From Acidimicrobiia bacterium (GTDB taxonomy: Bacteria; Actinomycetota; Acidimicrobiia; Spongiisociales; JAHEDJ01), in contig DATIPS010000058.1 of NCBI GenBank assembly GCA_035471805.1, positions 1,533 to 65,532 of the forward strand: a DNA stretch of 64,000 nucleotides, read 5' to 3'. The position numbers and the translations under genes are program-made. How positions within the stretch are numbered: position 1 is the stretch's first letter; each line of letters opens with the position of its first letter. Positions 1 through 64,000 of this stretch are shown one piece after another. Under the pieces are notes generated by a model. The model worked only from the letters and a program-made list of their open reading frames with translations, did no database searches and was not told the origin of the DNA.

Positions 1-1018
1 GCTCCTGCAGATGGCCGGGAGCCTTGCAAGTTCAGGCAGAAAGGTGTTGGTCGCGACTGCCGAGGAGTCCGAGGATCAGGTGGGGTTGCGGGCCCATCGC
101 CTGGATGTGAGCGACGATGATGTCTTCCTGCTCGCAGAGGAGGATGTCGATACCGTCATTGCGGCAACCGAAGAGCTGCGCCCCGATGTACTGATCGTCG
201 ATTCGATTCAGGCTGTGAGTGTCGCCGAGGTGGGGAGCGGAGCGGGCTCGGTGGCTCAGGTTCGGGAATGCGGCGCTCGTCTCACGAGGTTCGCCAAGAC
301 GCAGGAAGTAGCGGTGGTATTGGTCGGCCATGTCACCAAGGACGGCGGGATAGCCGGGCCCAAGCTGCTCGAACACATGGTTGACGTTGTGTTGTACCTC
401 GAGGGGGAGTCCGACCGGGGTTTGCGGACACTGCGCAGCCTCAAGAACCGATTCGGCGCCACCCATGTAGTTGGGCTCTTCGAAATGGCCACCGGCGGCC
501 TCATCGAGGTTGCCGACCCTTCCGCAGTCTTCCTGGCAGGATGGCGCCATTCGGTGGCGGGATCCGTGGTGGTGCCTGCAGTCCAGGGTCGACGGCCGGT
601 GCTGGTCGAAGTCCAGGCTCTCGTCGCCCCCACGAGGCTCGTCCAGCCGCGCCGCAGCACCCGCGGTTTGGAAGCAGCCCGCCTCCACCAGCTGCTCGCG
701 GTCCTGGCCCGGCATGGGGGTATCCCATTCGACGATCGCGAGGTCTACGTCGGCCTCGTGGGCGGCCTGCGCGTGGTCGAGCCGGCAATCGACGTGCCGG
801 TTGCCCTGGCGCTGGTCTCTTCGCTGCTCGATAGGCCGCTCGGCAAGCTGGCCGCCTGGGGTGAGGTAGGCCTCACCGGAGAGATCAGAGCGGTGCCTCA
901 TGAATCCCGTCGCCGGGAGGAAGCCCAGCGGTTGGGGGTGGAGCGAATAGTCGCTCCTTCCGACGTTGCCTCATTGCCGGAAGCGCTCGAGTGGGCGGCC
1001 CTGACTCCCGGCAGTTGA
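1..1018 (+). CDS. radA: DNA repair protein RadA/Sms, C-terminal part (5' end outside window)
   Basis: ORF 11..1018 translation matches RadA RecA-like/Lon-like C-terminal region (VGHVTKDG, LKNRFG motifs); frame open to window start; followed by disA as in Firmicutes/Actinobacteria. Confidence 0.85.
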   Translation, partial: LLQMAGSLASSGRKVLVATAEESEDQVGLRAHRLDVSDDDVFLLAEEDVDTVIAATEELRPDVLIVDSIQAVSVAEVGSGAGSVAQVRECGARLTRFAKTQEVAVVLVGHVTKDGGIAGPKLLEHMVDVVLYLEGESDRGLRTLRSLKNRFGATHVVGLFEMATGGLIEVADPSAVFLAGWRHSVAGSVVVPAVQGRRPVLVEVQALVAPTRLVQPRRSTRGLEAARLHQLLAVLARHGGIPFDDREVYVGLVGGLRVVEPAIDVPVALALVSSLLDRPLGKLAAWGEVGLTGEIRAVPHESRRREEAQRLGVERIVAPSDVASLPEALEWAALTPGS

Positions 1019-1086
1019 TCGCCGGACTGCTGCGGGTCGACCGTTACCTGCCGCCCCCCCGGCACGTGTAGTACCCTCTGCAGGAA

Positions 1087-2154
1087 ATGTCTGGTCCCGT
1101 CACTCTTCACCAAGTTCTCGAACGCTTGGCACCGGGAACTCCGCTGAGGCAGGCCGTCGAGCGCACCATCCAGCAGCGAAACGGTGCACTCGTCATCCTG
1201 GGTTTCGATGCGAGCGTCGAGGGACTCTGTAGCGGCGGTTTCGAACTCGCCAACTCGGCGTTCACCCCGGCCAAGCTTGCCGAACTGGCGAAGATGGATG
1301 GGGCAATCGTGATGAACAATGCCGGCGATCAGATACTCCGCGCCAACGTGCACCTCTTGCCGGATCCAAAATACGGTACGGATGAGACCGGCGCCCGCCA
1401 TCGGACTGCCGAACGGACCGCCCAGCACACGGGCAAGCCGGTTCTCAGCGTGAGCGAGGATCGTCGTACGGCCACCCTGTTCATCGACGGAACCAAGCAT
1501 GAACTCCTCAGTCCGACTCTTGTGGCCGCCAGTGTCAATCAATCTCTGCAGACTCTCGATCGGTTCCGGAGGCGCCTGGACGACGCAGAAGAGATACTCA
1601 CTCGCTCGGAGATGGCGGATCTCGTCACGTTTCGCACGGTTCTGGCGGTGCTGCAGCGATCTGAGCTGGTGCGGAGGATCGGCCAGGAGATCAAACAGGA
1701 CGCGGTCGGCCTTGGCGAGGAGGGAAGTCTTATCGCCCTCCAGATCGCCGATCTGATTCATGGGGTCGATGAGCTTCGAGAACTCATTCTCGCCGACTAT
1801 GTTCGCCCCAATCGTCGTAGTCGGGTTCTGGGAGCGCTCAGCGACCTCGAAGCTATTCCGACGGTGGATCTGACCAGCGCCGAGGCCGTGGCCCAGGCGC
1901 TCGGCCTGGACCAGCCGGACAACGAGGCGAATGCACGCGGCCTACGGCTCCTGTCACAAGTTCCCAGGCTCCCCGATACTGTCCGCACGGCTCTGGTCAG
2001 GCACTTCCGCAATCTTCAGGGATTGCTCTCTGCTTCGGCGGCCGATCTCGAGCGAGTGGAAGGTGTTGGGGCTGCGCGAGCCGAACAGATCCGGCAGTTC
2101 TTCGATCGGATGCAGGACCGAACACAGATGTGGCAGTCGACCTTCCCCGACTGA
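1087..2154 (+). CDS. disA: DNA integrity scanning protein DisA (diadenylate cyclase)
   Basis: 355 aa; DAC domain plus C-terminal HhH; conserved radA-disA adjacency. Confidence 0.85.
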   Translation: MSGPVTLHQVLERLAPGTPLRQAVERTIQQRNGALVILGFDASVEGLCSGGFELANSAFTPAKLAELAKMDGAIVMNNAGDQILRANVHLLPDPKYGTDETGARHRTAERTAQHTGKPVLSVSEDRRTATLFIDGTKHELLSPTLVAASVNQSLQTLDRFRRRLDDAEEILTRSEMADLVTFRTVLAVLQRSELVRRIGQEIKQDAVGLGEEGSLIALQIADLIHGVDELRELILADYVRPNRRSRVLGALSDLEAIPTVDLTSAEAVAQALGLDQPDNEANARGLRLLSQVPRLPDTVRTALVRHFRNLQGLLSASAADLERVEGVGAARAEQIRQFFDRMQDRTQMWQSTFPD

Positions 2155-2204
2155 CGGGCTGCGGCCGACGCGAGGTACACTGGCTCGCCCCAACGAGAGT
2201 GTCC

Positions 2205-3044
2205 ATGGCAACAAAGAAGACCCCTGCAACTGAAAAGCCTGCCGCCGCTGCCTCGAAGAAGGCGGCCGTTGCCAAGTCCGCAACCAAGACTGCGGCTGCC
2301 AAGAAATCTACAGCCGGGAAGCCGGCGGCGAAGAAGCCCGCGGCGGCCGCCAAACCCGCTGCTTCAAAGAAGACCACCGCCGCCAAGAAGCCCGCCGCCA
2401 AGAAGCCCGCGGCGGCCGCCAAGCCCGCTGCTTCCAAGAAGCCCGCCGCCAAGAAGACGGCGTCCGCCCCAACTCCCGCGGCCAAGCAGGCGGCCGTTGC
2501 TGAAGCTGCGGGCAAGACTGCTGCACCGCGGCGCAGGAAGAAGGCGTCGCCGTTCAGCGTCGGCGACAAGGTAGTCCATCCGCATCACGGAGCTGCCGTG
2601 ATCACCAAGAAGACCAAGCTTGAAGTTGCCGGAGAGAAGCGCGACTATTTCGTCCTGGCGATCGCCACCGACCAGCTCACCGTCTCCGTCCCCATCGACA
2701 ATATCGAGGAGACCATTCGGCCGGTCATCTCCAAAGCTGCCGCCAAGCGAGTCTTTCAGCTCTTCAAGGACGACCCGCAGGAGGCCGGAAGTAACTGGTC
2801 GCGTTGGTACAAGGTCCTGAACGAGAAGATGACGAGTGGCGACATTTACCAGGTTGCCGAAGTCGTCAGGGACCTGACGTTCGCCCAGCAGACGAAAGGC
2901 ATCTCGCCCGCACTCAAGCGCATGCTGAGCAAGGCCCGGCTCACCCTCACGAGCGAGCTCCAGTTCGCGCTGGCCATCGACGAAGAAGAGGCAACCAAGA
3001 GGCTCGACAGGGCGCTTCCCAAAGTAGAGATCGAAGAAAGTTAG
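2205..3044 (+). CDS. carD: CarD-family RNAP-binding transcription regulator with ~110-aa N-terminal Lys/Ala/Pro-rich histone-H1-like tail
   Basis: C-terminal ~165 aa match CarD (FSVGDKVVHPHHGAAVI... RNAP-interacting domain). No start codon between the KAP tail and the CarD core, so the tail is fused. Start chosen at ATG 2205 (MATKKTPATEK); in-frame ATG at 2130 lies inside disA. Confidence 0.8.
   Translation: MATKKTPATEKPAAAASKKAAVAKSATKTAAAKKSTAGKPAAKKPAAAAKPAASKKTTAAKKPAAKKPAAAAKPAASKKPAAKKTASAPTPAAKQAAVAEAAGKTAAPRRRKKASPFSVGDKVVHPHHGAAVITKKTKLEVAGEKRDYFVLAIATDQLTVSVPIDNIEETIRPVISKAAAKRVFQLFKDDPQEAGSNWSRWYKVLNEKMTSGDIYQVAEVVRDLTFAQQTKGISPALKRMLSKARLTLTSELQFALAIDEEEATKRLDRALPKVEIEES
2331..2468 (+). 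repeat. 69-nt tandem direct repeat (2 units, ~95% identical) inside carD 5' region encoding AAKKPAAKKPAAAAKPAASKK units
   Basis: aagaagcccgcggcggccgccaa(a/g)cccgctgcttc(a/c)aagaag at 2331 and again at 2400; coding, not CRISPR. Confidence 0.6.
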
Positions 3045-3055
3045 GGAGGGCCGCT

Positions 3056-4120
3056 GTGGTCGTTGAGGCCGTTCGCCTGCTGATCACGTTGGTCTTGACC
3101 GCCGTCGGTTTCCAGCTCGGAGATGCCCTTTCCGACCGTTATCCGGAAGCTTTTGGGTTGTCGGATACGGCGTCCGTGGTCGGTGCAGTCCTGGGGGCCG
3201 GAGTCGGCTATGTAGGCGGCGGGATATTCGGCCGCGCCTTTCGAGTCCGCCTCGAGGTAGCGCCGGAGCGATTGGTGGCACGGGTTTCCGGACCGAGCCT
3301 CTTTGCGGGGGCATTCGGGGTGGTAGCCGGCTTGCTCGTGGGGATTGTCATCTCGATTCCCGTCGTCCTGCTTCTTCCCCCGGCGATCGGCTGGCCGCTG
3401 GCGGCTCTCGCCGTACTGCTGCTCATCCTGATAGCCGTCCGGGTCTTCATGGCGCGAGCCGAGGATCTGCTCGCGGTAGCGGGTCTGCGCAGCCGGGGGC
3501 CTCTGCGGGCCGTCACTCTCGAGGAGGATGAGCGGGCACATCTGATCGACTCTTCGGCGGCCATCGACGGCCGCCTGCTGGCGCTCGTCCAAACCGGCCT
3601 GGTGGAAGGCCGATTGTGGGTCCCGGCTTTCGTCGTCGACGAGCTGCAGGGTCTCGCCGATGCCGGTGACGCCGGTCTGCGGCGACGCGGGCGTCGGGGA
3701 CTCGAGGCACTCGAAGCGCTGCACAGCGCTACGCCCGAGTTCATGGTTCTCGAAGAGACCGTGCCCGAGTTCGACGAGGTCGACGCCAAACTGCTCCAAC
3801 TCGCTTCCAGGGCCGGCGCCCGCCTGGTCACAACGGACTACAACCTTTCGAAGGCGGCGGAACTGCGCGGCATAGTCGTTCTCAATCCGAGCGTTGTGGG
3901 GGAGAAGCTGAAGCCGATCGTCAGCACCGGGGAGACTCTCACCGTGACCATCTCCAAGCCCGGCAAGGGAGCCGGGCAAGGTATCGCCTATCTGGACGAC
4001 GGGACGATGGTGGTTGTGGAGGAGGCAGGCAGCCTGGTAGGCCATGACATCGAGGTGGTGGTGACCAGTACTACGAGGACGGCAGTGGGCCGGATGTTGT
4101 TTGCCCGCCCCGCTTCATGA
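3056..4120 (+). CDS. PIN/TRAM domain membrane protein (YacL-like)
   Basis: GTG start 6 nt after GGGAGG RBS; N-terminal TM helices, PIN-like middle, C-terminal TRAM (GETLTVTISKPGKGAGQGIAYLDDGTMVVVE); same position as yacL between disA and ispD in Bacillus. Confidence 0.75.
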   Translation: MVVEAVRLLITLVLTAVGFQLGDALSDRYPEAFGLSDTASVVGAVLGAGVGYVGGGIFGRAFRVRLEVAPERLVARVSGPSLFAGAFGVVAGLLVGIVISIPVVLLLPPAIGWPLAALAVLLLILIAVRVFMARAEDLLAVAGLRSRGPLRAVTLEEDERAHLIDSSAAIDGRLLALVQTGLVEGRLWVPAFVVDELQGLADAGDAGLRRRGRRGLEALEALHSATPEFMVLEETVPEFDEVDAKLLQLASRAGARLVTTDYNLSKAAELRGIVVLNPSVVGEKLKPIVSTGETLTVTISKPGKGAGQGIAYLDDGTMVVVEEAGSLVGHDIEVVVTSTTRTAVGRMLFARPAS

Positions 4121-4722
4121 GCATCTCAGGAATCGTCGTTGCCGCAGGTTCAGGGCGTCGGTTCGGCGCCATGAAGCAACATGTGGAACTCGACGGTGTG
4201 CCGGTGTGGCAGTGGGCGCGAAGGGCACTGATCGAGGGCGGTGTCGATGAAGTCGTCGTCGTCGGTCCGGTCGAGGGCGGCATTCCCGGTGGCTTGCGCC
4301 GGCGCGACTCGGTGGCGGCCGGTCTCGGCGAGATTTCCGATCAGGCGACTTTCGTTCTCGTGCATGATGCGGCGCGGCCGCTGGCGAGCCCCGACTTGGT
4401 AGATCGAGTCATCAAACGTCTGCAGGAAGGGGATGTCGACGGAGTTGTTCCGGTTGTTCCAGTCCGGGACACACTGAAAGAAGTCTCCGGGCAAGACATC
4501 GTCCGCACCGTCGACCGTTTGAACCTGGTCACCGCACAGACACCCCAGGGTTTCCGCGTCTCGACGCTCGCCCGAGCACACGCATCGATCACTGCAGATG
4601 CCAGCGACGACGCGTCGATGGTCGAAGCCGCAGGGGGCACCGTGGCCTGGGTTGCCGGCGATCCGGGTAATTTGAAACTGACATTTCCAGAGGACCTGAA
4701 GGTTCTGGAGGCCCTGTTGTGA
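4117..4722 (+). CDS. ispD: 2-C-methyl-D-erythritol 4-phosphate cytidylyltransferase
   Basis: IVVAAGSGRRFG... motif; ATGA overlap with upstream gene. Confidence 0.85.
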   Translation: MSISGIVVAAGSGRRFGAMKQHVELDGVPVWQWARRALIEGGVDEVVVVGPVEGGIPGGLRRRDSVAAGLGEISDQATFVLVHDAARPLASPDLVDRVIKRLQEGDVDGVVPVVPVRDTLKEVSGQDIVRTVDRLNLVTAQTPQGFRVSTLARAHASITADASDDASMVEAAGGTVAWVAGDPGNLKLTFPEDLKVLEALL

Positions 4723-5198
4723 GCAGTGTCGGCTGGGGCTACGACGTTCATGCGTTTGGTGGGCTCGGACCGCTGGTACTGGCCGGAGTGATCATCGATC
4801 CGGATCGAGGATTGGCCGGGACATCCGATGCGGACGTCGTGGCGCACGCCGTTTGTGATGCGCTTCTCGGTGCGGCCGCATTGGGTGATCTGGGGCAGCT
4901 CTTCCCGTCATCCGACCCCCGGTGGCTGGGGGCAGATTCGATGGCCTTGCTGGGCGATGTGGTCGGCCGCTTTGTCGGCGCCGGGTTCGCCGTCTTGCAT
5001 CTCGATGTGTCCGTGGTTGCGGAGCGGGTTCGAATCGCGCCGTATCGGACTGCCATGCGAGAGCGTCTGGCCGCCGCTTTGGAAGTCGGAATCGACAGGG
5101 TCTCTGTCAAAGCGACAACCACAGACGGCCTCGGTTTCGTGGGCCGCGATGAGGGACTTGCCGCAGTGGCGGTGGTGACCGCCTCGGGACCCGCCTAG
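4719..5198 (+). CDS. ispF: 2-C-methyl-D-erythritol 2,4-cyclodiphosphate synthase
   Basis: GWGYDVHAF... SDADVV.HA..DALLGA motifs; GTGA overlap with ispD. Confidence 0.85.
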   Translation: MSSVGWGYDVHAFGGLGPLVLAGVIIDPDRGLAGTSDADVVAHAVCDALLGAAALGDLGQLFPSSDPRWLGADSMALLGDVVGRFVGAGFAVLHLDVSVVAERVRIAPYRTAMRERLAAALEVGIDRVSVKATTTDGLGFVGRDEGLAAVAVVTASGPA

Positions 5199-5211
5199 CA
5201 TCCGGTCCCGC

Positions 5212-6612
5212 ATGCAGTTCTTCAACACACTCGGACGGACCATGGAGACGTTCGTTCCTCGCGATCCGGGCAAGGTTTCGATGTATGTGTGCGGTCCCAC
5301 AGTGCAATCCGAGCCCCACCTTGGCCATGGGCGGGCGGCTGTGGCGTTCGATGTGATTCGCCGCTATTTGAGGTGGCGGGGGTTCGAGGTGACTCATGTC
5401 CAGAATGTCACCGACATCGAAGACAAGATCATCGCCGCGGCAAACGAACGCGGGGTGCCGGTAGCCGACCTCGCCGCGGAGATGACCGCGCGCTTTGATG
5501 CCGCGTATCGCAGCCTCGGGGTCGAACGACCCGACATAGAGCCCCGGGCAACAGAGCATATAGACCAGATGCTCGACCTGATCTCAACTCTCGTCGAGCG
5601 TGGCCTGGCGTATTCCGCCGGCGCCGACGTCTACTTCGCAGTCCGATCCCTGCCCGGGTACGGGAAGCTCTCCGGAAGAAACCTGGACGACCTTCTGGCG
5701 GGTGCACGTGTCGCAGTGGGTGAGGACAAGCGAGACCCTCTCGACTTCGCATTGTGGAAGGGAGCGAAAGAGGGGGAACCCCGGTGGGATTCTCCTTGGG
5801 GTCCGGGTCGACCCGGCTGGCACATCGAGTGCTCGGCGATGGCGGCCGAGTATCTGGGCGACGGCTTCGACATCCACGGTGGGGGAGTGGACCTGATATT
5901 CCCGCATCACGAGAACGAGATCGCTCAATCTGAGGGTGCAGGGGCAGCCTCTTTCGCCCGCTACTGGTTGCACAACGAGATGCTGAACCTCGGTGGAGAG
6001 AAGATGGCCAAGTCCACCGGCCACGTCATCGACCTCGCCACGGCCATCAGTCTGTTCGGGGGGCCAACGGTCCGGCTTTTCTACCTGCGCGCTCACTATC
6101 GGTCTCCGCTCGAGTACTCGGAGCAACTGCTGAAGGACGCCGGAGCTTCGCTGGAGCGGTTGCAGGCTTTCCACCGTCGTTCTGTCGTCAGTGAGTCTCC
6201 GGCGGACCCGCAGCTGATGGGGCGGTTCACCGCGGCGATGGACGATGACTTCAACACCCCGGACGCGCTCGCCGTCGTCTTCGAGGCGGTGAAAGAGGGG
6301 AACCGCCGGCTCGACGAGGACCTCGATGCCGGTCCGGCGATCACGGCGTTTTCCTCGATGATCGCCGTCCTCGGCCTGGATCTGACGGGCACGGTTGGTG
6401 ATGATCTGGGCGGGCCGCTCGGGGCGATCGCCGACCGATTCGGTGTCAAAGGCTCCTCGACCGACGAGATCATCGCCGGTCTGCTGGCATTGCGAGCACG
6501 GGCGAGGGATGAGCGGGACTGGGCGACCTCGGACGGCATTCGCGACGATCTGGCCGATATCGGAGTGATTGTGGAGGACGGGGTCGATGGTGCCCGCTGG
6601 CATCGGGGATAG
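5212..6612 (+). CDS. cysS: cysteine--tRNA ligase
   Basis: HLGHGR (HIGH-type) and KMAKSTG (KMSKS) class I motifs; 466 aa. Confidence 0.9.
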
Positions 6613-7309
6613 CGTCGAAGGAGTTCATGCGGTGCGGGCGGCGCTGGCAGCGGGCCGTGTCGACAAACTGCTGGTCGATCGGCGCCGGCGAGACGACGTC
6701 GACGGCATGGTCGGTACGTCCGCAGTCCCCGTCGAGTTTGTCGACGATATCCGAGCCCACGCGCGGACCGAGGTTCCGCAAGGATTCGTCGCCCGATGTC
6801 GTCCAATCGCAACGGTCTCGCTGGAGGAGGCGATAGGGCTTGCCGATCCGCCGGCTCTGATGGTGCTCGATCACGTGGAGGATCCGCACAATCTCGGGGC
6901 GGTGGCGCGTTCGGCGGGCGCCGCCGGAATACCCGCCCTCGTCGTCGGTGGTCGGAGATCGGCACCCATAGGGGCGGTGGCATTCAAGGCGGCCGCCGGT
7001 GCGCTGGAGCATGTGCGCGTGTGCATCGTCAACTCGATCCCGGACGGAGTGGCGAGATTGAAGAAGGAGGGCGTATGGACCGTCGGGCTGGCCGCGCACG
7101 CGGCGGACAGCCTCTTCGGACTGCCGCTCCTCACCGAACCGGTCGCCATCGTCGCCGGCGCCGAGGGCAAGGGATTGAGCCGGCTCGTGGAACAGCGGGT
7201 CGACGTGCGGGCCTCTATTCCGATGAGCTCCGGTGTCGAAAGCCTCAACGTCTCGGTGGCGGCTGCGCTGGCGATGTTCGAGATCGGCAGAGCGCGCGGA
7301 AGCCTATGA
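6587..7309 (+). CDS. rlmB: TrmH/SpoU-family rRNA 2'-O-methyltransferase (RlmB-like)
   Basis: GVHAVRAAL N-terminus, DHVEDPHNLGAVARSA SpoU motif; start choice 6569/6587 uncertain; follows cysS as in mycobacteria. Confidence 0.75.
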   Translation: MVPAGIGDSVEGVHAVRAALAAGRVDKLLVDRRRRDDVDGMVGTSAVPVEFVDDIRAHARTEVPQGFVARCRPIATVSLEEAIGLADPPALMVLDHVEDPHNLGAVARSAGAAGIPALVVGGRRSAPIGAVAFKAAAGALEHVRVCIVNSIPDGVARLKKEGVWTVGLAAHAADSLFGLPLLTEPVAIVAGAEGKGLSRLVEQRVDVRASIPMSSGVESLNVSVAAALAMFEIGRARGSL

Positions 7310-7411
7310 CGGTATGCGGGTCTGTTTCGGCAGGCCCGTGTCAGTCCGAACACGCGCCTTCTTGAACCAGGAGCGCATGACCCCCACGACTCACTGGTCG
7401 CGCGACCCGAT

Positions 7412-7433
7412 CATGCCGCCGAATCCGGCATGG
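7412..7433. terminator. short GC hairpin between convergent rlmB and sensor-domain gene
   Basis: catgccg-ccgaatc-cggcatg inverted repeat; no U-tract. Confidence 0.25.
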
Positions 7434-7440
7434 TCTGCGG

Positions 7441-8049
7441 TCATTGATGGCTGGGGCCCAGCATCGCCCTGGCGAACTCGCCCCACACTCGTGCCATCCC
7501 GTTGATCGCATGGATCAGCACAAACCCGACCAGAACGGCCAACACTGCCAGCACGATCGCCTCACCCAACGTGTCGATGATCCACACTTCGTCGATCCAT
7601 CCACGACCGTCCAGGAACCAGGATCGCTCGTAGAAGAACGGCGCGGTGACCAGGGCGAATACCGATGCGGTAACGGTGATCATTACAAAGGAAACGATTC
7701 CGAAGACAAACTCGGTGAAGAGGTAGAAGACCCGCTTCCATGTCTCCGAACTCGTCACCAGGGCTTTGACCTTGGGCCACAATCCGCCTTCGACCTCAAG
7801 TCGATGGGCGGCCGGTGTCTCCTGTCCGAGAAGGAGATTGGTGGTGGTCCGTTCGAACTCCCCCATGCCGTAGGCGGCCGCCAGCACCCCAACCAGGATC
7901 GGTATTCCCAGCAAGGTGATGGACAATCCGAAACCGAGCGACAGTCCGGTAACTAGAAATACGAAATAGAAGATGCCGAGCGGGAAGGTCAACAGAAGGT
8001 ATCCGAAGTTTCTCCACGTCTGCGGTTTGGCTACTACATCAAAGAACAC
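7441..8049 (-). CDS. membrane protein with putative sensor domain (pfam13796-like)
   Basis: GTG start preceded by AGGAGG; two TM hairpins WRNFGYLLLTFPLGIFYFVFLV...; upstream 300 codons of the ORF look non-coding (Arg/Pro-rich). Confidence 0.55.
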   Translation of the reverse strand: MFFDVVAKPQTWRNFGYLLLTFPLGIFYFVFLVTGLSLGFGLSITLLGIPILVGVLAAAYGMGEFERTTTNLLLGQETPAAHRLEVEGGLWPKVKALVTSSETWKRVFYLFTEFVFGIVSFVMITVTASVFALVTAPFFYERSWFLDGRGWIDEVWIIDTLGEAIVLAVLAVLVGFVLIHAINGMARVWGEFARAMLGPSHQ

Positions 8050-8290
8050 AGCAAACCTCCTGGCGATCACCCTACGCCGAATACGAACCGCCTGATACGG
8101 GCATGAGGAGACCGGCCGGCAGGAAGCCGCACGTGGCTCGAGGGCCCTACGGCCCTGGTGGCCGCACCATTTACCCTGATATCGTGAAGGAGATCGGCTC
8201 GCCCGGCCCGGCCGATTCATCGGCCGCGGTAAGAGGTGACCGACTTCGGGAACGGGTTCCGGGGCGTATCTAGGTGAGGCGGAGCCGACC

Positions 8291-8992
8291 GTGTGCTTTT
8301 CACCTGAGGCGGATCTCATCGCCGGAGTTGTCATCACCGCCATCGGTGTTGACACGCTCCGCAGCGTCGAGCATCCGGCCGAGCGACCGCTGGCTTCGCT
8401 GCCTTTGATCTTCGGAACTCATCAACTGATTGAATCCCTCGTCTGGTGGGGTGTAGACGGCTGTGTCGGAGAAAGTGTCTCGCAGTGGTCCACCTGGCTC
8501 TATCTGGCCCTTGCGTTCGGCTTGCTTCCCTGGTTCGTTCCATGGGCGGTGCAGCGCATCGAGCCGCGGCCGCGGAGAAGGTCCCTGATGGCGCAACTGG
8601 CGGTGCTCGGAGCTTTCGTCAGCCTCCTCTTGATGTGGGCCATCATCGTCGGGCCGGTCGAAGTCGCCGATGCCGGATACCACCTCGATTACTCGGTATC
8701 CGTCCCCTACGGTGGCTACGTCGTAGCCTTGTATGTGGCCGCCACGTGTGGATCGCTTCTCCTTTCCTCCGACCGGTATTTGGCGATATACGGAGCCGGC
8801 AACCTGCTGGCGGTGAGTGCTCTGTCGGTATTGCTCTTCACGGGAGTCATATCACTCTGGTGTGTGTGGGCTGCGATCACCAGCGCAGCCATCGCGGTGC
8901 ACTTGCGACGGGCCGACTCACAGCGAAACCGGTTTCGAGCGGTCGGGATGAGCGGAGGCGGAAAAGCCTCGCCAAACCGACCCGTCGTCTAG
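8291..8992 (+). CDS. hypothetical polytopic membrane protein
   Basis: 233 aa, ~6 predicted TM helices, GTG start. Confidence 0.5.
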   Translation: MCFSPEADLIAGVVITAIGVDTLRSVEHPAERPLASLPLIFGTHQLIESLVWWGVDGCVGESVSQWSTWLYLALAFGLLPWFVPWAVQRIEPRPRRRSLMAQLAVLGAFVSLLLMWAIIVGPVEVADAGYHLDYSVSVPYGGYVVALYVAATCGSLLLSSDRYLAIYGAGNLLAVSALSVLLFTGVISLWCVWAAITSAAIAVHLRRADSQRNRFRAVGMSGGGKASPNRPVV

Positions 8993-9381
8993 CCGGCGGG
9001 AGCCAGCTTGGCGGGTCGCGGCCGAGGGTGCTCGCAGAGTTCGTAGTAGTTCCCGTCGGGTGCCCTGAAGTAGAACCAGCCGTGCCCATCCCTTCCCCGC
9101 TCGATGCTGGTGAGGCCATCGGCTCCGGCCTTCTCCAGTTCGCGATGGGCGGACTCGATATCGTCCACCCACAGCCCGGCAACCGGCCCTTGGTCGAGCT
9201 GGTCGTGCTCAACCGAATCGGGGCCGAAGAGTTCCAGACGGTCTCCGTTCTCCGCGACGAGTTGCGTGAATCCCGGAACATTCAAAGCGACCCGCAAGCC
9301 CAGGTGTTCGGCAAAGAAGTCGGACGTCGCCTGCCGGTCTTTGGTGGCCGAACCGACCCAGATGATTCCCTTGACCCGCAC
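8989..9381 (-). CDS. VOC/glyoxalase-bleomycin resistance family protein
   Basis: 130 aa, beta-alpha-beta-beta-beta pattern typical of VOC fold. Confidence 0.6.
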   Translation of the reverse strand: MRVKGIIWVGSATKDRQATSDFFAEHLGLRVALNVPGFTQLVAENGDRLELFGPDSVEHDQLDQGPVAGLWVDDIESAHRELEKAGADGLTSIERGRDGHGWFYFRAPDGNYYELCEHPRPRPAKLAPAG

Positions 9382-9442
9382 ATTCCCTCCTCAGATATCG
9401 GAAGCCTACAAGCGGTCGAGCAACTAGATTCGAACTCGGGAG

Positions 9443-10507
9443 GTGCCGATGCCGATCGCAACACCGCAAGACCTGCGAGAGCACATAGAACTCGCCGTAA
9501 AGGTGGAGTTGGCGACTATTCCGCCCTACCTGTTCGCCATGTACTCCATTGAGGATCGAAACTCCGAACCGGCGCTCTTGATCAGGAGCATCGTGGCCGA
9601 GGAAATGCTTCACGCGGCGCTTGCCGGCAACCTGTTGCTGGCGGTCGGGGGCCGCCCCCGGTTCGAAACGACCGCTTTGATGACGACCTACCCGGGACTC
9701 CTGCCTCACCACGTTCCGCCACTCGAGCTTCGCCTCGAGCCCATGTCGCAGACACTCGTCCGCAACGTGTTCATGAAGATCGAACAACCCGAAGAACACG
9801 GAGCCCCCGCCGAACCTGACGCATTTGAGAGCCTTGGCCAGTTCTATCACGCACTCGAGCTCAGCATCGGCGATCTCTCCGAACGCTTCGACTTGTTTGG
9901 CGATCCCCAGGCGAGCAGCCAACTTTCCGACCCGACGTTCTATGCTCCGATCGCCTACGACGCCGACGACAGCGGCGGTCTCATGCTCGTGGACGGCCCC
10001 GAATCCGCCCGGGCCGCCATCGAGGTGATAGTGCATCAAGGTGAGGGGTTGAGTACCGCTCGCTGGGCCGATCCTGCCCATCAGGAACTCACCCACTACG
10101 CCAAGTTGTTGCAGATCGCCTCCGGCGTGAGTCCGCTCGGCAACGTACTGGCGGTGAGATCCGACCCGCGCACCGTCGAGTTGCCGAAGGCCCTGCAGCC
10201 CGTGTCCGAGCTCTTCAACGCCAGTTATCGCTACCTCTTCTTCGTGCTCTCCGAACTTTTCGGGCCCCTCGAGGACAAGGGCAGGACGGTAGATCGCATG
10301 TATCGACTCATGGTGGACGTCATGTCTGAACTCGCATACTTCCTGGTGCGACAACCGATCGGCGGGGGAGAGTTCGCCGGACCCACTTTTGAGATCTTCG
10401 AGTTCGGCTCAGACGATCGGAAGGGTGAGCTGGCGGGTCTTGCCGGACGGGCCGTCGAGCTCCATCCCGATCTCGCCCACATCGCTGAGGCAATCGAAGT
10501 CCTCTAG
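9443..10507 (+). CDS. ferritin-like domain protein (pfam12902-like)
   Basis: 354 aa; N-terminal ELATIPPYLFAMYSI...EEMLHAALAGNLL resembles ferritin-like diiron 4-helix bundle family. Confidence 0.6.
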   Translation: MPMPIATPQDLREHIELAVKVELATIPPYLFAMYSIEDRNSEPALLIRSIVAEEMLHAALAGNLLLAVGGRPRFETTALMTTYPGLLPHHVPPLELRLEPMSQTLVRNVFMKIEQPEEHGAPAEPDAFESLGQFYHALELSIGDLSERFDLFGDPQASSQLSDPTFYAPIAYDADDSGGLMLVDGPESARAAIEVIVHQGEGLSTARWADPAHQELTHYAKLLQIASGVSPLGNVLAVRSDPRTVELPKALQPVSELFNASYRYLFFVLSELFGPLEDKGRTVDRMYRLMVDVMSELAYFLVRQPIGGGEFAGPTFEIFEFGSDDRKGELAGLAGRAVELHPDLAHIAEAIEVL

Positions 10508-11179
10508 ACGGCAGTTTCAAACGTATCCTCTTCGTGGTGTCGGGGATCGCACAAAGTGCGTTATCGCCTCAGGTCGACGCGGACGGTTCAACCGGCGACC
10601 AGTAGCAAGCAAGGCAGAGGTCGTCGAGAGCATCGGGCGGATCGTGAACCGGATCACGGCAGCCCGAGCCCCTGTGACCGAGATCAGAACCGCCGAACCG
10701 AGCAGCAAGCCTGCCACGGCGCGCCACAGAGGTTCTGCTTCCTTCCAGCGTCGCCACCAGGACGATTGCGAACAGCCCCCTGCATCGTGAAAGCTTCTGC
10801 AATCCACTCCAAGGCAGGGAGGCGGCGAATGCCGGGTTCGATCGGGGCGAATCCGACAATCACCTCACGGGTCGGGATGGCATGGCCAACCCCAATGGGC
10901 GACGAGCACCGAAGCCATGACCACATGTTGCCGCATTCGCCGGACGGCGATACATCATTGTTCTTCCGGGTCGACACCGACCGTATCGCGAGTTTGCGGT
11001 GCCCGCCGTGGCCGCGTCCAGGGCCGAGCCGTGGTGGGCTGTCCGGTCGAGACGGAGGGGACACGAACCGCGAAAACCTCCGCCTCGTCGGCCGCAGAAG
11101 GGTCTGCCCGGCATTCCCACTTCGGTGCCGCTGCAAACCCTCCCATCCGTTCCCCCCGGTGGAACCGTACAAGTTGCAC

Positions 11180-13126
11180 ATGCTCACCACCTATCCCAAT
11201 GAAGTTGCAGGAACAACGGCCACCCTGGCTCCGTTGTCCGGTGATGCCGGAGTGCTGGAAGGTTTGCGGGCGCTTCCACACATCGTCGAACTCGCCCGGC
11301 AGCATGCTTTCCCCGATGAGATCGCCGGCACGCTCGTGGATGTTGCCGAGGGCCACGCCGACGACCCTCTGGCCGCCTACGTGGCGCTTCAAGCTGCGTC
11401 CCGGGTCCCTTCGAGCATCGTGGACAAGGCATTGTCGCGCTTCATCAGGAGCGATCATCCCGGATTGCGAGAGCATTCCGCGTGGGCATTGAGCCGCCGT
11501 CGTCCCATGTCGTCTGCAGTCCCCTATCTCGTCGACATGGCTGCTGCCGGTGGATTCGGCCGGATGATGGCCGAGTTGGCCTTGGAGAACTGGCTTCATC
11601 TCGATCCTTCCCTACCGCTGCCGCCTTCCGTACACGGCACGCCGCTCGACGCTCGCCTGCGGTGGTTGGCTTCGACACCTGCGTCACCGCGTCCGGGCGC
11701 CCGGAGGTCGGGGGGATTACGGATCGCGCAAGTCCTAATGCAGGGAAGGGTCGACGGCCGCCTCACCTCGGCCGGGTCGGGAGACGGAGGAGGTTTGGCC
11801 ACCTTGCAGGTAGGCCTCACCGGCGCGCTGGCCGATCATGATGCGGTGGCCGACACCTACCTCATCACCCGGCGACTGCCCGCCGCCGAGGGTGTCTTCC
11901 ATCTGGAGAGGGAACACATCGGACGGCGTGGGACACTCGCCCGGCTCGAGTTCGGACCGCCCCGATATCTCTCGACGTCCGAGATGTGGGCCTGGCGGGC
12001 GGACATCGAGCGCTCCATTCGCCGTCTATTGATCTCGGAAGGCCCCTTTGACGCCTTGCACCTCCGTTTCGCCGATGCCGGCACCTTCGCTGCGGCCCGT
12101 GCCGGCCGGGCTCTGGGTATCCCCGTATTCTTCACCCTCGCCCCCGATCCCCACTCGGTCATTGCCGCCGACGAGGCCTCAGGCCGGCTGAACCGGGCCG
12201 GCTTCGCGGCCGCCGATCTGGAGCATCATTACGTGTTCAGGACCTGGTTGATCGAATGGATGCTCGAGCATGCAAGGCGACTGGCCCTGATCCCACGACC
12301 CGATCACACCAGACAACTCCTGGATCTGGTCGGTGTCGACATCACGGCCGATCCCGGCCGATTTCAGTCGATAGCAGAAGGAGTCGACTTCGGAGTGGCC
12401 GAGCGCGCCGCGCGGCAGGTGAAGACGGCTCAGGACGGAGTTTCGCGACAGGGAATACTTTCGCACCTCGAGGACGCCATCGGTCGACTTCCTGAAGGTA
12501 GGCGCGGACTGCCGCTCATCGTCACAGCCGGGCGGCTCCATCGGGTCAAGGGGATTGATCGGCTGGTGCAGGCCTGGTTGACCGATTCGGCTATCCAGGA
12601 ATCGTTCAATCTGGCCGTCGTCGGCGGCAACCTGGTCGAACCCAGCTCTGAAGAACGGCTGATCCTGGATGCGGTGGAGGCGCTGCTCGGCGACCGCCCG
12701 GCCGAGGACGTAGGTCTGTTGATGCTCGGTAATCGAACGCACGAGGAGGTGGCCATCCTGCTGGCCGCCTCCTCTGCCGGAATGCCGGGACTCGTTGGGC
12801 CGAATGGGATCTATGCCTGTGCGAGCGACAAGGAGGAATTCGGACTGGCCATCCTGGAGGCTCTGGCAGCAGGTCTACCCGTGGTCGTTCCCAGGGTGGG
12901 CGGTCCTGCGACCTACGTTGATCACGGCTTCACCGGACACCTGACCGACACCCGTTCCGTTCCGGATTTGCAGCAAGCGCTGCACTGGGCTTGTGAGACC
13001 CGGTTCTCTGAGATTCGGGCCGACGCCGGCCGCCGGCTCGTGAAGACGGGCTACAGCATCGCCGCTATGGCTGATGAGCTGGTCGACTTCTATCAGGCCG
13101 ATGATCTGGAGGAGGCCGCCGGGTGA
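11180..13126 (+). CDS. GT4-family glycosyltransferase with ~230-aa N-terminal helical extension
   Basis: C-terminal GT-B with EX7E motif (EEFGLAILEALAAGLPVV); first ATG after a 670-bp Arg/Pro-rich in-frame stretch judged non-coding. Confidence 0.75.
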   Translation: MLTTYPNEVAGTTATLAPLSGDAGVLEGLRALPHIVELARQHAFPDEIAGTLVDVAEGHADDPLAAYVALQAASRVPSSIVDKALSRFIRSDHPGLREHSAWALSRRRPMSSAVPYLVDMAAAGGFGRMMAELALENWLHLDPSLPLPPSVHGTPLDARLRWLASTPASPRPGARRSGGLRIAQVLMQGRVDGRLTSAGSGDGGGLATLQVGLTGALADHDAVADTYLITRRLPAAEGVFHLEREHIGRRGTLARLEFGPPRYLSTSEMWAWRADIERSIRRLLISEGPFDALHLRFADAGTFAAARAGRALGIPVFFTLAPDPHSVIAADEASGRLNRAGFAAADLEHHYVFRTWLIEWMLEHARRLALIPRPDHTRQLLDLVGVDITADPGRFQSIAEGVDFGVAERAARQVKTAQDGVSRQGILSHLEDAIGRLPEGRRGLPLIVTAGRLHRVKGIDRLVQAWLTDSAIQESFNLAVVGGNLVEPSSEERLILDAVEALLGDRPAEDVGLLMLGNRTHEEVAILLAASSAGMPGLVGPNGIYACASDKEEFGLAILEALAAGLPVVVPRVGGPATYVDHGFTGHLTDTRSVPDLQQALHWACETRFSEIRADAGRRLVKTGYSIAAMADELVDFYQADDLEEAAG

Positions 13127-14439
13127 ACGTGGCGCTGATTATCAGCCCAGACTACGCCTCCCACTACTTTCCTCTTTCCACCGTTGGGAGAGCGCTTGCC
13201 GAGCGCGGATACCAGGTGACGGTCGCGACCGGTCCTGCTCTGGAAAGGAGTGTGTGGAGGGACGGATTCGCATACCGCCGGCTGGTGCTTGGTCCGGGGA
13301 GCAATCCCGGTCTCATCAGAGAAGACGGCCAGCCTCCGGGTGAAGACGAGAATCTGGCGGCCTTCTTCGAGGCAAGCCGGCGGGGTATGGTCCCGACGCT
13401 CCTATACCAGGCCCGTCGGCGGCTTCACGACTTGCTGTGGCAACCTGATCAGGTGATGTCCCGCCTCGGCGGGCTGCTGGGCCGCCTGCAACCTTCCGTG
13501 GTTATTTGCGACCAGCTCTCGTATAGCGCCACCGCCGCCCTGCGAGCCCTGCAACAGCCTTATGTGGGGTTTCTTCCCGGTCACCCTTCTGCGGTCGCAC
13601 TCGATGTTGCATACGGGTATCCACCCAGTCATCCGGGCCGGCTCACCGCCGCGGATTGGGACCTCGCCGAGCTTCACGAGGTCTGCCGCAGTGTTGCCGA
13701 GCAGTTCACCGCCCGGTTCAACGAGGCCGTGGCGCGACACAACCCGAACGTGAGCGGCGTCGAGGATGCGTTCGCCGCAACGTCGGGAATGCTGACCCTC
13801 GTGAACTACCCGGGTGTGCTGGGCCGGTCCTACCGGTTGCCGGCTGATTGTCGCTTCATCGGCTCGGCCGTTCGACCGGTCGAGCTGCCCGCACGGCTGC
13901 GAGAAGTGGTTACGTCTCGGGCAAGGCCACGGGTCTATGCATCTCTCGGGAGCTTCTTCTCGACGCGTCGCGACATACTGCAGAAGCTGGTGGATTCGTT
14001 CCGTCGCCTCCCGGTTGACCTGATACTCGCCACAGGAGTAACCCCGCCGGGTGAGCTGGGCTCGCTCCCCGAGTCGTGGGTCGTCGAACCGTACCTCCCT
14101 CAACCAGCTCTGCTACCTCATTGCGACCTGGTGGTCACCCACGGCGGGAACAACACCGTGACCGAAGCCCTAACGGCCGGAAAGCCCCTGCTGGTTGGAC
14201 CGCTCTCCACAGATCAGTTTGCCGGAGCCGCCGACATCGAGCGGGCCGGCCTGGGCCTGGCGTTCGACCCCAATCATGATGACCCGGGTTCCATCGCCGA
14301 CCTCGCCGAACGGGTGCTGGGAGGTTCGGCAGTCGATGAGTCGAGGCGCCTCGGCAAAGAACTGCGGGCGAATCCAGGCCCGGAATTGGCAGCAGATCTA
14401 ATAACACGACGAGGTACGGTCACAGCGAGAACCGCCTGA
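13123..14439 (+). CDS. GT1-family UDP-glycosyltransferase (MGT-like)
   Basis: HGGNNTVTEAL...GKPLLVGPLSTDQ signature; 4-bp overlap with GT4 gene. Confidence 0.75.
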   Translation: MNVALIISPDYASHYFPLSTVGRALAERGYQVTVATGPALERSVWRDGFAYRRLVLGPGSNPGLIREDGQPPGEDENLAAFFEASRRGMVPTLLYQARRRLHDLLWQPDQVMSRLGGLLGRLQPSVVICDQLSYSATAALRALQQPYVGFLPGHPSAVALDVAYGYPPSHPGRLTAADWDLAELHEVCRSVAEQFTARFNEAVARHNPNVSGVEDAFAATSGMLTLVNYPGVLGRSYRLPADCRFIGSAVRPVELPARLREVVTSRARPRVYASLGSFFSTRRDILQKLVDSFRRLPVDLILATGVTPPGELGSLPESWVVEPYLPQPALLPHCDLVVTHGGNNTVTEALTAGKPLLVGPLSTDQFAGAADIERAGLGLAFDPNHDDPGSIADLAERVLGGSAVDESRRLGKELRANPGPELAADLITRRGTVTARTA

Positions 14440-14510
14440 GCAGGGCTTCCGGGGGAGCCGGGGAGCGGAGTCGAATCTGCCAGAAACCCCCGCTGACCTG
14501 GGGCTTCTTC

Positions 14511-14560
14511 CGGAGCCGGGTACCGGAATCTAACCGATGGCCACTTCTCAGAGTGGCGGT
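14511..14560 (-). repeat. degenerate copy of tRNA-Thr 3' half (T-arm + acceptor) plus ~18 nt of its 3' flank
   Basis: ~85% identity to 15758..15812; no 5' half, CGG instead of CCA. Confidence 0.55.
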
Positions 14561-14852
14561 CTACTTGGCTGACCTGGGCAAATGCTCAAGAAGGAGGTCT
14601 GCCCTGGGATTTCACTCCTCATCCTTTCGCGGCGTTTCTCGCTGTATTCCGTACTCTCACAGACCCCACACGGACCCGCCGACGGATTCCGGGCAACTAT
14701 CTCCTGGACGCCCGCGGACCGTCGCCGGCGTTTGTGGCCGTCGCAACACTCCCGTGCCCCTTGCCGTCGCCGAAGCATCCGTGGCGATTTCCGGCCCTTC
14801 CTTCTCCTGGTTCTCAGGATCAATCGAGATCATCAGGCAGGAATGCCGGGCG

Positions 14853-15344
14853 CTAGCCGGTTCGGAGCTCTAGGTATTCACAGATTGGTTCGAGAAACTC
14901 GTTCCGAATCGAGCTACACGCCTCACGGGCGACACCAAACATCAGGGCCACTCCTGCCAAAGCTCCGACCATCCAGAGCAGAGCAACACTCAGCTTCCAG
15001 TACGGGTTGGACGACCAATGTTCAATCACCGCAATGTCAGGCTTCTCAGGATTCACACGAACCGGGACGGAAGAACCTTCGGGCAGTTCCCACCAGGCGT
15101 GTGGCACTTGAAACTCGCCACTGTGATACCCAGAACCCGACCGCCATCGAACCGTCAGAAAGAAATCAGACGGCGCATCACCTTTGGGAGCGCTTTCGAA
15201 CCGGCGGTCCAGGATCTCGGCCGCTTCAACCACACCGGACATCCGCAACCGAACAGCCCGTACCGCCTTCCTGACCGCCCCAAACGACATCCGAACACCG
15301 CCCGCAAAGAACCCAAGGCCCACCACAAACACCACAATGTCCAT
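14853..15344 (-). CDS. hypothetical membrane protein (DUF3592-like, two TM)
   Basis: Lies inside the tRNA-repeat-bracketed segment. Confidence 0.45.
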   Translation of the reverse strand: MDIVVFVVGLGFFAGGVRMSFGAVRKAVRAVRLRMSGVVEAAEILDRRFESAPKGDAPSDFFLTVRWRSGSGYHSGEFQVPHAWWELPEGSSVPVRVNPEKPDIAVIEHWSSNPYWKLSVALLWMVGALAGVALMFGVAREACSSIRNEFLEPICEYLELRTG

Positions 15345-15429
15345 ATCGACCAACCATAGGGCACCGCCAACCGTCGAGAAAGCTTCACACCACCGGCCCA
15401 TGGAACGTCATGCCGGTAGGAGCGATGAC

Positions 15430-15735
15430 ATGAAGCGAAGAAACGGTCGTGGAGGGGAGCAGAGCAAGGGGTGGAGCTCCGACCAGAACTCGGCATCCTT
15501 CAGAGACATCACGGCTATCGAGAAAGACCCCTTGGCAGCCAAGAACAGTTGGGTCGACCGCCACCGCGACCTGATTCGATCCCTAGAAGCGGCCGGGCAC
15601 TCGCTGACCTTCTCGGTTCATCCGGATCGGTCGGCGACAAAAGGAGCAGATCGTGACGCTGCGGACCGTCTCGACGATGCTTGGACTGGATCTGTGACGG
15701 ACCCACGACCAACTTGCGGGCACTTCTATACCTGA
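15430..15735 (+). CDS. hypothetical small protein (weak)
   Basis: 101-aa ORF inside mini-island; moderate GC3 only. Confidence 0.2.
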   Translation: MKRRNGRGGEQSKGWSSDQNSASFRDITAIEKDPLAAKNSWVDRHRDLIRSLEAAGHSLTFSVHPDRSATKGADRDAADRLDDAWTGSVTDPRPTCGHFYT

Positions 15736-15774
15736 CATCGCAGCAGAAAACCCACACTGACCTGGGGCTTCCTG

Positions 15775-15850
15775 TGGAGCCGGGTATCGGAATCGAACCG
15801 ATGACCACTTCTTTACAAGAGAAGAGCTCTACCGACTGAGCTAACCCGGC
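15775..15850 (-). tRNA. tRNA-Thr (anticodon UGU), CCA encoded
   Basis: 76-nt cloverleaf folded by hand: acceptor GCCGGGU/ACCCGGC, anticodon loop CUUGUAA, T-loop GGTTCGATTCC. Confidence 0.85.
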
Positions 15851-15913
15851 GATGGCGGACAGAATAGCGTCGTTCGGCGAGGAGCCGATATTGGGCGAAA
15901 TACCCCGGTTCTC

Positions 15914-16192
15914 ATGGCTCCTTCGATAGCCTCATCGTCATACGTGGCCCTTTCTCAACGCGACCAATCGGTCCTCGACTTCGAACGCTCCTGGTGGTTG
16001 ATACCGGGGCCGAAAGACCGCGCCATCGGTAAGCACCTGGGAATGAGTGCGACGCAGTACTACCGCACCCTGAAGCGCCTGGCAGACGATCCCGCTGCGG
16101 TGCAGTACGATCCACTGACGGTTCGACGACTCCGGCGGTCGGCCACTAGGAAGAATGTGCGGGTATTGGCCGCGGAAGGAGAAGACCTCTAG
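15914..16192 (+). CDS. DUF3263 family small protein
   Basis: LSQRDQSVLDFERSWW...KHLGMSATQYYRTL conserved actinobacterial motif. Confidence 0.6.
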   Translation: MAPSIASSSYVALSQRDQSVLDFERSWWLIPGPKDRAIGKHLGMSATQYYRTLKRLADDPAAVQYDPLTVRRLRRSATRKNVRVLAAEGEDL

Positions 16193-16774
16193 ATGGGCAG
16201 GCATGCTTCGCCCGGGTACGGTCGATTCACGCGAGAGCTCACCTCGTTCGCGGTGAGGCTGTTCCTTGTCGCCGTCGTCTTCTTCGGGGCGATCTGGGTC
16301 CTGGTCACCGTCGTTCCAGACTGGCTGGGCAACGGTGGCGACGAAGACACTGCGCTGGCGACGGATCAGACCACGTCGACGACTGAGGAGTCGGTTTCTT
16401 CGGTGCTCGACTCCGTCCTCACTCCCCCGACCGTCGGCACACCTACCACCACCTCGACGGCTCCGGAGACGACGACGACGGTGCCTCCGGAGCGTTTGCC
16501 GGCCGACGTCGTCGTTCTTGTGCTCAACTCGACGAACAGAAGTGGACTGGCGGCTTCCGCGACCGCAGTGCTGGCGGATCTCGGCTATCAGACACTCGAA
16601 CCCGGCAACGCGACCCCGGTTTTGAGCGATTCAGAGATTCACTACTCATCGGGGTTTGCGCTGGAGGCTTTCACAGTGGCGGCACAGTTCCCCGATGCTG
16701 TGGTGGCGCCGGACCCGGAGACAGATCCAGCCGCCGACATCGTGGTCATCCTCGGGACGAGCTACGTTCCGTGA
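16193..16774 (+). CDS. LytR C-terminal (LytR_C) domain membrane-anchored protein
   Basis: N-terminal TM, Thr/Pro-rich linker, VVVLVLNSTNRSGLAASA LytR_C motif. Confidence 0.65.
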   Translation: MGRHASPGYGRFTRELTSFAVRLFLVAVVFFGAIWVLVTVVPDWLGNGGDEDTALATDQTTSTTEESVSSVLDSVLTPPTVGTPTTTSTAPETTTTVPPERLPADVVVLVLNSTNRSGLAASATAVLADLGYQTLEPGNATPVLSDSEIHYSSGFALEAFTVAAQFPDAVVAPDPETDPAADIVVILGTSYVP

Positions 16775-17646
16775 CCGGGCTGACGGGCAGACGGTTCTCG
16801 AGCGTCTGGCCGATCTGGGCCTGGACCATGGTCGCGTTCGGATTCGTGGTGACGGGGATCGGTGTATTCGGTGGGGTGTTCGCCCGATCGTTGGTGCTCG
16901 ACCTCATCTCTTTCTGGCCGGGTCTGATCCTGGTGATGCTGGTGGCGGCGGCTCTGTATCCATTTCATCGAGGGGAGTGGACCCGACTGGCGGCGGTCGT
17001 GCCGCTTCTCATCCTGACGTGGCTCGGATCGACGATCGCCCTGCATTTGGCCGAATGGAGCGTGCTTCCCTCGGCGGCTGCCGACTTCGCCGGTCCTTCG
17101 GCCACCGGTATTGAGGAGGCAAGCCTGACCATCGTCACCGGCGGTGATTTGGCAATCGACTTCTCGGGAGCGGCTTCTTTGTATGCAGTGAAGTCGGTGC
17201 GGCGCGGCGGTTCGACTCCTGCAGCACGGAGTTTCGAGCGGGTCGACGGCGGGTCTGCGCAAGTGGTGATCGATCAGCGCACCCCGGACACCTGGTTTCT
17301 CACGAGCGGGTGGCGTGTGGAACTGAACGACGCCGCATCCTGGAATATCGTCCTGGATGCCGCCTCCATCGAAGCCGACCTGAGCGGAGGCAGCTTGTCG
17401 TCCCTACGATTGGCGGGAACGGGTGACGTCCTCCTCTCGGAACCGTCGGGGGACGTGCAGGTCTTCGTTGACGGCCGGTTCGGGCTGAGTCTCCCGTCGG
17501 GGGTAGCGATGGTGGTGACCGGGGATGACGTTTCGGTGCCCGCCGGTTGGACCGGTGCCGGTGGCGAATGGCAGTCGCCCGGATCCGGCGAGGGATACGT
17601 CGTCACGGTAACGAGTGGAGCCTCCTTGGTGGTCAAAGACGCATGA
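16771..17646 (+). CDS. hypothetical membrane protein (4 TM + beta-rich C-terminal domain)
   Basis: 291 aa; overlaps neighbours by 4 bp. Confidence 0.5.
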   Translation: MTGLTGRRFSSVWPIWAWTMVAFGFVVTGIGVFGGVFARSLVLDLISFWPGLILVMLVAAALYPFHRGEWTRLAAVVPLLILTWLGSTIALHLAEWSVLPSAAADFAGPSATGIEEASLTIVTGGDLAIDFSGAASLYAVKSVRRGGSTPAARSFERVDGGSAQVVIDQRTPDTWFLTSGWRVELNDAASWNIVLDAASIEADLSGGSLSSLRLAGTGDVLLSEPSGDVQVFVDGRFGLSLPSGVAMVVTGDDVSVPAGWTGAGGEWQSPGSGEGYVVTVTSGASLVVKDA

Positions 17647-18884
17647 CGATACCGACGCCCTATGAGCGCATCCGCAAGGTGGGAGTCACGATCTGGACGG
17701 CCATTGGGGGATTCGCCCTTCTTGGTCTCGTCACGTGGATTCTCATCCAGATGCATGTCATCTGGTCTCCGGTTGTCTTTGCGGTGGCCATCGTGTACGT
17801 GCTCAATCCGCTGGTCAGTCGCCTCGAATCTCGCCACATCCACCGGTTGCTCGGGTCCTGTATGTCCTACCTGCTGCTCATCTCGGTCTTGACCGCCATA
17901 GGTTTCCTGGTGGTACCGATAATCCGGACACAGGCGATAGCACTCGCCGAGGAAATGCCGGTGATCATCGATCGAATCTCGGAAGCTGCGCAGAACCTGG
18001 GCGACCGTTTCGACGTCACCATCGAGATGCCGGGATTCGACGCAGTCAGCGACTGGTTCTCACAGACTGAGAACCAACAGCGCTTGACCGACGTGGCGTC
18101 CGGTGTATTCGATGTTGCGGCGACCGTCGTAGAAGCGGTCCTTCTGTTCCTGCTCGCTCCGGTGCTGGCCTTCTACATGCTCGTAGATGCACCGGCAACG
18201 CGGCGAGTCGCCCGAAGTCTGGTGCCGGAGGACATGCGTGATGAGGTCATGCATGTATCCGGTCTTGTCGGCAGGGCTCTCGGAGGCTTCGTTCGCGGCC
18301 AGTTGCTCGTAGCGCTGATCGTAGGAGTGCTGACGAGCTTGGCTCTGTGGATAATCGGCCTGCCCTTGTGGTTGATCATCGGAGCGATCACCGGCCTCCT
18401 CAACCTCGTTCCCTTCGTCGGTCCTACTTCCGGCGGGGTCCTCGCCGTGGCGGTATCGCTGGTTCTCGGCGACTGGCGCATGGCCCTCTGGGCTGCGGTG
18501 GCAATGATCATCGTGCAGCAGATCGACAACCATCTGATCAGTCCGATAATCCTCCGCGCGACGGTCAAGCTGCATCCGGTGATCATCATCCTGGCTCTGC
18601 TGGTCGGAGGGTCACTCGCCGGGTTGCTCGGTGTGCTGGTAGCCGTCCCGACGGCTGCGATCGCCAAGATCATCGTTGCGCACATCTGGCGCACGCGCGT
18701 CCTCGGCCAGTCGTGGGATGAGGCAACGCAGGCGGTCCTCTTGGAGTACGATCCTCCGTCGGCCGAGAACCTCCTGAGTCGATTCCAACTGATCCGCGAC
18801 CTGCAGGTGTCGAAGGGCGACGTCTCGCACCAGCCCCACGGCGTGCCGGATGACTCGAGGGACGATCTCGAATCTGACGACTGA
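17643..18884 (+). CDS. AI-2E family transporter (PerM-like)
   Basis: 8 TM topology and conserved LNLVPFVGP motif region. Confidence 0.75.
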   Translation: MTIPTPYERIRKVGVTIWTAIGGFALLGLVTWILIQMHVIWSPVVFAVAIVYVLNPLVSRLESRHIHRLLGSCMSYLLLISVLTAIGFLVVPIIRTQAIALAEEMPVIIDRISEAAQNLGDRFDVTIEMPGFDAVSDWFSQTENQQRLTDVASGVFDVAATVVEAVLLFLLAPVLAFYMLVDAPATRRVARSLVPEDMRDEVMHVSGLVGRALGGFVRGQLLVALIVGVLTSLALWIIGLPLWLIIGAITGLLNLVPFVGPTSGGVLAVAVSLVLGDWRMALWAAVAMIIVQQIDNHLISPIILRATVKLHPVIIILALLVGGSLAGLLGVLVAVPTAAIAKIIVAHIWRTRVLGQSWDEATQAVLLEYDPPSAENLLSRFQLIRDLQVSKGDVSHQPHGVPDDSRDDLESDD

Positions 18885-18993
18885 TCGACAAGGGCCGGCC
18901 GCCCGGGACTCCTGCCCCGAGAATCGTCGGCCGGAGAGCAGCCCCTTTCGACCTTCGGCGAAGCCCTTGGCCGGCGATCCACCCGAGACCGTG

Positions 18994-19716
18994 TTACTCC
19001 ATTTCGCCGAGATAGGCGGCCGACAGTTTGGGATGCTGCAGGAGATTGGCAGCGGTATCTTCGAGGACGATCGACCCGGTCTGGAGAACGTATCCGCGGT
19101 TTGCGATCGAGAGAGCCATATGTGCGTTCTGTTCGACCACGAAGATCGTTGTTCCTTGCAGGTTGATCTCCTGGATGGTCGCGAAGACCTGCTCCACGAG
19201 AATAGGGGCCAGCCCCATCGACGGTTCGTCCAGCAGGAGCACTTTGGGTCGGGCGGTCAGCGCCCGACCTATCGCCAGCATCTGCTGCTCGCCACCGGAG
19301 AGCGTCCCCGCCCGCTGGCGAATTCGCTCCTTGAGCCGCGGGAATAGAGAGAAGACCCTCTCGATGTCTTCCTGAACCGCGGCCTTGTCGTCGCGCAGAT
19401 TGGCGCCGATCTCGAGGTTCTCCTTCACCGACATCTTGCCGAACAAACGGCGATTCTCCGGGACCATCGTCAAGCCACGGCTCACGATTTCGGGGGTGGT
19501 CAAACCCTCGATTCGCTCACCGTCGAACACGATCTCACCGGCGTTCGCCCTCGTCATTCCAAGGATGGTTCGAAGTGTGGTTGATTTGCCGGCGGCGTTG
19601 GAACCAAGCAGGCAGACGATCTCGCCCTCTTGCACATCGATGGAGATGTCGTCCAGCGCCCGGACGGGCCCGTACGAAGCGCTGACATGGCGGAGGCTCA
19701 GGATTGCTTCGCTCAT
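18994..19716 (-). CDS. livF: branched-chain amino acid ABC transporter ATP-binding protein
   Basis: Walker A GSNAAGKST, signature LSGGEQQ. Confidence 0.85.
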   Translation of the reverse strand: MSEAILSLRHVSASYGPVRALDDISIDVQEGEIVCLLGSNAAGKSTTLRTILGMTRANAGEIVFDGERIEGLTTPEIVSRGLTMVPENRRLFGKMSVKENLEIGANLRDDKAAVQEDIERVFSLFPRLKERIRQRAGTLSGGEQQMLAIGRALTARPKVLLLDEPSMGLAPILVEQVFATIQEINLQGTTIFVVEQNAHMALSIANRGYVLQTGSIVLEDTAANLLQHPKLSAAYLGEME

Positions 19717-20501
19717 TGCTGATCTTCCGATCCGGCCTTGCCGAGGTAGGCGGCGATGACCTGAGGGTCGGCTGCGACTTCGTCGTAGCTGCCTTCGGCG
19801 ATCTTCTTCCCGTAGTCGAGAGCGACGACCCGATCAGACACTCCCTTGATGACGGGCATGTCGTGCTCGATGAGAACGATCGCATAGCCCTTCTCGTCCC
19901 TGAGCCGGCCGATCAACTCGATCAACCCTTCCTTTTCAGCCGGGTTCATCCCGGCAGCCGGTTCGTCGAGGAGGAGGAGTTGCGGTTCGGTAGCCATCGC
20001 CCGTGCGATCTCGAGGCGCCGGCGGTCGGCGTAGGCGAGTTCGGAGGCGAGAGAGTTGATGCGCGGAGTCAATCGCTCGCCGAAGAAGGAAAGAGACTCG
20101 ATGGCCGATGCGTGAACCTTCTGTTCCTCGGCCACCGTGTGGCGGGTGTTGAACAGCGCTCCATAGATTCCGGCCTTGGTTCGCGTGTGTTGGCCGACCA
20201 TCGCATTCTCGAGAACGGTCATTGCCGCAAAGAGTCGTACCGATTGGAACGTTCGAGAGATGCCGACCCTGGTGATCTGGTTTGGCTTGAGTCCGACGAG
20301 ATTGTGCCCATCGAAGTTGATCTTGCCTGCATCCGGCGAATAGAAGCCGGTGACGATGTTGAACAGCGTCGTCTTTCCGGCTCCGTTCGGCCCGATTACT
20401 CCGACGATCTCGCCGGGATCGGCGAAGAAGTCGACGCTGTCGACCGCCTGCACGCCCCCAAATCGCTTTGAAACACCCTCGAGTTCGAGGAGGTGGCTCA
20501 T
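19713..20501 (-). CDS. livG: branched-chain amino acid ABC transporter ATP-binding protein
   Basis: Walker A GPNGAGKTT; LivG C-terminal extension. Confidence 0.85.
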   Translation of the reverse strand: MSHLLELEGVSKRFGGVQAVDSVDFFADPGEIVGVIGPNGAGKTTLFNIVTGFYSPDAGKINFDGHNLVGLKPNQITRVGISRTFQSVRLFAAMTVLENAMVGQHTRTKAGIYGALFNTRHTVAEEQKVHASAIESLSFFGERLTPRINSLASELAYADRRRLEIARAMATEPQLLLLDEPAAGMNPAEKEGLIELIGRLRDEKGYAIVLIEHDMPVIKGVSDRVVALDYGKKIAEGSYDEVAADPQVIAAYLGKAGSEDQQ

Positions 20502-22195
20502 GATGACCCCCCTTCGGCGACCTCCACGGCCGCGCGTTCTTCCCCTTCGTGAAGCTCGCGCTGGCGGCGCTTGTTCGGCAACAGGCCCTCCGGCCGGAAG
20601 ATCATGATTGCGATGAGGATGGCACCGTAGATCAATAGGCGGAACTCACCGAACTCACGGAGCAGTTCGGGCAAGCCGACAAGGGCGGCGGCACCGACGA
20701 TGACGCCCGGAATCGACCCGATCCCGCCGAGAATGATCACTGCAAGCACGTTGATCGACACCTGGAGCCCGAAGCTGTTGGGGAAGATCGAGCCGATCTT
20801 GGCGGCGAAGAAGACTCCACCCAGACTTCCGACACCCGCACCCATGGCAAAAGCGAGGAGTTTGTAGCGGACCACGCTGATTCCCATCGCCTCGGCAACG
20901 TCTTCGTCCTCGCGCATGGCTGCCCAGGCACGCCCGACACGTGAATCGACGAGCCGGTAGGAGATGTATGCCGCAATGAGGCCGAAAGCGAGGATCAGAT
21001 AGTAGATGTGTTGCGGGTTCCTCAGATCGAACGAAGCAGGCGGTGCCGCCGGGACTCTGGTCAAACCCTGAGCTCCACCGAGGTACGGAGCCAGCCAGTC
21101 TGATAGAACCAGCGTGCGAATGATTTCGCCGAAACCGAGCGTCACGATCGCCAGGTAGTCGCCGCGCAACCGGAGAACGGGGGCGCCGATGGCCGCGCCG
21201 ATCACCACGGCGATGATGACAACGAACGGCAGCGCAACCCAGAGATTCGTCAGGCCGGCCTCAGCGAACTGTTGTCCTTCCTCGGTCACCAGGAACGAGG
21301 CAGGCGACGTGAAGATTGCCGCCGCGTATGCGCCGACCGCGAAGAACGCAACGTAGCCGAGGTCGAGCAGTCCCGCATAGCCGACGACGATGTTGAGGCC
21401 CAGGCCGAGCAACACGTAGAGGCCGACGGTTCCGAGCACGTCACTGACAAACGGGCCGACTATCCAGGGAAGAGCGACCAGAGCCACGATGGATACCGTC
21501 AACGATGCACGACTCCACGTGCGACGGGTTCCCTCCGGCATGTGGTCGGCAGCCTCCCGGCGGGTCTCGGCACGGCTCATCCACCACCAGCGAAGGCCGA
21601 ACGCAAGGGCGAGGACGATGATTGTCCCGGCGATTGTGAGGCCACCGAGTTCATAGAGCCAGCCGGTCGGAATCTGCAGGTTGCCGAGCGTAACTCGCAG
21701 GATGGGTTCGCCGAGGCTCATGAGCAGTGTGATGCCGATGGCGAAAACCACTGCCGACCGGAGATGGCTTTCGAGCCCGACTAGGACACCGGCAACGGCT
21801 CCCACCGCCGTCGACGCTACGACCATCATGATCGCACCGGAGACCGGATTGAGGCCAAACTCGAGGGTCTCCAGCAACCCGGGAGTGATGCTGACGAACA
21901 TGCCGCGCACGTCGAGCCCGGCGTTGATCAACCCTTCAAACCCCAGGGTCACGATTGCGACGAACGCGCCGGAAACGAAGCCGACGGCGATGCCGGTCGC
22001 AAAGGGTGAATCGCTCTTGCGAGCGGAGGTGTAAGAGGTGATCGCAAAGGCAACGAGCATCAGGACCACACCGAGCCCGACCAACCCCGTGATGACGTTG
22101 CGGTCCTGGAAGCGTTCGACCATGCCGATCGCGGACAGGTAGATGACGACGATGCCGCCGATCAGACCCGGCTTCAATGCGGATCGCAGCTTCAT
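20498..22195 (-). CDS. livM: branched-chain amino acid ABC transporter permease with ~220-aa N-terminal extra membrane domain
   Basis: C-terminal 330 aa match LivM core; N-terminal extension resembles DUF3382-type. Confidence 0.8.
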   Translation of the reverse strand: MKLRSALKPGLIGGIVVIYLSAIGMVERFQDRNVITGLVGLGVVLMLVAFAITSYTSARKSDSPFATGIAVGFVSGAFVAIVTLGFEGLINAGLDVRGMFVSITPGLLETLEFGLNPVSGAIMMVVASTAVGAVAGVLVGLESHLRSAVVFAIGITLLMSLGEPILRVTLGNLQIPTGWLYELGGLTIAGTIIVLALAFGLRWWWMSRAETRREAADHMPEGTRRTWSRASLTVSIVALVALPWIVGPFVSDVLGTVGLYVLLGLGLNIVVGYAGLLDLGYVAFFAVGAYAAAIFTSPASFLVTEEGQQFAEAGLTNLWVALPFVVIIAVVIGAAIGAPVLRLRGDYLAIVTLGFGEIIRTLVLSDWLAPYLGGAQGLTRVPAAPPASFDLRNPQHIYYLILAFGLIAAYISYRLVDSRVGRAWAAMREDEDVAEAMGISVVRYKLLAFAMGAGVGSLGGVFFAAKIGSIFPNSFGLQVSINVLAVIILGGIGSIPGVIVGAAALVGLPELLREFGEFRLLIYGAILIAIMIFRPEGLLPNKRRQRELHEGEERAAVEVAEGGSS

Positions 22196-23289
22196 GCGCG
22201 CTTCTCCTCAGATGCTCCGAGGAATCCGCCGGGCAGGAAGATCAATACGAGTACGAGGATTCCGAAGGCGATGACCGGCTGGAGTTGGTTCGGTGAGGGG
22301 ACCTCGGCGCCGGTGAGGAAGAGGTTCGGTCCCACCGCCTCGAGGATCCCGAGGATGAGGCCGCCCATGGCCGCTCCGGTGATGCTGCCGATACCGCCCA
22401 GCACCGCGGCCGTGAAAGCCTTGATACCGGGCAGGAATCCCATAGTGAAGATGACTTGATTGAAGAGGAAGACGTAGAGGATGCCCGCCGCCCCGGCCAG
22501 TGCACCTCCGATCGCGAAGGTGGCAACGATGGTCCGGTCGACGTTGATGCCCATCAGGGAGGCAATCTCGCGGTCCTCGCCGACTGCGCGCATCGACCTC
22601 CCGGTCCGGGTTCGGGCCACGAACAGGTAGAGCAGGACCCAGAGGAGCAGAGCGGCAACGATGACTATGCCTTGCGTCTTGAGCATCTGGATGCCAAAGA
22701 CCGTCCATTTGCCTTGGAGGACTTCAATAGTGGGGTAGGCGCGTACGTTGGCCCCGTAGAAGCCGCGAAACGTGTACTGGAGAAAGAACGAGGCGCCGAT
22801 GGCTGTGATCAGCGGCACGAGGCGAGGTGCACCTCGGAGGGGTCTGTAGGCGAGGCGCTCGAGAAGCACGGCGATGAAGACCGATACGGACATCGAGACC
22901 AGCAGCAAGATGGCTATCGACAGAAGGGGGTTGGAGTTCAGAAAGCCGTTGCCCGCAAAAGCCACTGCGACGAAATAGGCGGTGTACACGCCGGCCATGA
23001 AAACCTCGCCGTGCGCGAAGTTGATCATGAAGAGGATGCCGTATACGAGGGTGTACCCGATGGCGATCAGGGCATATACGCTGCCTCGGGCTAGGCCGTT
23101 GATGAAAAGCGACTGCCAGTCTTCTGCAGTGAAGACCTCGGTTCGGAGGGTGGCGGTGCTTCCGGCCACCACACCGTAGATGATCGACACACTCAGAATG
23201 ATCAGGATTATCCGACGCATCGGGATGCGTTCGAATCGAAGTCTGCGGCTCGACTGTTCGGCGGGTGCGGGAGCGCTCATGGGTGTCAC
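22192..23289 (-). CDS. livH: branched-chain amino acid ABC transporter permease
   Basis: NGLARGSVYALIAIGYTLVYGIL motif; start uncertain (23289 or 23220). Confidence 0.8.
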   Translation of the reverse strand: MTPMSAPAPAEQSSRRLRFERIPMRRIILIILSVSIIYGVVAGSTATLRTEVFTAEDWQSLFINGLARGSVYALIAIGYTLVYGILFMINFAHGEVFMAGVYTAYFVAVAFAGNGFLNSNPLLSIAILLLVSMSVSVFIAVLLERLAYRPLRGAPRLVPLITAIGASFFLQYTFRGFYGANVRAYPTIEVLQGKWTVFGIQMLKTQGIVIVAALLLWVLLYLFVARTRTGRSMRAVGEDREIASLMGINVDRTIVATFAIGGALAGAAGILYVFLFNQVIFTMGFLPGIKAFTAAVLGGIGSITGAAMGGLILGILEAVGPNLFLTGAEVPSPNQLQPVIAFGILVLVLIFLPGGFLGASEEKRA

Positions 23290-23339
23290 GGTGTGAGGAG
23301 GGGGGAAGCTGAAGCGCTTCCCCCCTCGGTCACATCTTC

Positions 23340-24668
23340 TCAGCTATCGAGGCTCGCGACTTCGCTGTAAACCGGGTTGGCGGTGTCGTAGTTCCCGCCA
23401 ATGACCTGGTACACGGCGATGGTGGCCGTCGACTGGCAGTCACCGAGGTCGTTGCAGTTCAACGTACCGGTGATGCCCTGGACGCCGGAGGTGGCGAACA
23501 GTGCGTCCTTCAGAGCCGTCCTCGGGATGTACAGCGTCCCATCCTCGTCGATCGCTACCTCTTTGATGGCGTCGAAGAGCATGTTGGCTGCATCGTAGGA
23601 ATGGGCGTGGAAGGCCGCAGCCGGCTCACCGCCCCACAACTCCAGATAGGAGGTCTTGAACTCGCCCTCGTAGAAGTCCTGGTCGCCGGTGAAGGCAGAC
23701 AGGTCCGGTCCCGACAGGTAGACGCCTTCAACGGCCTCGCCTGCCGCCGCAACGTAGTCGGCCGACAGCATGCCGTCGGAACCGATCAGGATCGTGTCGG
23801 CCAGGCCGTCTGTCTGACGTGCCTGCTGTGTGATCAGGCCACCTTCAGCGGCAAAGATCGGGAAGTAGAGCACGTCGGGGCTGTCTGCGCCGATCGAGGT
23901 GAGCACCGAGGTGAAGTCGGTCTCCTGGACCTGGATGGCTTCACGGACGGTGATAGTGCCGCCGAGCGACTCAAACGTGTCCGCAAACACGGCCTGGAGT
24001 CCGTCGGCGTAGGGGCTGCCGTCATGAATCGTGGCGGCCGTGCGCGCCCCAAGCTCGTTGTAGGCGAACTTGGCGACTGCTGCGCCTTGCAGCTTGTCGT
24101 TGTGGGCGGTACGCAGATAGAAGGCCTGATGCTCCTCGGGCGTAGTCAGCGCCGGACCGGTGTTGGACGGCGAGATGATGGCGATTCCCTTGTCGCTGAG
24201 GATCGTGTCGGCTACACCGAGCGCGGCGCTCGAGCAGCTCGTCCCGATGACCCCGACGGTACTGGGGTCGGCGGCAAGGGCCTGAGCACCTGCCTGGCCA
24301 CCTTCAGCCGAGCAGCCATCATCCTGATGGTTGAAGGCGATCGGATGTCCGAGTAGCTCGCCGTTGACCCCGTCGAACGTTCCGTCGAGGTGGTCGGCGG
24401 CCATCACGACGCCGTTCTGGCTGTCCTGGCCGAGGCTGGCGTTCGGGCCGGAAATGACGAGCAAGGTTCCGATTGTGATCGCTTCGCCGTCTCCGACCTC
24501 CACACAGCCGAATGGGTCGGCATCGCAAGCTGCTGCGGCTCCACCGTCGCCACCATCTCCGGTGTCGGCAACGGTCGTATCCGTGCTGTCACCGCCGCAA
24601 GCGGCGACGATGAGCGCGAAGACCATTAGCAGCAGAACGAGCTTCCCGAAGGATGAGTAGTTCCGCAT
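23340..24668 (-). CDS. branched-chain amino acid ABC transporter substrate-binding lipoprotein
   Basis: GGAGGA RBS then MRNYSS...LIVAAC lipobox; type I PBP fold. Confidence 0.8.
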   Translation of the reverse strand: MRNYSSFGKLVLLLMVFALIVAACGGDSTDTTVADTGDGGDGGAAAACDADPFGCVEVGDGEAITIGTLLVISGPNASLGQDSQNGVVMAADHLDGTFDGVNGELLGHPIAFNHQDDGCSAEGGQAGAQALAADPSTVGVIGTSCSSAALGVADTILSDKGIAIISPSNTGPALTTPEEHQAFYLRTAHNDKLQGAAVAKFAYNELGARTAATIHDGSPYADGLQAVFADTFESLGGTITVREAIQVQETDFTSVLTSIGADSPDVLYFPIFAAEGGLITQQARQTDGLADTILIGSDGMLSADYVAAAGEAVEGVYLSGPDLSAFTGDQDFYEGEFKTSYLELWGGEPAAAFHAHSYDAANMLFDAIKEVAIDEDGTLYIPRTALKDALFATSGVQGITGTLNCNDLGDCQSTATIAVYQVIGGNYDTANPVYSEVASLDS

Positions 24669-24843
24669 TGAGTTTCCTCCTTGAGTACCGCAGGGCGGTA
24701 CCGCTTTTCCCTTTGAACCTGCCGAAGGCAGGATGTGGAGCGGAAGTTTAGGCACGTTGCGGGCAAGGTGGCGGAGGGATCGGCCAATCAGTGGCTTTTC
24801 TTGGGCTTGCTGTACTCTGCCTCGACCGACCGAAGGAGTGTCG

Positions 24844-25554
24844 ATGACCGAGGAGATAGCCGCTGTGGACGCCTACCGGCGTTCGGTTGATGCCGTCGTC
24901 TTGGGTGTTGATGAGGCAGGCGTCATTCTCGATCGCACCGTGTTCTACCCGCGCGGCGGCGGGCAACCGGGTGACACCGGAATCCTGCGGGCGGGCGGAG
25001 CCGAGATACGGGTAATCGACACTTTCAAACAAGGCGGAGAGCTCCGGCATCGGATCGAGGGAGGGAACCTCGCGGCGGGTTTGAGCGTTGAGGCGGTGAT
25101 CGACTGGGAACGGCGGCACACTCTGATGAGAACCCACACGGCGCTGCACGCGCTGTCGGCCGTCATCTGGAGGGACTTCGGTGCCAAGGTGACGGGCGGC
25201 AACATGGAGCCGGGGTCGGCCCGAATGGATTTCGAGCTCGACTCGATATCGACCGACTTCGGCCGCGAAGTCGAGCGTGTCCTGAATGAGGAACTCGCCA
25301 GGGATCTACCGGTTTTCGTTCACTTCCTTGCCAGAGAGGAAGCGCTGGCCGACCCGGATCTCATCCGTACCAAGGTGAACCTGCTGCCTGAGTTCCTCGA
25401 TCCCATTCGAGTGATCGAGATCCAGGGCCTCGACAAGCAGGCCGACGGCGGGACTCATGTTCGATCGACCGCCGAGGTCGGCCGAGTCGCAGTGACCGGG
25501 ACGGAGAGCAAGGGCAAGGCAAACAAGCGGATCCGGATCGAACTGGCAGGCTGA
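24844..25554 (+). CDS. AlaX-type alanyl-tRNA editing (Ser/Gly-tRNA(Ala) deacylase) protein
   Basis: THTALHAL (HxxxH) and GGTHV motifs of the AlaRS second additional domain. Confidence 0.7.
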   Translation: MTEEIAAVDAYRRSVDAVVLGVDEAGVILDRTVFYPRGGGQPGDTGILRAGGAEIRVIDTFKQGGELRHRIEGGNLAAGLSVEAVIDWERRHTLMRTHTALHALSAVIWRDFGAKVTGGNMEPGSARMDFELDSISTDFGREVERVLNEELARDLPVFVHFLAREEALADPDLIRTKVNLLPEFLDPIRVIEIQGLDKQADGGTHVRSTAEVGRVAVTGTESKGKANKRIRIELAG

Positions 25555-26523
25555 ATGCTCGACTTCGTTCTCGGTCTCTACTTCGCAGGTTTGTTCGTTC
25601 GAGGGTGGCTTCGTGGCTTTGTCAAGGAAGCTCTCGACCTGGCCGGGTTGCTCGTCGGCCTGGCCCTTGCGTTTCGATTGAGTGGACCGGCGGGCTCCGC
25701 CGTTGAGGCAGTAACCGGGGTGAGCGACCCGACCGCACCGCTGCTGGGGGGCGTAATCATCTTTCTGGTGGTCGGTATCGGTGTCACCGTTGCCGCCCAC
25801 TTCCTGAACAAGGTGGCCAGGTTGCCGGGTCTCAACCTGAGCAACCGGGTGCTCGGCGGGGTGATCGCTCTGAGCTGGGCGCTGTTTCTCGCAACACTCA
25901 TCTTGTCGCTGGTTCGGGTGCTGCCCCTTTCGGAGTCCATGCAGGACTCCATAGAGGAGTCGCGCGTTGCCTCGACTCTCACCGACCCGGGGTTCGTGAC
26001 GCACCAGGCGTTCTCCGCCATCTCAGGCGACGACATCATCTCGAATCTCTTGAGCCTTCAGGAGGTCCTCGGGGAGAGATCGGTCATCCTGGATGAAGAT
26101 GACCGGATCGAGTTCGCAGCGGTGCCGGTGGACGAACTGGAGGAGGCACCGGATGCCGCACAGGAGATTTTCGAAATGTTGAACATTGCCAGAATCGAGG
26201 ACGGCCGAGCTCCGCTGGCCTTTTCCGAGGGCCTCACCGCCGTTGCCCTCGGCCATGCCCGGGCCATGTATGCCCAGGGCTACTTCTCTCATGTGTCTCC
26301 TGCGACCGGGAGCGTCGCCGACCGGGTCGATGCAGCCCAGATCCCCTACAGAATCGTCGGAGAGAATCTCGCCCTGGCCGTGACACCTTCTCAGGTACAC
26401 GACGGATTGATGGACAGCCCCGGCCATCAGGAGAACATCCTCCGACCGGAGTTCCGCCGGGTCGGGATCGCGGCGATCAAGGGGCCATTGGGGTATATGG
26501 TCGTTCAGGTCTTCAGCGGGTAG
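25555..26523 (+). CDS. CvpA-family membrane domain fused to CAP/SCP (YkwD-like) domain
   Basis: N-terminal 4 TM CvpA-like; C-terminal HARAMYAQGYFSHVSP...GENL CAP motifs. Confidence 0.65.
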   Translation: MLDFVLGLYFAGLFVRGWLRGFVKEALDLAGLLVGLALAFRLSGPAGSAVEAVTGVSDPTAPLLGGVIIFLVVGIGVTVAAHFLNKVARLPGLNLSNRVLGGVIALSWALFLATLILSLVRVLPLSESMQDSIEESRVASTLTDPGFVTHQAFSAISGDDIISNLLSLQEVLGERSVILDEDDRIEFAAVPVDELEEAPDAAQEIFEMLNIARIEDGRAPLAFSEGLTAVALGHARAMYAQGYFSHVSPATGSVADRVDAAQIPYRIVGENLALAVTPSQVHDGLMDSPGHQENILRPEFRRVGIAAIKGPLGYMVVQVFSG

Positions 26524-26586
26524 CGCTTTTGCGTCGCCTGCAGCCGCCCTCCGTTAGCCGTAACCCTGATTCGCTACGCTCTTCCC

Positions 26587-27345
26587 ATGCCCCTCTCTGA
26601 TGTCGCGCAAGCTCTCTTCGATGAGTTCACTTCGGTGTTCAGACCAACGATGGAGGAACGGCTCGGAGCCGGCGGGTTCGCGCTCTCACCGGAAGTCGAC
26701 CTGGCCATCGACACCGGCGAGCAATGGCTGCGCGGCCGGTTGGCCGAACTGCTCGAGCAACCGTTTGCGAAGCAGCAGCGGAGTCCGCTCGAACTCTTCC
26801 AGGCTGCGGCCCGCTTTCCGACCGAGGCGTTGAGTGCGGCAGGAGAGACGCCGGTCGTCAGAGATCGCGCCGCAGCTGCCGCGTTGCCGGGGGACTTGTA
26901 CGGACTGGCACCTGCCTCATCGCAGGAACTGACATCCGAAGCCTGGCGGGCTCATCTCGCCTGGGGCGCCGGCAAAGCTCAGGAAATGGCGCACCGGGTG
27001 CTGCGCCCGCTGGCCGGTGTGTACAGCCGGAACCTGATGGACCGTTCGAAGATCGAGTTGGAACTGCGCGCAGCCGGGTTCGACATCTTCCTACTCCGGA
27101 ACCTCGATCTGGTCCGTAGAGCAATGACGGGCAAGAGGCCGTCCGTCGCTTTCGTCGACCTCGAGAGCCCGGACGTCGACGAGGTGGTGCTCGTGCTCTC
27201 CGGTGCAGGCGTCCGGGTCGTCGCATACGGCCCCCACGTGGACGACCTGGGTCTCCAACGGGTCCTCAGCCTCGGTGCCGCCGATGCCGTCACACGGGCG
27301 CGGTTCTTCGGACGGTTGCACGAGTACCTACCCCAGATCGTCTGA
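26587..27345 (+). CDS. hypothetical protein
   Basis: 252 aa, no recognisable motif. Confidence 0.45.
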   Translation: MPLSDVAQALFDEFTSVFRPTMEERLGAGGFALSPEVDLAIDTGEQWLRGRLAELLEQPFAKQQRSPLELFQAAARFPTEALSAAGETPVVRDRAAAAALPGDLYGLAPASSQELTSEAWRAHLAWGAGKAQEMAHRVLRPLAGVYSRNLMDRSKIELELRAAGFDIFLLRNLDLVRRAMTGKRPSVAFVDLESPDVDEVVLVLSGAGVRVVAYGPHVDDLGLQRVLSLGAADAVTRARFFGRLHEYLPQIV

Positions 27346-28239
27346 CGGGGCCGGTAGGCGAACCGACCCTTTCCACGTTACGAGTGCGATGCCGCTGAGA
27401 ATCAGCGCCACGCCGACCCCTTGCGTCGGAGAGATCGCTTCACCGAGAAGAGTTGTGCCCCAGACGAGTCCGAGCACCGGTTGCAGGAGAATGAGGAAGG
27501 ATCCGGCGAGCGCAGGCAGGAGAGGAAGAGTCGACCCGATGAGCAGCCAGCCGGCTACCTGCACCGTCAACGCCATGAGCACCAGCCAGCCGTGTGACGG
27601 CCAGGCGGGAACGAGGTCGAATCCGGAGTCGAACAGGCCGAGCACGAGAGCCCCGGCCGCGGCTCCGTAGGTTGCGTCGAGCAGTGGTCCGGCAGGCGGC
27701 GCCGGGGCTGTGTTCGCCGATCTGAACATCAGGATGAAACCGGCGTAGGCCATTGCCGCGCCCACTCCGAGAACGACGCCGAGGCCGGGCTCCGCCCCGT
27801 AGGTGTCGATCCTGCCAAAACCCGACAGGAAAGCTGCGCCGGTCAGCACCGTGGGAAGGGCGATGAACGCCGCCCGGCTCGGTCGATCTCGATACACGAG
27901 AAAGGCTGCAAATGCCACGAACAGCACCTGGAGATTCGCCAGAACCAGGCCGAGCGCCGCACCGATCGCATCGATCGCGGCGTGAAAGAGCATCAGGTCG
28001 ACCGACAACATGAGGCCGGCTCCGATGGCCATCGCTCTCTCCCTCGTGGAACGGCGGTCTCGAGAACGAGCGGGGCGCCAAATCAGCAAGAGCATGGGAA
28101 TCGCGTAGAGAGCTCTGAAGAAGGTCACCGTGTTCGGCGACGCCTCGGACAACTTAACGAGAGTGGATGAGAAGGAGATGAATGCGACACCGACCGCGCC
28201 GCGCAGGTAGATGCTCGTCGGGGTTCTGTCGGGCGGCAC
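27328..28239 (-). CDS. DMT/EamA-family transporter
   Basis: 10 TM, duplicated EamA halves. Confidence 0.7.
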   Translation of the reverse strand: MPPDRTPTSIYLRGAVGVAFISFSSTLVKLSEASPNTVTFFRALYAIPMLLLIWRPARSRDRRSTRERAMAIGAGLMLSVDLMLFHAAIDAIGAALGLVLANLQVLFVAFAAFLVYRDRPSRAAFIALPTVLTGAAFLSGFGRIDTYGAEPGLGVVLGVGAAMAYAGFILMFRSANTAPAPPAGPLLDATYGAAAGALVLGLFDSGFDLVPAWPSHGWLVLMALTVQVAGWLLIGSTLPLLPALAGSFLILLQPVLGLVWGTTLLGEAISPTQGVGVALILSGIALVTWKGSVRLPAPSDDLG

Positions 28240-28240
28240 G

Positions 28241-29650
28241 TCAGATGGCGGCCGTCAGAGCATCGAGAGAAGCCTGGATGGCTTCGCCGAAGTAGCGAAG
28301 GTCGGGGACGAGATCCCGATCGGCGTTCAATCCCCAAGTCAGTGTGCCGTCGTAGCTGAACTGAGCCATCCCGAGGCCGTGCTGCGCCCAGAGAGGTACC
28401 AGAGGGACCTGGAGCATCATCCGGGAACCGAGGAGGAACAGCGGAAACTGTGGTCCGGGAACGTTGGTGATCGTCATGTTGAAAGGCCTGATCGTTCCGG
28501 CTGCCAGCCTTGCCCCCATCGAGACGAGCGTGCTCGGTGCTCCGGCACTGAGTTGCACGAGCGTCGAGGCTCCGAGTGCCTGGTCGCTCTCCTTGAGTGC
28601 CTTGGTCTCCTGCTGGACCCGCCTCAGACGTTCGCGCGGATCCGGTTCGTCGAGGGGTAGGGACATGAGCCACATCGCCACCTGGTTGCCGAGCTGACCG
28701 CGCTGATCGGCAGAGCGAACGCTGACCGGTGCCATGATGCGGTAGTCGAGGTCATCAACGGGGAAGTCCCTGCATTCGATCAGGAACTGTCGGATGGCGC
28801 CGGCCGCGACGGCCAGTACGGTGTCGTTGACGGTTCCGCCGAGAGCGTTCTTGATCGCCTTGAGCTGAGCCAGGTCGGTCACCTGCCAGTCGACTCGCCG
28901 GTTCGGGCTCATCTGCCGGTTGAGTGGTGTTTCCGAAGCCGAGCTGAGCCAACCTGAACTCAAGGATTGTGTCATCGCCCGCAAGCGCCTCCCCGCTTCT
29001 CCGGTGAGCCGCTGTGCGTCCCTTGTGAACCGTCCGAGGTCCTTGACGAGGTCGATCGAAGCCCGGAGGCGTCTCCCCGCCTCACCGGCAACCAGTTCGG
29101 CACCGGAGGGAACGGGACGCGGCACCCACCGGGGCGCCTCCTCGATGTCGTCGGAAGGTATGACGTTGAACATCACCGCCATGAGGTCCACACCGGCGAT
29201 GCCGTCGATCATGCAGTGGTGGACTTTGGCTACGACGGCCAGCCGGTCGCCTTCGAGTCCCTCGATTATCGACAGCTCCCACAGCGGTTTGGCCCTGTCG
29301 AGGTTGCGAGAGGCCATGTGCCCTACCAGCTCCTGCAGTTGCTGGTCGGTGCCGGGTTTCGGCACGCTGGAGTGCCGAACGTGGAAAGACAGATCGAACT
29401 CTGGGTCGTCTACCCAAACCGGGTGTCGTTCGAATGGAACCCATGCGAGCTTCTGCCGATACCTGGGTACGTACTGCAACTTCGATCCAACGAAGGCACG
29501 GATCCGATCGAGGTCGATTCCACCGTCGGCCCGGCGCAGGGGGCCGGCCTCGAATATCCCTATTGCCGCAACATGCATGTGGAGATCTGGTGTCTCGAGA
29601 GCCAGAAACGATGTATCCAACGCTGAGAGTCGTTCGTAGCCGGCGGCCAT
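28241..29650 (-). CDS. wax ester synthase/diacylglycerol acyltransferase (WS/DGAT)
   Basis: HHxxxDG active-site motif (HHCMIDG), ~470 aa. Confidence 0.8.
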   Translation of the reverse strand: MAAGYERLSALDTSFLALETPDLHMHVAAIGIFEAGPLRRADGGIDLDRIRAFVGSKLQYVPRYRQKLAWVPFERHPVWVDDPEFDLSFHVRHSSVPKPGTDQQLQELVGHMASRNLDRAKPLWELSIIEGLEGDRLAVVAKVHHCMIDGIAGVDLMAVMFNVIPSDDIEEAPRWVPRPVPSGAELVAGEAGRRLRASIDLVKDLGRFTRDAQRLTGEAGRRLRAMTQSLSSGWLSSASETPLNRQMSPNRRVDWQVTDLAQLKAIKNALGGTVNDTVLAVAAGAIRQFLIECRDFPVDDLDYRIMAPVSVRSADQRGQLGNQVAMWLMSLPLDEPDPRERLRRVQQETKALKESDQALGASTLVQLSAGAPSTLVSMGARLAAGTIRPFNMTITNVPGPQFPLFLLGSRMMLQVPLVPLWAQHGLGMAQFSYDGTLTWGLNADRDLVPDLRYFGEAIQASLDALTAAI

Positions 29651-29667
29651 TGAGGGGGTCCTTTCGG

Positions 29668-29740
29668 CGCCCGCGGCAGGAATCGAACCTGCGACCTACT
29701 GCTTAGGAGGCAGTTGCTCTATCCCCTGAGCTACGCGGGC
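29668..29740 (-). tRNA. tRNA-Arg (anticodon CCU), CCA not encoded
   Basis: 73-nt cloverleaf: acceptor GCCCGCG/CGCGGGC, anticodon loop CUCCUAA, GGTTCGATTCC T-loop. Confidence 0.85.
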
Positions 29741-29838
29741 GGTTGACTGCAAGCGTACTAGGAGGGCCCGCAGTTGACAGCCGTTGCTCTGACGGGTCGG
29801 GTATTCGAAGCGGACGGATGCCTCGATCGAGGTTCCCG

Positions 29839-32409
29839 TCAGCCGGTGCGCAGTTGCCTGACAGAGTACGAGTATTCCGGCGGCTCGATTATCTGCCGCG
29901 TCGCCATCTCGACGGCGTCGTCGATCGTCACGGCGGGGGACAGATAGAACCCCTGGACGTGTCTGCATCCGAGCTCTCTCAGCCGCGTGAGCTGCTGGCG
30001 GGTCTCCACGCCCTCGACGATCGAGCCTATTCCCAGGGAGTTTCCGATGGTCAAGACGGTACGGACCAGTGAGGTCTCCCCTTGTCCGAGTTTCTCCACG
30101 AATGAACGGTCGATCTTGACGATGTCCAGCGGCAGCCGGTCGAGATAGCTCAACGAGGAGTACCCCGTCCCGAAGTCGTCGATGGCAAGATGGATTCCCA
30201 GCGACTTCAACTGCTCCAACTTCTGCACCGCCGTGTGCATCACCAGGTTCTCGGTGATCTCAAGAGTCAGGTGATCGGCCGCCAGGCCGCTGTCGGCCAG
30301 CGCCGAGCGGACATCGTCGACGATGTCCCGCTCGCTGAGTTGCTTGGGAGAGATGTTGACGGCTACTCCGACGGCACAGCCCGGGTTGGCGACCAGCCAT
30401 TTCCGCGCGTCATCACACGCTCTCGCCAGGGCCCACCGGCCGAGGTGGACGATGAGTCCCGAATCCTCGGCGTAGGGTATGAAATCGGTTGGTTGGATGG
30501 TTCCCAATGTCGGGTGGTGCCATCGCATGAGCGCCTCGAAACGGCTGATGGTTCCCGAGGTGATGTCGACTATTGGCTGGTAATACATCTCCAACTGGTT
30601 CAGCTGGAGGGCGGTCTGCAGCGATGTACGCAGCTCGAGGGTCTTCTTCACCTCGTCGTGCATTGTGTCTACATACTGCCTGTAGGTTCCTTTGCCCTGG
30701 TGCTTGGCTGCGTACATCGCCGCGTCCGCGTTGCTGAGCAGCTCTCTCGGGTCTCCATCGGGGACCGAGAGAGCGATGCCGATGCTCGCCCGGGCCAGCA
30801 TCTGGTGGCCGTCGATGAGGAAGGGCAGTTCCAGGGAGTCGATCATGCGGGAGGCGAGTCCTGCGGGAGCGGCGGTGTCTCGTGTTGAAGGGATGAGGAT
30901 GGCGAACTCGTCACCTCCGATGCGGGCGACCGTGTCATTGCTGCGGCACTCGGCTTGAAGTCGCTCCGCAACGCCGATCAGCAACTGGTCACCTGCGGCG
31001 TGGCCGAAGCTGTCGTTGACGGTCTTGAAATCGTCGAGGTCGAGGAACATGACGGCGGCAGAAGCACCTTCTTCCAGGTTGCTCAACGCGTCGCTCACGC
31101 GGGCGGTGAAGTTTGCCCGATTGGCGAGACCGGTCAACGAGTCATGGAGCGCCTGGTGCCTCAGCTCCTCTTTCAGGATGGTCAAGCTTGCGAGGGAGTC
31201 GACGAGTTTGCCGTTTTCGAGGGAGACGGCGACCTGCCTGGCGAAGGTCTCGAGGAGTTTGATGTCGCTGGGTTTGTACGAGCTCACGTCGTCGAGCTTG
31301 TTTGCGACGAGAAGGATGCCGCCGACCGCCTCATCCACGAACAGCGGTGTGGCGATGCCTTCCCGAATGGACGGGCAGTCGCCCAGCCGCGTGAACTCCT
31401 CGTCGTCTCTGTCGAACAACCTGCTGGCGCGTGTCGATGCAATCTCATGCCAGACAGGGCGTTCGTGATCCAGGGGAATCAACTTCATCTGGAGTTCGCC
31501 GTCGGCCGGACCGACCCGGGTCCGGTATCCGGCCTCATGGGATTCGTCGACGAACAGTGTTATCTCCGCGAACTCCGCCGCAAACATCGCACGTGCCCGG
31601 TCTACCGCCACGAGCATCGCCTGCTCGATTTCGGGCGTCTGGTGCAGCACCCTGGTCGCGTCGTAGAGGGCCTCCAGGCGTGTGCGCTGCTCGCGCTGGC
31701 TCATATAGGCCCGGTAGGAAAGGAAGAGAATCGCCGGCGGGATCATTGCCAGGAAAGCCATCCCCGGTGCCAGTTGGGTCATGGTGACCGCGATCAGCGC
31801 CAGGCTCGAACTCATAAGTGTGGCAAGTGTGCTCAGGCCGATGACCTCGCCGATCCCGGGCCTGCGGAAAGATCCGGAAACCAGGAAGATGGCCAGGTTG
31901 ACGAGGAACATTGCCGTCGTGAGGGCGGCCAGCGCCGCAATGAGCGCTCCTGCCCATCCGGCGATTCCCAGAGGCTGCCCGAGCCGCGCAATGCTCCGGA
32001 ACACCACGATCGCTATTCCGAACACAAGTGTGAACTGGGAAACGTTGAAGAGGAGTTTCAACAGGGGTTGACGGCGGTGGAGGCTCAACACGAGCGTCGA
32101 GCCGATCGCAACAGAAAGCATCATGTGGGCAGGCGCGAAGAAGAAGAGGCCGAAGATCATTGGGATCTCGCTCATCGAGAAGGAGTGAGCGTCGCGTCTC
32201 CCGCGAAAATGGACGACGGTGATCTCGCTCAGGTATACGGCCGGGATCAGAACCCACCACGGCACACCGAGTTCCTCCCCCAGGGAGTCCCAGTCGGAGA
32301 CGATCATGGCGATCAGCAGGGCGGCAGCCGCGATGACGGCCGTCAGGAAGAGGACGCGCGTCGACCCGGACCTTCGAGGCGCTTTGGTGCGGGTTGTTGG
32401 TGCTTTCAC
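29839..32409 (-). CDS. membrane-anchored GAF-GGDEF-EAL c-di-GMP turnover protein
   Basis: 8-10 TM N-terminus, GAF, GGDEF (RIGGDEF), EAL (EALMRW...DDFGTGYSS). Confidence 0.85.
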   Translation of the reverse strand: MKAPTTRTKAPRRSGSTRVLFLTAVIAAAALLIAMIVSDWDSLGEELGVPWWVLIPAVYLSEITVVHFRGRRDAHSFSMSEIPMIFGLFFFAPAHMMLSVAIGSTLVLSLHRRQPLLKLLFNVSQFTLVFGIAIVVFRSIARLGQPLGIAGWAGALIAALAALTTAMFLVNLAIFLVSGSFRRPGIGEVIGLSTLATLMSSSLALIAVTMTQLAPGMAFLAMIPPAILFLSYRAYMSQREQRTRLEALYDATRVLHQTPEIEQAMLVAVDRARAMFAAEFAEITLFVDESHEAGYRTRVGPADGELQMKLIPLDHERPVWHEIASTRASRLFDRDDEEFTRLGDCPSIREGIATPLFVDEAVGGILLVANKLDDVSSYKPSDIKLLETFARQVAVSLENGKLVDSLASLTILKEELRHQALHDSLTGLANRANFTARVSDALSNLEEGASAAVMFLDLDDFKTVNDSFGHAAGDQLLIGVAERLQAECRSNDTVARIGGDEFAILIPSTRDTAAPAGLASRMIDSLELPFLIDGHQMLARASIGIALSVPDGDPRELLSNADAAMYAAKHQGKGTYRQYVDTMHDEVKKTLELRTSLQTALQLNQLEMYYQPIVDITSGTISRFEALMRWHHPTLGTIQPTDFIPYAEDSGLIVHLGRWALARACDDARKWLVANPGCAVGVAVNISPKQLSERDIVDDVRSALADSGLAADHLTLEITENLVMHTAVQKLEQLKSLGIHLAIDDFGTGYSSLSYLDRLPLDIVKIDRSFVEKLGQGETSLVRTVLTIGNSLGIGSIVEGVETRQQLTRLRELGCRHVQGFYLSPAVTIDDAVEMATRQIIEPPEYSYSVRQLRTG

Positions 32410-32563
32410 TGCGACCGCTTTCTATCGATCGAGCCGGAGCTTGCCCGATGCGACTTCTATCGGCGCTTGAACACGGGAACTTGCGATCTGTTTGACGGGC
32501 TCTCCAAGTGACTAGTGCCTTCCGGGTGCCGGAGCGGGCCGTCACGGCGGCTACGCTGAACCC

Positions 32564-33628
32564 ATGGCACCTGAAGAAGAACGCATCGCCCTCTTCCTGG
32601 ACTATGAGAACCTGGCGATCGGAGCTCGAGACCACCTCGGGGTCACCTTCGACTTGAAGCCGATTGCCGACGCTCTGGCCGAACGCGGCAGAGTGATCGT
32701 GCGGAAGGCCTACGGCGATTGGTCGATGTTCGACGAGGATCGCCGGATGCTCACTCGGAACCATGTGGAACTGATCGAGATCTCCCAGCGGATGGGTGCG
32801 TCTCGCAAGAACGCGGCCGACATCAAAATGGCAGTCGATGCGCTCGAACTGGCTTTCGAGCGAGACTACCTCTCGACGTTCGTCATCGGCACGGGGGACA
32901 GCGATTTCACCCCGCTGGTCCACAAGCTTCGAGAGTTGAACCGGAAGGTGATCGGGGTCGGAATCAAGGACTCGACGAGTGCGTTGCTTCCGCCCGCCTG
33001 CGACGAGTTTCTGTTCTATGAACGACTCGAAGGAGTCGAGGTGCCCGCCGGTACCCGGTCGGGGGCCCAGCGGCCTCATCGCCGGACGAGTGATCAACAG
33101 GAAGAGCCGAAAGTCGAAGTCGAGGTAAAGGGCCTCGACGACCTCGACAAGCTGGTGACCCAGACACTTTCGGGCCTTCAGCGTTCCGCGCCGGGCGCCG
33201 TACTTGCCTCCTCCCTCAAGCGGGCATTGATCCGGAAGGATCCGACCTTCAGCGAGGCCGACTTCGGCTTCCGGGCTTTTGGAGAACTCCTGAGGCATAT
33301 GGAGAAGCGGAAGGTCGTCGCCCTGAGCGAAGGGAGCGCAAAGGGCGATCCGGTCGTTGATTTCCGCTCAGGTGACAGCGGTGAAGACGAGGCTTTCTCG
33401 CTCCTGTTGTCGGTTGTGGCGGGTCTGGAGACGGCAGACGGCCCACCTGCTCTATCCGGCCTGAAGAACCAGTTGCGCAAACAGAATTCGAAGTTCACCG
33501 AGAAGCGCTATGGATTCGGGGGGTTCCTGCAGTTCTGCAAGGCAGCGCAGGCCCGTGGACTCATCGAACTCGAGTGGAACGAAGCTGCAGACGACTACCT
33601 GGTCAGGGTCGCGCTGCCCGATCGGTAA
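32564..33628 (+). CDS. NYN-domain (LabA-like) protein with two C-terminal OST-HTH/LOTUS domains
   Basis: N-terminal NYN nuclease fold (LFLDYENL...GDSDF); two repeats of the LOTUS pattern. Confidence 0.7.
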   Translation: MAPEEERIALFLDYENLAIGARDHLGVTFDLKPIADALAERGRVIVRKAYGDWSMFDEDRRMLTRNHVELIEISQRMGASRKNAADIKMAVDALELAFERDYLSTFVIGTGDSDFTPLVHKLRELNRKVIGVGIKDSTSALLPPACDEFLFYERLEGVEVPAGTRSGAQRPHRRTSDQQEEPKVEVEVKGLDDLDKLVTQTLSGLQRSAPGAVLASSLKRALIRKDPTFSEADFGFRAFGELLRHMEKRKVVALSEGSAKGDPVVDFRSGDSGEDEAFSLLLSVVAGLETADGPPALSGLKNQLRKQNSKFTEKRYGFGGFLQFCKAAQARGLIELEWNEAADDYLVRVALPDR

Positions 33629-33705
33629 CTGCCAACGGCCGGACAGCGGGTCCCGGCCGGGGCTTAGACTTAGGGATCTTCGCCTCGAAGCCTCAGGAGG
33701 TCATT

Positions 33706-35100
33706 GTGGAACAACGCCGTCGCAGCTGGGCAGAGCCCTACAAGATCAAGATGGTTGAACCCATCAAGATGACCACCCGGGAGCATCGCGAGAAGGCAAT
33801 CGCCGAGGCCGGATACAACAGCTTCCTGCTCCGCTCCGAGGATGTCTACATAGATCTACTCACGGACTCCGGCACCTCGGCGATGTCCGATTATCAGTGG
33901 GCCGGTCTGATGCTCGGCGATGAGGCCTACGCCGGTTCCAAGAGCTTCTACCACCTGGTCGATGCCGTGCAAGAGGTGTACGGCTATCCCGAGTTGATCC
34001 CGACGCATCAGGGCCGTGGCGCCGAGCACATTCTGAGCCAGCTGATGATCAAGCCGGGCGATTACGTGCCGGGCAACATGTATTTCACTACAACTCGTTT
34101 CCACCAGGAGCACGCCGGCGGGATCTTCGTCGATGTGATAATCGATGAGGCCCATATGCCTTCGGTCGAGCACCCGTTCAAGGGCAACGTCGATCTGGGC
34201 AAACTCCAGAGCTTGATCGACGAGGTGGGAGCGGACCGGATCCCCTATATATCGGTTGAGACGAACGTCAACATGGCCGGCGGCCAGCCGCTGTCCATGG
34301 CGAATCTCAGAGCGACTCACGAACTGTGCAAGAGAAACGGCATCCCGGTGATGCTTGACGCCACCCGTGCGGTTGAGAACGCCTACTTCATCCAGCAGCG
34401 TGAGGGCGGTTATGAGGACAAGTCGGTCAAAGAGATCATGCTCGAGATCTGTTCCTATTCGGACGGCGCAACCGTGTCGTCCAAGAAGGACAACCTCGTC
34501 AACATCGGAGGGTTCCTGGCAGTGCGCGACCCGGATCTGGCCACTCGAGCCCGTGCGATGCTCGTCCAGTTCGAAGGTCTGCACACCTACGGGGGAATGG
34601 CGGGCCGTGACATGGAAGCGCTTGCCCGCGGTATCTACGAGATGGTTGAAACCGATGATCATGCAAGGGCTCGAGTAGGTCAGGTCGAATACCTCGGGAA
34701 CGCGTTGCTGAAGGCAGGTATCCCTATAGTGATGCCGGTCGGCGGCCACGGGATCTTCATGGACGCCGCTGCGATCCTGCCGCACCTTGCGCAGGACCAG
34801 TTTCCTGCTCAAGCATTGACGGCGGCGCTGTACGTCGACTCGGGTGTACGCGGGATGGAGCGTGGAGTTGTCTCCGCCGGGCGGGATCCGAATACCGGCG
34901 ACCATCGCTACCCGAAGCTCGAACTCGTGCGGATGGCCATTCCCCGCCGGGTCTACACGCAGGCTCATATGGACGTCACCGCCGAGTCGGTCATCGAGGT
35001 CTACGAGAACAGAGAAAACGTCGGCGGTCTGAAGTTCACCTACGAACCGCCGGAACTCCGTTTCTTCCAAGCCCGCTTCGAAAAAGTAGCGAGTCGCTAG
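33706..35100 (+). CDS. tryptophanase / tyrosine phenol-lyase (PLP beta-eliminating lyase)
   Basis: GTG start after AGGAGG; N-terminus EPYKIKMVEPIKMTTRE parallels TnaA EPFRIRVIEPVKRTTRA; PLP-lysine region SSKKDNLVNIGGFLAV. Confidence 0.8.
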   Translation: MEQRRRSWAEPYKIKMVEPIKMTTREHREKAIAEAGYNSFLLRSEDVYIDLLTDSGTSAMSDYQWAGLMLGDEAYAGSKSFYHLVDAVQEVYGYPELIPTHQGRGAEHILSQLMIKPGDYVPGNMYFTTTRFHQEHAGGIFVDVIIDEAHMPSVEHPFKGNVDLGKLQSLIDEVGADRIPYISVETNVNMAGGQPLSMANLRATHELCKRNGIPVMLDATRAVENAYFIQQREGGYEDKSVKEIMLEICSYSDGATVSSKKDNLVNIGGFLAVRDPDLATRARAMLVQFEGLHTYGGMAGRDMEALARGIYEMVETDDHARARVGQVEYLGNALLKAGIPIVMPVGGHGIFMDAAAILPHLAQDQFPAQALTAALYVDSGVRGMERGVVSAGRDPNTGDHRYPKLELVRMAIPRRVYTQAHMDVTAESVIEVYENRENVGGLKFTYEPPELRFFQARFEKVASR

Positions 35101-35136
35101 AAGCGAGTCTCGGGCAAGCTAGAACTCGCGACCCTT

Positions 35137-36492
35137 CTACGGCCAGATGCCTCTTTCCATCAGCGTCTTGACGCACCGTCCCACCGCGACGACATAGGCG
35201 GCGGTGCGAATGGTGGGGGCTTCGAGGGGAGGTTCATCTGGATGATCGACGGCCCACTCTGCTCGATAGTGGTCTATCGCATCGACCAGAGCGGCCCTGG
35301 AGGTGACCACGACGTTGGTCGCTCGATACATCTTCTTCTTGAGCTTCTCCTGGACCTCGTGTTCTTCCCATTGCTGATTCTGGAGGTTTTGCACCCACTC
35401 GTAGTAGCTGACCACGACGCCGCCGGCGTTCGCCAGGATGTCCGGGAGGACGATGATGCCGTTGTCGTGAAGGATCACATCGGCTTCAGGGGTCGTCGGG
35501 CCGTTGGCGGCCTCGACCACCAATCTCGCTTTGACGCGACCGGCATTGCTCTCGACGATCTGATTCTCCATCGCGGCCGGTATCAGGATGTCGCACGGAA
35601 CTTCCAGGACTTCTCTGGGTGCGAGTGCGTTGGAGCCCGGGAAACCGACGACCGATCCTGTTGCCTCCTTGTGATCGGCGACCCTCTTGACGTCGAGTCC
35701 CCCCGGGTCGAAGATCCCGCCCCGAGAGTCGCTGACTGCCACGATTCGGGCGCCGGCGTCGTCGTAGAGCTCGGCAGCCCATCGGCCTGCGTTCCCGAAA
35801 CCCTGTACGGCGACATCGGCCCCCTTGAGCGAAGTCAAACCGGGGAGACCGCCCAGTTCCAGGAAGTGCTCGGTCACATACAGACAGCCCATCGCGGTGG
35901 CACTCTCGCGCCCGAGCGATCCCCCGAGGTCCACGGGCTTGCCTGTGACCACCGGAAAGCAGTTCTCGCCCGGGTGCATCATCGAATATGTGTCGAACAC
36001 CCAAGCCATCGTTTGCTGGTCCGTGTACAGGTCCGGGGCGGGAATGTCCGTATGAGGTCCGATGTTGTCGCCCAGGGCTGAGATGTACCTGCGCGTGACC
36101 CGTGCTTTCTCGCCCTCCGAAAGCAGCCGGGCGTCGCAGGCCACCCCTCCTTTCGCCCCACCGAACGGCACATCGACCAGGGCGCATTTCCACGTCATCC
36201 ACGCCGCCAGGGCACGGACTTCCTCTTCGTTGACCGACGGATGAAACCGGAATCCTCCCTTGCCGGGTCCGCGGGCGTTTGAGTGCAGAACGCGGTAGCC
36301 GCGGAACATCTCCACACATCCGTCATCCATGCGCACCGGCAGGGAGACCCGGACCACTTGTTCAGGTTCGAACAGCCACTCGCGCATGCCAGTGCATTCC
36401 TTGAACTGATCGAGGAATGGAACGGCCTGGTTGAACTGGTGGTTGGCCACCCGGAGCGGATTCAACTCTCCTTCGGTGATCACCGCAGTCAT
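35137..36492 (-). CDS. gdhA: NAD(P)-specific glutamate dehydrogenase
   Basis: GGAKGG catalytic-lysine motif; Rossmann GFGNAG; start at internal ATG 36492. Confidence 0.8.
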   Translation of the reverse strand: MTAVITEGELNPLRVANHQFNQAVPFLDQFKECTGMREWLFEPEQVVRVSLPVRMDDGCVEMFRGYRVLHSNARGPGKGGFRFHPSVNEEEVRALAAWMTWKCALVDVPFGGAKGGVACDARLLSEGEKARVTRRYISALGDNIGPHTDIPAPDLYTDQQTMAWVFDTYSMMHPGENCFPVVTGKPVDLGGSLGRESATAMGCLYVTEHFLELGGLPGLTSLKGADVAVQGFGNAGRWAAELYDDAGARIVAVSDSRGGIFDPGGLDVKRVADHKEATGSVVGFPGSNALAPREVLEVPCDILIPAAMENQIVESNAGRVKARLVVEAANGPTTPEADVILHDNGIIVLPDILANAGGVVVSYYEWVQNLQNQQWEEHEVQEKLKKKMYRATNVVVTSRAALVDAIDHYRAEWAVDHPDEPPLEAPTIRTAAYVVAVGRCVKTLMERGIWP

Positions 36493-36616
36493 CCTTTCCG
36501 GAACGGACGCCGCCGACGGGTCCCCATTCGTCTCATCGTCCTCCCGGTCGTCTCGCCTCCCAAGGGGCCAAACGACCTTGGACTCGAGACACCCGGCCCT
36601 CAGCCATACTGGGGCG

Positions 36617-37030
36617 ATGCAGAAGATCGCCACAGCAATTCATGACGAAGGCATTGCCTTCAACGTTCGAACCCGCTCCGGTCATGACATTCGAGTCGAG
36701 GGCACGGCTGCCGAGGTGCAGTCGGGGCCGGGGCCGATGGAGTTACTTCTTGTCGGTCTGGCTACTTGCAGCAGTACGAATGTCGTAGAGATGCTGACGA
36801 AGATGCGACAGCCGTTCACGTCTCTCGAGATAGACGTCTCGGGCGAGAGAGCTCCGGATCCTCCACGGATTTGGACCGACATCGCCCTGCACTACCGGAT
36901 AAAGGGCAACGTCGACCCGCGCCGGTTGGAGCGGGCGATCTGGCTGAGCGACAACAAGATCTGCTCGGTATACGCCATGCTGTCTGCCGTTGCCAGCATC
37001 CAGAGCACCTATGAGATAGCCGCCGGATGA
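36617..37030 (+). CDS. OsmC/Ohr-family peroxiredoxin-like protein
   Basis: 137 aa; OsmC fold signature. Confidence 0.65.
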   Translation: MQKIATAIHDEGIAFNVRTRSGHDIRVEGTAAEVQSGPGPMELLLVGLATCSSTNVVEMLTKMRQPFTSLEIDVSGERAPDPPRIWTDIALHYRIKGNVDPRRLERAIWLSDNKICSVYAMLSAVASIQSTYEIAAG

Positions 37031-37037
37031 TTTCCGC

Positions 37038-37922
37038 TCAGGTCGAGACGTAGGTCACCCGTTCCCGGCCGATGCGGTCCCAGAGGGCGACGCCGGTCAC
37101 GGCCGCCCACACCGGCGAGAGTCCCACGATTCCCGCCTCGCCCGCCATGGCGAAGGCAAGCAGACCGGTGCCCAGCGCGCCCACCCGGGCGCTCCGGAGG
37201 CGCCGCACCTCCAGGAGGGTGTCTGTGTGATCGGCGCGGCTGGAGGGTTGGTAATTCCGGAGGCTGAGCCCTGCAGAGAGGCCGACTGCGAGGACCGCGA
37301 TCGATCCCAGAGCCGGGACCGGCCAGCTCCCGGGAAGGCCGGTCGCTGCGGCGCCTGCGGTCGCCGATGCGGCAATGAGGAAGGCACCGGCTAGCTGGAA
37401 CCTCGGCGCAGGCTCGGGCAGCCGGTGGTCTCTGGCTACGGCGAACGCCATTGCCACGCCGCTTGCCCAACCGGTTGTTGAAGTCCCGCCGACGTAGGCG
37501 ACTCCGATCAGGGCAAGCACGTCGAATGCGGTGGGAGGCAGGCCCGTTGATCGGTGGAGTATCCGAGCGGTGACGAGAGCGAGGGCCACCGGGAGCAGGA
37601 GCGCCTTTCCCAATAGGGCGATCGTGGCTCCGGCGAGTACGCCGCTCAGTGCCGCGGCGTCCGGGCGATCCGGGTCGAGCTCCCGGGCCACGGCCCAGCC
37701 GAGGAAAGATCCTATGCCGGCGTTGAATGCGTACCCGAGCGAGTTGTCGAGGTTGACCGCGAGCGCCAGTGCCCCCGACGCGATGGAGATCAGAAGCGCC
37801 TTTCTATGCGAAGGCAGACGAGGATCGATGATTCGCGCAAGCGCGGTCAGGCGACGCGCGGTCCGACCTGAGTCTTCGGCGGGTTGCGGACCGGCGAGGT
37901 TGTGTTCCATTTCATCGTTCAT
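37038..37922 (-). CDS. hypothetical polytopic membrane protein
   Basis: 294 aa, Ala/Gly-rich TM helices. Confidence 0.5.
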   Translation of the reverse strand: MNDEMEHNLAGPQPAEDSGRTARRLTALARIIDPRLPSHRKALLISIASGALALAVNLDNSLGYAFNAGIGSFLGWAVARELDPDRPDAAALSGVLAGATIALLGKALLLPVALALVTARILHRSTGLPPTAFDVLALIGVAYVGGTSTTGWASGVAMAFAVARDHRLPEPAPRFQLAGAFLIAASATAGAAATGLPGSWPVPALGSIAVLAVGLSAGLSLRNYQPSSRADHTDTLLEVRRLRSARVGALGTGLLAFAMAGEAGIVGLSPVWAAVTGVALWDRIGRERVTYVST

Positions 37923-37946
37923 ACGTCACCGAACCTTTGCCGGATG

Positions 37947-38216
37947 TCATCGCGGCGGGATGCGCCGTCGGGGAGTCCTCACAGGGAGCACGACCACCAG
38001 TTCGTCGTGGCGACCCGGGATGGGTTCACGGCCGACGTCTCTTCGGGCGGTGTCATGATCCCACTTCCCGTACATTTCCCAGCACGATTCGGAGCAGAAC
38101 TCCGATGCCTCGTCACGCCTGCCTCCGTCCCACAGGCAGCGCGTATAGGAGGCCCGCAGCCAGGGCGGGTCCCACACGGGGTGATATGCCCGATCGGGGA
38201 AACTCGCTTCGGTCAT
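37947..38216 (-). CDS. hypothetical small Trp/Cys-rich protein (weak)
   Basis: 89-aa ORF 25 nt upstream of membrane gene; GC3 ~75%. Confidence 0.25.
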   Translation of the reverse strand: MTEASFPDRAYHPVWDPPWLRASYTRCLWDGGRRDEASEFCSESCWEMYGKWDHDTARRDVGREPIPGRHDELVVVLPVRTPRRRIPPR

Positions 38217-38276
38217 CAGATACCAGTCTGCCCCAACAGTAGGAGAATCCCTAGCGCTCTCCCCGAATGGAAGGAA

Positions 38277-38738
38277 TCAGCCAGTCCGCAGGAGCTCTGC
38301 TTCGAGATGAAACTGGTACGGCCGGCCGACGGCCTCCATGTCGAGGCGATAGCGCAGTGCATTGCCCGTCATCTCGAGTCTCCTGCCAACGGTCACGATC
38401 TGCTTGGCGGTCGGAGTGAGCAGGACTCCTGTGCTCTTGAGGTCGATTGTCGAACCGCGGAGACTTCCGACGTGGACTTCGGCGATGCCGCTCGGCTGGG
38501 CAATCACGAGTTCGACCCCGTCGCCCATTCGGAAGTAGCCGGCTTCGGAATGGAGCGGAGCCCCGTCCGGCCGTCGCCAGGTTCGCTGGTGATAGAACAG
38601 GAACGGTTTGCCCGTATGGTCGATGCTGATCTCCTCGTCGTACTCGAAGGGAGCGATCGTCGGGTACTCGCCGCGTCCCCTCCCGCTCCAGGCCCCCACC
38701 AGGAATGCAAGTGGTTGAATGTCAGGATGCATGTCCAT
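38277..38738 (-). CDS. nitrobindin / DUF1794 (THAP4-like heme-binding beta-barrel) family protein
   Basis: LAFLVGAWSGRGRGEYPTI N-terminal signature. Confidence 0.65.
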   Translation of the reverse strand: MDMHPDIQPLAFLVGAWSGRGRGEYPTIAPFEYDEEISIDHTGKPFLFYHQRTWRRPDGAPLHSEAGYFRMGDGVELVIAQPSGIAEVHVGSLRGSTIDLKSTGVLLTPTAKQIVTVGRRLEMTGNALRYRLDMEAVGRPYQFHLEAELLRTG

Positions 38739-38836
38739 CGTTGTGCCTGCTATCTCGGGATTGGAGCACTGAGACTAGGGCATTGGCGACGCCCAATCGG
38801 CCGGGCTTCAGTGCCGTCTCGCCTACCCTGTCCTCG

Positions 38837-40909
38837 ATGTTCGACCGGATAACGCAAGCCTTCAGCGCCTCCCGTCGCGCGGCCGGTGAAACGGGCGATA
38901 CCGCCTGGACGCTGGCGCTCGCCGCTCTCGTGGGTGTCGGTGTCGGCGGTGCCGCGGTGCTGCTGATCGCCGCCATCGAGGTTGTCGCCGACGTCTTCTC
39001 CGAAGCGGGGGAAATGTCGGGCATTGGTGACTGGATGGTCTTCATTTCACTTCCCCTCGGATTCCTCGGTGCCTGGTGGGTTGCGAAGCACTTCGCTCCG
39101 GAGGTCGAGGGTGACGGCGTACCCGAGGCAGCCGAGGGCCTGGCCCTGCACGGTGGATACCTGGGGAGTCGATCGGTGCCGTTCAAGATCATCGCAACTG
39201 CTCTGACCCTCGGAGGGGGAGGATCGGCGGGCCGGGAAGGACCCGTCGTGCAGATCGGAGCCGCCGTCGGATCTTTCGTGTCACGAAAGGCCCGTCTCGG
39301 TGAGGATCAGATCAGGAGCATGGTGGCTGCCGGAGCAGGTGCTGCCATCGGAGCGAGTTTCAATGCTCCGATCGCCGGGATGTTGTTCGCCATGGAGGTC
39401 ATTCTTCGCAGCTTCGCCGCCCGACATCTCAGCTCGGTCGTCGTCGCGTCCGTTGCCGCCGCCGTGACGACCGAGGGTTTGTCCAACACTTTCGGCTTGG
39501 ATGAGGTGCTGCTGGTGGCATTCCCCTTCGGGATGGAAGACTCCCGGGAACTCCTCCTGTATCTGCTGCTCGGTCTGGTCGTAGTTGTGGCGGCCTGGGC
39601 ATTCCTGCGGTCGCTCGACGTCATGGAGGGGCTGGCGGCTCGTCTGCCGGGACCGGCATGGATTCGGCCGGCGCTGTTCGGACTCGCGGTGGCCATGATC
39701 GGTTTCTTCGAGCCGCGGGTGCTGGGAACCGGCCAGGAGTTCACTCGCCAGACGCTTCAGCTGGTCTCGGAGGCCGACGACGTGTGGTGGGCGCTGCTGT
39801 TGCTTGTCTTGCTGAAGCTGGTTGCCACCTCGGTCACTCTCTCGTCGCGCGCCTCCGGTGGCGCCTTCATGCCGTCGTTGTTCCTTGGTGCAGCACTGGG
39901 GGCAGCGTTCGGGGAGTTCCTGGCCCCGTACTGGACGATCTCCGTGCTGGCGCCCGGCGCTTTCGCCATCGTCGGAATGGCCGCCATGTTCGCAGCAGTT
40001 GCCCGTGCCCCCTTGACGGCCATCCTGATCGTCTACGAGATAATCGGTCGCGACTATGCGCTGATTCTCCCCTTGATGCTCGCCGCGGCCATCGCGACGG
40101 CACTCACGGAACTCATCCATCCCGAGAGCGTCTACACGATGCCGCTCAAGCGTCGCGGCATAGTGCTGACCAGCGTCGGGGAGGTCGATCTGCTCGACAC
40201 GATTGCCGTCGGCGAGGTTATGTCCACCAGCGCTGCCTTCGCGGAGCCGGCAATGACGTTGCGCGAGGTGCAGCAGCTGTTGGATCGCAACCGGCATCAT
40301 GGAGTGGCAGTGCTCGATGAAGGTCGTCTCGTCGGCTTGATCACCGTCAGCGACATCATGCGGGCCGGAGGGGCACGTGACGACCTCACCGTCTCACAGG
40401 CGATGACTGCCCGGCCCGTAACCGTTCAGCCGTCGACACCGGTGTCCGCCGCGCTCGAGCGCATGGCTGCACTGGGAATCGGCCGTATGCCGGTAGTGGC
40501 CGACGACGATCCCGGACGTCTCGTCGGAATGTTCCGCCGTGAGGACGCGGTGCGGTCGTATCACTATGCGCTGGCTGCCAATACCGGGCGCCGGCTCGAT
40601 CGTCAACGCATGGCAACCCGAACCGACCCCGGCACCAAGTTCTTCGATTTCCGTGTTCCGCCCGGCTCGTTCGCAGACGGGCGCCCGCTCCGTGAGATCG
40701 CCTGGCCGGAGGGGTGCACCATTGTCTCGGTTCGGCGCCACACAGAAGTCACCGTTCCGACCGGAGACACGCAGCTACACGCCGGAGACGTGGTGACGGC
40801 TTTCGGTACGACCCGCGGGCAAAATCGGATGATCGAGCGGCTGAACGCCACGGGCGATGAGCCGACGGCGGAAATCCAGCTGGAGGACCGCATCGAAGAC
40901 GAGCAGTGA
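38837..40909 (+). CDS. ClC-family chloride channel with C-terminal CBS pair and TrkA-C domain
   Basis: GSAGREGP and GxFxP-type selectivity motifs; two CBS; C-terminal RCK_C. Confidence 0.8.
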   Translation: MFDRITQAFSASRRAAGETGDTAWTLALAALVGVGVGGAAVLLIAAIEVVADVFSEAGEMSGIGDWMVFISLPLGFLGAWWVAKHFAPEVEGDGVPEAAEGLALHGGYLGSRSVPFKIIATALTLGGGGSAGREGPVVQIGAAVGSFVSRKARLGEDQIRSMVAAGAGAAIGASFNAPIAGMLFAMEVILRSFAARHLSSVVVASVAAAVTTEGLSNTFGLDEVLLVAFPFGMEDSRELLLYLLLGLVVVVAAWAFLRSLDVMEGLAARLPGPAWIRPALFGLAVAMIGFFEPRVLGTGQEFTRQTLQLVSEADDVWWALLLLVLLKLVATSVTLSSRASGGAFMPSLFLGAALGAAFGEFLAPYWTISVLAPGAFAIVGMAAMFAAVARAPLTAILIVYEIIGRDYALILPLMLAAAIATALTELIHPESVYTMPLKRRGIVLTSVGEVDLLDTIAVGEVMSTSAAFAEPAMTLREVQQLLDRNRHHGVAVLDEGRLVGLITVSDIMRAGGARDDLTVSQAMTARPVTVQPSTPVSAALERMAALGIGRMPVVADDDPGRLVGMFRREDAVRSYHYALAANTGRRLDRQRMATRTDPGTKFFDFRVPPGSFADGRPLREIAWPEGCTIVSVRRHTEVTVPTGDTQLHAGDVVTAFGTTRGQNRMIERLNATGDEPTAEIQLEDRIEDEQ

Positions 40910-40952
40910 GCCTGTGCGACCTGCGACTCGCGACTCTTGACTCGCGACCCTT

Positions 40953-41432
40953 CTAGAGATACACCCCGGGGTAGTCTTCTTTTTCCTCCGTTGCCGGCAG
41001 GGCCGGCGGTTTCTGCATCTGCTGGAGTTGCGCCCGCGTGGCCAGCTGCTGGCTGAACAGCGACGCCTGAATGCCGTGGAACAAGCCCTCGAGCCAGCCG
41101 ATCAGCTGTGCCTGGGCGATGCGTAGCTCAGACTCGCTGGGGGTGTCGTTGGTGATGGGAACGAAGATGTCGTTGAACTCCTCGCGTAGATCCTCCGACA
41201 AGACGCCCTCGAGTTCGGCCAATGTGCGCTTGTGGACGTCCAGTAAGCGACGCCTACCTGCTTCATCGATGGGCGCCTGGCGCACTTCGTCGAGCATCGC
41301 CCTCGTCATCGAGGCAAGCCTGATCAGTTTCGTCGGGTGGGTGACGAAGCTCTCTTCGCCGTCGGGCACTGCCGATTCGGGGGTCTCGACGACCTCGGGA
41401 TGAAGCGGTTCCTCGTGTTCGGTGGGCATCAT
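40953..41432 (-). CDS. bacterial proteasome activator Bpa/PafE-like (DUF2587) protein
   Basis: ~160 aa helical protein ending in hydrophobic-Tyr-X (…GVYL) like the GQYL tail of mycobacterial Bpa. Confidence 0.5.
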   Translation of the reverse strand: MMPTEHEEPLHPEVVETPESAVPDGEESFVTHPTKLIRLASMTRAMLDEVRQAPIDEAGRRRLLDVHKRTLAELEGVLSEDLREEFNDIFVPITNDTPSESELRIAQAQLIGWLEGLFHGIQASLFSQQLATRAQLQQMQKPPALPATEEKEDYPGVYL

Positions 41433-41543
41433 TCTCCTTGGATGCTGCTGCTTCGAAGCTTAGAGCCGTTCACGAACTTGGCGGTTGCCGGCCGGAGGAG
41501 CAGGTTGAACGAGGGTCGGCGCCGGTCCTTCCAGGCCCGGCCG

Positions 41544-42716
41544 TCACCTGGTCAGGATCGCTCGCAATCTCCAGGCACCCACGGCGAAGAAGATTGCTGC
41601 GTAGCCGAGCAGGATCAGGAGGAATCCGGCGATGTCGCCGAATCCGCCCCCGTATCCCACCAACTCCTCGAAGGACTCCAACGCCCACGCGTGCGGAGTT
41701 ATGTGAGCCACTCGCCAGACCGTGTCCGAGAGGAGTTCGAAGGCTGCGAGCGGAAACATGGCTCCGCCCAGCGCGGCCAGTCCAAGGCCGATCATCGTCG
41801 CAAGGCCGCCTGCCTGCTGGTCGTTGGACACGACCGCACCCAGCAACATCGCAGCCCCGCTCGAAACCAGGGCGAAGACGGCGAGAACGACCAGCGCCAG
41901 CAACGGGTCTCCCCAATCGACTCCGAATATGAGCCACGTGCCGACGAAAACGACGATTCCCTGCACGAGTGCGATCGCCAGTCGGCTGAGTCCTTCGCCG
42001 AAGATGACGGTTCTTGCCGTAGTCGGTGTCGAGATCATGCGGCGGGTGACTCCGAGCCGCCTCGATTGGACCAGAGCGGCCGCTCCCTGGAGTGTGGTGA
42101 GGAAGATGAACAGAACGAGCATCGTTTGGGCGTAGATATCGAACTGTCCCAGCCCGGCGAGTGCGAATGGTTCACCGGCGGTTGAGGCTACGACTTCAAC
42201 GGGAGGGATGGCCGTCTGCACCTCGGTTGCGACGGTGAGAGCTTCGTTGAACGAACCGGCGCCTTGCAGTTCTGCGAAGCGGGCCGTTCGGAGGATCGTC
42301 GACTGCTGGTTGACTACCGAAGCTATTGCCGTGTTGATGCCCTGAAGCTCCTCGCTCTGGGTGCGGGTGACGTAGCGGACTTGCACATCACCGCCCGACT
42401 GAAGGGTCGCCGCGTATCCGTCGGGAAGTATCAAAGCGGCCTCGATTTGTCCCCGTTCCACGGCCCGGACGGCAGTCTCCTCAGAATCGAACTCCTTGAC
42501 GATCATGCCCTCGATGTCTTCGAGCCCACCGAGAAGCTGGGTCGAGAGGGCGTCCTCGGCCTCTGCGTGAAACCCCAGCCGCGGGGTGGAGGCCCCTCCT
42601 TGCATGGAGCCGAGTAGCAGTACCAGCAAGATCGGAAACAGGAAGACGGAGAAGATGTTGGAGCGATCGCGGAAGAACCTCCGCAGGCTGGTTCCGGCAA
42701 TCGCCAGGGCCTTCAT
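41544..42716 (-). CDS. ABC-2 family transporter permease
   Basis: N-terminal TM, large extracytoplasmic loop, 5 C-terminal TM. Confidence 0.7.
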   Translation of the reverse strand: MKALAIAGTSLRRFFRDRSNIFSVFLFPILLVLLLGSMQGGASTPRLGFHAEAEDALSTQLLGGLEDIEGMIVKEFDSEETAVRAVERGQIEAALILPDGYAATLQSGGDVQVRYVTRTQSEELQGINTAIASVVNQQSTILRTARFAELQGAGSFNEALTVATEVQTAIPPVEVVASTAGEPFALAGLGQFDIYAQTMLVLFIFLTTLQGAAALVQSRRLGVTRRMISTPTTARTVIFGEGLSRLAIALVQGIVVFVGTWLIFGVDWGDPLLALVVLAVFALVSSGAAMLLGAVVSNDQQAGGLATMIGLGLAALGGAMFPLAAFELLSDTVWRVAHITPHAWALESFEELVGYGGGFGDIAGFLLILLGYAAIFFAVGAWRLRAILTR

Positions 42717-43912
42717 GGTCGCATCCCCCTTCTGAGGCCTGCCATTCCGATCGAACCCGTCACCAATCCGAATGCCAGCATCACAACCACCGGCAGGAAT
42801 ACGACTCCGAGTTCACCGGAGCTCAAGTCCGCCAGACCCTGCATGAACCAGGCATGGGGCGAGACGAACCGGAGGCCGGCGATCAACCCCCCAGCCTGCG
42901 CAACGTCGAAGAAGGTGCCACCGAGGAACCCCAGGATGACGCCCGCCATCGACGCCATGGAGGCGGCTTGCTCGGCTGTTCGTGAATAGGAACTGACGAG
43001 AGAGACGATTCCCATGGCGGATATCACCGCAGCCAGCACCAGCAGGGTCACTCCCAACGGGTTTCCCCAATCGGCCTCGAGGATGAGAGTGGTGGTCAAC
43101 ATCAGTACCGCAATGCTCACTATTCCAACGAGGAAGGCACCGGTCGCCTTGCCGGCGATGATTGAACGCTTCGAGATAGGCGCGGCCAGGAGCCTCGCCA
43201 GCGTTCCGTTGTGACGTTCCTCGAGCAGGCTGGTGATGCCGAACTGTACGGTGAAGAAAACGAAGAAGATGGCCATCCCGGCTGCGTAGAAAGTAACTTG
43301 ATCCAGTTGCTTGGTGTCGGCAGAGACATCGGCCAGCGTGGCGGGATAGGGCGTACTCAGGACGGCGAGCCCGGTGGAGAAACGATCCACCTCCTCTTGG
43401 AGCAAGCTCTCGACGGTTGCCACAGCCACCCGCACCGAAGTGATTTCGGCGGCGTATCCCTGCGCAAGAGAGACGGCGATCCCGGCATTCGACTCGGCAG
43501 ATTGGTTTCCGATCACCTGGAGTGCCACTTCCCGCTCGGATTGAACGTCGGAGCCGAACTCCGGGGGGATGACGAAGAGGGCATCGGCGCTCGTGCCCTC
43601 CTGCTCGGCGAAGGGGTTGGCATCCTTGTCGACGAGTGCCATCCCTTCGTCGACGGTCGCCAGTTGAAGTACCTCGACGCCCGGCGCCTTGCGAAGGACG
43701 TCGTCGACGAACAACCTGCTCACCTCGCTCTGATCCAGGTCCACCACGGCATAGGTGGCGCTGAACTCGTAGTTCTTGAGAGGGTTGAGAGCGAACCCGA
43801 AGATCAGTGCCATGGCCAGGGGCGCCACGATTCCCACTATGTATGCCGAACGGTCGCGCAACCGTTCTCTGAGGTCTTTGGCGGCGATGGTCCACGCGGT
43901 GCCCATGATCAC
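42713..43912 (-). CDS. ABC-2 family transporter permease
   Basis: Paralogous architecture to the downstream permease. Confidence 0.7.
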   Translation of the reverse strand: MIMGTAWTIAAKDLRERLRDRSAYIVGIVAPLAMALIFGFALNPLKNYEFSATYAVVDLDQSEVSRLFVDDVLRKAPGVEVLQLATVDEGMALVDKDANPFAEQEGTSADALFVIPPEFGSDVQSEREVALQVIGNQSAESNAGIAVSLAQGYAAEITSVRVAVATVESLLQEEVDRFSTGLAVLSTPYPATLADVSADTKQLDQVTFYAAGMAIFFVFFTVQFGITSLLEERHNGTLARLLAAPISKRSIIAGKATGAFLVGIVSIAVLMLTTTLILEADWGNPLGVTLLVLAAVISAMGIVSLVSSYSRTAEQAASMASMAGVILGFLGGTFFDVAQAGGLIAGLRFVSPHAWFMQGLADLSSGELGVVFLPVVVMLAFGLVTGSIGMAGLRRGMRP

Positions 43913-44871
43913 TCCCTCAACGCGCGCCCGGTTAGGTGCAGGAACACCGCCTCGAGGTTGGCGGTGTCGACATCCACCCCTCCAACGGAAACCCCCGTCG
44001 CTGAAGCCACCGACAGGATCTCCGGCAACTTGTCGTGGGCGTTCCCAACCAGCAGGTCGATTCCCTGGGCGGTCACGGCAGCATCTTCGATGCCGGGCAA
44101 CTCCACGAGGGCGGCGGATCCGGCGGCGAGGTTTCCGGTGGCGACGAGGCGGACACGGTCTCGCTGACCGACGAGCTGCACGAGGTCGCGTTGAGTTCCT
44201 TCAGCTTTGATCGTGCCGTGGTCGATGATCCCGATGCGATCGCAGAGCCGTTCTGCTTCCTCCATGTAGTGGGTGGTGTAGAGGACCGCCATTCCCTCCT
44301 CGCCGAGTCGTTCGACGCTCTCGAGAATGGCATTGCGGCTCTGCGGATCTACGCCCACCGTGGGCTCGTCGAGTATCAAGAGAGTTGGATGGTGAAGGAG
44401 GCCGATTCCGATGTTGAGCCGCCGCTTCATACCGCCCGAGTACTCGTCTGCCCGGTCGTCGGCCCGGTCGCGCAGTTCGATGATGTCGAGCACTTCGTCC
44501 ACCCGCCGGTCGAGTTCCGCACCCCGCAGGCCGTAGAGCTTGCCGAAGAAGCGAAGATTCTCACGGGCATCGAGGTCCGGGTAGATGGCGAGATCCTGAG
44601 GTACCAGTCCTACGTGACGTTTGGCGGCAGTGGCCTCCGGATCCATCACCTCTCCGGCGACGAGCACCCGGCCGCCGTCACGTTCGAGCAACCCTGCGAT
44701 GATCGAGATGGTGGTCGTCTTGCCGGCTCCGTTCGGCCCCAGCAGTCCGTACGTCTCCCCGGCTGCGATGTGGAAGCCGACACCGTCCACGGCAGTCAGA
44801 TCACCGAAAGACTTCCGGATGTCCGAGCAATCGAGCACGATCCCGTCGGATGGTCCCGACCCCATTTCCAC
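43909..44871 (-). CDS. ABC transporter ATP-binding protein
   Basis: Walker A GPNGAGKTT, LSGGMKRR signature. Confidence 0.85.
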   Translation of the reverse strand: MEMGSGPSDGIVLDCSDIRKSFGDLTAVDGVGFHIAAGETYGLLGPNGAGKTTTISIIAGLLERDGGRVLVAGEVMDPEATAAKRHVGLVPQDLAIYPDLDARENLRFFGKLYGLRGAELDRRVDEVLDIIELRDRADDRADEYSGGMKRRLNIGIGLLHHPTLLILDEPTVGVDPQSRNAILESVERLGEEGMAVLYTTHYMEEAERLCDRIGIIDHGTIKAEGTQRDLVQLVGQRDRVRLVATGNLAAGSAALVELPGIEDAAVTAQGIDLLVGNAHDKLPEILSVASATGVSVGGVDVDTANLEAVFLHLTGRALRE

Positions 44872-45022
44872 CTCCGTTTCTGTTGAGGACAGGTTGGGTC
44901 CGCATGAAGAGATGTCTTAGGGTCTTTCGGCCCATTCACGTACGGCGGTCAGAAGGCTCCGAGTAGCGCGCAGGGCTTCGACCGGCGCGCAGGCCGAACT
45001 GACGGCATGCCGCCTCCCGCCC

Positions 45023-45955
45023 CTACCGTCTGCAGAGCTCGGCGAGGGCGCGTTCGAGATGCCAATCGACGCCGGCCGCGAGCTGCAGGTAGGTGCGCCG
45101 GATACCGGAGTGCTCCATTCTCTCGATCCACTCGCGATGCTGGTCCCAGGATCCGACCTGTATGCCGTCCGTTTGGCGATAGCGGGCGAGCAACTCTTCG
45201 GGATCGGCTTTGGTTCGCCGTGCCAGCCCGGCCGCCGCTTCGAGGAGTTCGGCATCGGAGTCCCCGCCCAGCATCGGCATGCAGGTCGAGATGAGGATCG
45301 CATCCGGATCACGGCCGGCCTCTTCGGCGGCCCGCCGCATCACCTCGATCCGCTCTGCGATGCCTTTCGGTTCGTGGTGGTACAGGTTGAACTCATCGGC
45401 GTACATACCTGCGAGAGTCGGAGTCTTCGCCGCGCCGGAGCCACCTATCAGGAGTCGCCTGCCTTCTCTGCGGGCCTTCGGATGTGAGTCGAATCCGGTG
45501 AAGCGGAAGAACTCGCCTTCGTGTCCACCCTGGGGGTTGTCGAAGTATTTGTGAACGTAGGCGAACGCGTCGGCGAGTTGGGCGAACCGAACCTTGCGAT
45601 CCGGGTAGTCGAGGCCGTGGTAGTGGTGCTCGTCGTCGTGCCATCCGGCACCGAGTCCGAGGGTGAATCTGCCCCCGGAGATCTCGTCGATTGTGATCGC
45701 CCCTTTGGCGTAGACCGCCGGATGACGAAAGGTGATCGGGCTGACCAGCATCACCAGTTCGAGGTCCCGGGTGTCGCGCGCCAGGGCGGCCGCCTGAAAC
45801 AGCGAGTCGTAGGCCGGGTTGCGGTAGTCCTGAGGTTTCGATCCGTACAGGTAATGATCGGCGAGGGCCAGGGCGACGGCTTTGGACTCTTCTGTGATGC
45901 GGGCGATGTTGGCTACGTGGGCGTAGTCGCCGACGACTTGAACTGCAATATCCAT
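45023..45955 (-). CDS. LLM-class (luciferase-like) flavin/F420-dependent oxidoreductase
   Basis: TIM-barrel LLM signature TLGLGAGW. Confidence 0.75.
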   Translation of the reverse strand: MDIAVQVVGDYAHVANIARITEESKAVALALADHYLYGSKPQDYRNPAYDSLFQAAALARDTRDLELVMLVSPITFRHPAVYAKGAITIDEISGGRFTLGLGAGWHDDEHHYHGLDYPDRKVRFAQLADAFAYVHKYFDNPQGGHEGEFFRFTGFDSHPKARREGRRLLIGGSGAAKTPTLAGMYADEFNLYHHEPKGIAERIEVMRRAAEEAGRDPDAILISTCMPMLGGDSDAELLEAAAGLARRTKADPEELLARYRQTDGIQVGSWDQHREWIERMEHSGIRRTYLQLAAGVDWHLERALAELCRR

Positions 45956-45992
45956 GGGAGCACGGTATCAGGCCGGGGGCGCAGGCCTCCCT

Positions 45993-46832
45993 CTACCACG
46001 TATCTTCATCCGAGATGTCGCGATAGGGACGCCAGCGGCTCAGTTTGGCTGCGGTCCGGCGAGCTCGGTTGGCGAGATCTCGCCAGAGCTGGGCACTTCC
46101 CTGTCTCGAAAGCGCCAGCTCGTCCCACCGCTGAGCGGAGGCACTGAAGGTGGCGTGGAGAGCCGGGAGAGCCCCCGGATATGCATCCCATCCCTCGGGG
46201 AGCCGGCGACCCTCGACCGGTTGGTCGAAGAGGTCGGTCAGGTACCCGTTCAAGAGCACGGTTCCCCCCCACACCGAGAGCATCATCGTTTCGAATGGGG
46301 CGTCGTCGAGTGGTCCGTATCCATCGAATCCGGGAACCACCAGGCCTTCGGTGCCGGAGAGGGCCGGGGCCGGACGGTGCAGGTCACCGAGGTCCAGCAG
46401 GATCCGCTTCGCCTCGTTGGCGGTGTCGGTCGATGCCGGGTAGTGCCTGCCGACGGCGTCCAACCAGGGGATTGCCCAATGAAGGATCCGGTCGCCCAGG
46501 AGGAATCGCCTGTCTTCGTGCGCCCGGGTCGCGATGTGTCCCCGGTCGCCGGCCCATGCCTCGCCCTCCGCGCGGGCCAGCGCTGCTCCGAAACGTGCAA
46601 GATCGGAGAGATCGCCACCTTTGATGTCGTAGTTCCAGGTCCTGGCGCGTCTCGACAGGTCTTCAGCCGGGTTGAACAAGCGGACTACCGCAGCTTCCGT
46701 AGGTGGAACGTCGATCAGGGCGGGCTTCTGCCGCCCGGTGTGCCAGGCACGGGCGACGCTCATCCATTGGGCGGCTTCGGCATTGGAGCGCGCCGCCGCA
46801 TCCAGAGAAGAAGATGTCGGTGAGGTGGTCAT
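45993..46832 (-). CDS. hypothetical protein
   Basis: 279 aa; immediately downstream of Mo-enzyme gene, possibly co-transcribed. Confidence 0.5.
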   Translation of the reverse strand: MTTSPTSSSLDAAARSNAEAAQWMSVARAWHTGRQKPALIDVPPTEAAVVRLFNPAEDLSRRARTWNYDIKGGDLSDLARFGAALARAEGEAWAGDRGHIATRAHEDRRFLLGDRILHWAIPWLDAVGRHYPASTDTANEAKRILLDLGDLHRPAPALSGTEGLVVPGFDGYGPLDDAPFETMMLSVWGGTVLLNGYLTDLFDQPVEGRRLPEGWDAYPGALPALHATFSASAQRWDELALSRQGSAQLWRDLANRARRTAAKLSRWRPYRDISDEDTW

Positions 46833-46954
46833 CCGTCCCTACGGTAACCCGGATTGTTCACTGTGCGTGGCATCTCATCGGTGCACGTGCAGTGGCCGAG
46901 GTGTTACCCCCGCCAGTGCGCCGATGTCGATTGCCGGCTCTGGTTGATGTCCCG

Positions 46955-49738
46955 TCAATGGGCCCTGTAAGCCTCCGGGCTTGGCTTCACCGGGCGATCC
47001 AGCCAGAGCGGTCGGCGGGTTCCATCGGGCCCCGGGCCCGGCTTCGTCTGCGCCAACCATTCCCTGTAGACCTCGAAACTCTTGGAAGTGTCCACAACCA
47101 CGTCACCGTACTGATCGCCCGGCTCGGCCTTCGTGATCCGCACCCGCTGGTGCCAGGCGTGCATGCCGGACACGGGATCGGGATGCGTCGGGAAGGTGAG
47201 ATTCTGGTGAACGCCCGCATCCTTCCACCAGATGCGCTCCGAGTCGGGATCGTCCGATTTGAAAGGTTCGATTCCTTTCTTCTGACGCATCATCCACGTG
47301 CTCGAACCGGTCTTCGTGATGTCCACCAGCGCCGATGACCACCGCTCGTTTCCGAAATCGTCCGAAAGGCGCCAACGACCGAGGTGGTGGCTCGCAGCCA
47401 CGACGCCCGGGCGTATGCCTTCCGTCCGCCAGGCACGAATCACGAAGTGGCCGTTGTCGGTGTTGACCCGCACCAGGTCACCGGTGTCAAGATCGAGCGC
47501 GTCGGCATCGACCGGGTTTATCCATAGAGGGTGGCCGTGGCTGATCTCATACAGGTACTTGGCGTTTCCGGATCTCGTGTGAATGAGCGTCGGCAAGCGA
47601 AAGATCGGCAGAAGGATCCTCTCGTTGCCGGCCATGTCCATTTCTCTCCAGTAGACGTGCGTCTTGAGATACGAGGGGATCGCCTGGTCTGGCCAGCCCC
47701 ATTCGTGCATCGTCTTCGACCACCACTCCAGTTTCTTGGACGGCGATTTGAATCCGGTGACTACATCCGAGTGGACCCGCACGCCCACCGGCTGGCCCTG
47801 TCTCCGGGCAATGCCGTTCATGCCGACGTCGTCGTAGGCGACCGGTCGCTCGTGGACCTCATAGATGTCCTTCTCCACCTCGACCGCGCCGTACTTGCGC
47901 ATGAACTCGAGCGGTGTGATCCCTTCAGCGGCCGCCTTGTCGGGGAGGCCGGGCACGGAGTTGTCGAACATCCACCCGTAGTATTCGTCGACCGAGATGG
48001 GCCGGTTCGGGTCGTTGGGCGACTGGAACCATTGCTTGATGCTCAGTTCGCCGTCCGGGTCGATCCGCCACGACAAGTCGATCCAGAACTCGGTCTCTTC
48101 CCAAACCTCACCCGGATTGGCCTCGTACGTGCGCTCGTATACCTTGCCGTCTCGTTCGCCGGCCACGCGCAGGACGGGTTGGCGGAAACCAAGCCACTGC
48201 CCGGCATGGGTTTCGTAGGAGTGCGTGTCGTGTCTCTCGGCACTCACACCCATCGGCAGGACGTAATCGGCGTACCAGGCCGTCTCCGACCAGGTGGGGG
48301 TGAGGGCGACGTGGAGGCCCACCATGTCCTCGTCTGTCAGCACTTCTATCCAGCTGAACCCATCGGGGTTGGTCCAAACGGGGTTGTATACGCGGGTGAA
48401 GTAGGTGTCGAGTTTCCCCCGACCTTCCTTGAGGAAGTAGGGGAGCAATATGCTCATCTCGTGGTGAGCCAGCGGATACTCGGGCGGCCACAGGAGCTCA
48501 TTCCACCGGTTGTGGGTGGGCGGCATGTTCCAGTGGGTCGGCTTGAACTTGTCCCAGGCGCTCGGCGAGGTGCCCCCCTTGGTGCCGACCGAGCCCGTGA
48601 GGACGTGCAGGAACCACAGGGTCCGGGAGACTTGCCAACCACCCAGATTGCCCGATCCTGCCGAACGCCAGGTGTGACTGGCGAACCGGTGTCCGGCCTC
48701 GGCGATCCCCCTGGCGACCTCCACGAGACGGTCGGCATCGACACCCGACTCCTCGGCGGCCCACTCAGGGGTGTAGGAGGCGTAGGTCTCCTTCAGCACT
48801 GCGATGAACTCGCTGAACGTGCAGGGTCGATCGGGGTAGACCTCGGTGAGGGTCTGCTCCCAGTTGACCCAACGCTCCACGAAGGAGCGATCGATGGCGT
48901 CCCATTCGAGGAGCAGCCGGGCGATGGCGAGCAACATTGCTGCCTCGGTTCCCGGATAGGGCGATAGCCAGATGTCCGACATGGAGGCGGTGTTTGACAG
49001 CCGCGGGTCGATGGTGGCGAGTTTCGCACCCGCCTGCTTGCCCTCCATGATCCGTTGTGCGTGAGGGTTGAAATAGTGGCCGGTTTCCAGGTGAGAGGAC
49101 AACAGCAGAATGAATCGGGCGTTGGCGAAGTCGGCGGAAGGGCGGTCGTGTCCCATCCACATGGCGTAACCAACCCGGGCACCGGACGAGCAGATATTGG
49201 TGTGCGAGTTGTGGCCGTCGACCCCCCAGGCCTTCAGAGTGCGATCCATGAAGCCGTCCTCGCCGGGACGGCCGACGTGATACATGATCTCGTCGTTGCG
49301 ATCCTCCTGGAGCGCCTTGCGCATCCGGCCCGCGATGTCGTCGAGTGCTTCGTCCCAGGAGACCCGCTCCCACTCGCCCGAACCGCGCGGACCCTTGCGC
49401 CGCATCGGGTACAAGATGCGTTCGGGGTCGTAGACCTGGTTGATCGTTGCCGGGCCCTTGGCGCAGTTGCGTCCGCGTGATCCCGGGTGTTCGGGGTTCC
49501 CTTCGAAGCGGCGAATCTCCCCCGTGTCCTTGTCGATCACGGCAAGTAGACCGCAGGCGGATTCGCAGTTGAAACAGGTGGTCGGCACCATACGCACGTT
49601 GTGCTTGACCTTCTCCGGCCAGGCCTGTGCGTCGTACTCCTCCCAATCGTCCCACCGGTCGGGTGGCGGGAAACTGGTGAGTTCGGTTCCCGGCAGCAAT
49701 CGGGGAATCTCGAGGTCCGGCTCTCGGTGTGCGGTCAT
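46955..49738 (-). CDS. molybdopterin-guanine-dinucleotide oxidoreductase catalytic subunit (PsrA/PhsA/SoeA-like), no twin-arginine signal
   Basis: 927 aa; N-terminal CFNCESACGLL [4Fe-4S] motif; MopB domains; no RRxF in first 40 aa. Confidence 0.85.
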   Translation of the reverse strand: MTAHREPDLEIPRLLPGTELTSFPPPDRWDDWEEYDAQAWPEKVKHNVRMVPTTCFNCESACGLLAVIDKDTGEIRRFEGNPEHPGSRGRNCAKGPATINQVYDPERILYPMRRKGPRGSGEWERVSWDEALDDIAGRMRKALQEDRNDEIMYHVGRPGEDGFMDRTLKAWGVDGHNSHTNICSSGARVGYAMWMGHDRPSADFANARFILLLSSHLETGHYFNPHAQRIMEGKQAGAKLATIDPRLSNTASMSDIWLSPYPGTEAAMLLAIARLLLEWDAIDRSFVERWVNWEQTLTEVYPDRPCTFSEFIAVLKETYASYTPEWAAEESGVDADRLVEVARGIAEAGHRFASHTWRSAGSGNLGGWQVSRTLWFLHVLTGSVGTKGGTSPSAWDKFKPTHWNMPPTHNRWNELLWPPEYPLAHHEMSILLPYFLKEGRGKLDTYFTRVYNPVWTNPDGFSWIEVLTDEDMVGLHVALTPTWSETAWYADYVLPMGVSAERHDTHSYETHAGQWLGFRQPVLRVAGERDGKVYERTYEANPGEVWEETEFWIDLSWRIDPDGELSIKQWFQSPNDPNRPISVDEYYGWMFDNSVPGLPDKAAAEGITPLEFMRKYGAVEVEKDIYEVHERPVAYDDVGMNGIARRQGQPVGVRVHSDVVTGFKSPSKKLEWWSKTMHEWGWPDQAIPSYLKTHVYWREMDMAGNERILLPIFRLPTLIHTRSGNAKYLYEISHGHPLWINPVDADALDLDTGDLVRVNTDNGHFVIRAWRTEGIRPGVVAASHHLGRWRLSDDFGNERWSSALVDITKTGSSTWMMRQKKGIEPFKSDDPDSERIWWKDAGVHQNLTFPTHPDPVSGMHAWHQRVRITKAEPGDQYGDVVVDTSKSFEVYREWLAQTKPGPGPDGTRRPLWLDRPVKPSPEAYRAH

Positions 49739-49750
49739 GCGATCCCTTTC

Positions 49751-51319
49751 CTACGAGAGCGGAACACTCTGCCCGGCTTTCACGAATGCGTCGTCGGCGA
49801 ACCAGATCCCCGCCGACGCGGCTAATCCTCCAACGGCTCCTATCCATGTGGCTCCTCCGGCGAGCATGATGGAGCCGAGAGCTATCGGAACGACCACGCC
49901 GATCAGCTGTCCACCGATCCACCATTCCCTGGCGAAGTGGCCGCGGGTCATGTGGTGCATGGCCGCCTCGATGTTCCTGGTCGGGTGAGGTGTAGTCAGT
50001 TCGGCCAGTGCAATCAATCCGAGAACCGAGCAACCGATCACGAGCGTCCATCCGAATGCTCGCTCGGCCGTTTCCCCGACATCGAAGAACAGCGAGGCGA
50101 TCAAGGCCACGCCGCCGCCTGCCGCGAAAGCTCCCGCAATCATGTGGTAGAGCAGCACCGGACTCTGCCACAGGTCACGTGCTTCGGCCTGGCCGAACAG
50201 GAAGGCGGTGTATCCGGCGGTGGCGATGCCCAGCGGCAGTCCGATCCATGCCATGATCTCGACCAGGCCGTCCAACTCGAACAATCCCGCCAGGAACCAC
50301 ACGGCCAGGACGGCCGCATAGGCGCTCAGAATGTAGGCGCCCCGCACCAGCCACGATCCCGGGTTGCCTTTGATGATCAGGTAGTGGAATCGATCGGGGC
50401 GTTTGAGGTCCCAGATCAGCAGCACGCCGGTCAGCGCCAGAAACAATCCGGCGACCAGCGGTGTCGTCCAACGCATCCAGTTGCTTGTGAGTGAGGCGCC
50501 GAACAGCATTGCCATCGCAACGGCGATCGCCAGCCCGGCCGCGATACCTTTCGTGAGGAAGTAGGCGGACACGCGCCATCCCCACGGTGCCGGGTGATCG
50601 GTGTTGTATACGACGCGCGGTGGAGCGGCAGCATGATCCGAGGCCGCCGAAGGAGTCTGCCGGCGGCCGTTGGAGCCGGGGGTCAGGTCGACTGCCATGA
50701 AAGACCCTTCCGATGCTGGTTCGCGCCAAATGCCGCCATCGTGGAGGCTCGTCGCCGCCAGGGGATCGATGCTGGCGCCGTCTGCCCCCAGGTAGAAGAG
50801 GTTGGGGCCGGTTCCCTGTTCGGGAGCGCGGACGGTGGTGACCCGCGTCCGCACCAACCCGGCGATCTCAGTTGTGGGATCGTCCAGGTCGCCGGCGACG
50901 ATGGCGTGTTCGGGACAGACGACGACGCAAGCCGGCTCGAGGCCCACCTCGACGCGGTGGACGCAGTAGTTGCACTTCTGAGCGGTGTGCTCGTTGGGGT
51001 CGATGTAGAGCGAGTCGTACGGGCAAGCCTGCATGCACGATTTGCACCCGATGCAGCGGCTGGTATCGAAGTCGACGATGCCGTCGGAGCGCTTGTTGAG
51101 CGCAGTGGTCGGGCAGATCGCCACGCACGGTGCGTCGGTGCAATGGTTGCACCGCATTACCGAGAAGAAACGCTTGGTTTCCGGCCAGGCGCCTTTCTCT
51201 ACGTACTTGACCCATGTGCGGTTGACCCCCAGCGGAACCCCGTGCTCGGTCTTACAGGCGACCGTGCATGCGTGGCAGCCAATGCATTTCGTCTGGTCGA
51301 TGACAAATCCGTACCTCAG
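49751..51319 (-). CDS. fused 4Fe-4S ferredoxin (PsrB/NrfC/SoeB-like) and NrfD/PsrC-like membrane anchor
   Basis: First-ATG ORF starts at 51157 (MRCNHC). In-frame upstream sequence encodes RYGFVIDQTKCIGCHACTVACK, the canonical first Cys cluster. True start is probably a non-ATG codon near 51319 (CTG after GGGAGGG); upstream TAG at 51338. Confidence 0.7.
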   Translation of the reverse strand: MRYGFVIDQTKCIGCHACTVACKTEHGVPLGVNRTWVKYVEKGAWPETKRFFSVMRCNHCTDAPCVAICPTTALNKRSDGIVDFDTSRCIGCKSCMQACPYDSLYIDPNEHTAQKCNYCVHRVEVGLEPACVVVCPEHAIVAGDLDDPTTEIAGLVRTRVTTVRAPEQGTGPNLFYLGADGASIDPLAATSLHDGGIWREPASEGSFMAVDLTPGSNGRRQTPSAASDHAAAPPRVVYNTDHPAPWGWRVSAYFLTKGIAAGLAIAVAMAMLFGASLTSNWMRWTTPLVAGLFLALTGVLLIWDLKRPDRFHYLIIKGNPGSWLVRGAYILSAYAAVLAVWFLAGLFELDGLVEIMAWIGLPLGIATAGYTAFLFGQAEARDLWQSPVLLYHMIAGAFAAGGGVALIASLFFDVGETAERAFGWTLVIGCSVLGLIALAELTTPHPTRNIEAAMHHMTRGHFAREWWIGGQLIGVVVPIALGSIMLAGGATWIGAVGGLAASAGIWFADDAFVKAGQSVPLS

Positions 51320-51375
51320 CTTGCCCTCCCAGGTTCGCTACAGAGCCCAATTCCCACCCGAGGTCTCGTCGGTTC

Positions 51376-51600
51376 CTACGCTTTCTCGACCACGAAGTGA
51401 TACTCGCTGTCCTGTTCGAACTGTTCCTTCAACGGGTTGCCCGTGTCCTTCGACCAGGCCGGGATGTCGCTGAGGGCGCCGCGGTCGGTTGCGACGAGTT
51501 CGATTGTCTGGCCGGCGGCGGCACCGCTGACGGCCTGACTGAGTTTGAGAACGGGCATCGGGCATTGAAGATTGCGAGCGTCGACGATGATGTCGGCCAT
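51376..51600 (-). CDS. tusA: TusA-family sulfurtransferase
   Basis: 74 aa, CPMP (CPxP) active-site motif at residues 13-16. Confidence 0.75.
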   Translation of the reverse strand: MADIIVDARNLQCPMPVLKLSQAVSGAAAGQTIELVATDRGALSDIPAWSKDTGNPLKEQFEQDSEYHFVVEKA

Positions 51601-51612
51601 GTGCTCTCCTTT

Positions 51613-52140
51613 CTAGATGAACAAGCTGATCGAAGCCTCTTTCATGAGGCTAATTGCGGAACCCGCCCCGACGGGTGCGGAGAGGCCGTCGATGAGATGC
51701 TCATCCTTGAGGCCCATCAAATCCATCGTCATCTGGCACGGCCAGAGGTTCACTCCGAGGCTGATCGCCATTTCGAGCAACTCCTGTACGGAAGCGACGT
51801 TGTGGTCTTCCGCCAGGCCGCGCATCATTGCCGGGCCCATGCCGGCGAAATGGAGCTTGGACAATCCGAGTTTGGACGGCGACGCGTTGTGAAACATCGA
51901 AAGCATCTTCTGGCGCCAGTCGTCGCCCGTCAGGCCGGCATCCTCCTTCTTGAGGATGCCGAGTCCCCAGAAGGTGAAGAAGACCGTGACATCCATGCCG
52001 TAGGCGGCACCGGTGGTGGCCAGGATGAGCACCGGCCAGGCCTTGTCCAGATCGCCCGAAGCGGCGATGATGACCATCTTCTCCTTCTCAGGAGTCGTCT
52101 TATCGGCGACAGGTTCGGTCTGATGAGCAGTATCGGTCAT
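51613..52140 (-). CDS. DsrE/DsrF-family sulfur-relay protein
   Basis: AGGAGG RBS then MTDTAHQ; DsrE-like Rossmann fold. Confidence 0.6.
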   Translation of the reverse strand: MTDTAHQTEPVADKTTPEKEKMVIIAASGDLDKAWPVLILATTGAAYGMDVTVFFTFWGLGILKKEDAGLTGDDWRQKMLSMFHNASPSKLGLSKLHFAGMGPAMMRGLAEDHNVASVQELLEMAISLGVNLWPCQMTMDLMGLKDEHLIDGLSAPVGAGSAISLMKEASISLFI

Positions 52141-52172
52141 CGTCCCTCCTTCTCGTGGGCTCGTCCCCCTGC

Positions 52173-52184
52173 GCGCATATGCGC
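52173..52184. promoter_or_regulatory. perfect 12-bp palindrome GCGCATATGCGC in divergent dsrE / arsR promoter region
   Basis: candidate operator for the adjacent ArsR-family regulator. Confidence 0.35.
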
Positions 52185-52283
52185 CTCGGCGAATCTTGGT
52201 ACGGCCGCTTGCGGGCGTCAACCGGTTCCCGGGGTTTTCTGAGCGAGCACGATGAGGTCGGACCGGTCGGCTATGTTCTTGAG

Positions 52284-52613
52284 ATGCAATCCGTCGCCGA
52301 CGAGCTAACCGCGCTGCACGCCAGGGTCTGCAAGGGCATAGCGGACCCCAAGCGCCTCCTCATCCTCAACGCCCTCCGTGGCGGTGAGCGCTCCGTGATG
52401 GAGCTGTGCGACGATCTGGGCTTGCCTCAGGCCAATGTATCGCAACATCTCGCGGTGCTTCGGGACCGCGGTCTGGTCTGCACCCGCAGAGATGCTCAAC
52501 GGGTGTTCTACTCGTTGACTTCGGTCAAGATCGTCGAAGCCATCGATCTCTTGCGCGAGGTGATGGCAGAGCAGGCAGGCTCGGGTAGCGAGTCGCGCGC
52601 AGCCGGCCGGTAG
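52284..52613 (+). CDS. ArsR/SmtB-family transcriptional regulator (possible BigR/SqrR/CstR-like sulfur sensor)
   Basis: wHTH LADPKRLLILNAL...ELC signature; Cys at positions 16, 42, 66 of the short form; start at ATG 52284. Confidence 0.75.
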   Translation: MQSVADELTALHARVCKGIADPKRLLILNALRGGERSVMELCDDLGLPQANVSQHLAVLRDRGLVCTRRDAQRVFYSLTSVKIVEAIDLLREVMAEQAGSGSESRAAGR

Positions 52614-52676
52614 CCGGAGTCCCGGCCTCCAGACGCTCAAGAACCCCTTGCCGCGCGTCTTGCCCTCCCATAAGAT

Positions 52677-52715
52677 ACATGCGCCGATATGCATGTCAGG
52701 CACCGAGATTGCCTG
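52677..52715. promoter_or_regulatory. two adjacent inverted repeats (ACATGC-n8-GCATGT; CAGGCA-n7-TGCCTG) directly upstream of the RBS of the rhodanese-MBL gene
   Basis: candidate operator / translational hairpin; overlaps GAGGAGGGA RBS region. Confidence 0.3.
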
Positions 52716-52730
52716 TGAGGAGGGAGACCA

Positions 52731-53858
52731 ATGCCCGGCTCGATTACCACCGACGATCTTGCCGCGCGGATCGAGGATCCCGAGAACGCCCCCTACATCC
52801 TCGACTTGCGTGCCGGGGACCAGTTCGAACGCTGGCGCATCGAGGGCAAACTGGCGCTCGACACGGTGAATGTGCCTTACTGGACGGCGCTTGGAGACAT
52901 CGAAGGCATCGCCGCCACGCTTCCCGACGATCGCGACGTGATAGCTATCTGCGCGCACGGAGGATCCTCGGGCATGGTGGTTGAGATGATGGACAAGCCG
53001 AACGTCAAGAACCTCGATGGTGGCATGGACCTGTGGGCTAACACGCTCATACCGCGAGTCCTTTTCGACGACGGCACTCACTTCGTGATCCAGCTGGATC
53101 GAATGGCAAAGGCGTGCCTGTCCTATGCCGTCGGTGCGCGCGGTCACAACATGGCCGTCATTGATCCGGCCGCCGACATCGACCGCTACCTGGCGCTGGC
53201 CGAGAGCTACGGGTCGAAACTGTCCGACATCTTCGATACCCATCTCCACGCCGACCACATATCGATCGGCGCTGCGATGGCCGAGCGCACCGGCGGCACC
53301 TACCGGATCGCGCCGGGCGATGCGGAGGACGCGGTCTTCGAGTACTCGCCTCTGGAGGACGGCCAGGTGTTCACGTTCGGCGAGCTTGAGATGATCGTAC
53401 GGTCGGTGGCGACGCCCGGGCATACTCCCGGATCGACATCACTCGAAGTGCACGGACGATTCCTGATGACGGGTGATGCCGTGTTCGTGACCGGCGTTGG
53501 ACGGCCGGATCTCGGCGGCGAGACCGAGCCCTGGGCCAGGGACCTGTTCAACACGATTCATGTCAAGTTGTCGCCGCTCGATCCGAACCTCGAGGTCTGC
53601 CCCGCGCACTACACGAGCCGCGCCGAATCGCGTGACGACGGGACCTTGCGCCGCAATCTCGGGGATCTGCTCGAGAATGATCCGGTGGTCTCGATTGCGG
53701 ACGAGTCGGAGTTCGTTGATTTCGTGGTGTCCCACCTCGGCGAGCCCCCGGCGATCTACAACGATATCCGAAAGGTGAACCTGGGCTTGCTCAGGCCCGA
53801 CGCAGAGAAGGCGAAGGAACTCGAAGTCGGCCGCAATGAGTGCGCCCTTTCCAAGTGA
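52731..53858 (+). CDS. rhodanese-MBL fold fusion protein (persulfide dioxygenase-like)
   Basis: N-terminal rhodanese with active-site Cys (ICAHGGSSG); C-terminal MBL fold with HLHADH (HxHxDH) motif. Confidence 0.8.
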   Translation: MPGSITTDDLAARIEDPENAPYILDLRAGDQFERWRIEGKLALDTVNVPYWTALGDIEGIAATLPDDRDVIAICAHGGSSGMVVEMMDKPNVKNLDGGMDLWANTLIPRVLFDDGTHFVIQLDRMAKACLSYAVGARGHNMAVIDPAADIDRYLALAESYGSKLSDIFDTHLHADHISIGAAMAERTGGTYRIAPGDAEDAVFEYSPLEDGQVFTFGELEMIVRSVATPGHTPGSTSLEVHGRFLMTGDAVFVTGVGRPDLGGETEPWARDLFNTIHVKLSPLDPNLEVCPAHYTSRAESRDDGTLRRNLGDLLENDPVVSIADESEFVDFVVSHLGEPPAIYNDIRKVNLGLLRPDAEKAKELEVGRNECALSK

Positions 53859-53896
53859 CGGGTGGCCGGCTCCGGAACCCGGGTAACCTCTCTGTC

Positions 53897-54244
53897 GTGA
53901 GCATTCCCCGGAGCCCGATTCTTCCGAACAACGGAAGCCGTGCGCGCGACCATCTCGCCAACGAGCGGACCTACCTCGCCTGGGTGAGGACTGCGCTCGG
54001 CATCATCGGTCTGGGTGTCCTCGTGGAGAAGCTCATTGAGTTGCAGGGCGTGGCGGCGGAAATCGCCGGGTTGAGCATGGTGGCCATGGGGGCTGCGGCG
54101 CTCGTTTACGCAACATTTCGCTACGAGCGAGTGCGGAGGCAGCTCGAAGAAGGGATGTTCCAGACCGCATCCACCGGCCCGATCGTGATCACTGCGCTGG
54201 GGCTGATCATGACGGTCGTCGCCGTCGTTTTCGTCCTGCTGTAG
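53897..54244 (+). CDS. DUF202 (YidH) family small membrane protein
   Basis: LANERTYLAWVRT signature followed by two TM helices. Confidence 0.6.
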   Translation: MSIPRSPILPNNGSRARDHLANERTYLAWVRTALGIIGLGVLVEKLIELQGVAAEIAGLSMVAMGAAALVYATFRYERVRRQLEEGMFQTASTGPIVITALGLIMTVVAVVFVLL

Positions 54245-54252
54245 GCGGAGAC

Positions 54253-55779
54253 TTGACGCCGCCGACAGGAAAGAGAGGCCGCCCGCGAACGGGGGACGTC
54301 ATCGCCGGGCTGAGTGTTGCCCTCATCCTCGTCCCGCAATCGCTGGCCTACGCCGAACTGGCCGGTTTGCCGCCCTTCGTTGGCCTGTACGCGGCTGCGC
54401 TGCCGCCCCTTGCCGCCGCCTTCCTCGCTTCATCCCCGTATCTCCAGACAGGGCCGGTGGCGATGACGGCCTTGCTGACCTTCGGAGCTCTGAGAGGGAT
54501 AGGGGCCGAGCCGGGCACCGCCGAGTACGTGGCGCTGGCCGCCTTGCTGGCGCTCATCGTTGGGGCGGTGCGGACCTTGATCGGGGTCGCCCGCGGCGGG
54601 TTTCTCGCCTACTTCATGTCGCAGCCCGTACTGATCGGGTTCACCTCTGCCGCGGCAATCCTCATTCTCTCCTCACAGTTCCCCACCGCGGTCGGCGTGT
54701 CGGCCCCGGCCTCCAGAATCCTCGGAAAGCTCTGGTGGACACTGACCCACTTCTCAGAATGGGATCCGGCGGCCGTCGTAATATCGCTGACGACCATCGG
54801 GCTGGTTGTAGGGGGGCGGAGGCTGCATCGGCTTTTCCCCGGCGTGTTGGTGGCAGTCATCGCAGGGATCCTCTACAGCACGATGTCCGGCTACGAAGGA
54901 TTCATCGTCGGAGACGTTCCGGCCGGCCTACCGCCCTTTTCGCTCGACCTGCCGTGGCATTCATTGCCGTCGCTGCTCGTCAGCGGTGTGGTCATTGCAC
55001 TCGTCGGGTTTGCCGAAGCGGCCGCCATCTCGCGCACGTTCGCCGCCCAGGATCGTCAGACCTGGAACCCGAGCAAGGAGTTCGTGAGCCAGGGCATCGC
55101 CAATCTCGCCTCCGGCATCTCGGGCGGCTTTCCGGTGGGCGGGTCGTTCTCCCGCTCGTCCGTGAATCGTCTGGCCGGTGGCAAGACCCGTTGGTCCGGT
55201 GCCGTCACCGGGATTGCGGTGCTGGCCTTCCTCCCGGTCGCCGGCGTGCTTTCTCCGCTACCCCAGGCAGTTCTCGCAGCCATCGTGATTTCTGCAGTCG
55301 CCCGCCTCATCCGGATCTCGCCTTTGTGGTCGATGTGGAGCTATTCGAAACCCCAGACCACGGTGCTGTGGACGACTTTCCTCCTGACTCTGATTCTCAG
55401 CCCTCGCATCGAGATCGCCGTGATTGTCGGGATCGGGCTCGGAATCCTCATTCACCTGTGGCGCGAGATCAAAATCGGCGTGCAAGCGAGCTACGACGGC
55501 GGGACGTTGCATCTGACACCGACCGGAGTCTTGTACTTCGGCTCTGCGCCGCAGCTGAATGAAGCGCTGCTGGCGTTGTTGACGAGCCATCCTGAGGCCA
55601 GAGCCATGGTATTCGATCTCGGCAATCTGGGTCGGATCGACTACACCGGCGCGCTCGTCCTCAAGAGCGTGGCGGACGAGGCAGTGGCTGCAGGACTCGA
55701 GATCTCATTCGAGAATGTTCCGCCGCAAACGAGGCGGATACTGGGCCGCGTGCTCGAGCAGAAGCTGCCGATTCCCTAG
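54253..55779 (+). CDS. SulP-family anion permease with C-terminal STAS domain
   Basis: TTG start; GLSVALILVPQSLAYA SulP N-terminal motif; C-terminal STAS. Confidence 0.8.
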   Translation: MTPPTGKRGRPRTGDVIAGLSVALILVPQSLAYAELAGLPPFVGLYAAALPPLAAAFLASSPYLQTGPVAMTALLTFGALRGIGAEPGTAEYVALAALLALIVGAVRTLIGVARGGFLAYFMSQPVLIGFTSAAAILILSSQFPTAVGVSAPASRILGKLWWTLTHFSEWDPAAVVISLTTIGLVVGGRRLHRLFPGVLVAVIAGILYSTMSGYEGFIVGDVPAGLPPFSLDLPWHSLPSLLVSGVVIALVGFAEAAAISRTFAAQDRQTWNPSKEFVSQGIANLASGISGGFPVGGSFSRSSVNRLAGGKTRWSGAVTGIAVLAFLPVAGVLSPLPQAVLAAIVISAVARLIRISPLWSMWSYSKPQTTVLWTTFLLTLILSPRIEIAVIVGIGLGILIHLWREIKIGVQASYDGGTLHLTPTGVLYFGSAPQLNEALLALLTSHPEARAMVFDLGNLGRIDYTGALVLKSVADEAVAAGLEISFENVPPQTRRILGRVLEQKLPIP

Positions 55780-55946
55780 CCGGGTCGAAGAACGCGAAAT
55801 CCAACCCCTCGACAACCCCGGCGAGTTGGTCGTACGATGAGGATCCGATCGGGATACGTAGGCGGCTGACGGGCCGATACAGAAGGGCTCTCACTGCCGG
55901 ACCACGGCGATGGGTGAGTGGGCACCAGGCGGTGTTCACGAAAGGG

Positions 55947-55980
55947 AAGCCCCGGGATGTTGCAACATCGCGGGGCTTCT
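55947..55980. terminator. strong GC-rich hairpin between convergent sulP and mpaB-like genes
   Basis: gaagccccgg-gatgttg-c-aacatc-gcggggcttc, ~16 bp stem with one mismatch. Confidence 0.4.
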
Positions 55981-56029
55981 CCGTGTGCGGACTCCCGTCT
56001 GTCGGGCGTTCGATCTCCCGCTGGCTGGC

Positions 56030-56965
56030 TCAACCGGCGGTCGGCGGGCTGATCGGCGGCGGCTGGCGGAAGAGTCCCGCCGGCACGGGCGATTCTGTTC
56101 TTATCAGAGCGAGGTTCCAGGAGGGAGAAGAGCCGAGCGCCCACCTGAGCACGCCGACGGTGCGGCGGCCGACCCAAACCGATCCCGGAACCCGCCGGAC
56201 GCCGAGTATCAGCCGCAACCGGGCCGGGACCGTTGCGACCGCCGCGTTGAAGAGGAGCTTGTAGCCGATTCGTTGTGACCTCGACAGCGGGGGGTCGCGA
56301 AGGAATCCGATGACCTCCTGCATGCCGGTGGACGAATCCAGATCCGGATGCTCGGAGACCCATGCCGACAGTGCGGCGGATTCGCCCGGCAGGGGATCAG
56401 CACTAAGCATCGATCCGACCATTGTCTGTTCGCTCACGAACAGGTCTGCCTCTTCGGACGTCAACCGGTCGCGTCCGAACACCTGGTAGGCGGTCATGAA
56501 TGATTCGGTGAGCGCATTGTGTACCCATGCTGCGAACTCGGGGGTGGCGGCCGTGTAACTCCGGCCCCTCGAGGACTTGCCGCGTACCGGGCGGTGCGCC
56601 CTTCGCACGACGTCAACGGCCTGCTCCACCTCGGGCATCGCGCCGTAGCAAGTAGCGGTCACATACGCCGACGTTCGGGAGAGTCTTCCGAGAGGATCGG
56701 ACCGGTAGGCGGAGTGGTCGGCCACCCCCGCCACCACCTCCGGATGCGCCGCCTGGATGAGCAACGCCCGAATCCCGCCGACGAATGCTGCAACGTCGCC
56801 GACCACCCGCCATGTCACCGAATCCGGACCGAATAGCCCGGGATCACCTCTGTAGTCCAGTGTCGAAGCCAGCGGGTAGCCGGCGTGGCTGAATGGATCG
56901 GTGACACCGGCCGTCAAGCGGCTGCGGATGTATTCAGCCGGTCGGGCAATGGTCGGGAGGGGCAT
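56030..56965 (-). CDS. MpaB-family (DUF2236) oxygenase-like protein
   Basis: ~310 aa; start at internal Met (MPLPTIARP); overlapping ORF 55776..56363 judged spurious. Confidence 0.55.
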   Translation of the reverse strand: MPLPTIARPAEYIRSRLTAGVTDPFSHAGYPLASTLDYRGDPGLFGPDSVTWRVVGDVAAFVGGIRALLIQAAHPEVVAGVADHSAYRSDPLGRLSRTSAYVTATCYGAMPEVEQAVDVVRRAHRPVRGKSSRGRSYTAATPEFAAWVHNALTESFMTAYQVFGRDRLTSEEADLFVSEQTMVGSMLSADPLPGESAALSAWVSEHPDLDSSTGMQEVIGFLRDPPLSRSQRIGYKLLFNAAVATVPARLRLILGVRRVPGSVWVGRRTVGVLRWALGSSPSWNLALIRTESPVPAGLFRQPPPISPPTAG

Positions 56966-57301
56966 GCCGAAAGTCTTCCACGCTCGCGCCGCAATCGGGA
57001 ATTCTCGAGCTGTTCCCCGGCCCAATCCATAGCCCCGGCGCCGGAAGCGAAGATCTCGATGGGTCTCTTCGTTTCCGTTGAGGGGATTGGCTTGGCCCTT
57101 GTCAGGCTGGTACCCGACCCGACAATGAGAGGTGCTGCGGGCTCTGATGATTCCACCGACGACGCGCCCAACGCCTCGCGGGCCGTCCGATCGGCATACC
57201 CGACGGGTCGGTGAGCCGGGTGCGCGGAGCGGTTTGCTCGATCCTGTAGGTCATCTCATGGCCGCCGCCACTCCGGAGCTCACTCGGCGGTGCGCAGTTT
57301 C

Positions 57302-60300
57302 TCAACTCGCATCGATGTTTGATGGTTGTCGGGACGAGGGGGGAAGGTGTGGCCCGGCCGGCCGCTGAGGAATCAGCCCCGCATCGAGAATCAGCTCTTG
57401 CAGCTCGGGCTCGAGGCGCGAGATCTCGAGTTCGAGTTCTACCCATGCGCCGCCGGCTCCCTGCCGGTCGCCGGCCCTGGCAACATCGTTCAGATCTCCG
57501 GCGGCTGCGGACACTGCGGTGGCCCCCAGCAGGCTGGAGCTGCCCTTCAGGCGGTGGGCAGCCTTGGCGACTGCACTCAAGTCTCCTTGGTCGATCCCGG
57601 TCTTGATGGCCCCGACCAGCTCCGGGAGCTCAACCATGAAGAGATCAGCCATTTCCGCGAGAACGTCGAGCATCCCCTCGACTCTGCCGAGGGCGTCCTG
57701 GCGGTCGAATACCCTTGGCCGGCCGGCTTGATCGGCGAAGCCGGACCGATCGGTGCGCGTCGGGTTGCCGGGCACCATCTGCTCGAGGGTGGCGAACAGC
57801 TCTTCCGCTCGGAAAGGCTTGGAGAGGAAGCCGTCCATACCGGCTTTCAGACATCTGTCTCGATCGGAATCCATCGCGTGAGCGGTGAGAGCGATGATGG
57901 GAATGTGGGTCTCGTCGTTCTCGTTGTCGCGAATGACCCGGGCCGCTTCGAGGCCGTCCATCCCCGGCATTTGGATATCCATCAGGACGGCGTCGAAGTT
58001 GCCCTCTGCGACCGACCGTACTGCCTCGTAGCCGTTCTCGACTGCGACCGCGACGTGCCCGCGTTTTTCGAGGAGCCTCAACGCAAGTCGCCGATTCGTG
58101 GGGCTGTCGTCGGCCACGAGGACCCGCATCCGTGTGCGCCGTTCCCGGATCCAATGGCGGGTAACCAGCTGATCGGGTCGGGACGGTCTGCTGAGAACCC
58201 TGACCATCTCGAGGAGCTCGGAGGCGTCATAGGGTCGAGCGAGGTATCCGGCCACACCGATCGATCTGTATTCGGCAGCTTCGCCGCGCCGGCCCGAACT
58301 CGGGCAGGCAATGATCGGGATGCCTGAGAACTCTCCGAGTCGCAATACCCGCGACGAAACCTCGAAAGTGGTTCGCTCGGTGTCGACGATGATGACGTTG
58401 GGTCGCCTGTTCAGCTGCTCGACCTCGAGCATCACGCTGACCGCAGTGGAGAGATCGGTCGCCCCGACCGACGCGACGTTGCCCTGTCGGAGCATCTCGA
58501 CGATGTTCCGCTGGGTGGCCGGCGAGTCCGTGATGAGGAGCGTCTGTATCTTCCCGGACGCAACCGGGCCGAGGGATTGGAGAAGAACGGCGGTGTCGTC
58601 GGCTACACCCAGAGTCGCTGTGAAGTGAAAGGTGCTGCCGGCTCCGAGGGCGCTCTCGACCCAGATTCTGCCGCCCATCTTCTCGACGAGTTCCGCGGTG
58701 ATCGTGAGCCCGAGGCCCGTGCCGCCGAAGCGGCGGGTGGTAGATCCGTCGGCCTGGGCAAAGGCTTCGAATATCTGTTCCTGCTTGTCTTCGGGTATCC
58801 CGACGCCGGTATCGGCTACCAAGACGTGCAGGTCGATGTCCGTGTCGGTGACTCTTTCCCCCTTGACGCTGACGAGAACACGACCGACATTGGTGAACTT
58901 GACCGAGTTACCGACCAGATTGAAGAGAATCTGGCGAAGTCGCCCGGGGTCACCGACGACCGCGTCCGGGAGCTGCGGGTCGAGTTCGTAGTCGAGTGAC
59001 AGTCCCTTTTCTGCCGCTCTCACTGCGATGGTCCGTATGGTGTCGCCGACCGTCTCGGTGAGACTGAACGGTATCTCCTCCAGCTCGAGCCGCCCTGCTT
59101 CGATCTTGGAGATGTCGAGAAGATCGTTGACGAGCGTTAGAAGGCCGTCTACAGACAGTTTCACCGTCCCCAGGTACTCACGCTGCTCGGCCGTGAGATT
59201 CGTGGAGAGGGTCAGTTCGGTCATTCCGAGAATGGCGTTCATAGGGGTGCGGATCTCATGACTGACGTTGGCCAGGAACTGCGACTTGGCGTCTGTGGCT
59301 CGCTCGGCCGTCTCCTTCGCTTCCCGCAGAGCAGTTTCCGCAGTCCGCCGCTTCTGTTCGGTTCGGATCGCGTCGGCGAGGCCTGCGACCGTGGCTACGA
59401 ACGGCTCCAGGTCCTCGGCGATTCGCGAGGTGTACCCGCCGGGACGGTTGGCGACGGCGAAGGCACCGGAAACCGATCCGTCCAGCCCGAAAGGTACGAC
59501 CATTACCGAATCGAGTGCGGAAGCATCGCCTGGGAACAGGGGGAGATCCTCAGCGTTCGGTCTGTCGGCTATCACGACTTCCCGGGTCCCGAGGGCCAGC
59601 CCGATCAGTCCTCCCGGCGCAGCCTGTTGGGTCTGCCCGGCCGGGTTCCAGCCTTCGCCCTGGGTGGCCTGGAGTTGCATCTGGCCGGCCTCGTCCATTT
59701 CGACGATTACCCCCCATGGGCTGGCGGTCAGGGTGAGCAGGTCGTCGAGGAGTGGCCCGAACTGGTGCAGGCGGTTGCCGTTGTCCTGGATGAACCGTCG
59801 CTGGGCTCTCGCCACGTGATCCAGCAGGGCGTTCTTCGCTGCCAGGTCGCGTTGGGCTCTCTTGAGCCGGGACACGTCGACGATCGAAAGCACGACGCGG
59901 CTCAGGTCCGGGTTGCCGTTGGTATGGAACGGCACCTCCCAGTGCATCACACAGTCGATGGGGTTCCCCCGGAGGGTTGATCCGGAGAAGTCGATGTAGA
60001 AACTCGATCGCTTCTCCCAAATGGCCAGGATCTGTTCGGTGAAGGCCAGATAGGTGCCGGCATCGATGGTTGTCGGGTTGATCGGTCCGATCAGATCGGC
60101 GCGACTGCCGGCCTCGACGAGGTCGACCGCCGCGTCGTTGACGTCGGTCACCTTTATGGCGGCGATGGCAGCCTCGAGGACCTCAGGATGGTCCCCGAGA
60201 TACGAGCGGAGGTCCTCGACACCGTCCCGGCGGAGGCGGTCGAGGATGGCTGCAGTGTCGAGATAGTTCTCCTGCCAGATCGAGGTCGGTGCGCTGTCGA

Positions 60301-60892
60301 ACAGAGAGCGGTAGCTGAGCTCGCTGGTTCTCACCGCGTTGGAGATCCTGTGGAGGGCGCCGGCGATGATCACGAAGACCGCGACCTGGAGAGCCATCGT
60401 GAAGAGGTGGGCTTCCCGGTCCCCGGCAAAGATCCCGGCGCCCCGGTCGGCCGCCCACACCAGCTGCAGCGCCCAGATCGTACCCAGGTAGGCGAGGTAC
60501 CATTTCTGGTGCTTCTTGGGTAGGAACAGCAGTCCAACCGCGCCGATCGCCGCTACTCCAACCAGCAGTGGGCTCCAACGCTCTGCCGGTTGGACCGGCA
60601 ACTGGAGCGCGGCCAGTGTGGCGACCACCAGAACCAGTTGCGGGGCGTTGATACTGCCGCGGTTGATCTGGAGAAAAGCAAAACCCGCGGTGACGATCGA
60701 CAGCGCCCCGAGGAAGCCGACACCCGCGTCTCTCGACAGGGTGGCGGCGATGATCAGCGGCACTCCGAGCGCGACTCCACCCCAACTGAGGCCGCGCACC
60801 ACCGTTCGCTCGATGGCGGATGCCGTGTCGTCGACGGCGTCGCGCGCCGCGGAGATATCTGTCCCGGCGCGTAGTCCCTGTAGCTCGACCAT
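57302..60892 (-). CDS. hybrid sensor histidine kinase: membrane domain-PAS-GAF-HisKA-HATPase-REC(degenerate)-REC-HPt
   Basis: 1196 aa; H-box [12 protein letters not shown]-boxes; canonical REC ([12 protein letters not shown]...[14 protein letters not shown]); HPt HRLKGSS. Confidence 0.85.
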
Positions 60893-61292
60893 GGCTAGAT
60901 ATTCGGCAGGTCGAGTAGCACCCTTGATTGCTTTCCCCGGGTCGGGGCATGCCGACCTCGAGGCGAAGGTGACGGTCCCGCGTTGTGGATGAAACAGGGC
61001 CCACGCCCTCGGCGCGGCTCGCCCGGTTTGTGTTCTTCCGTGTGTTCAGCCTCAGCGTCCGTCCGCCTTCGACCTGCCGGTGGGTTACGGCGTGGACGGG
61101 CTCCCGATCGTGAAATCTCCGAATAGGCGCGAATATGTCTTCCGCAGGATCGCCGTTCGGCTATGGTGGCGTCTCGATGAGCCACAAGCCGTTCGTTGAG
61201 AAGCCGCCCGAGGGGGCGGCCTTTTTTCTGCCCGGGACACGGTGCGCTGCCGCACCCGGCGCGGATCAGCGGCGAATCGAAGGAGATACGAC

Positions 61293-62270
61293 ATGACCAC
61301 GCTGCGTACCACCGAGCACCTTCCTTTCGGCGAGAAGAGGGATCCGCGATTCTTCGGAAGGGACATCCTCTCGGTCTCGCAGTTCGATCGCTCGGATCTG
61401 GACACCATCTTCGCGGTCGCCCATGAGATGCGCGGGATGGTCGAGCGCATCGGTTCATTCGACCTGCTCAAGGGCAAGGTCCTGACCAACCTTTTCTACG
61501 AGCCTTCGACCAGGACGTCTTCGTCGTTTGTGGCGGCGATCGAGCGTCTCGGGGGCAGCGTGATTCAGATCAACAACGTCACGTATTCGTCGGTCTCGAA
61601 GGGCGAATCCTTGCCGGACACCGTCAGGACTCTGGAGTCCTATTCGGACGCGATCGTTATCCGTCACCCTGAAAAGGGTTCTGCGGCCGAAGCTGCCGCA
61701 GCCGCCTCCAAGCCCGTGATCAACGCCGGCGACGGCCCGGGCGAGCATCCAACTCAGGCGCTGTTGGATGCGTTCACGATCCTGGCGGAGATGGGGACTC
61801 TCGACGGGCTCACCGTGACAATGCTCGGAGATCTCAAGTACGGGCGCACTGTTCATTCGCTGGCCAAACTCTTGACCATGTTCGACGTGAAGCTCAACTA
61901 CGTTTCGCCCGAGATACTCAAGATGCCGGCCGACCTCGTAGCTGAGGTTGGGGCGGCGGGAATCGCGCAACTGGAGACCCCCGACCTCGACGCGGTCCTG
62001 CCGGACACCGACGTCCTCTACGTCACCCGTATCCAGAAAGAGCGTTTTGAGAGCGTGGACGAGTACGAGTTGGTGAAAGACTCGTACGTGATCACTGCGG
62101 AGACCATGAAGCACGCCAAGGAGCAGATGGCCGTGCTTCACCCGCTGCCCCGTGTCGGTGAGATCGCCATGGAGGTCGACGACGATCCCCGCGCTGCCTA
62201 CTTCCGGCAGATGGAGTACGGCATGTACGTCAGGATGGCCCTGCTGGCGCTGGTGCTCGGCCGGGCCTGA
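61293..62270 (+). CDS. pyrB: aspartate carbamoyltransferase catalytic subunit
   Basis: AAGGAG RBS; STRTS (carbamoyl-phosphate site), HPTQ and HPLPR motifs. Confidence 0.8.
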
Positions 62271-62313
62271 GCCTTGGGCGGTCGGGCGACCCGTCGGACG
62301 GGGTCGGCGAGGG

Positions 62314-63591
62314 TCAGCGGCTGAAGCGGTCGAGTATCCGGTAGCCGGCGGCCGCTGCCGGGAGGAACCACGGCCGAGATCGGTAGTACCACCGGTGGGG
62401 ATGTCCGATCTCGGCGAACGGGCTTCGGTCGATCTCACCGATCATCAGACGAGCGACCTCGTCGCCCAGGTAGGTGCCTAGTCCGAGTCCGTGGCCGCCG
62501 TATCCGAGCGTGTACCAGATTCCGTCGATGGTGCCGATGTGCGGCATCAGATCGAAAGTGGCGGCGAGGCGTCCGTTCCACACGTGGGTGATCGGCACGT
62601 CCTCCAGCTCGGGGAAGAACTCGACTATTCGACGGCCGAGATCCCGTCCGCTCTCCAGGAGGTCGAGGTCGGGGGACATGTTCCGGCGGCCGCCCATGAG
62701 AATCCTGTTGTCCGGTGTCCGCCGGAAGTAGTTCAGCAACCGGCGCGCCGTCCAGGCCATTCTGTTGCCGGGGATGAGGCGTTCGGCCAGTTCGGGCGGC
62801 AGCGGTTCGGTGACCGCGGAATAGCTGCCGATTGGTATCACTCCGCGTCGAAGGCCGGGCACCAGATGCCCGGTGTAGCCGTTGGTGGCCACCAGCACTT
62901 GCGGTGCAGCCAGCATGCCTCGCCCGGTGCGTACCGAGAACCGGCTGCCGGAGCGCTCGATCGACTCAACGGGTGCATGCGGAACGAGCGATGCACCGGC
63001 CTCCAGCAGCTGCTCGGCGAGTCCGAACGTGTACCGGGCGGGATGGACGCCTGCGCTGGTCGGCTCGGTCAGGGCCCCTGAGAACCGGTCGCTGCCGATC
63101 ACCGACCTCATCTCGTTTCCGGAGTGGAACATCAGGTCCAGTCCGGTCGCCTGCCGGTGCCAGGCCTGTTCCTCCCGCAGGAGTCCGACGTCTCGCTCGT
63201 TGTATCCGAGTTCGAGCGACCCCGACCGGGAGAAATCGCAATCGATTCCGGACGCCACCTCCTCGACGACATCGATAGCGCGCATCGACGCGTCCCACAA
63301 TTCCTGGGCGAGGGCGGGCGGATAGTTGGCGAACACCGATCTTGCGGAGGCCTTGAGCCCGTAGATGACCATGCCGCCGTTGACCGCACTCGCTCCGCCG
63401 GCCAGCTCGAGAGAATCCAGAACCACGACCGATTTGCCGGCCGCCCGGAAACGGCGCGCGGCCGCGAGCCCGGTGATTCCTGAGCCGACGATCGCTACGT
63501 CGCAGTCTGCCGGCAGGTTGGAACCTGCGGCGAGTTGATCGGAACGAGGCCGGTCTTCCGTCCAGAAGGAAACTGTGAGCGGCGGGCTCAT
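62314..63591 (-). CDS. FAD-dependent oxidoreductase (DAO family)
   Basis: VAIVGSGITGLAAA dinucleotide-binding motif; start at internal ATG 63591. Confidence 0.75.
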   Translation of the reverse strand: MSPPLTVSFWTEDRPRSDQLAAGSNLPADCDVAIVGSGITGLAAARRFRAAGKSVVVLDSLELAGGASAVNGGMVIYGLKASARSVFANYPPALAQELWDASMRAIDVVEEVASGIDCDFSRSGSLELGYNERDVGLLREEQAWHRQATGLDLMFHSGNEMRSVIGSDRFSGALTEPTSAGVHPARYTFGLAEQLLEAGASLVPHAPVESIERSGSRFSVRTGRGMLAAPQVLVATNGYTGHLVPGLRRGVIPIGSYSAVTEPLPPELAERLIPGNRMAWTARRLLNYFRRTPDNRILMGGRRNMSPDLDLLESGRDLGRRIVEFFPELEDVPITHVWNGRLAATFDLMPHIGTIDGIWYTLGYGGHGLGLGTYLGDEVARLMIGEIDRSPFAEIGHPHRWYYRSRPWFLPAAAAGYRILDRFSR

Positions 63592-64000
63592 CCCCTTCGC
63601 CGCTGCAATCGGATGTTGAGCAACATGATCGAAACGGTGATGAAGAAGATCGCCGCACCGAAGACGTTCACCTGCGCCGGGACGCCGACGCGTGCGGCAC
63701 CCCAGATGAACAGCGGGAAGGTGATCGTGTTGCCCGAGTTGAAGTTGGTGATGATGAAGTCGTCGAACGAAAGTGCGAACCCGAGCAGGAACGCCGCCAT
63801 CACGCCGGGCAGGATCATCGGCAGGGTTACCTTCCGGAAGGTCGTCCATTCATTCGCATAGAGATCCATGGCTGCTTCCTCGAGATGTCGATCGAATCCG
63901 GCGAGCCTTGCCTTGACGGTCACCACCACGTAGCTGATGTTGAACATGATGTGAGCGATGACGATCGTTGCGAATCCGCGGGCAACGCCCAGGACGAGGA
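63588..64000 (-). CDS. ABC transporter permease (PotB/PotC-like), C-terminal part; 5' end outside window
   Basis: EAA-loop region and C-terminal TM helices. Confidence 0.55.
   Translation of the reverse strand, partial: LVLGVARGFATIVIAHIMFNISYVVVTVKARLAGFDRHLEEAAMDLYANEWTTFRKVTLPMILPGVMAAFLLGFALSFDDFIITNFNSGNTITFPLFIWGAARVGVPAQVNVFGAAIFFITVSIMLLNIRLQRRRG

Follow-up and report, generated by a model that had tools for sequence, protein, structure and literature searches.

The carD gene under study lies in a window of 64 kb (the whole stretch of DNA that was analysed) within the gene order radA (partial), disA (1087-2154), carD, a PIN-TRAM gene, ispD, ispF and cysS. With radA-disA upstream and ispD-ispF-cysS downstream, this is the actinobacterial housekeeping locus, and the same gene order was found in the relatives L083, L084 and L086. 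The gene starts with an ATG and ends with a stop codon at 3042-3044 (Table 1); its product shows 100% identity to a database entry from an Acidimicrobiia bacterium that bears the name CarD family transcriptional regulator. The PIN-TRAM gene downstream begins with a GTG at 3056, preceded by GGGAGG. A scan of positions 1900-3300 revealed no sigma-70-like promoter, and terminator matches in the same region were only at background level. The Rfam search of the whole window returned two tRNAs only, none of them close to carD.

Table 1 Features of the carD locus in window coordinates
Feature	Position	Strand	Description
Weak Shine-Dalgarno-like GAGAG	2195..2199	+	Putative, from the sequence; 5 nt 5' of the ATG, inside the 50-nt disA-carD spacer
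carD CDS	2205..3044	+	279 aa plus stop; N-terminal K/A/P tail followed by a complete CarD/CdnL core
Tail, aa 1-116	2205..2552	+	Lys/Ala/Pro/Thr-rich, net charge +29, predicted disordered
Conserved N-terminus MATKKT	2205..2222	+	Marks the true start; MATKK or MA.KK opens most tail-bearing relatives
Repeat unit 1	2313..2381	+	69 nt, in frame, encodes AGKPAAKKPAAAAKPAASKKTTA (23 aa); from repeat search and TRF
Repeat unit 2	2382..2450	+	69 nt, in frame, encodes AKKPAAKKPAAAAKPAASKKPAA (23 aa); site of length polymorphism
Basic junction RRRKKASP	2529..2552	+	Abuts the core (RRRKKASPF); alignment A2
RNA-polymerase interaction domain (Tudor-like RID, CarD_TRCF_RID), aa 117-175	2553..2729	+	PF02559, E = 3.1e-15, 56.4 bits (cutoff 23)
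CarD_C domain (DNA-contacting, helical), aa 182-268	2748..3008	+	PF21095, E = 6.7e-26

With both Pfam domains intact, the product affiliates by sequence with the CarD/CdnL family and is its housekeeping orthologue, in agreement with an earlier note on this DNA that had named it CarD. The RID was modelled by AlphaFold2 (input: an alignment of 25 sequences) as beta strands with a pLDDT of ~90, and the protein stops 11 residues beyond CarD_C. In a PDB search, F117 aligned with residue 3 of the Mycobacterium tuberculosis (Mtb) CarD (E = 8e-34). A phmmer alignment equates W198, K203, K231 and K238 with Mtb W85, K90, R118 and K125, the roles of W85 and K125 having been described (PMC10232725), and all four residues are invariant among the relatives in alignment A2. 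The equivalents of Mtb R25 and R47 are L139 and S161, neither of them basic, and the tail was considered as a possible compensation for this loss. From the identity of ~40% to structurally characterised CarD proteins we infer that the core binds the beta subunit of RNA polymerase (RNAP) and stabilises the open complex.

Core domains, Trp wedge, basic DNA-contact residues and genomic context are shared with the standalone CarD/CdnL proteins of Mycobacterium, Thermus, Streptomyces, Caulobacter and Myxococcus. These measure 158-170 aa, whereas the window protein adds 116 N-terminal residues. The CarD chains in the PDB (Mycobacterium, Streptomyces, Thermus and Myxococcus CdnL; 158-170 aa) have 1-3 residues ahead of the core, or up to 9 in some constructs, which bears out the earlier remark that mycobacterial and Thermus CarD are tail-less. 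CdnL has been described as a protein without a separate DNA-binding domain (PMC8156234), and lengths of 137-301 residues were tabulated for actinobacterial CdnL in 2010 without comment (PMC2919716). No description of tails on CdnL-type CarD was found in the literature searched.

The tail is highly biased in composition. Its first 115 residues comprise 46 Ala, 28 Lys (~24%), 12 Pro, 11 Thr and 7 Ser, and only two of the 116 residues are acidic, both Glu, with no Asp at all. The calculated pI is 11.5 at a net charge of +29, versus a pI of 7.05 and a net charge of 0 for the core. Residues 1-115 showed no secondary structure in the AlphaFold2 model (pLDDT 46-58, compared with ~90 in the core), and the tail is accordingly predicted to be disordered. 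At the DNA level it looks like ordinary coding sequence: GC3 is 0.74 versus 0.69-0.79 in the adjacent genes, and lysine is encoded by AAG in 26 of 28 cases. A scan of all six frames of the 64-kb window yielded no further K/A/P-rich segment. Residues 11-94 (84 aa, 15 basic clusters, K 27%, A 43%) constitute a lysine repeat in the sense of Strzalka et al. 2017, who define it as at least three repeats of 1-3 K/R with a spacing of 2-9 neutral residues, a length of at least 17 aa and contents of at least 10% Lys and at least 10% Ala (PMC5714199). In alignment A2 the core is always preceded by a basic cluster, which is kept even in relatives that are nearly tail-less, for instance in the short forms MAESKTKKKKPAF and MTSISPTKKKKEPPF.

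Tail and core form a single reading frame. Between 2205 and 2598 there is no in-frame ATG, GTG, TTG, CTG, ATT, ATC or ATA. The GTG at 2598 was rejected as a start because it falls inside the RID, which would lose its first strands. A MATKK-type start was also present in homologues initiated with GTG or TTG and in the low-GC Ca. Actinomarina (MATKTKK). We conclude that the tail is translated within CarD, because an alternative start is lacking, the MATKK motif and the basic junction are conserved, and a K/A/P segment serves as linker in proteins with two CarD cores. The tail is thus obligatorily fused to the CarD core, as had been proposed. Other frames also hold open shadow ORFs. Among metagenome gene calls, the tail repeats seem to have been read in the wrong frame in many Arg-rich 'extensions' and CarD-IspD fusions.

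Part of the tail is encoded by a 69-nt tandem duplication. Its two units are identical at 60 of 69 positions, that is 87% rather than the ~95% originally stated, and the central ~43 nt alone reach ~93%; TRF reported a period of 69, 2.1 copies, 89% matches and a score of 220. In 2000 codon shuffles of the tail, the best 69-nt tandem match averaged 34 positions (sd 3.2, maximum 49) and none attained the observed 60, so that the duplication is real and far above chance despite the biased codons. It contributes 23 of the 116 tail residues. The notion that the duplication generated the tail had therefore to be abandoned, since it supplies only these 23 residues to a tail that is found throughout the clade with its MATKK start and basic junction conserved.

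The anticipated length variability was encountered among near-identical alleles. A nucleotide alignment of four of them, which stem from different metagenomes, shows flanks that are only a few SNPs apart. Compared with the window, exactly 69 nt are absent from the repeat block in L084, whereas 36 nt are added in L086 and 81 nt in L085; for a fifth allele (P0005), an addition of 30 nt is implied by its protein length of 289 aa alone. These lengths have to be read with the reservation that short-read assemblies may miscount repeats of about read size. All indels among alleles and relatives are multiples of 3. The allele differences follow the pattern expected of slippage or unequal recombination.

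A survey of CarD orthologues for N-terminal extensions, as the earlier note had proposed, was based on 447 cores pooled from two large protein searches, a core-only search of 50%-identity family representatives (the best 150 of ~3800) and 80 genome loci. An N-terminal K/A/P tail was present in 143 of the 447, and in 142 of these 143 the core shares at least 60% identity with that of the window; conversely, 142 of the 158 relatives at or above this identity are tailed. The median tail length was 115 aa with an automatically counted range of 46-477, the highest value belonging to a double-core protein whose first core was counted in and whose tail proper measures ~290 aa. In a neighbour-joining tree, which is indicative only as it carries no support values, the tailed proteins fell into one clade of 34 tips (27 tailed, 7 untailed). 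The N-terminal tail is, on these comparisons, evidently a trait of the whole clade. The relatives hold the K/A/P composition while sequence and length of the tail turn over freely. All members of the tail-bearing clade are uncultured.

Some lineages of the clade have only a short basic stub in place of the tail. Four genome-representative loci with a GC content of 64-69% encode a stub of 7 aa (MAKTKSKY...), and Ca. Actinomarina (GC 32%) has a basic stub of 13-17 aa (MATKTKKTxDKYK...). The tail is dispensable in these lineages. The CarD proteins of Acidimicrobiales, Microthrixaceae and Nitriliruptorales are ~50% identical to the window protein and are mostly 158-160 aa long without an N-terminal tail. 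An origin of the tail through GC content was rejected because the Acidimicrobiales, at 66-76% GC, mostly lack it.

The core-only search also retrieved CarD proteins with K/A/P tails at the C-terminus, namely P0141, P0155, P0157 and P0172/P0273. Their tips are scattered in the neighbour-joining tree (again without support values). The locus of P0141 has the organisation of the window, radA-disA...carD-PIN/TRAM-ispD-ispF-cysS. Of its 117 closest relatives, 92 carry a C-terminal K/A/P tail of 39-116 aa and none an N-terminal one; P0399, a close relative, is a tail-less 160-aa form named as Acidimicrobiia. No protein among the 447 cores has tails at both ends. Some relatives are tandems of tail, CarD, linker and CarD, in which a K/A/P segment is the internal linker between the two cores. 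Judging from these alignments and loci, lineages within a single class have gained one kind of appendage on their orthologous housekeeping CarD, some at the N-terminus and others at the C-terminus, a circumstance that was missing from the earlier picture and that argues for selection on a physical property which does not depend on position.

Closest among characterised proteins are the CarD of Anaeromyxobacter dehalogenans (CarD_Ad) and Vulgatibacter incomptus (CarD_Vi), which naturally possess a K/A/P histone H1-like C-terminal domain (PMC9304148). They likewise combine a CarD_CdnL-type RNAP-binding module with a disordered basic K/A/P region. In Myxococcus xanthus CarD, the HMGA/AT-hook region can be exchanged for histone H1 or the C-terminal region of H1, and a basic disordered region of H1 type suffices for the DNA-binding role in myxobacterial CarD (PMC8156234, PMC9304148). 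Two-module CarD has been held to be exclusive to the Cystobacterineae (PMC9304148). Several features set the window protein apart from myxobacterial CarD: it stems from a different phylum, its tail is N-terminal rather than C-terminal, it has no acidic tract and no RGRP motif or AT-hooks, and its core is the CdnL-type orthologue of the disA-ispDF-cysS locus, whereas the myxobacterial protein is a CarG-partnered paralogue. No carG-like gene adjoins carD, the adjacent genes being disA and the PIN-TRAM gene. Since the tail is at the other end and an acidic region and a carG neighbour are missing, we do not regard the protein as part of a CarD/CarG system of the myxobacterial kind. The contrast that had been drawn with the myxobacterial C-terminal domains holds for the arrangement, but the K/A/P H1-like precedent of Anaeromyxobacter and Vulgatibacter had been overlooked.

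Within the same phylum, though in other classes, the tail matches the lysine repeats of the TopA C-terminal domain, the HupB/HupS tails, FtsK, Ku and HrdB in composition and in the pattern K1-2(A/T/P)2-5; it differs in the host protein and in its N-terminal placement. Lysine repeats bind DNA in TopA and HupB (PMC5714199, PMC5676037). In Streptomyces TopA they provide DNA binding and processivity, and such repeats are enriched in DNA-binding proteins (PMC5714199). CarD does not appear in the lists of lysine-repeat proteins that were consulted. Low complexity in Lys, Ala and Pro is further shared with bacterial H1-like proteins, i.e. Hc2 of Chlamydia (PF07382), the Burkholderia H1-like family (NF038053) and AlgP of Pseudomonas. 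The NF038053 model gave 22.8 bits (E = 9e-5), below its cutoff of 80, and PF07382 (HC2) no match at E <= 0.01. Homology to H1 or Hc2 was rejected and the protein is not assigned to either family, because all scores lie below the family thresholds; the epithet 'histone-H1-like' used at first is apt for the composition, which is where the likeness lies, and is no evidence of common descent. Weak precomputed PF07382 matches exist for several relatives. By analogy, the window protein probably functions in the manner of the H1-type Anaeromyxobacter CarD and of actinobacterial lysine-repeat tails.

Our preferred reading, to which we assign a probability of roughly 60% by analogy with these systems, is that of a housekeeping CarD/CdnL orthologue whose tail would act as a non-specific polycationic DNA tether and raise the occupancy of CarD at promoter complexes. 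Translation from the ATG at 2205 furnishes every CarD molecule with the 116-residue polycationic tail, which is predicted to be disordered. The RID would contact the RNAP beta subunit as in mycobacteria, and the C-terminal domain with its Trp wedge would steady the upstream edge of the transcription bubble. The tail itself most likely binds duplex DNA non-specifically via electrostatic contacts, and would thereby keep CarD concentrated on the nucleoid and offer a second, flexible DNA anchor near the promoter-bound RNAP, with a longer or stronger residence. Mycobacterial CarD alone is a poor binder of RNAP and DNA (PMC10232725). The expected outcome would be an increase in both occupancy and open-complex stabilisation. 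Tail length drifts, and is possibly adjusted, through slippage or unequal recombination within coding repeats, of which the 69-nt unit is an example. In PDB 9e7v and related entries, the deposited CarD chain is an SMT3-CarD fusion with CarD beginning at residue 125; provided that the SMT3 tag stayed in the imaged sample, an N-terminal addition of ~120 aa would be compatible with complex formation, an observation that is only suggestive.

Alternatively, the tail may be functional without being mainly a DNA tether. It could bind RNA, polyphosphate or another polyanion, promote condensates, or serve as a regulatory handle for lysine acetylation or Clp-type proteolysis that sets the level or activity of CarD. 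Binding to many polyanions is a property of polycationic disordered regions, mycobacterial CarD is under the control of the Clp protease (PMC8820732), acetylation is reported to regulate the lysine-repeat tails of HupS (PMC11229371), and the conserved RRRKK junction would suit such roles as well. However, the present analysis found no direct support for them, CarD acts on DNA-bound RNAP, and the nearest characterised tails, those of myxobacterial CarD, TopA and HupB/HupS, bind DNA (PMC8156234, PMC5714199, PMC5676037). We therefore consider a role of this kind unlikely, albeit worth bearing in mind.

Somewhat less likely again is a neutral low-complexity expansion, in which the tail would be a slippage-prone disordered appendage that is tolerated and has no specific function. 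The fast turnover of sequence and length (7 to 477 aa, the upper value as counted automatically), the alleles differing by whole repeat blocks and the almost tail-less members of the clade would all be accommodated by such drift. It accords poorly with a composition that is tightly held over more than 140 sequences, rich in Lys and with nearly no acidic residues, and with the same composition at the other terminus of the sister orthologues. Moreover, AAG-rich repeats are not the mutational default in a GC-rich background, the high-GC Acidimicrobiales mostly lack the tail, the 64 kb hold no second segment of the kind, and the N-terminal motif and the basic junction are conserved. An annotation or assembly artefact, that is, a true start further downstream or a lost stop codon or frameshift that leaves the tail outside CarD, is highly improbable: the repeat region is error-prone, tail and core are out of frame with each other in one nanopore MAG (L001), L012 contains a run of N inside the tail and the shadow ORFs are open, but the identical in-frame fusion recurs in more than 140 independent assemblies, including contigs of 2.8-4.1 Mb, with indels always in multiples of 3, the conserved MATKK, the K/A/P linker of the double-CarD relatives and no start codon of any kind before the one that would truncate the RID.

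CarD regulates the stability of open complexes globally and independently of sequence, and its weak intrinsic affinity for DNA and RNAP shapes its action. The orthologues form a natural series that comprises tail-less proteins, proteins with 7 to ~290 aa of N-terminal tail ahead of the first core, C-terminally tailed proteins and duplicated cores. Such a series lends itself directly to experiments on how CarD occupancy and promoter kinetics respond to an extra non-specific DNA anchor. A two-module CarD architecture extends beyond the myxobacteria, and a core transcription factor joins the actinobacterial proteins with lysine repeats. On the practical side, the tail repeats lead to frameshifts and fusions among the genes called in metagenome assemblies. 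Of chief interest are the convergence of tails at the two termini, the tandems with two CarD cores and the variation in length between strains. As a tentative extension, which we hold to be possible though doubtful, the essential-type initiation factor CarD may have repeatedly gained lysine-repeat DNA tethers in the Acidimicrobiia, once at the N-terminus, in the present clade, and more than once at the C-terminus, in other lineages. If this were true, the combination of RNAP binding with a basic disordered DNA-binding region, thought to be unique to some myxobacteria, would be a convergent solution, and the repeat number of a strain would be a heritable rheostat on the global stability of promoter open complexes.

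Among the CarD orthologues of a sister lineage of Acidimicrobiia, the relatives of P0141, the K/A/P tail is carried at the C-terminus in 92 of 117 proteins, with a length of 39–116 aa, and an N-terminal tail was found in none of the 117. The P0141 gene lies in the same carD locus as in the lineage of the window. Among the CarD relatives, P0172 and P0273 are set apart by repeat number (296 vs 342 aa).

Tandem double CarD proteins are encoded by the relatives P0121 and, at 371–372 aa, P0008 and P0009. P0121 consists of a K/A/P tail of ~290 aa, a first CarD core, a K/A/P linker of ~40 aa and a second core, and the Trp-containing motif is retained in both cores. Its gene sits in a disA-carD-ispD-ispF-cysS locus, and its cluster comprises ten members, some of them on contigs of 2.77 Mb. 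In the streamlined marine relatives (Ca. Actinomarina/Actinomarinales, L015–L019, ~32% GC), CarD retains the start MATKTKK, with a basic stub of only 13–17 aa, and the hairpin of the RNAP-interaction domain has the insertion NVEIFDENGEVKSKR.

The tail repeat region gives rise to errors in assembly and gene calling. In the nanopore MAG locus L001 (about 1950–2540), the conserved MATKK tail and the core stand in different frames, and in locus L012 a run of N falls within the tail. Many metagenomic proteins called CarD (e.g. P0135, P0392, P0397 and P0403) have Arg-rich extensions or are CarD-IspD fusions, which look like wrong-frame readings of the K/A/P-coding repeats. Long open shadow ORFs overlap the window tail in alternative reading frames of both strands, encoding Pro/Arg-rich or Gly/Ala/Phe-rich products; they are a side-product of the GC-rich repeat and do not represent genes.

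Features located in the window and in relatives' loci
Feature	Location	Strand	Remark
P0121, double CarD	L083:1364-3289		641 aa
P0141, CarD with C-terminal K/A/P tail	L081:4001-4747		
Shadow ORF overlapping tail	window 2269-2574	+	
Shadow ORF overlapping tail	window 1997-2569	-	
Shadow ORF overlapping tail	window 2308-2526	-	
Shadow ORF overlapping tail	window 2364-2588	-	
tRNA gene	window 15778-15850	-	Rfam, gathering threshold
tRNA gene	window 29668-29740	-	Rfam, gathering threshold

Downstream of carD, the PIN-TRAM (YacL-like) gene starts with GTG at 3056, 11 nt past the carD stop (window 3044–3058). Its strong Shine-Dalgarno sequence, GGGAGG, overlaps the carD stop codon at the final base of that codon; in front of carD, only a weak GAGAG is present. 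At the gathering threshold, Rfam returned no matches in the 64-kb window besides the two tRNA genes.

In mycobacteria, charge reversal at CarD R25 or R47 weakens RNAP binding. Across the clade, the position equivalent to R25 of M. tuberculosis CarD is Leu (L139, window 2619–2621) or, in relatives, Gln, and that equivalent to R47 is Ser (S161, window 2685–2687) or, in relatives, Phe.

Follow-up and report, generated by a model that had tools for sequence, protein, structure and literature searches.

SoeABC of Allochromatium vinosum and Aquifex aeolicus is a cytoplasm-facing CISM enzyme (PMC5114278, PMC8076601), and for PSRLC3 the literature gives two genes and an inferred role in sulfite oxidation (PMC5473276, PMC6338057, PMC9324843). 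In a published MopB phylogeny (PMC10100899), SoeA groups with bSreA, a cytoplasmic sulfur reductase, so that membership of this clade would fix neither the substrate nor the direction of the reaction. Here we analyzed a stretch of 64,000 nucleotides (hereafter, the window) from an Acidimicrobiia bacterium, in which two divergent operons combine a PSRLC3-type molybdoenzyme with sulfur carriers, a rhodanese fusion of the predicted persulfide dioxygenase (PDO) type, an anion permease and an ArsR-family regulator. We found no earlier account of these genes as a set in the literature. With moderate confidence, we interpret the locus as a regulon for the cytoplasmic oxidation and detoxification of sulfane sulfur and sulfite.

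Gene content and layout of the locus

All ten open reading frames that an earlier note had read from this DNA are present at those coordinates and in those frames (Table 1). Its assignment of each gene to a named sulfur module held at the level of domains, every domain call being matched by Pfam.

Table 1. Features of the divergent locus, by position in the window
Feature	Coordinates	Strand	Family or basis
LLM-class (luciferase-like) oxidoreductase	45023..45955	-	Pfam Bac_luciferase 1.2e-37
279-aa conserved hypothetical protein, 3' of MopB gene	45993..46832	-	none
Catalytic Mo/W-bisPGD subunit (MopB), 927 aa	46955..49738	-	Molybdop_Fe4S4 + Molybdopterin + Molydop_binding
Fused 4Fe-4S/NrfD subunit	49751..51319	-	Pfam Fer4_11 + NrfD
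TusA, 74 aa, CPMP motif	51376..51600	-	Pfam TusA 4.4e-21
DsrE2-type protein (PF13686)	51613..52140	-	Pfam DrsE_2 2.5e-48
Promoter-like element + palindrome, 5' of dsrE2 operon	52173..52221	-	sequence
ArsR/SmtB-family regulator, 109 aa	52284..52613	+	Pfam HTH_5 1.2e-16
Second promoter-like element + inverted repeat, 5' of rhodanese-PDO gene	52648..52696	+	sequence
Rhodanese + MBL fusion	52731..53858	+	Pfam Rhodanese + Lactamase_B; THLHADH
DUF202 (YidH-like) small membrane protein	ORF 53840..54244	+	Pfam DUF202 8e-21
SulP-family anion permease, C-terminal STAS	54253..55779	+	Pfam Sulfate_transp 2.6e-84 + STAS

The only possible start of the 4Fe-4S/NrfD gene is a CTG codon at 51319, preceded by the Shine-Dalgarno sequence GGGAGGG; the mechanical list of open reading frames places the start at an internal ATG (51157). 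The start of the DUF202 gene is ambiguous among three GTG codons (53840, 53855 and 53897). The best protein hits (MAG proteins, 76–90% identical) and an actinobacterial proteasome activator gene not far from the locus place the host in the Acidimicrobiia. The gene arrangement is not a chance one: further Acidimicrobiia, Rhodococcus and members of other phyla carry these genes together as well. Nor is the locus peculiar to this genome or to actinobacteria; it is also present on pRHL3 of Rhodococcus jostii RHA1 and in many other phyla. The flanking genes have no sulfur link and encode an ABC-2 transporter, an MpaB/Lcp protein and a hybrid histidine kinase. Neither SQR nor another persulfide source was found within the 64-kb window.

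TusA and DsrE2 both score under the NCBIfam equivalog cut-offs; the conserved cysteine of DsrE2, aligned with that of Rhodococcus and Chlorobium DsrE2, lies in WPCQMTM. The 279-aa protein matched no Pfam or NCBIfam family, and its single-sequence structure model was unusable (pLDDT 45); homologues (39–48% identical) hold the equivalent position in seven Acidimicrobiia loci. An hhalign comparison gave no resemblance to TorD/NarJ chaperones (probability 1%). The LLM oxidoreductase gene had been counted in the operon; it is missing at the equivalent position in related loci, which makes its place in the sulfur unit doubtful. In NCBIfam it comes closest to F420-dependent LLM subfamilies, without reaching the cut-off of any.

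Architecture of the molybdoenzyme complex

MopB has no twin-arginine motif, and none was found in the family members checked, all of which conserve an N-terminal extension, FPPPxxWDDWxEYDAxAWP. It retains an FS0 motif (CX2CX3CX29C, residues 55–92), and its Cys183 aligns with the Mo-ligand cysteine of PsrA and ArrA. The fused subunit, in which a signal peptide is absent, joins an N-terminal domain with four [4Fe-4S] cysteine motifs to a C-terminal NrfD/PsrC-type membrane domain; a K/R-rich loop after TM2 places its N-terminus in the cytoplasm by charge bias. From the Tat-less MopB family, the signal-less FeS domain fused to NrfD and this charge bias, the Mo enzyme is predicted to face the cytoplasm, in agreement with the earlier note.

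The complex had also been likened to SoeABC. On sequence grounds, MopB is assigned to the PSRLC3-type family, which the literature on green sulfur bacteria equates with SoeABC-type sulfite oxidation; orthology to SoeA itself rests on that literature. The likeness did not extend to gene organisation, which is (BC)-A in two genes and not the three-gene soeABC. In the source names shown by JGI, members of the family appear solely under the generic "anaerobic selenocysteine-containing dehydrogenase" and not as SoeA. In clustering, MopB stood apart from the Tat-bearing Phs, Psr and Arx enzymes; a place among Tat-bearing Psr, Phs or Ttr reductases had been named beforehand as the result that would speak against a Soe-like enzyme. 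Among the closest relatives beyond the core clade are enzymes that carry a Tat signal and lack the fusion.

It is unlikely, in our view, that the complex runs reductively in the cytoplasm, as Aquifex SreABC does, with menaquinol as donor and with polysulfide, thiosulfate, tetrathionate or elemental sulfur, brought by TusA/DsrE2, as acceptor. If so, the locus would handle sulfane sulfur reductively and not by sulfite oxidation. The N-terminal half of MopB has its best NCBIfam and PDB similarities to PhsA, PsrA and ArrA, the FeS domain of the fused subunit scores highest against TtrB, and Tat-bearing relatives within the same clade (100% bootstrap) share the B-C-A gene order; the sulfur carriers encoded immediately 5' of the Mo genes and the published placement of bSreA with SoeA would fit such a reductase as well. 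However, identity to PhsA is just 25%, and sulfide made beside an O2-dependent PDO would enter a futile cycle. In addition, the family neighbours are oxidative or export genes (PDO, SQR-like, TauE, SulP, and dsrAB in a sulfide oxidiser), and the hosts include the aerobic heterotrophs Rhodococcus and Thermomicrobium.

Predicted persulfide oxidation and regulation, and the proposed pathway

In the fusion protein, the N-terminal rhodanese has the active-site loop C74-AHGGSS, and the C-terminal MBL domain carries TPGHTPGS, TGDAVF, VGRPDL and PAH in addition to the THLHADH motif. The best PDB matches were 3TP9, BpPRF (5VE3-5), 4YSB, ETHE1 (4CHL) and CstB (3R2U), at 4e-19 to 4e-12, compared with 1e-5 to 3e-3 for true glyoxalase II structures. 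By this ranking the MBL domain is predicted to be of the PDO type, as had been proposed, and not a plain glyoxalase II. The 375-aa rhodanese-MBL architecture is common in Acidimicrobiia MAGs. On Rhodococcus pRHL3, too, the MBL gene is followed by DUF202 genes, and in two further loci (L012 and L090) the rhodanese-MBL gene has a DUF202 gene next to it. SulP scored 290 bits against TIGR00815, under the cut-off of 380.

The regulator belongs to the ArsR family (HTH_5), as the earlier note had it, but is not a BigR/SqrR-type sensor. It scored 63 bits against NCBIfam BigR (cut-off 155), and both sensing cysteines of the BigR/SqrR/HlyU pair are replaced in an alignment with HlyU, NolR and eight locus-associated homologues; across these eight, Cys16, in LHA[RS]VCKG, is invariant. 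The element 5' of the dsrE2 operon consists of TTGACG-N17-CAAGAT followed by a perfect palindrome, GCGCATATGCGC (52173–52184), a candidate ArsR operator. Similarly, TTGCCG-N17-TAAGAT precedes the inverted repeat ACATGC-N8-GCATGT (52677–52696) at the rhodanese-PDO gene. The pattern AAGAT-N0-14-ATGCGC has three matches in the window (0.24 expected), two of them at these promoters, and the same promoter-palindrome layout, with CGCATA/TATGCG half-sites, is found in related loci (L012, L013, L016, L021 and L035). The similar promoter-plus-palindrome element suggests that both window operons may belong to one ArsR regulon.

The MopB family spans at least ten bacterial phyla and the haloarchaea, always with the B and C subunits fused; among 85 loci, 74 have an orthologue of the fused 4Fe-4S/NrfD gene directly 5' of MopB. 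Over the 54 loci with adequate flanks, a PDO-type MBL-rhodanese was the commonest neighbour of the Mo enzyme (29 loci; none detected in 25); SulP was present in 15, TusA in 10 and DsrE2 in 9. Six family loci encode an SQR-like flavoprotein, in one case (L033) between the two Mo-enzyme genes. A Myxococcota relative (42% identical) is preceded by genes for a sigma-54 activator, a PDO-rhodanese and two Sulf_transp proteins, and a CsoR-like regulator is encoded directly 5' of the Mo complex in Thermomicrobium. The company of PDO, SulP, TusA and DsrE2 in which the earlier note saw the Mo enzyme in the window recurs across phyla. Known from green sulfur bacteria, this type of molybdoenzyme is widespread among heterotrophs from many phyla as well, where it goes unnamed.

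We think it rather unlikely that the Mo enzyme serves as a general sulfite dehydrogenase of the cytoplasm, supplied mainly by organosulfur catabolism (sulfonates, cysteine, DMSP derivatives), with the adjacent PDO operon independent of it, an arrangement that would resemble the use of SoeABC in Ruegeria. It would suit the absence of a nearby PDO from close to half of the well-flanked loci, the CysK and CysE genes that adjoin the complex in Terriglobales loci, and the weak similarity of the 3' LLM oxidoreductase to SfnG/SsuD. By contrast, no other neighbour comes near PDO in frequency across unrelated phyla, a similar operator-like element stands at both window promoters, and the LLM gene, besides not being conserved, scores better as an F420-type enzyme.

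Oxidation of carrier-bound sulfur (a persulfide or thiosulfonate on TusA or DsrE2) by the complex, as an O2-independent sulfane-oxidising system distinct from Dsr and sHdr, seems to us quite improbable. In its favour, dsrE2 and tusA lie directly 5' of the Mo genes, in the same operon, in the window, Rhodococcus and L090, and immediately 3' in Chlorobium, and the physiological role of DsrE2 is open in the literature (PMC11094781). Most family loci, however, do not encode TusA or DsrE2, and the co-encoded PDO would already convert sulfane sulfur to sulfite. Moreover, we know of no MopB enzyme with a protein persulfide as substrate.

That the substrate is an oxyanion without sulfur (arsenite, selenate, nitrate-like or other), in a coincidental sulfur context, is very improbable. 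MopB specificity is not readable from sequence, as stated for CISM enzymes (PMC12998232), and an Azoarcus KH32C relative (31–33% identical) lies beside genes for an ACR3 arsenite pump and AioXSR-like regulators. But that relative is exported by Tat, has no fused subunit and falls outside the core clade, and in many phyla the core family is found in consistent linkage with sulfur genes.

Conversion of persulfide to sulfite and then sulfate, followed by export, is the best-supported reading, for which we infer the catalytic steps; most likely, the two operons would detoxify persulfide sulfur in this way. Points that speak against it are the regulator without the BigR/SqrR cysteine pair, the 25 well-flanked loci in which no PDO was detected, the lack of a persulfide source in the window and the Tat-bearing, unfused relatives beyond the core clade. 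The ArsR repressor would bind the ATGCGC-containing palindromes just 3' of the -10 region of both promoters and release them once reactive sulfur modifies its single conserved cysteine. By homology, the rhodanese-PDO would then convert low-molecular-weight persulfide and O2 to sulfite, the rhodanese domain handling sulfane sulfur. The PSRLC3-type complex, whose architecture and orientation are read from sequence, would oxidise sulfite, its presumed substrate, to sulfate on the cytoplasmic side, and menaquinone in the NrfD domain would receive the electrons from the Tat-less Mo-bisPGD subunit by way of FS0 and four [4Fe-4S] clusters. SulP, perhaps with DUF202, may export the oxyanion product, a direction not readable from sequence. 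TusA and DsrE2, predicted to be co-transcribed with the Mo enzyme, could serve as cytoplasmic carriers that feed or buffer the pathway.

Comparison with known systems

We propose SoeABC as the functional equivalent of the window complex, the two being likened by description and not by SoeA sequence. Both have a Tat-less MopB with an N-terminal FeS site, a four-cluster FeS protein and a heme-less NrfD-type anchor; SoeABC is encoded by three separate genes in the order A-B-C, whereas B and C are fused in the window and lie 5' of A. The rhd-tusA-dsrE2 set of A. vinosum likewise places a CPxP TusA and a PF13686 DsrE2 together beside sulfur-oxidation genes. In the window, the rhodanese is fused to the PDO with no separate rhodanese gene, and the locus has no Dsr or sHdr system as sulfur recipient.

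BigR-Blh (Xylella, Agrobacterium) and CstR-CstA/CstB-SQR (Staphylococcus aureus) also combine a small repressor, a sulfurtransferase-PDO fusion and a product transporter, and the PDO domain of the window ranks next to CstB-type and PRF-type structures. These systems are without a sulfite-oxidising molybdoenzyme, and their operons use TauE where the window has SulP/DUF202. BigR/SqrR regulators have the cysteine pair that the window ArsR does not. The window fusion has a classical, N-terminal rhodanese; the domain order is PDO-Rhd-Rhd in CstB and PDO-Rhd in PRF.

The R. jostii RHA1 locus on pRHL3 (RHA1_RS43835-43875), whose genes have generic annotations only, places DsrE-TusA-fused FeS/NrfD-MopB facing MBL-DUF202-DUF202-ArsR. 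Its MopB and ArsR are 60% and 64% identical to those of the window, and the ArsR has the same single conserved cysteine. It differs in encoding an Mrp/NBP35 ATPase 3' of MopB in place of the Acidimicrobiia hypothetical protein, in having no SulP, and in an additional CstB-like MBL protein and thioredoxin.

PSRLC3 of green sulfur bacteria has the same two genes, for a fused 4Fe-4S/NrfD subunit and then a Tat-less MopB of about 930–955 aa; identity between Chlorobium and the window is 60–62% for the catalytic subunits and about 45% for the fused ones. Both loci also encode TusA, DsrE2 and a rhodanese domain close by. In Chlorobium, an anaerobic phototroph in which sulfite comes from reverse DsrAB and the function of PSRLC3 is a literature inference, the neighbours are a TauE exporter, dsrE2-rhd-tusA, dsrN and dsrAB. 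In the Acidimicrobiia bacterium, by contrast, the complex is paired with an O2-dependent PDO, SulP, DUF202 and ArsR.

Gene content of the divergent locus

All open reading frames named in the earlier note were found in the frames it gave, and Pfam agreed with each of its domain calls. The four genes from dsrE2 to the MopB gene are separated by 12, 56 and 12 nt, and the genes from the MBL gene to sulP are joined by one overlap followed by an 8-nt gap. The closest matches of the window proteins were proteins from Acidimicrobiia MAGs (76-90% identity).

Features of the locus, with homologues of the no-family protein (window positions unless a relative's locus is named)
Feature	Position	Strand	Basis or remark
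DrsE_2 protein (DsrE2)	51613-52140	minus	Pfam
TusA, CPMP motif	51376-51600	minus	Pfam
Fer4_11 + NrfD fusion, 522 aa	49751-51319	minus	Pfam
MopB, 927 aa	46955-49738	minus	Pfam
279-aa protein, no family	45993-46832	minus	Pfam without match
Luciferase-like oxidoreductase (LLM)	45023-45955	minus	Pfam
ArsR regulator	52284-52613	plus	Pfam
Rhodanese + MBL fusion, THLHADH, 375 aa	52731-53858	plus	Pfam
DUF202 protein	within 53840-54244	plus	Pfam; start codon ambiguous
SulP + STAS permease	54253-55779	plus	Pfam
Promoter-like element upstream of dsrE2	candidate operator 52173-52184		TTGACG-N17-CAAGAT then GCGCATATGCGC
Promoter-like element upstream of the Rhd-PDO gene	candidate operator 52677-52696		TTGCCG-N17-TAAGAT then ACATGC-N8-GCATGT
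Homologue of the no-family protein, locus L001	12769-13470
Homologue of the no-family protein, locus L002	12721-13365

The FeS/NrfD gene appears to start with CTG. Position 51319 can be reached only with this codon, 5 nt past GGGAGGG, and ATG, GTG and TTG are all missing from the stretch that runs from the preceding stop codon to the first cluster motif; a gene caller restricted to those three codons would therefore begin the protein at the ATG at 51157 and drop its first FeS motif.

The genes flanking the locus showed no connection to sulfur. Two genes to its right is a hybrid sensor kinase (57302-60892, minus strand; 1196 aa, with GAF, HisKA, HATPase, receiver and Hpt domains), for which we saw no evidence of a tie to the sulfur genes. 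The LLM gene, which the earlier note had placed in the minus-strand operon, was missing from related loci and was accordingly rejected as a member of the unit.

In Acidimicrobiia, the MopB gene is always followed by a gene for a no-family protein of 214-279 aa. The window protein had no Pfam match even at E=10, and its single-sequence AlphaFold model reached a pLDDT of 45, a quality insufficient for searching by fold. The same position is taken by an Mrp/NBP35 ATPase in Rhodococcus, locus L090 and Natrinema, and by a TorD/NarJ-like chaperone in Tat-bearing relatives. Alignment by hhalign with four such TorD/NarJ-like neighbours gave 1% probability, so that a chaperone of this type found no support. 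The protein may be a lineage-specific maturation factor.

A family of fused-subunit molybdoenzymes

MopB retains the FS0 cysteine motif (residues 55-92), and its Cys183 falls, in the alignment, on the region of PsrA and ArrA that holds the Mo-ligand cysteine. The FeS domain of the fusion protein carries four cluster Cys motifs, and its anchor matches Pfam NrfD. In NCBIfam, MopB and the FeS part scored below every model cut-off, MopB far below; the nearest models were PhsA, DmsA and ArrA for MopB and TtrB for the FeS part, and the search gave no SoeA match for MopB. The closest PDB chains, PsrA and ArrA, covered its N-terminal half only. Inspection of the sequence bore out the claim that the Mo subunit lacks a Tat signal: a twin-arginine motif with a hydrophobic region was absent from MopB and from the family members checked. 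That NrfD carries an FeS domain without a signal peptide fused at its N-terminus argues for a cytoplasm-facing complex, and the K/R-rich loop that follows membrane helix 2 fits a fusion protein whose N-terminus is cytoplasmic. Taken together, these sequence features establish the architecture of the complex and its predicted orientation.

A tblastn search of a plasmid collection with MopB yielded 54-62% identical proteins in Rhodococcus jostii RHA1 pRHL3, a Thermomicrobium roseum megaplasmid and several haloarchaea. Scanning one genome per species gave 595 MopB relatives. The best 80 of these came from Acidimicrobiia, other Actinomycetota, Chloroflexota, Bacteroidota, Acidobacteriota and Gemmatimonadota, and also from Planctomycetota, Binatia, Methylomirabilota, Deltaproteobacteria-labelled MAGs and Chlorobium. 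In 74 of 85 loci, that of Chlorobium among them, the gene immediately before MopB encodes the FeS/NrfD fusion at full length, and an N-terminal extension, FPPPxxWDDWxEYDAxAWP, was common to all family members checked. Haloarchaeal plasmids (Natrinema, Halomarina and Halomicrococcus) encode MopB proteins 53-57% identical to the bacterial protein, suggesting that the gene was transferred between domains. At the one haloarchaeal locus examined (L007, a Natrinema halophilum plasmid), the fused FeS/NrfD gene is followed by the MopB gene and then an Mrp/NBP35 gene.

In a neighbour-joining tree with PhsA and ArxA as references, the core MopB clade was supported at 64% bootstrap and the clade around it at 100%. 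The latter also held the distant Tat-less members P0124 (fused) and P0129, together with the Tat-bearing P0127 and P0157 (both unfused, with B-C-A gene order) and P0167; outside it fell Salmonella PhsA (25% identical to the window MopB) and ArxA (24%). A search with P0167 found no annotated TtrA. The first alternative for the Mo complex, that it works as a bSre-like reductase, has in its favour the PhsA, PsrA and ArrA matches of MopB. The grouping with Tat-bearing Psr/Phs enzymes that the earlier note had held to contradict its reading was not observed, since PhsA lay outside the 100% clade and the window MopB carries no Tat signal.

Tat motifs were clear in the distant relatives P0127, P0157, P0167, P0236 and the Azoarcus protein. 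The last is encoded on Azoarcus sp. KH32C plasmid pAZKH (5251-10411) as a Tat-exported MopB, 31-33% identical, with separate FeS, NrfD and TorD genes; its FS0 motif is without the third cysteine (CHVCNIQDG), and its neighbours are an AioXSR-like set of PhnD-like binding protein, histidine kinase and sigma-54 regulator, and an ACR3 arsenite pump. The Azoarcus protein may be an uncharacterised metalloid oxidoreductase. P0236, on a metagenome contig (locus L009, 5500-10628), is a Tat-bearing MopB accompanied by PhnD-like and FeS proteins, with an ArsR HTH-rhodanese fusion regulator upstream and no NrfD gene at the locus. On pORIO3 of Cereibacter azotoformans ORIO, a conjugative plasmid from Mono County, positions 2792-9209 have an arx-type gene order (an arxB2-A-B-C-D-like arsenite oxidase operon). 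Candidate SoeA proteins from the plasmid collection were rejected: those of Thioclava and Agrobacterium vitis were unrelated ferredoxin-linked MopB enzymes, and those of Cereibacter (arx cluster) and Ralstonia (an unannotated record) were also unrelated MopB proteins. Cluster look-ups yielded no informative names for a SoeA reference either.

Persulfide dioxygenase, gene neighbourhood and regulation

The MBL domain carries the motifs THLHADH, TPGHTPGS, TGDAVF and VGRPDL, the G-R-P-D motif being as in aligned PDOs. In a PDB search, its top nine matches (4e-19 to 1e-10) were all proteins solved or described as PDO or CstB-like, among them the CstB-like 3TP9, the PDO-rhodanese BpPRF, 4YSB, ETHE1 and CstB at 4e-19 to 4e-12, whereas the glyoxalase II chains 1XM8 and 1QH3 gave 9e-6 and 3e-3. 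This ranking and the motifs predict a PDO-type domain rather than a plain glyoxalase II, in line with the first reading of the sequence. The rhodanese active-site C74 aligns with the BpPRF cysteine. The order of domains differs from known fusions: PRF and CstB are PDO-Rhd(-Rhd), whereas rhodanese is N-terminal in the window protein, which scored 24 bits against the NCBIfam Blh cut-off of 625. Acidimicrobiia MAGs contain many proteins of this Rhd-MBL architecture, under the bare label 'MBL fold metallo-hydrolase'. TusA (Pfam, 75 bits) and DsrE2 (164 bits; its WPCQMT Cys is kept in Rhodococcus and Chlorobium) both fell under the NCBIfam equivalog cut-offs, and we therefore treat them as members of their families and do not take orthology to E. 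coli TusA or A. vinosum DsrE2A as shown.

We clustered the neighbours of the 85 loci and counted them over the 54 whose flanks extend 5 kb or more upstream and 3 kb or more downstream. The commonest partner was an MBL-plus-rhodanese protein (29/54), followed by SulP (15/54), TusA (10/54) and DsrE2 (9/54); near MopB, the MBL-rhodanese protein is either CstB-like, at about 470-490 aa, or of the Rhd-MBL type with 375 aa. Rhodococcus pRHL3 resembles the window locus almost gene for gene, with DsrE-TusA-fusion-MopB facing MBL-DUF202-DUF202-ArsR, and has another CstB-like MBL and a thioredoxin as extras. A 42% identical relative in Myxococcota is preceded by a sigma-54 activator, a PDO-rhodanese and two Sulf_transp genes, and in Thermomicrobium a CsoR-like regulator lies directly upstream. 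That these genes keep turning up together in unrelated lineages is our chief reason for placing the Mo enzyme downstream of persulfide oxidation. The same recurrence weighs against a second alternative, in which a sulfite dehydrogenase serves organosulfur catabolism and the PDO unit is independent, although the absence of MBL-rhodanese partners from part of the 54 loci would fit that account.

An SQR-like flavoprotein family was present at six loci. At one of them in a Bacteroidota MAG (L033, 6956-8236), an SQR-like pyridine-nucleotide-disulfide oxidoreductase gene lies between the fused-subunit and MopB genes, and L045 has a similar-sized gap there. Near the complex, loci of the acidobacterial Terriglobales carry genes for a PLP-dependent cysteine-synthase-like (CysK-like) protein (four loci) and a hexapeptide-repeat acetyltransferase (CysE-like; five loci), at L062 directly upstream of it (5334-7108); these neighbours link the complex to cysteine metabolism in Terriglobales.

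The ArsR protein aligns well with HlyU, NolR and BigR-type proteins. In BigR and SqrR, a cysteine pair (alpha2 'ILC' and the alpha5 C-terminal Cys) forms a di- or tetrasulfide switch; by contrast, the window protein has LILN and VMA at these positions, as do all eight locus-associated homologues from Acidimicrobiia and Rhodococcus. With the pair replaced and an NCBIfam BigR score of 63 bits against a cut-off of 155, a sensor of the BigR/SqrR type is not supported. The sole invariant cysteine of ArsR and its eight homologues is Cys16, in LHA[RS]VCKG. These comparisons suggest that the sensing chemistry differs from that of the BigR/SqrR pair.

The motif AAGAT-N0-14-ATGCGC occurred three times in the window against 0.24 expected, a count that no shuffle reached, and two of the three matches were the promoters of the two operons. 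The third, at 21312-21333 inside a 565-aa minus-strand ORF, is probably due to chance. The promoter/operator layout upstream of dsrE2 recurs in related loci, which keep just the half-site and layout and not the exact palindrome GCGCATATGCGC. Only direct inspection and comparison of the sequences revealed the candidate operators; an automatic inverted-repeat search of the intergenic regions returned nothing. The conserved neighbourhood and the shared promoter motif are plain at the sequence level, and the common layout supports placing both operons in one putative regulon.

Proposed function and relation to known complexes

We are highly confident of the narrower reading, a redox locus for sulfur compounds with a PSRLC3-type enzyme (polysulfide-reductase-like complex 3 of green sulfur bacteria) at its centre. 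Every substrate, the directions of electron flow and transport, and the effector of the regulator are what we infer in the following model, the best supported of those considered. Reactive sulfur would relieve ArsR repression; Rhd-PDO would use O2 to convert low-molecular-weight persulfide to sulfite; the cytoplasm-facing complex would oxidise sulfite to sulfate and reduce menaquinone; SulP, possibly with DUF202, would export the anion; and TusA and DsrE2 would carry or buffer sulfane sulfur. We consider these five steps as a whole somewhat more probable than improbable.

Besides free sulfite, the complex might also oxidise carrier-bound sulfur directly, drawing persulfide or thiosulfonate from TusA/DsrE2; this would be a third route of cytoplasmic sulfane-sulfur oxidation beside Dsr and sHdr, independent of O2 and linked to quinone. 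We regard this as unlikely. If true, heterotrophs of many phyla, and haloarchaea too, would possess such a route. A non-sulfur substrate of the Mo enzyme sits poorly with the PDO, SulP, TusA and DsrE2 genes around it.

PDOs are common in heterotrophic bacteria and release toxic sulfite, the fate of which is often unclear; PDO operons under small repressors are likewise well known. In a sediment study, pdo expression rose in twenty phyla after sulfide addition, direct sulfite-oxidising enzymes were scarce and SoeABC was undetected (PMC12345210). The fused family adjoins PDO genes in several of those phyla, namely Actinomycetota, Acidobacteriota, Bacteroidota and Chloroflexota, and bears on reports of PDO-expressing communities without recognisable direct sulfite oxidases (PMC12345210). 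Genome records label its MopB just 'molybdopterin-dependent oxidoreductase', and the names that JGI sources show for it are those of a generic dehydrogenase and in no case SoeA; because of these labels, annotation-based sulfur-cycle surveys probably miss the family. If it is an energy-conserving sulfite:menaquinone oxidoreductase partner of PDO, it would close a sulfide-to-sulfate pathway in many heterotrophs, give PSRLC3 of green sulfur bacteria a testable function and change the sulfite-oxidation counts of sulfur-cycle gene surveys. The ArsR protein, with one conserved cysteine and a defined candidate palindromic site, may represent a different kind of reactive-sulfur sensing. Since a near-identical locus lies on a plasmid of the cultured Rhodococcus jostii RHA1, these ideas are directly testable.

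The name of the enzyme family and the hypothesis of its function are already in the green-sulfur-bacteria literature. In full-text literature searches we found no description of PDO combined with the fused complex, TusA/DsrE2 and a one-cysteine ArsR, of fused SoeBC in actinobacteria, of the fused family in Actinomycetota or haloarchaea, or of its broad linkage to heterotroph PDO genes. As the same module occurs in many phyla, we rejected the view of the locus as a singular actinobacterial invention.

Gregersen et al. (2011) is probably the primary description of PSRLC3. Papers on green sulfur bacteria mention '2 genes encoding PSRLC3' (PMC5473276) and a complex 'inferred to be sulfite oxidase' (PMC9324843). 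The window complex shares with PSRLC3 its two genes, a fused PsrB-like/PsrC-like and a PsrA-like subunit, and the Tat-less cytoplasmic catalytic subunit. The window MopB is 60-62% identical over its full length to proteins of Chlorobium sp. N1 and two Chlorobiaceae MAGs, which establishes its orthology to the Chlorobium complex encoded beside the dsr cluster. In Chlorobium sp. N1 the fusion has 521 aa and MopB 955 aa; past this pair lie genes for a TauE/SafE exporter, DsrE2, a rhodanese, TusA, a DsrN-like amidase and DsrA/DsrB, an arrangement in keeping with PSRLC3 as named by workers on green sulfur bacteria. Unlike the Tat-exported periplasmic reductases Psr, Phs, Ttr and Arr, the window MopB has no Tat signal, and in the tree it stood apart from the references PhsA and ArxA. 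Like SoeABC, the window complex joins a Tat-less MopB, which has both an N-terminal FeS motif and a Cys ligand for Mo, to an FeS partner with four clusters and an NrfD anchor lacking heme. The label 'SoeBC-SoeA-like' was reasonable, and the tie to SoeABC draws on statements in the literature. However, SoeABC has three separate subunits in the order soeA-soeB-soeC, whereas in the window complex B and C are fused and precede A; the precise identity of the latter is a PSRLC3-type two-gene complex, with sulfite oxidation as the predicted activity.

Follow-up and report, generated by a model that had tools for sequence, protein, structure and literature searches.

The stretch of DNA analysed here, 64 kb from an Acidimicrobiia bacterium (hereafter the window), contains a gene pair for a molybdoenzyme and its membrane partner, which lies on the minus strand in one operon with two genes for sulfur-transfer proteins. 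These two encode a DsrE2-like sulfurtransferase (51613..52140; Pfam DrsE_2, E 2.5e-48), whose lone Cys lies in a WPCQ motif, and a TusA-family sulfur carrier (51376..51600; Pfam TusA, E 4e-21) with the CPMP active-site motif (Cys13). They are located directly upstream of the pair; the gaps measure 12 and 56 bp. The pair itself consists of a gene for a 522-aa protein in which a PsrB-like ferredoxin is fused to an NrfD-type anchor (49751..51319; matches to Pfam Fer4_11 and NrfD) and a gene for a 927-aa catalytic subunit of the MopB type (46955..49738). A divergent operon on the plus strand encodes an ArsR/SmtB-family transcription regulator (52284..52613; Pfam HTH_5, E 2e-16), a fusion of rhodanese and metallo-beta-lactamase (MBL) domains of the persulfide dioxygenase (PDO) type (52731..53858; Pfam Rhodanese and Lactamase_B), a small DUF202 (YidH-like) membrane protein (53840..54244; Pfam DUF202, E 1.7e-20), and a SulP-family anion transporter with a STAS domain (54253..55779; Pfam Sulfate_transp, E 2.6e-84, and STAS). 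A scan of the operon for promoters and terminators gave sites no more numerous than in shuffled controls, and no dsr genes were found within the window.

This layout recurs in Rhodococcus jostii RHA1, on pRHL3, where the homologs of the complex are RHA1_RS43840 and RHA1_RS43835, and in other Acidimicrobiia loci. The TusA gene keeps its position in these loci, and the DsrE-like gene is likewise upstream of the complex there, whereas it is downstream in Chlorobium. The ArsR regulator, which might act as a sensor of sulfane sulfur, has an equivalent position in the related locus L001, in RHA1, and in other Acidimicrobiia loci; in Thermomicrobium it is replaced by a “metal-sensitive transcriptional regulator”, which we take from its name to be of the CsoR type. 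At the place of the DUF202 gene, RHA1 has two DUF202 genes. The best solved relatives of the rhodanese-MBL fusion include BpPRF (5ve3), Myxococcus PDO (4ysb), human ETHE1 (4chl), and CstB (3r2u), and the fusion is a likely source of cytoplasmic sulfite. The SulP transporter is a candidate exporter of sulfate or sulfite.

The catalytic subunit is read from an ATG start (GC3 0.81) and begins with MTAHREPDLEIPRLLPGTELTSFPPPDRW. Its Pfam domains follow one another in the order Molybdop_Fe4S4 (PF04879, residues 50-104), Molybdopterin (PF00384, residues 107-511; 65 bits against a cut-off of 24), and Molydop_binding (PF01568, residues 720-788; 57.8 bits against a cut-off of 26.8), and the first of these matches contains the [4Fe-4S] motif C55-x2-C58-x3-C62, with C92 as the fourth ligand. 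The AlphaFold model (pLDDT 80.7) has ArrA and PsrA as its nearest solved folds, and the Nap fold is also matched. By its domains and its fold, the protein belongs to the Mo-bisPGD (MopB/DMSO reductase) superfamily. Cys183, which is aligned with the Mo ligand Cys173 of Thermus thermophilus PsrA and is invariant among 61 close homologs, is the putative Mo ligand. It should be mentioned that a formate:quinone oxidoreductase (“Fqo”), an enzyme reported from Actinobacteria and Chlorobi, was considered and ruled out, with a formate dehydrogenase score of 89 bits against a cut-off of 1400.

Neither an RR pair nor a hydrophobic h-region was found ahead of the Fe-S motif in this protein or in its 120 close homologs, in which the peak hydropathy over 12 residues ahead of the motif has a mean of 0.22 and a maximum of 1.31. 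The preceding gene ends in an in-frame TAG four codons 5' of the ATG, with the ribosome-binding site GAAAGGGA in between; a longer N-terminus is therefore ruled out, and no upstream start can add an RR-leader. Read-through of this stop was also considered and rejected, because the TAG is followed by a ribosome-binding site and the homologs are separate genes. No Tat signal is present in any of the closest homologs, which share 42-90% identity with the protein and come from Acidimicrobiia, Rhodococcus, Thermomicrobium, haloarchaea, and Chlorobium. Relatives at 32-47% identity, the tier that follows, are Tat-dependent, and most of them carry canonical Tat signals. In haloarchaea, Tat is the export route of most secreted proteins, and the haloarchaeal homologs are also devoid of an RR. 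A preliminary description of this DNA had proposed a catalytic subunit with the MopB architecture and an N-terminal Cx2Cx3C motif that has no twin-arginine leader. Both points hold, and the two findings that would have told against its reading, a leader hidden upstream and Tat-dependent reductases as best homologs, did not materialize.

The partner protein has no leader or signal peptide: its ferredoxin domain opens at its first cluster and is joined to the N-terminus of the NrfD domain. CTG is the only possible start of its gene, with a TAG six codons before and a GGGAGGG site preceding it, and homologs have a TTG, GTG, or ATG start at the corresponding residue. The ferredoxin part is PsrB-like, with 16 Cys and four predicted [4Fe-4S] clusters, and the anchor part has eight hydrophobic segments, as seen from hydropathy and alignment (Pfam NrfD 83 bits, E 3e-23). 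The preliminary description had expected a PsrB/NrfD-type partner module; both parts are indeed present, but as a single fused gene rather than as a separate PsrB and NrfD. The charges of the anchor are distributed unevenly, with 10 K+R on the N-terminal (ferredoxin) side as against 2 on the opposite one. Across five fused proteins, the ratios are 10:2, 12:1, 12:0, 11:2, and 12:1, whereas the separate NrfD subunits of the Tat-dependent Azoarcus and Sulfurovum operons have 2:4 and 4:10. Because the charge bias of the fused anchor is reversed relative to that of its Tat-dependent relatives, the whole complex is predicted to face the cytoplasm. No TorD-type chaperone gene accompanies the complex; operons of the Tat type carry one, and fused-type loci carry either none or a cytoplasmic Mrp/NBP35 ATPase. 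The signal-less fusion, the inverted positive-inside bias, and the lack of a TorD-type gene independently support the cytoplasm-facing orientation that had been suggested earlier. MopB and the ferredoxin-NrfD fusion thus appear, from predicted topology, to be a two-gene, membrane-anchored molybdoenzyme with cytoplasmic redox subunits.

The solved structures and named families closest to the catalytic subunit are those of T. thermophilus PsrABC (2vpw), Salmonella PhsABC, and Shewanella ArrAB (6cz7). It matches PsrA with an E-value of 2e-32 by sequence and ArrA with 2.8e-39 by Foldseek, with TM-scores of 0.74-0.79 normalised to the window's protein. These enzymes share with it the conserved Mo-ligand Cys and subunits of the same three types. 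However, they are Tat-exported, periplasm-facing reductases with separate B and C subunits, whereas the window's complex has no Tat signal, an inverted anchor, and insertions of about 150-200 aa. None of the NCBIfam reductase cut-offs is approached (PhsA 199 against 694 bits, TtrA 89 against 1750, ArrA 109 against 1600, and DmsA/YnfE 205 against 778). A second group of relatives is formed by unnamed Tat-dependent B-C-A-TorD operons, found in Azoarcus sp. KH32C (pAZKH), in Sulfurovum mangrovi, and in two cluster representatives (P0127 and P0167). These have the same B, C, A order, 31-47% identity, a PPxxxW segment before the Fe-S motif in common, and NrfD anchors that align readily with the fused one, but they differ in having a canonical RRxFLK signal, separate B and C genes, and a gene for a TorD-family chaperone, and their NrfD has the opposite charge bias.

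The catalytic subunit is 58-80% identical to those of two-gene complexes from at least ten bacterial phyla. Members of this fused family occur in Actinomycetota, Chloroflexota, Acidobacteriota, Bacteroidota, Chlorobi, and haloarchaea, and about 60% identity is conserved across phyla. A collection with one genome per species gave at least 595 confirmed matches, and the family is therefore present in at least several hundred species. The fused BC gene is followed by MopB in 77 of 80 related loci. For counts of neighbouring genes, we used the 44 related loci with flanks of 5 kb or more on both sides of the gene pair. In half of them (22/44), a PDO-like, rhodanese, TusA/DsrE, or anion-transporter gene could be detected among the neighbours; a PDO is present in 15 of the 44 and TusA or DsrE in 7, and SulP, TauE, or DUF202 adjoins the complex in 16. 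The other 22 loci have no recognisable sulfur neighbour, an observation that counts against sulfite as the substrate. In a Gemmatimonadales locus, the complex is surrounded by unrelated genes, and TusA/DsrE are absent from the loci of L001, Thermomicrobium, and Natrinema.

In Chlorobium sp. N1, the genes follow one another in the order ferredoxin-NrfD, MopB, TauE/SafE sulfite exporter, DsrE2, rhodanese, TusA, DsrN-like, and DsrA-like. The pair consists of a 521-aa protein with Fer4_11 and NrfD matches and a 955-aa MopB protein without a Tat signal, to which the window's MopB is 61% identical over 910 aa; identity to two further Chlorobiaceae loci is 59-60%. A polysulfide-reductase-like complex 3 (PSRLC3) has been described in green sulfur bacteria (Frigaard & Bryant 2008 and Gregersen et al. 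2011, as cited in PMC9324843, PMC6338057, and PMC5473276). It has two genes (PMC5473276) and is held to be another system for sulfite oxidation (PMC6338057; PMC9324843), with a predicted location in the cytoplasm. From the two-gene layout and the context beside TauE and dsr, rather than from a locus tag, we infer that the Chlorobium complex is PSRLC3. CT0494-0496 were considered as PSRLC3 and ruled out, these genes being a three-gene psrABC. The window's complex and PSRLC3 both have two genes, with the Fe-S and membrane parts on the second (fused in Chlorobium sp. N1), and both stand beside sulfite-producing machinery, namely TauE, DsrE2, rhodanese, TusA, and dsr in Chlorobium and the PDO-type rhodanese-MBL fusion, TusA, and DsrE in the window. 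They differ in that the present host belongs to an aerobic-type Acidimicrobiia lineage and the partners are PDO, SulP, and DUF202, not Dsr and TauE. On these grounds, the complex would be a further member of the PSRLC3-type kind, itself a predicted enzyme type, now in an Acidimicrobiia bacterium.

We propose, with a probability of roughly 60%, that the complex is a quinone-reducing sulfite dehydrogenase that resembles SoeABC in its action and oxidises cytoplasmic sulfite, a toxic compound, to sulfate. The SoeA-like, sulfite-oxidising role offered in the preliminary description fits the neighbours PDO, TusA, DsrE, and SulP here and TauE and dsr in Chlorobium. Sulfite as the substrate, quinone as the electron acceptor, and the direction of the reaction are all deduced from such context. 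The rhodanese-persulfide-dioxygenase would most likely supply the sulfite, drawing on persulfide sulfur that TusA and DsrE handle. At the Mo-bisPGD centre, whose protein ligand would be Cys183, this sulfite would be oxidised to sulfate, and its two electrons would run from the N-terminal [4Fe-4S] cluster along the four clusters in the ferredoxin part of the fusion to a (mena)quinone site within the inverted NrfD part. Sulfate or surplus sulfite would leave via SulP and DUF202.

Several other readings have to be weighed against this proposal. The complex might act on protein-bound sulfur, with TusA/DsrE delivering a persulfide or thiosulfonate that is oxidised or cleaved at the Mo site and its electrons passed to quinone, as an alternative to rDsr or sHdr. 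That TusA and DsrE share the operon could point to such sulfur as the true substrate, and this speaks against free sulfite; the same two genes lie directly upstream in RHA1 and in the related locus L088, and in Chlorobium DsrE2, rhodanese, and TusA lie within 3 kb of the complex. Against this stand the rarity of TusA/DsrE among the long-flank loci and the fact that the PDO, already able to make sulfite, is the commoner neighbour. In addition, the Chlorobium rhodanese, TusA, and DsrE2 may serve Dsr instead, because they separate the complex from the dsr genes; the linkage of this gene set to Dsr is known. On balance, we consider action on protein-bound sulfur unlikely. Its boldest form, in which a quinone-reducing oxidoreductase takes sulfane sulfur or thiosulfonate directly from TusA/DsrE and forms a third cytoplasmic route beside reverse Dsr and sHdr, in heterotrophs of more than ten phyla, haloarchaea included, seems to us distinctly improbable.

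A cytoplasm-facing reductase of thiosulfate, polysulfide, tetrathionate, or a related compound, releasing sulfide for assimilation or detoxification at the expense of quinol, would suit the affiliations of the catalytic subunit, since its best relatives are reductases (the PsrA and ArrA matches given above, with partial NCBIfam matches to PhsA and DmsA). That PsrA, ArrA, PhsA, and DmsA are its nearest solved or named relatives is also a point against the sulfite reading. An Acidobacteriaceae locus with CysK-like and acetyltransferase genes directly upstream is in line with a reductase, as is the window's PDO-rhodanese fusion of the BpPRF type, because fusions of this type are linked to sulfur assimilation. 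However, an inverted complex with its quinone site beside the cytoplasmic ferredoxin would probably give no drive for reduction, and the neighbours (the sulfite exporter and dsr in Chlorobium, PDO elsewhere) indicate sulfite removal; the distance to the NCBIfam cut-offs tells in the same direction, and we regard a reductase as very unlikely. As for a periplasmic enzyme after all, exported together with a partner or through a signal that escaped recognition, the Tat signals on most of the relatives with 32-47% identity speak for it. It is nevertheless barely credible given the lack of an RR or h-region in the protein and 120 homologs, and of an RR even in haloarchaea, a sole partner that is signal-less and fused to an anchor with an inside-placing charge bias, and the absence of a TorD-type gene.

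The relation of the proposed sulfite dehydrogenase to SoeABC itself deserves separate consideration. The SoeABC systems of Allochromatium vinosum (Alvin_2491-2489) and Aquifex aeolicus (Aq_1234/1232/1231) likewise have a Mo-bisPGD subunit with an N-terminal [4Fe-4S] cluster, a four-cluster ferredoxin, and an eight-helix NrfD/PsrC-like anchor without a cofactor, and they share the lack of export signals, the cytoplasmic redox subunits, and the inverted anchor (PMC8076601 for SoeABC). Common orientation, cofactors, and subunit types would be expected if the window's MopB were a true ortholog of the proteobacterial/Aquifex SoeA (Alvin_2491, Aq_1234, or SPO3559; KEGG K21307, the SoeABC set being K21307-K21309), with B and C fused and the gene order changed. 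A review passage that paraphrases Dahl 2013 states that SoeABC-type genes are universal in purple and green sulfur bacteria (PMC8232776), which would also favour orthology. However, SoeABC is encoded by three genes in A-B-C order, as is also given for Sulfobacillus (PMC5114278), whereas here a BC fusion lies upstream of A. In a KEGG-based survey, SoeC was confined to Proteobacteria, Clostridia, and Aquificae (PMC8076601), a range that barely overlaps with that of the fused family. SoeC is reported to be a sequence cluster apart, with less than 25% identity to other NrfD-type anchor families (PMC6303296), whereas the present anchor matches Pfam NrfD and aligns readily with ordinary NrfD subunits. 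Searches with the window's MopB gave no SoeA model among 23 NCBIfam matches, no sulfite dehydrogenase of the SoeA type in the PDB by sequence or fold, and no full-length, Tat-less protein of SoeA size outside its clade among the best 150 cluster representatives. Several representatives that are Tat-dependent and Psr/Phs-like reach 272-386 bits; because of these scores and the lack of a Tat-less outsider, proteobacterial SoeA is probably more distant than the Psr/Phs-like reductases. Gene layout, distribution, and these indirect scores suggest that the fused clade is a lineage separate from proteobacterial SoeA, and we judge orthology quite unlikely. Plasmid-borne tblastn candidates for soeABC in Agrobacterium, Paraburkholderia, Caballeronia, and Tritonibacter were rejected, all being unrelated stand-alone MopB genes. 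SoeABC has genetic and biochemical support; in the literature, we found no biochemical or genetic test of any member of the fused family.

In many heterotrophs, intracellular sulfite arises from persulfide dioxygenase, sulfonate breakdown, or cysteine catabolism, and its route of removal is often unclear. The fused family is annotated only as “molybdopterin-dependent oxidoreductase”. If it is a cytoplasmic sulfite:quinone oxidoreductase, the respiration-coupled oxidation of sulfite to sulfate is under-counted in metagenomic surveys of the sulfur cycle; the KEGG-based SoeC survey recorded none in the phyla where the fused family is common (PMC8076601). The fused complex would also be a clear natural example of an inverted NrfD-type module, which bears on the debate about ion translocation by such anchors.

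Downstream of the MopB gene, on the same strand, lies a gene for a conserved hypothetical protein of 279 aa (45993..46832), for which the Pfam and NCBIfam searches gave no match. It is 43% identical to the product of the gene at the same position in locus L001, is seen in 5 of the 80 related loci, all of them from Acidimicrobiia, and may be an assembly factor.

Judging from its sequence and surroundings, the complex is a cytoplasm-facing, SoeABC-like molybdoenzyme that probably oxidises sulfite. The SoeA-like, cytoplasm-facing reading of the preliminary description was essentially right; the support for it comes from a Tat-less N-terminus, an inverted membrane anchor, and the sulfur gene context. 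The MopB gene (46955..49738; 927 codons, ATG start, GC3 0.81) had been correctly located and its architecture correctly described, with the minus strand as the sole correction. The quoted N-terminus is exact, and Pfam confirms the full MopB architecture of this Tat-less protein: an Fe4S4 domain at residues 50-104, which holds the N-terminal Cx2Cx3C motif (C55-x2-C58-x3-C62, with C92 as the fourth ligand), a molybdopterin domain at residues 107-511, and a dinucleotide-binding domain at residues 720-788. In an alignment with PsrA, Cys183 falls at the position of the Mo ligand Cys173. The 54 residues ahead of the Fe-S motif contain neither an RR pair nor a hydrophobic core. The preceding gene ends at an in-frame TAG four codons 5' of the ATG, so the frame cannot be extended upstream, which excludes an alternative start adding an RR leader; a ribosome-binding site, GAAAGGGA, is located between this stop and the ATG. 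Among 120 close homologs (76-90% identity), which all come from metagenome genomes of Acidimicrobiia, none of the complete N-termini has a Tat-like motif, and the hydrophilic extension is conserved in these homologs (IPRLxPG..LT.FPPPxRWDDWxEYDAxAWP). This extension of ~50 residues (residues 1-54; window 49576-49738) is kept with its PPPxRWDDW across the Tat-less clade and may serve in docking or chaperone binding. A related PPxxxW segment comes after the signal peptide in three Tat-bearing cluster representatives, P0127, P0167, and P0157.

Directly upstream of the MopB gene, the partner is encoded at 49751..51319 (minus strand). A PsrB/NrfD-type module had been proposed; the module is a single fused gene rather than separate PsrB and NrfD genes: a ferredoxin whose four Cys clusters are all complete is followed by a linker of ~90 residues and a domain of the NrfD family containing eight hydrophobic segments. 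The protein begins right at the first Cys cluster, without a leader. It has no ATG, GTG, or TTG start, and with a TAG stop six codons upstream, only a CTG (51317-51319, minus), preceded by GGGAGGG, is left as a candidate; homologs initiate at this residue, using TTG, GTG, or ATG. The CTG represents either rare CTG initiation or a sequencing error. When five fused proteins were aligned with stand-alone NrfD subunits from two Tat-dependent relatives and Lys and Arg were counted in the loops, the fused proteins displayed 10-12 positive charges in the N-terminal (ferredoxin)-side loops versus 0-2 on the opposite side, whereas the bias was reversed in the Tat-dependent anchors (2:4 in Azoarcus and 4:10 in Sulfurovum). 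Under the positive-inside rule, the anchor is predicted to be inverted, which places the ferredoxin and the MopB subunit on the cytoplasmic side. The chaperone genes point the same way: a TorD-family gene is present in the Tat-type relatives, whereas the fused type has none, or has the cytoplasmic Fe-S carrier Mrp/NBP35.

Two genes are closely spaced upstream of the complex on the same strand; one encodes a TusA protein with a CPMP motif, the other a protein like DsrE2 (Pfam DrsE_2, E 2.5e-48). A divergent set of four genes encodes an ArsR-family regulator, a rhodanese and metallo-beta-lactamase (MBL) fusion, whose best solved relatives include the persulfide dioxygenases (PDO) BpPRF, Myxococcus PDO, ETHE1, and CstB, a DUF202 membrane protein, and a SulP transporter. 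The gene of the ArsR-family regulator, which has three Cys (52284-52613, plus strand), lies between the two sulfur operons. Both the ArsR and the CsoR family include persulfide sensors, so control by sulfane sulfur through this putative sensor is plausible. Downstream of the MopB gene, a 279-aa protein (45993-46832, minus) without a Pfam or NCBIfam match is 43% identical to the product of the same-position gene in another Acidimicrobiia contig. It is conserved only in Acidimicrobiia loci, and its position is taken by the Mrp/NBP35 ATPase in Rhodococcus, Natrinema, and one other actinobacterial locus. The genes further out are unrelated. It should be mentioned that a luciferase-like monooxygenase (45023-45955, minus) is also encoded downstream; its best match, F420-dependent TIGR03560, is below the cut-off, and dimethylsulfone and alkanesulfonate monooxygenases match more weakly. 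This enzyme could also produce sulfite, but no tie to the operon was seen.

Similar arrangements are found in other organisms. Plasmid pRHL3 of Rhodococcus jostii RHA1 carries genes for MBL, two DUF202 proteins, and ArsR, and divergently for DsrE, TusA, ferredoxin-NrfD, MopB (60% identical to the target), and Mrp/NBP35. On a Thermomicrobium roseum megaplasmid, a regulator gene is followed by ferredoxin-NrfD and then MopB (62% identity); this regulator (5084-5362 of the locus), in the position equivalent to ArsR, is annotated as a “metal-sensitive transcriptional regulator”, which we take to be CsoR-type. The gene pair also occurs on haloarchaeal plasmids at 53-57% identity. No Tat signal was found in the Rhodococcus, Thermomicrobium, or haloarchaeal MopB relatives; the closest relatives, including those of the Acidimicrobiia, are Tat-less proteins and not Tat-dependent reductases. 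A scan of one genome per species confirmed at least 595 relatives. The best 80 of these (58-80% identity) come from the Acidimicrobiia, Chloroflexota, Acidobacteriota, Bacteroidota, Chlorobiaceae, Gemmatimonadales, Planctomycetota, Binatia, and others, and the fused partner lies directly upstream of MopB in 77 of the 80. The family is widespread, conserved, and poorly annotated. Among the matches listed, 44 loci have 5 kb or more of sequence on each side of the gene pair, and a sulfur-related neighbour was detected in half of them (22/44): a PDO-like MBL protein in 15, rhodanese in 16, SulP, TauE, or DUF202 in 16, and TusA or DsrE in seven. No sulfur-related genes were found near the complex in a Gemmatimonadales locus. 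In an Acidobacteriaceae MAG, cysteine-synthase-like (PALP)/CysK-like and hexapeptide acetyltransferase genes (5615-7297 of the locus) lie directly upstream of the complex, a gene order that hints at a tie to cysteine metabolism in the Acidobacteriota.

In Chlorobium sp. N1 (11847-18054 of the locus), the order is ferredoxin-NrfD, MopB, a TauE/SafE sulfite exporter, DsrE2-like protein, rhodanese, TusA, DsrN-like amidase, and a DsrA-like sulfite-reductase subunit; the complex therefore directly precedes the dsr cluster. Over 910 residues, essentially end to end, the MopB of this strain shares 61% identity with the target. A two-gene “PSRLC3” has been reported for green sulfur bacteria (PMC5473276); one paper considers it an alternative system for sulfite oxidation (PMC6338057), and another describes it as “inferred to be sulfite oxidase” (PMC9324843). 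In a review passage paraphrasing Dahl et al. 2013, genes for SoeABC-type polysulfide-reductase-like molybdoproteins are described as universal in purple and green sulfur bacteria (PMC8232776). From the two-gene layout and context, we infer that the Chlorobium sp. N1 homolog is the complex named PSRLC3. Because of this homolog and the PSRLC3 literature, the target is best described as an Acidimicrobiia member of a two-gene PSRLC3-type family already predicted in green sulfur bacteria.

Within the proposed mechanism, the motifs for cofactor binding, the orientation towards the cytoplasm, and the conservation of the context are observed. The persulfide dioxygenase fusion would supply cytoplasmic sulfite, with TusA and DsrE handling sulfane sulfur; sulfite would be oxidised to sulfate at the Mo centre of MopB, electrons would reach menaquinone in the inverted NrfD domain by way of five [4Fe-4S] clusters, and SulP and DUF202 would export the anion. 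A substrate of carrier-bound sulfur, to which the neighbouring TusA and DsrE2-like genes might also be fitted, is unlikely beside the sulfite that the dioxygenase fusion would provide. The AlphaFold model of the target (pLDDT 80.7) has ArrA and PsrA as its nearest folds, and the complex might be a cytoplasmic reductase; the potentials of sulfate/sulfite and menaquinone favour the oxidative direction thermodynamically, and we regard a reductase as improbable. That the target reaches the periplasm by cryptic export is a very remote prospect, given the anchor orientation.

SoeABC matches the target complex well in architecture and in function, as predicted here, and the target might be a true SoeA ortholog, which we consider doubtful. 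The gene order differs, and B and C are fused in the target complex. In a KEGG-based survey, SoeC occurred only in the Proteobacteria, Clostridia, and Aquificae (PMC8076601), which are nearly missing from the distribution of the target family among the matches listed. SoeC has also been reported as a sequence cluster separate from other NrfD-type anchors (PMC6303296), whereas the target's anchor clearly belongs to Pfam NrfD and can be aligned with ordinary NrfD subunits. When 1.84 billion cluster representatives were searched, nearly all complete-looking relatives outside the target clade in the top 150 were Tat-dependent (32-47% identity), some with the PPxxxW segment after the signal peptide, and no Tat-less SoeA-sized protein was found outside the clade. 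As indirect evidence, layout, distribution, published descriptions, and the representative search favour a lineage separate from SoeA that arrived at the same orientation. One representative, P0125 (1220 aa, 47% identity), whose Fe-S cysteines are lost (TAAGGHPNAC) and which contains a long insertion rich in Pro and Ala, may be a degenerate or non-catalytic paralog. On a Sulfurovum mangrovi plasmid (~5968-9170 of the locus), where the PLSDB gene table, which omits pseudogenes, has no gene, a Tat-type MopB homolog is split across two reading frames, reflecting either a pseudogene with a frameshift or a faulty assembly.

Follow-up and report, generated by a model that had tools for sequence, protein, structure and literature searches.

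A CTG codon almost certainly starts the gene of a fused iron-sulfur and NrfD-type membrane subunit in an Acidimicrobiia sulfur locus

Among solved structures, the best match to both parts of the fused protein described here is PsrABC, the polysulfide/thiosulfate reductase of Thermus thermophilus (PDB entries 2VPW–2VPZ). PsrABC has four cysteine groups for [4Fe-4S] clusters, an anchor of the NrfD/PsrC type and a molybdenum-ligating cysteine (Cys173 of PsrA). Its B and C subunits are two distinct chains, and the Tat system exports PsrAB to the periplasm. The arsenate reductase ArrAB of Shewanella sp. ANA-3 (PDB entry 6CZ7) is periplasmic as well and is exported via the Tat signal of ArrA. [quoted passage not shown] The reported distribution of SoeC comprises Proteobacteria, Clostridia and Aquificae, with Actinomycetota not among them (PMC8076601). 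SoeB and SoeC are separate proteins, and SoeABC is linked to sulfur-relay genes (TusA, DsrE and rhodanese), as is the complex described below.

Non-AUG start codons are well known in bacteria. GUG and UUG are common, AUU is used by infC of Escherichia coli, and translation table 11 gives CUG, AUA, AUC and AUU as rare starts. The documented cases of non-AUG initiation depend on a Shine-Dalgarno (SD) sequence, involve a near-cognate codon and combine a weak codon with a strong SD. Annotations of model genomes already include CTG as a rare start, and initiation at CUG in E. coli amounts to 1–2% of that at AUG (10.1101/063800). In mycobacteria, which also belong to the Actinomycetota, CUG is not enriched at leadered start positions (PMC4633059). 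Both observations count against a start at CTG. Since CUG initiates poorly in the measurements available, an adequate supply of a stoichiometric enzyme subunit from such a codon is hard to explain.

The window is a 64-kb stretch of DNA from an uncultured Acidimicrobiia bacterium, and all positions are numbered from its first letter. In the ORF listing and its translation, a minus-strand ORF with an ATG start (49751..51157) begins MRCNHCTDAPCV. The same frame remains open 5′ of this ATG and translates as *RTWEGK-L-RYGFVIDQTKCIGCHACTVACKTEHGVPLGVNRTWVKYVEKGAWPETKRFFSV-M back to a TAG, where the asterisk is the stop, L is encoded by a CTG at 51317..51319 and the final M is Met55 (51155..51157), the first canonical start and the one used in public gene calls. 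The TAG closes the frame seven codons 5′ of the CTG. The original prediction had named this stop as the boundary of the frame; the codon exists, and its coordinates are 51338..51340 instead of 51336..51338. The ORF listing contains no in-frame ATG, GTG or TTG between the TAG and the ATG of Met55. The SD sequence GGGAGGG (51324..51330) is followed by the 4-nt spacer CAAG and then by the CTG, as had been predicted, and the distance from the GGAGG core is 5 nt. The CTG is almost certainly the translation start of the fused-subunit gene and, judged from the sequence, the only credible start 5′ of Met55. The predicted coding sequence (49751..51319, minus strand, with a TAG stop codon at 49751..49753) encodes 522 aa from the CTG, not 520 aa as first proposed, and it is supported by full-length homologues of about 520 aa. 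Gene callers that accept ATG, GTG and TTG as the only starts therefore truncate the protein to 468 aa.

The protein consists of three parts. The ferredoxin (B) domain comprises residues 1 to ~185 (50765..51319), as delimited by alignment with PsrB (2vpw_B), and has no signal peptide. It matches Pfam Fer4_11 with 82.1 bits (cut-off 26.2) and contains 16 cysteines in four groups (12/15/18/22, 57/60/65/69, 89/92/95/99 and 116/119/131/135). The first group, C12-x2-C15-x2-C18-x3-C22 (51254..51286), is lost if translation starts at the ATG, so the full set of ligands for four clusters requires translation from the CTG. A variable linker without a domain match follows (residues ~186–245, 50585..50764), whose length and sequence differ among homologues. 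The remainder (residues ~246–522, 49754..50584) is a membrane domain of the NrfD/PsrC type according to Pfam and hydropathy. Pfam NrfD scores 83.4 bits (cut-off 25.8) and covers profile positions 4–286 of 313, corresponding to residues 245–499 of the 528-aa stop-to-stop translation. Seven transmembrane helices stand out clearly in the hydropathy profile, and an eighth, at the C-terminus, is weaker. In a model with the N-terminus inside, nine Lys/Arg residues are located in the 'in' loops and two in the 'out' loops, which supports an N-in topology. Most likely, the protein is a cytoplasmic ferredoxin of the NrfC/PsrB type carrying four [4Fe-4S] clusters, joined to an eight-helix, quinone-binding anchor of the NrfD/PsrC type.

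The N-terminus encoded 5′ of the ATG aligns with known families and structures. The frame in this region reads as a canonical NrfC/PsrB N-terminus including all four cysteines of the first group, which bears out the prediction that the first Fe-S cluster motif lies upstream of the first ATG. Residues 3–181 of PsrB (2vpw_B) correspond to residues 2–180 of the protein (E = 7e-47), and residues 1–104 of ArrB (6cz7_B) correspond to residues 1–104. Both chains align from residue 1–2 at the CTG, and the alignment with ArrB shows that the ferredoxin fold begins right at the N-terminus of the protein, which has no leader. In the ArrB, DmsB and QrcC profiles, position 1–2 falls at the CTG codon. The NCBIfam profiles TtrB, DsrO and NrfC match only from profile position 35–41 onwards, past their Tat signal. 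The scores lie below the equivalog cut-offs of all named families compared: TtrB (182 bits, cut-off 416), DsrO (164, 200), NrfC (161, 378), ArrB (153, 450) and DmsB (141, 214).

The start codons of about 170 orthologous loci form a column at the position of the CTG, plus or minus one codon. In 83 + 80 loci, ATG, GTG, TTG or CTG is present at this position or a canonical start is found one codon 5′ of it. Full-length homologues begin MRYGF, VRYGF or LRYGF, and the orthologue N-termini, M/V/L-(R/Q/K)-Y-G-F, begin exactly at the CTG codon. All four cysteines of the first group are conserved in every orthologue. Orthologues starting at the methionine of MRCNHC, which would have contradicted an upstream start, were seen only as truncated gene calls. 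Such N-terminal truncation affects 19 of the 120 best homologue clusters of the protein database, and nine of ten truncated clusters with inspected DNA have a CTG start.

CTG itself occupies the start position in 21 distinct sequences. Within the Acidimicrobiia clade it is found in 14 of 41 distinct sequences and outside the clade in 0 of 112 (Fisher p = 1.5e-9). The in-frame upstream stop is located 4–18 codons from the CTG in most of these sequences, and a strong purine-rich SD is present in all of them except L095 and L096. No canonical start occurs in frame between the upstream stop and the CTG, with the exception of L003 and L007. These two loci have an in-frame GTG upstream (at −16 and −50, respectively), so the CTG need not be their start. 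Fitch parsimony on a neighbor-joining tree gives about eight changes between CTG and non-CTG, a single-protein tree being a rough basis for counting origins. The codon is kept in L001, L091 and L003; amino acid identity to the window protein is 95% for L001 and L002, 91% for L091 and 81% for L003. In contrast to the documented non-AUG starts, CTG is used here by roughly one in three orthologues of a single gene throughout a whole clade and is retained over a divergence down to 81% identity. The neighboring genes of the clade loci do not share it (CTG start in 0 of 20 TusA genes and in 0 of 41 genes of the catalytic subunit); the use of CTG is gene-specific within these loci.

Codons 1–54 differ between the window and L001 by 13 synonymous and no non-synonymous changes. 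The corresponding numbers are 19 and 1 for L091 and 19 and 3 for L003, and the excess of synonymous differences has a p-value of about 1e-7. These codons are under strong purifying selection, which begins at the CTG. This contradicts translation from the ATG at 51157, in which case the 54 codons before it would be decaying and the product would have an incomplete set of clusters. The 468-aa product is what gene callers report (it is recorded on 15 contigs), and ATG is by far the stronger initiator. However, the ATG of Met55 is not preceded by an SD (the preceding letters are tcttctcggta), the CTG position is where canonical starts are found in full-length orthologues, and homology with PsrB and ArrB identifies the four invariably conserved cysteines of group I as cluster ligands in the electron wire. 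A start at the ATG is therefore very unlikely.

An error in sequencing or assembly could have created the TAG or destroyed an ordinary ATG, GTG or TTG. Apart from the prior probability of such errors in metagenomic assemblies, nothing speaks for it. Over 3,407 bp that include the TAG and the CTG, three Logan assemblies from different runs match the window with 100% identity, and these independent assemblies remove the concern, raised with the original prediction, that resequencing might reveal a regular start. Furthermore, L001, L002, L091 and L003 originate from other samples and studies and keep the same arrangement of SD and CTG, and CTG is present at this position in 21 distinct sequences. 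This explanation is effectively refuted.

Positions −16 to +3 do not vary, and the 16-nt block AACCTGGGAGGGCAAG, which contains the SD, is common to four relatives. Upstream of −16, identity among the relatives is low and indels of 20–22 nt and of 1 nt break the frame. Constraint of the coding type starts at the CTG codon and is absent upstream. The large indels argue against delivery of ribosomes from upstream, either by termination-reinitiation from an upstream ORF (uORF) or by a programmed frameshift from an upstream start. A suitable 13-codon frame does exist in the window; it runs from a GTG at 51357 to a TGA at 51318..51316 and overlaps the CTG by 2 nt (CTGA). In L001, however, the same frame has a TAG nine codons upstream and no start codon, and other CTG loci read CTGCGC, CTGCGT or CTGCGG and do not have the CTGA overlap. 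Coupling to the uORF was rejected on these grounds. Additionally, the TusA stop codon is as close as 56 nt to the CTG, and upstream delivery in either form is highly improbable.

Slightly more probable, and still unlikely, is initiation at another non-canonical codon nearby, such as AAG at −1, AGG at +1 or the ATC of codon 7 (51301..51299). These near-cognate codons are located in the same short stretch 3′ of the SD, and the comparative data do not resolve the start to a single codon. On the other hand, the CTG position alone coincides with the ATG, GTG and TTG of the orthologues. The preceding codon varies among the CTG loci (AAG, CCA, CTC, ACC, GAT, CCC, CGC) and so does the following one (AGG, CGC, CGT, CGG, AAG), whereas the CTG is constant. 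AAG and AGG belong to the weakest class of initiator codons in E. coli, with 0.1–1% of the activity of AUG (10.1101/063800).

Initiation at the CUG (51319..51317) would be mediated by the strong and conserved GGGAGGG located 4–5 nt 5′ of it, in a poorly structured region. The calculated duplex of the window SD with the anti-SD has an energy of −10.7 kcal/mol, and the region around the start is less prone to folding than its shuffled versions (z = +1.8). In the clade, the SD strengths are −10.0 kcal/mol (CTG starts), −9.5 (GTG), −9.3 (TTG) and −4.7 (ATG). In this clade the gene habitually pairs weak starts (TTG, CTG, GTG) with strong SD sequences. CTG has arisen or reverted several times, probably by transitions between TTG and CTG, and has then been kept. 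The CUG is presumably read by the initiator tRNA as fMet, and the ATG 54 codons downstream would encode an internal methionine. The comparative data show the position of the start, its conservation and the domain content; decoding as fMet and the level of expression we infer. We assign a probability of roughly 0.85 to the reading as a whole, i.e. a CUG-started, fused subunit of 522 aa with the SoeABC-like function discussed below.

A tentative and rather doubtful extension is that the CTG represents a selected, gene-specific setting of translation, or that this clade discriminates against CUG much less than E. coli and mycobacteria do. A selected setting could act as a throttle or as a condition-sensitive switch, responding for example to the level of IF3 or to stress. 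Either would match the synthesis of a membrane-inserted subunit with 16 iron ligands to the supply of cofactor. If discrimination were relaxed, a hidden set of CTG-started genes would be absent from every current annotation of the class.

The catalytic (A) subunit with the Mo-bisPGD cofactor (927 aa, 46955..49738, minus strand; Pfam Molybdop_Fe4S4, Molybdopterin and Molydop_binding) is encoded directly downstream, and its ATG follows the stop codon of the BC gene by 10 nt. Its N-terminus, MTAHREPDLEIPRLL, contains neither a twin-arginine signal nor an RRxF motif. The best PDB matches are PsrA (2vpw_A, E = 2e-32) and ArrA (6cz7_A), and the equivalent of Cys173 of PsrA is conserved. The subunit is ~160 aa longer than PsrA. 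The match to PsrABC is at the family level only, and the subunit falls short of the NCBIfam equivalog cut-offs for PhsA and DmsA. Because neither subunit has a signal, the orientation of the complex would be inverted relative to PsrABC. The same feature distinguishes it from the periplasmic ArrAB, and no arsenic genes are found in the window.

The module set is that of SoeABC, namely a Mo-bisPGD subunit with an FS0 cluster, a four-cluster ferredoxin and an NrfD anchor. Likewise, neither A nor B has a Tat or Sec signal, which points to the cytoplasmic side. In contrast to SoeABC, the B and C parts are fused. No NCBIfam family named SoeA, SoeB or SoeC is present among the 24 matches of the A subunit or among the best 25 of the 58 matches of the BC protein. 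Together, the BC protein and the A subunit would form a cytoplasm-facing complex iron-sulfur molybdoenzyme through which a sulfur substrate and the quinone pool exchange electrons. The likeliest reaction would be the oxidation of sulfite as in SoeABC, with sulfite supplied by the products of the adjacent persulfide-dioxygenase-like, TusA and DsrE2 genes. In this sulfur locus, the BC product would combine electron transfer and quinone anchoring in one subunit of an enzyme that is probably SoeABC-like; the assignment of the substrate derives from topology and gene context.

The fusion of B and C had been regarded as uncommon, which does not hold. At least 8,000 fused Fer4 and NrfD homologues were found by homology search, and genome scans each gave about 600 or more fused loci. 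These occur in Acidimicrobiia, Actinomycetes (Gordonia, Intrasporangium, Micromonospora), Bacteroidota, Chloroflexota, Acidobacteriota and Binatia, and the fused, presumably cytoplasm-facing architecture is abundant across phyla. The review of the NrfD family (PMC8076601) makes no mention of a B-C fusion. Literature searches on CTG starts in Actinobacteria, on SoeABC in Acidimicrobiia and on fused NrfC-NrfD proteins gave no description of the gene or its start.

The sequence comparisons give good support to initiation at CUG in a bacterium and reveal an annotation error that is systematic. Truncated models, which lack four cluster ligands, could mislead structure prediction and metabolic inference in a group of Acidimicrobiia that is widespread in marine habitats and sediments. 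With 21 sequences and repeated gain or loss, this is an unusually clean comparative case of a CUG start, in a phylum whose only tested member, Mycobacterium, barely uses CUG. The gene is suited to testing how the strength of the SD makes up for a weak start codon, and also whether bacterial lineages differ in start-codon stringency.

All high-GC3 ORFs of the window were screened for an SD and a CTG 5′ of the first canonical start. Apart from the BC gene, none in the 64 kb has an upstream extension of this kind with coding-like GC3. Two weak candidates were rejected: 42186..42617 is probably a shadow ORF, and the extension of a hybrid histidine kinase (57302..61045) has low GC3 and no domain. 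In the whole window, Rfam detects two tRNAs only, and no riboswitch or leader near the start. ARAGORN detects tRNA-Thr and tRNA-Arg only, which have no bearing on the initiator tRNA. A promoter and terminator scan of 46.5–54.5 kb gave nothing above the expectation from shuffled sequences.

Upstream of the BC gene, the minus strand encodes the sulfur carrier TusA with an ATG start (51376..51600; Pfam TusA, 75 bits) and a DsrE2-like sulfur transferase (51613..52140; Pfam DrsE_2, 164 bits). On the plus strand, a Pfam scan detects an ArsR-family regulator with an uncertain start (52155..52613), a protein with rhodanese and metallo-beta-lactamase domains (52731..53858), a DUF202 protein (53840..54244) and a SulP-STAS permease (54253..55779). 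The gene order TusA-BC is also present in relatives, and the divergent ArsR, rhodanese/metallo-beta-lactamase and DUF202 genes adjoin the operon in L001 and L003 as well.

The ORF listing gives the BC gene, which encodes the ferredoxin (B) and NrfD-like anchor (C) subunits, as an ATG-started ORF of 468 amino acids (49751..51157, minus strand; N-terminus MRCNHCTDAPCV). Translation of the same frame upstream of this ATG yields ...NWAL*RTWEGKLRYGFVIDQTKCIGCHACTVACKTEHGVPLGVNRTWVKYVEKGAWPETKRFFSVMRCNHC..., and the frame is bounded by a TAG at 51340..51338 (-). Neither in the ORF listing nor in the sequence is there an in-frame ATG, GTG or TTG between this TAG and the ATG of 51157. A CTG at 51319..51317 (-) follows GGGAGGG (51330..51324) with a 4-nt spacer. 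The CTG-to-stop product comprises 522 residues and 16 cysteines in four groups, the first of which (C12, C15, C18 and C22) is wholly encoded ahead of the ATG. The original observation of a first Fe-S cluster encoded upstream of the first ATG, in an open frame with no canonical start and with a CTG behind GGGAGGG, is confirmed, and its reading as a CTG start is supported; its CTG position was correct, while its TAG (51336..51338) was two bases off. Most likely (probability about 0.85), translation begins at this CTG. Of 200 shuffled versions, 196 fold more stably than the initiation region, which fits an accessible start. Upstream, a short ORF of 13 codons that starts with GTG (51316..51359, minus strand) ends in a TGA overlapping the CTG (CTGA). 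It is missing in L001, a locus encoding a 95% identical protein, and in the other CTG loci, and is therefore probably fortuitous.

The BC protein is a member of well-known families, with Fer4_11 (82 bits) and NrfD (83 bits; both Pfam) on one polypeptide. For NCBIfam profiles of signal-less ferredoxin subunits, position 1–2 falls on the residue that follows the CTG: in the stop-to-stop translation, residue 8 pairs with ArrB position 2 and DmsB position 1, and residue 9 with QrcC position 1. The profiles of the exported relatives TtrB, DsrO and NrfC match only from their position 35–41, which is past their Tat signal. The protein lacks an export signal and scores below every equivalog cut-off of the NCBIfam profiles. 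Among solved structures, residues 3–181 of Thermus thermophilus PsrB (2vpw_B, E=7e-47) align to residues 2–180 of the query and residues 1–104 of ArrB (6cz7_B) to residues 1–104. The C-terminal half contains seven clear hydrophobic helices and a weaker one. Lys and Arg are concentrated in the loops that an N-in topology would place in the cytoplasm (9 vs 2).

Homologues of the CTG-to-stop translation were sought among proteins (at least 8,000 scored candidates); the best matches are fused proteins of about 520 residues, mostly from Acidimicrobiia MAGs. The fusion was originally considered uncommon, a view that the searches do not support: it occurs abundantly in Acidimicrobiia, Actinomycetes, Bacteroidota, Chloroflexota, Acidobacteriota and others. 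A review of the NrfD family does not discuss it (PMC8076601). Full-length matches begin with MRYGFVIDQ, VRYGFVIDQ or LRYGFVIDQ. The gene calls of the closest matches, P0001 (95% identity) and P0002 (81%), and of many others are N-terminally truncated. An identical CCTGGGAGGGCAAG-CTG-AGGTACGGATT is present at the loci L001 and L002, from two Logan runs, and L003, from a JGI metagenome, which explains the truncated calls of the closest matches. In the public protein collection, 19 of the best 120 homologue clusters are truncated (P0001, P0002, P0028, P0034, P0037, P0040, P0052, P0053, P0069–P0071, P0073, P0075, P0076, P0084, P0089, P0099, P0110 and P0120; loci tied to these clusters are L001–L003, L007, L089 and L164–L169). 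Such calls begin at an internal Val, Met or Leu, e.g. (M/V)ACKTEH, (M/V)PLGV or MIDQ. The true start position is CTG in nine of the ten truncated calls with inspected DNA; in the tenth (P0052, locus L168) an ordinary TTG was skipped by the caller. Six truncated calls, fetched in addition to the two collection scans described next, have CTG in five cases and TTG in one.

In each of two collection scans the codon directly preceding (R/Q/K)YGF was scored, the CTG of the window being counted both times. Genome contigs together with L001–L003 (83 loci plus the window) gave 33 ATG, 25 GTG, 13 TTG and 9 CTG, with a canonical start one codon upstream in 4. Metagenome contigs (79 loci plus the window) gave 39 ATG, 15 GTG, 3 TTG and 10 CTG, with 13 starts one codon upstream. 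In all, 21 distinct sequences have CTG at the start position. In nineteen of these, the stretch from the closest in-frame stop upstream to the CTG is free of ATG, GTG and TTG; for most of the 19, this stop is only 4–18 codons away. The exceptions are L003 and L007, with an upstream in-frame GTG at -16 and -50, respectively. In L003 (2836..2886) the 16 codons from this GTG to the CTG are free of stops, yet the JGI call begins at an internal GTG further downstream. L091, a close relative, carries a TGA in frame and an indel of 1 nt over the same region; thus, the GTG extension lacks conservation. A strong purine-rich Shine-Dalgarno sequence is present 5–8 nt upstream in all CTG sequences except L095 and L096.

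Neighbour-joining of 153 distinct proteins places every CTG sequence within a single clade, which comprises 41 sequences from Acidimicrobiia and Actinomycetota MAGs (14 CTG, 13 TTG, 9 GTG, 2 ATG and 3 starts one codon upstream). Among the 112 sequences outside there is no CTG (3 TTG, 28 GTG, 69 ATG and 12 starts one codon upstream; Fisher p=1.5e-9). Fitch parsimony suggests about eight CTG/non-CTG changes and TTG or CTG as the root state. Within the clade, weak start codons accompany strong Shine-Dalgarno pairing: mean values are -10.0 (CTG), -9.5 (GTG) and -9.3 kcal/mol (TTG), against -4.7 kcal/mol for four ATG starts. The CTG habit is specific to the BC gene. In the same loci CTG starts none of 20 TusA and none of 41 A-subunit genes, where ATG prevails, and no other high-GC3 ORF in the 64-kb window has an upstream extension of coding-like composition with a Shine-Dalgarno sequence and CTG.

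Between the window and L001, 13 of codons 1–54 differ, each synonymously; L091 differs from the window by 19 synonymous changes and 1 non-synonymous change, and L003 by 19 and 3, respectively. Without constraint, ratios like these would have a probability of about 1e-7 or lower. In the alignment of all four, only third positions change from the CTG onward. The block AACCTGGGAGGGCAAG-CTG is invariant, and just upstream of it identity is low, with indels of 20–22 nt and 1 nt. Thus, the CTG marks the onset of coding constraint, and conservation extends to the ribosome-binding site itself. Records of the truncated 468-residue product come from 15 contigs. Over 3,407 bp that include the TAG and the CTG, the window is matched at 100% identity by three assemblies of different sequencing runs, which rules out a sequencing error as the origin of these codons.

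The ATG of the Mo-bisPGD catalytic (A) subunit (46955..49738, minus strand; 927 residues) lies 10 nt after the BC stop. This subunit carries the FS0 motif and the equivalent of PsrA Cys173 and lacks a twin-arginine signal. A 279-residue ORF without a Pfam match (45993..46832, minus strand) is directly downstream. Upstream of BC, DsrE2-like and TusA genes are on the same strand; an ArsR-type regulator, a rhodanese and metallo-beta-lactamase (MBL) protein (persulfide-dioxygenase-like), DUF202 and a SulP-STAS permease are on the opposite one. They form a compact sulfur-handling locus around the operon (52155..55779, plus strand, and 51613..52140, minus strand). The order DUF202/rhodanese-MBL/regulator/DsrE2/TusA/BC/A is common to relatives. 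The start of the regulator is uncertain (GTG at 52155 and 152 residues in the ORF listing vs 105–110 residues in relatives). The DsrE2-like ORF (51613..52221, minus strand) is listed to TTG 52221 (202 residues); relatives and the Pfam match fit ATG 52140 (175 residues), and the 27 codons upstream are probably not translated.

Most plausibly, the enzyme is a SoeABC-like sulfite:quinone oxidoreductase. It would consume sulfite from the adjacent persulfide-dioxygenase-like enzyme, and the SulP permease may handle the anion. An orientation towards the N-side has been proposed for SoeABC alone among the NrfD-type molybdoenzymes (PMC8076601). The substrate is the weakest step of this assignment; instead of oxidizing sulfite, the complex may be a cytoplasmic reductase of another sulfur compound.

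At the BC start, the strong Shine-Dalgarno sequence would position the 30S subunit at the CUG, which the initiator tRNA would read with a first-position mismatch to give fMet-Arg-Tyr-Gly-Phe. Output is presumably below that from AUG. CTG is a recognised, rare bacterial start, included in translation table 11 and occasionally annotated, and in E. coli CUG initiates at only 1–2% of the AUG level (10.1101/063800). A mycobacterial selection experiment gave no enrichment of CUG at leadered starts (0.03%; PMC4633059). Here, in contrast, CTG persists in the gene for a stoichiometric respiratory subunit in lineages with as little as 81% amino acid identity. Low expression may be acceptable, or even favoured, for the BC subunit; the strong Shine-Dalgarno sequence may compensate more than in model species; or the clade may discriminate less against CUG. 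A gene-specific explanation fits the data better, but the data do not separate these three readings. What is new is that one gene uses CTG recurrently and in a conserved manner across a clade, and that the BC protein is systematically truncated in public gene calls as a result. The gene exemplifies natural CUG initiation in a clean and well-replicated way and marks an annotation pitfall; it does not represent a system of a new kind.

Elsewhere in the window, a large hybrid histidine kinase (57302..60892, minus strand) contains GAF, HisKA, HATPase_c, receiver and Hpt domains. The 51-codon open stretch upstream of its first ATG has low GC3 and no domain, and is therefore probably untranslated. 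The sole RNA genes detected in the window (ARAGORN, Rfam) are tRNA-Thr(TGT) at 15775..15850 and tRNA-Arg(CCT) at 29666..29740, both on the minus strand.
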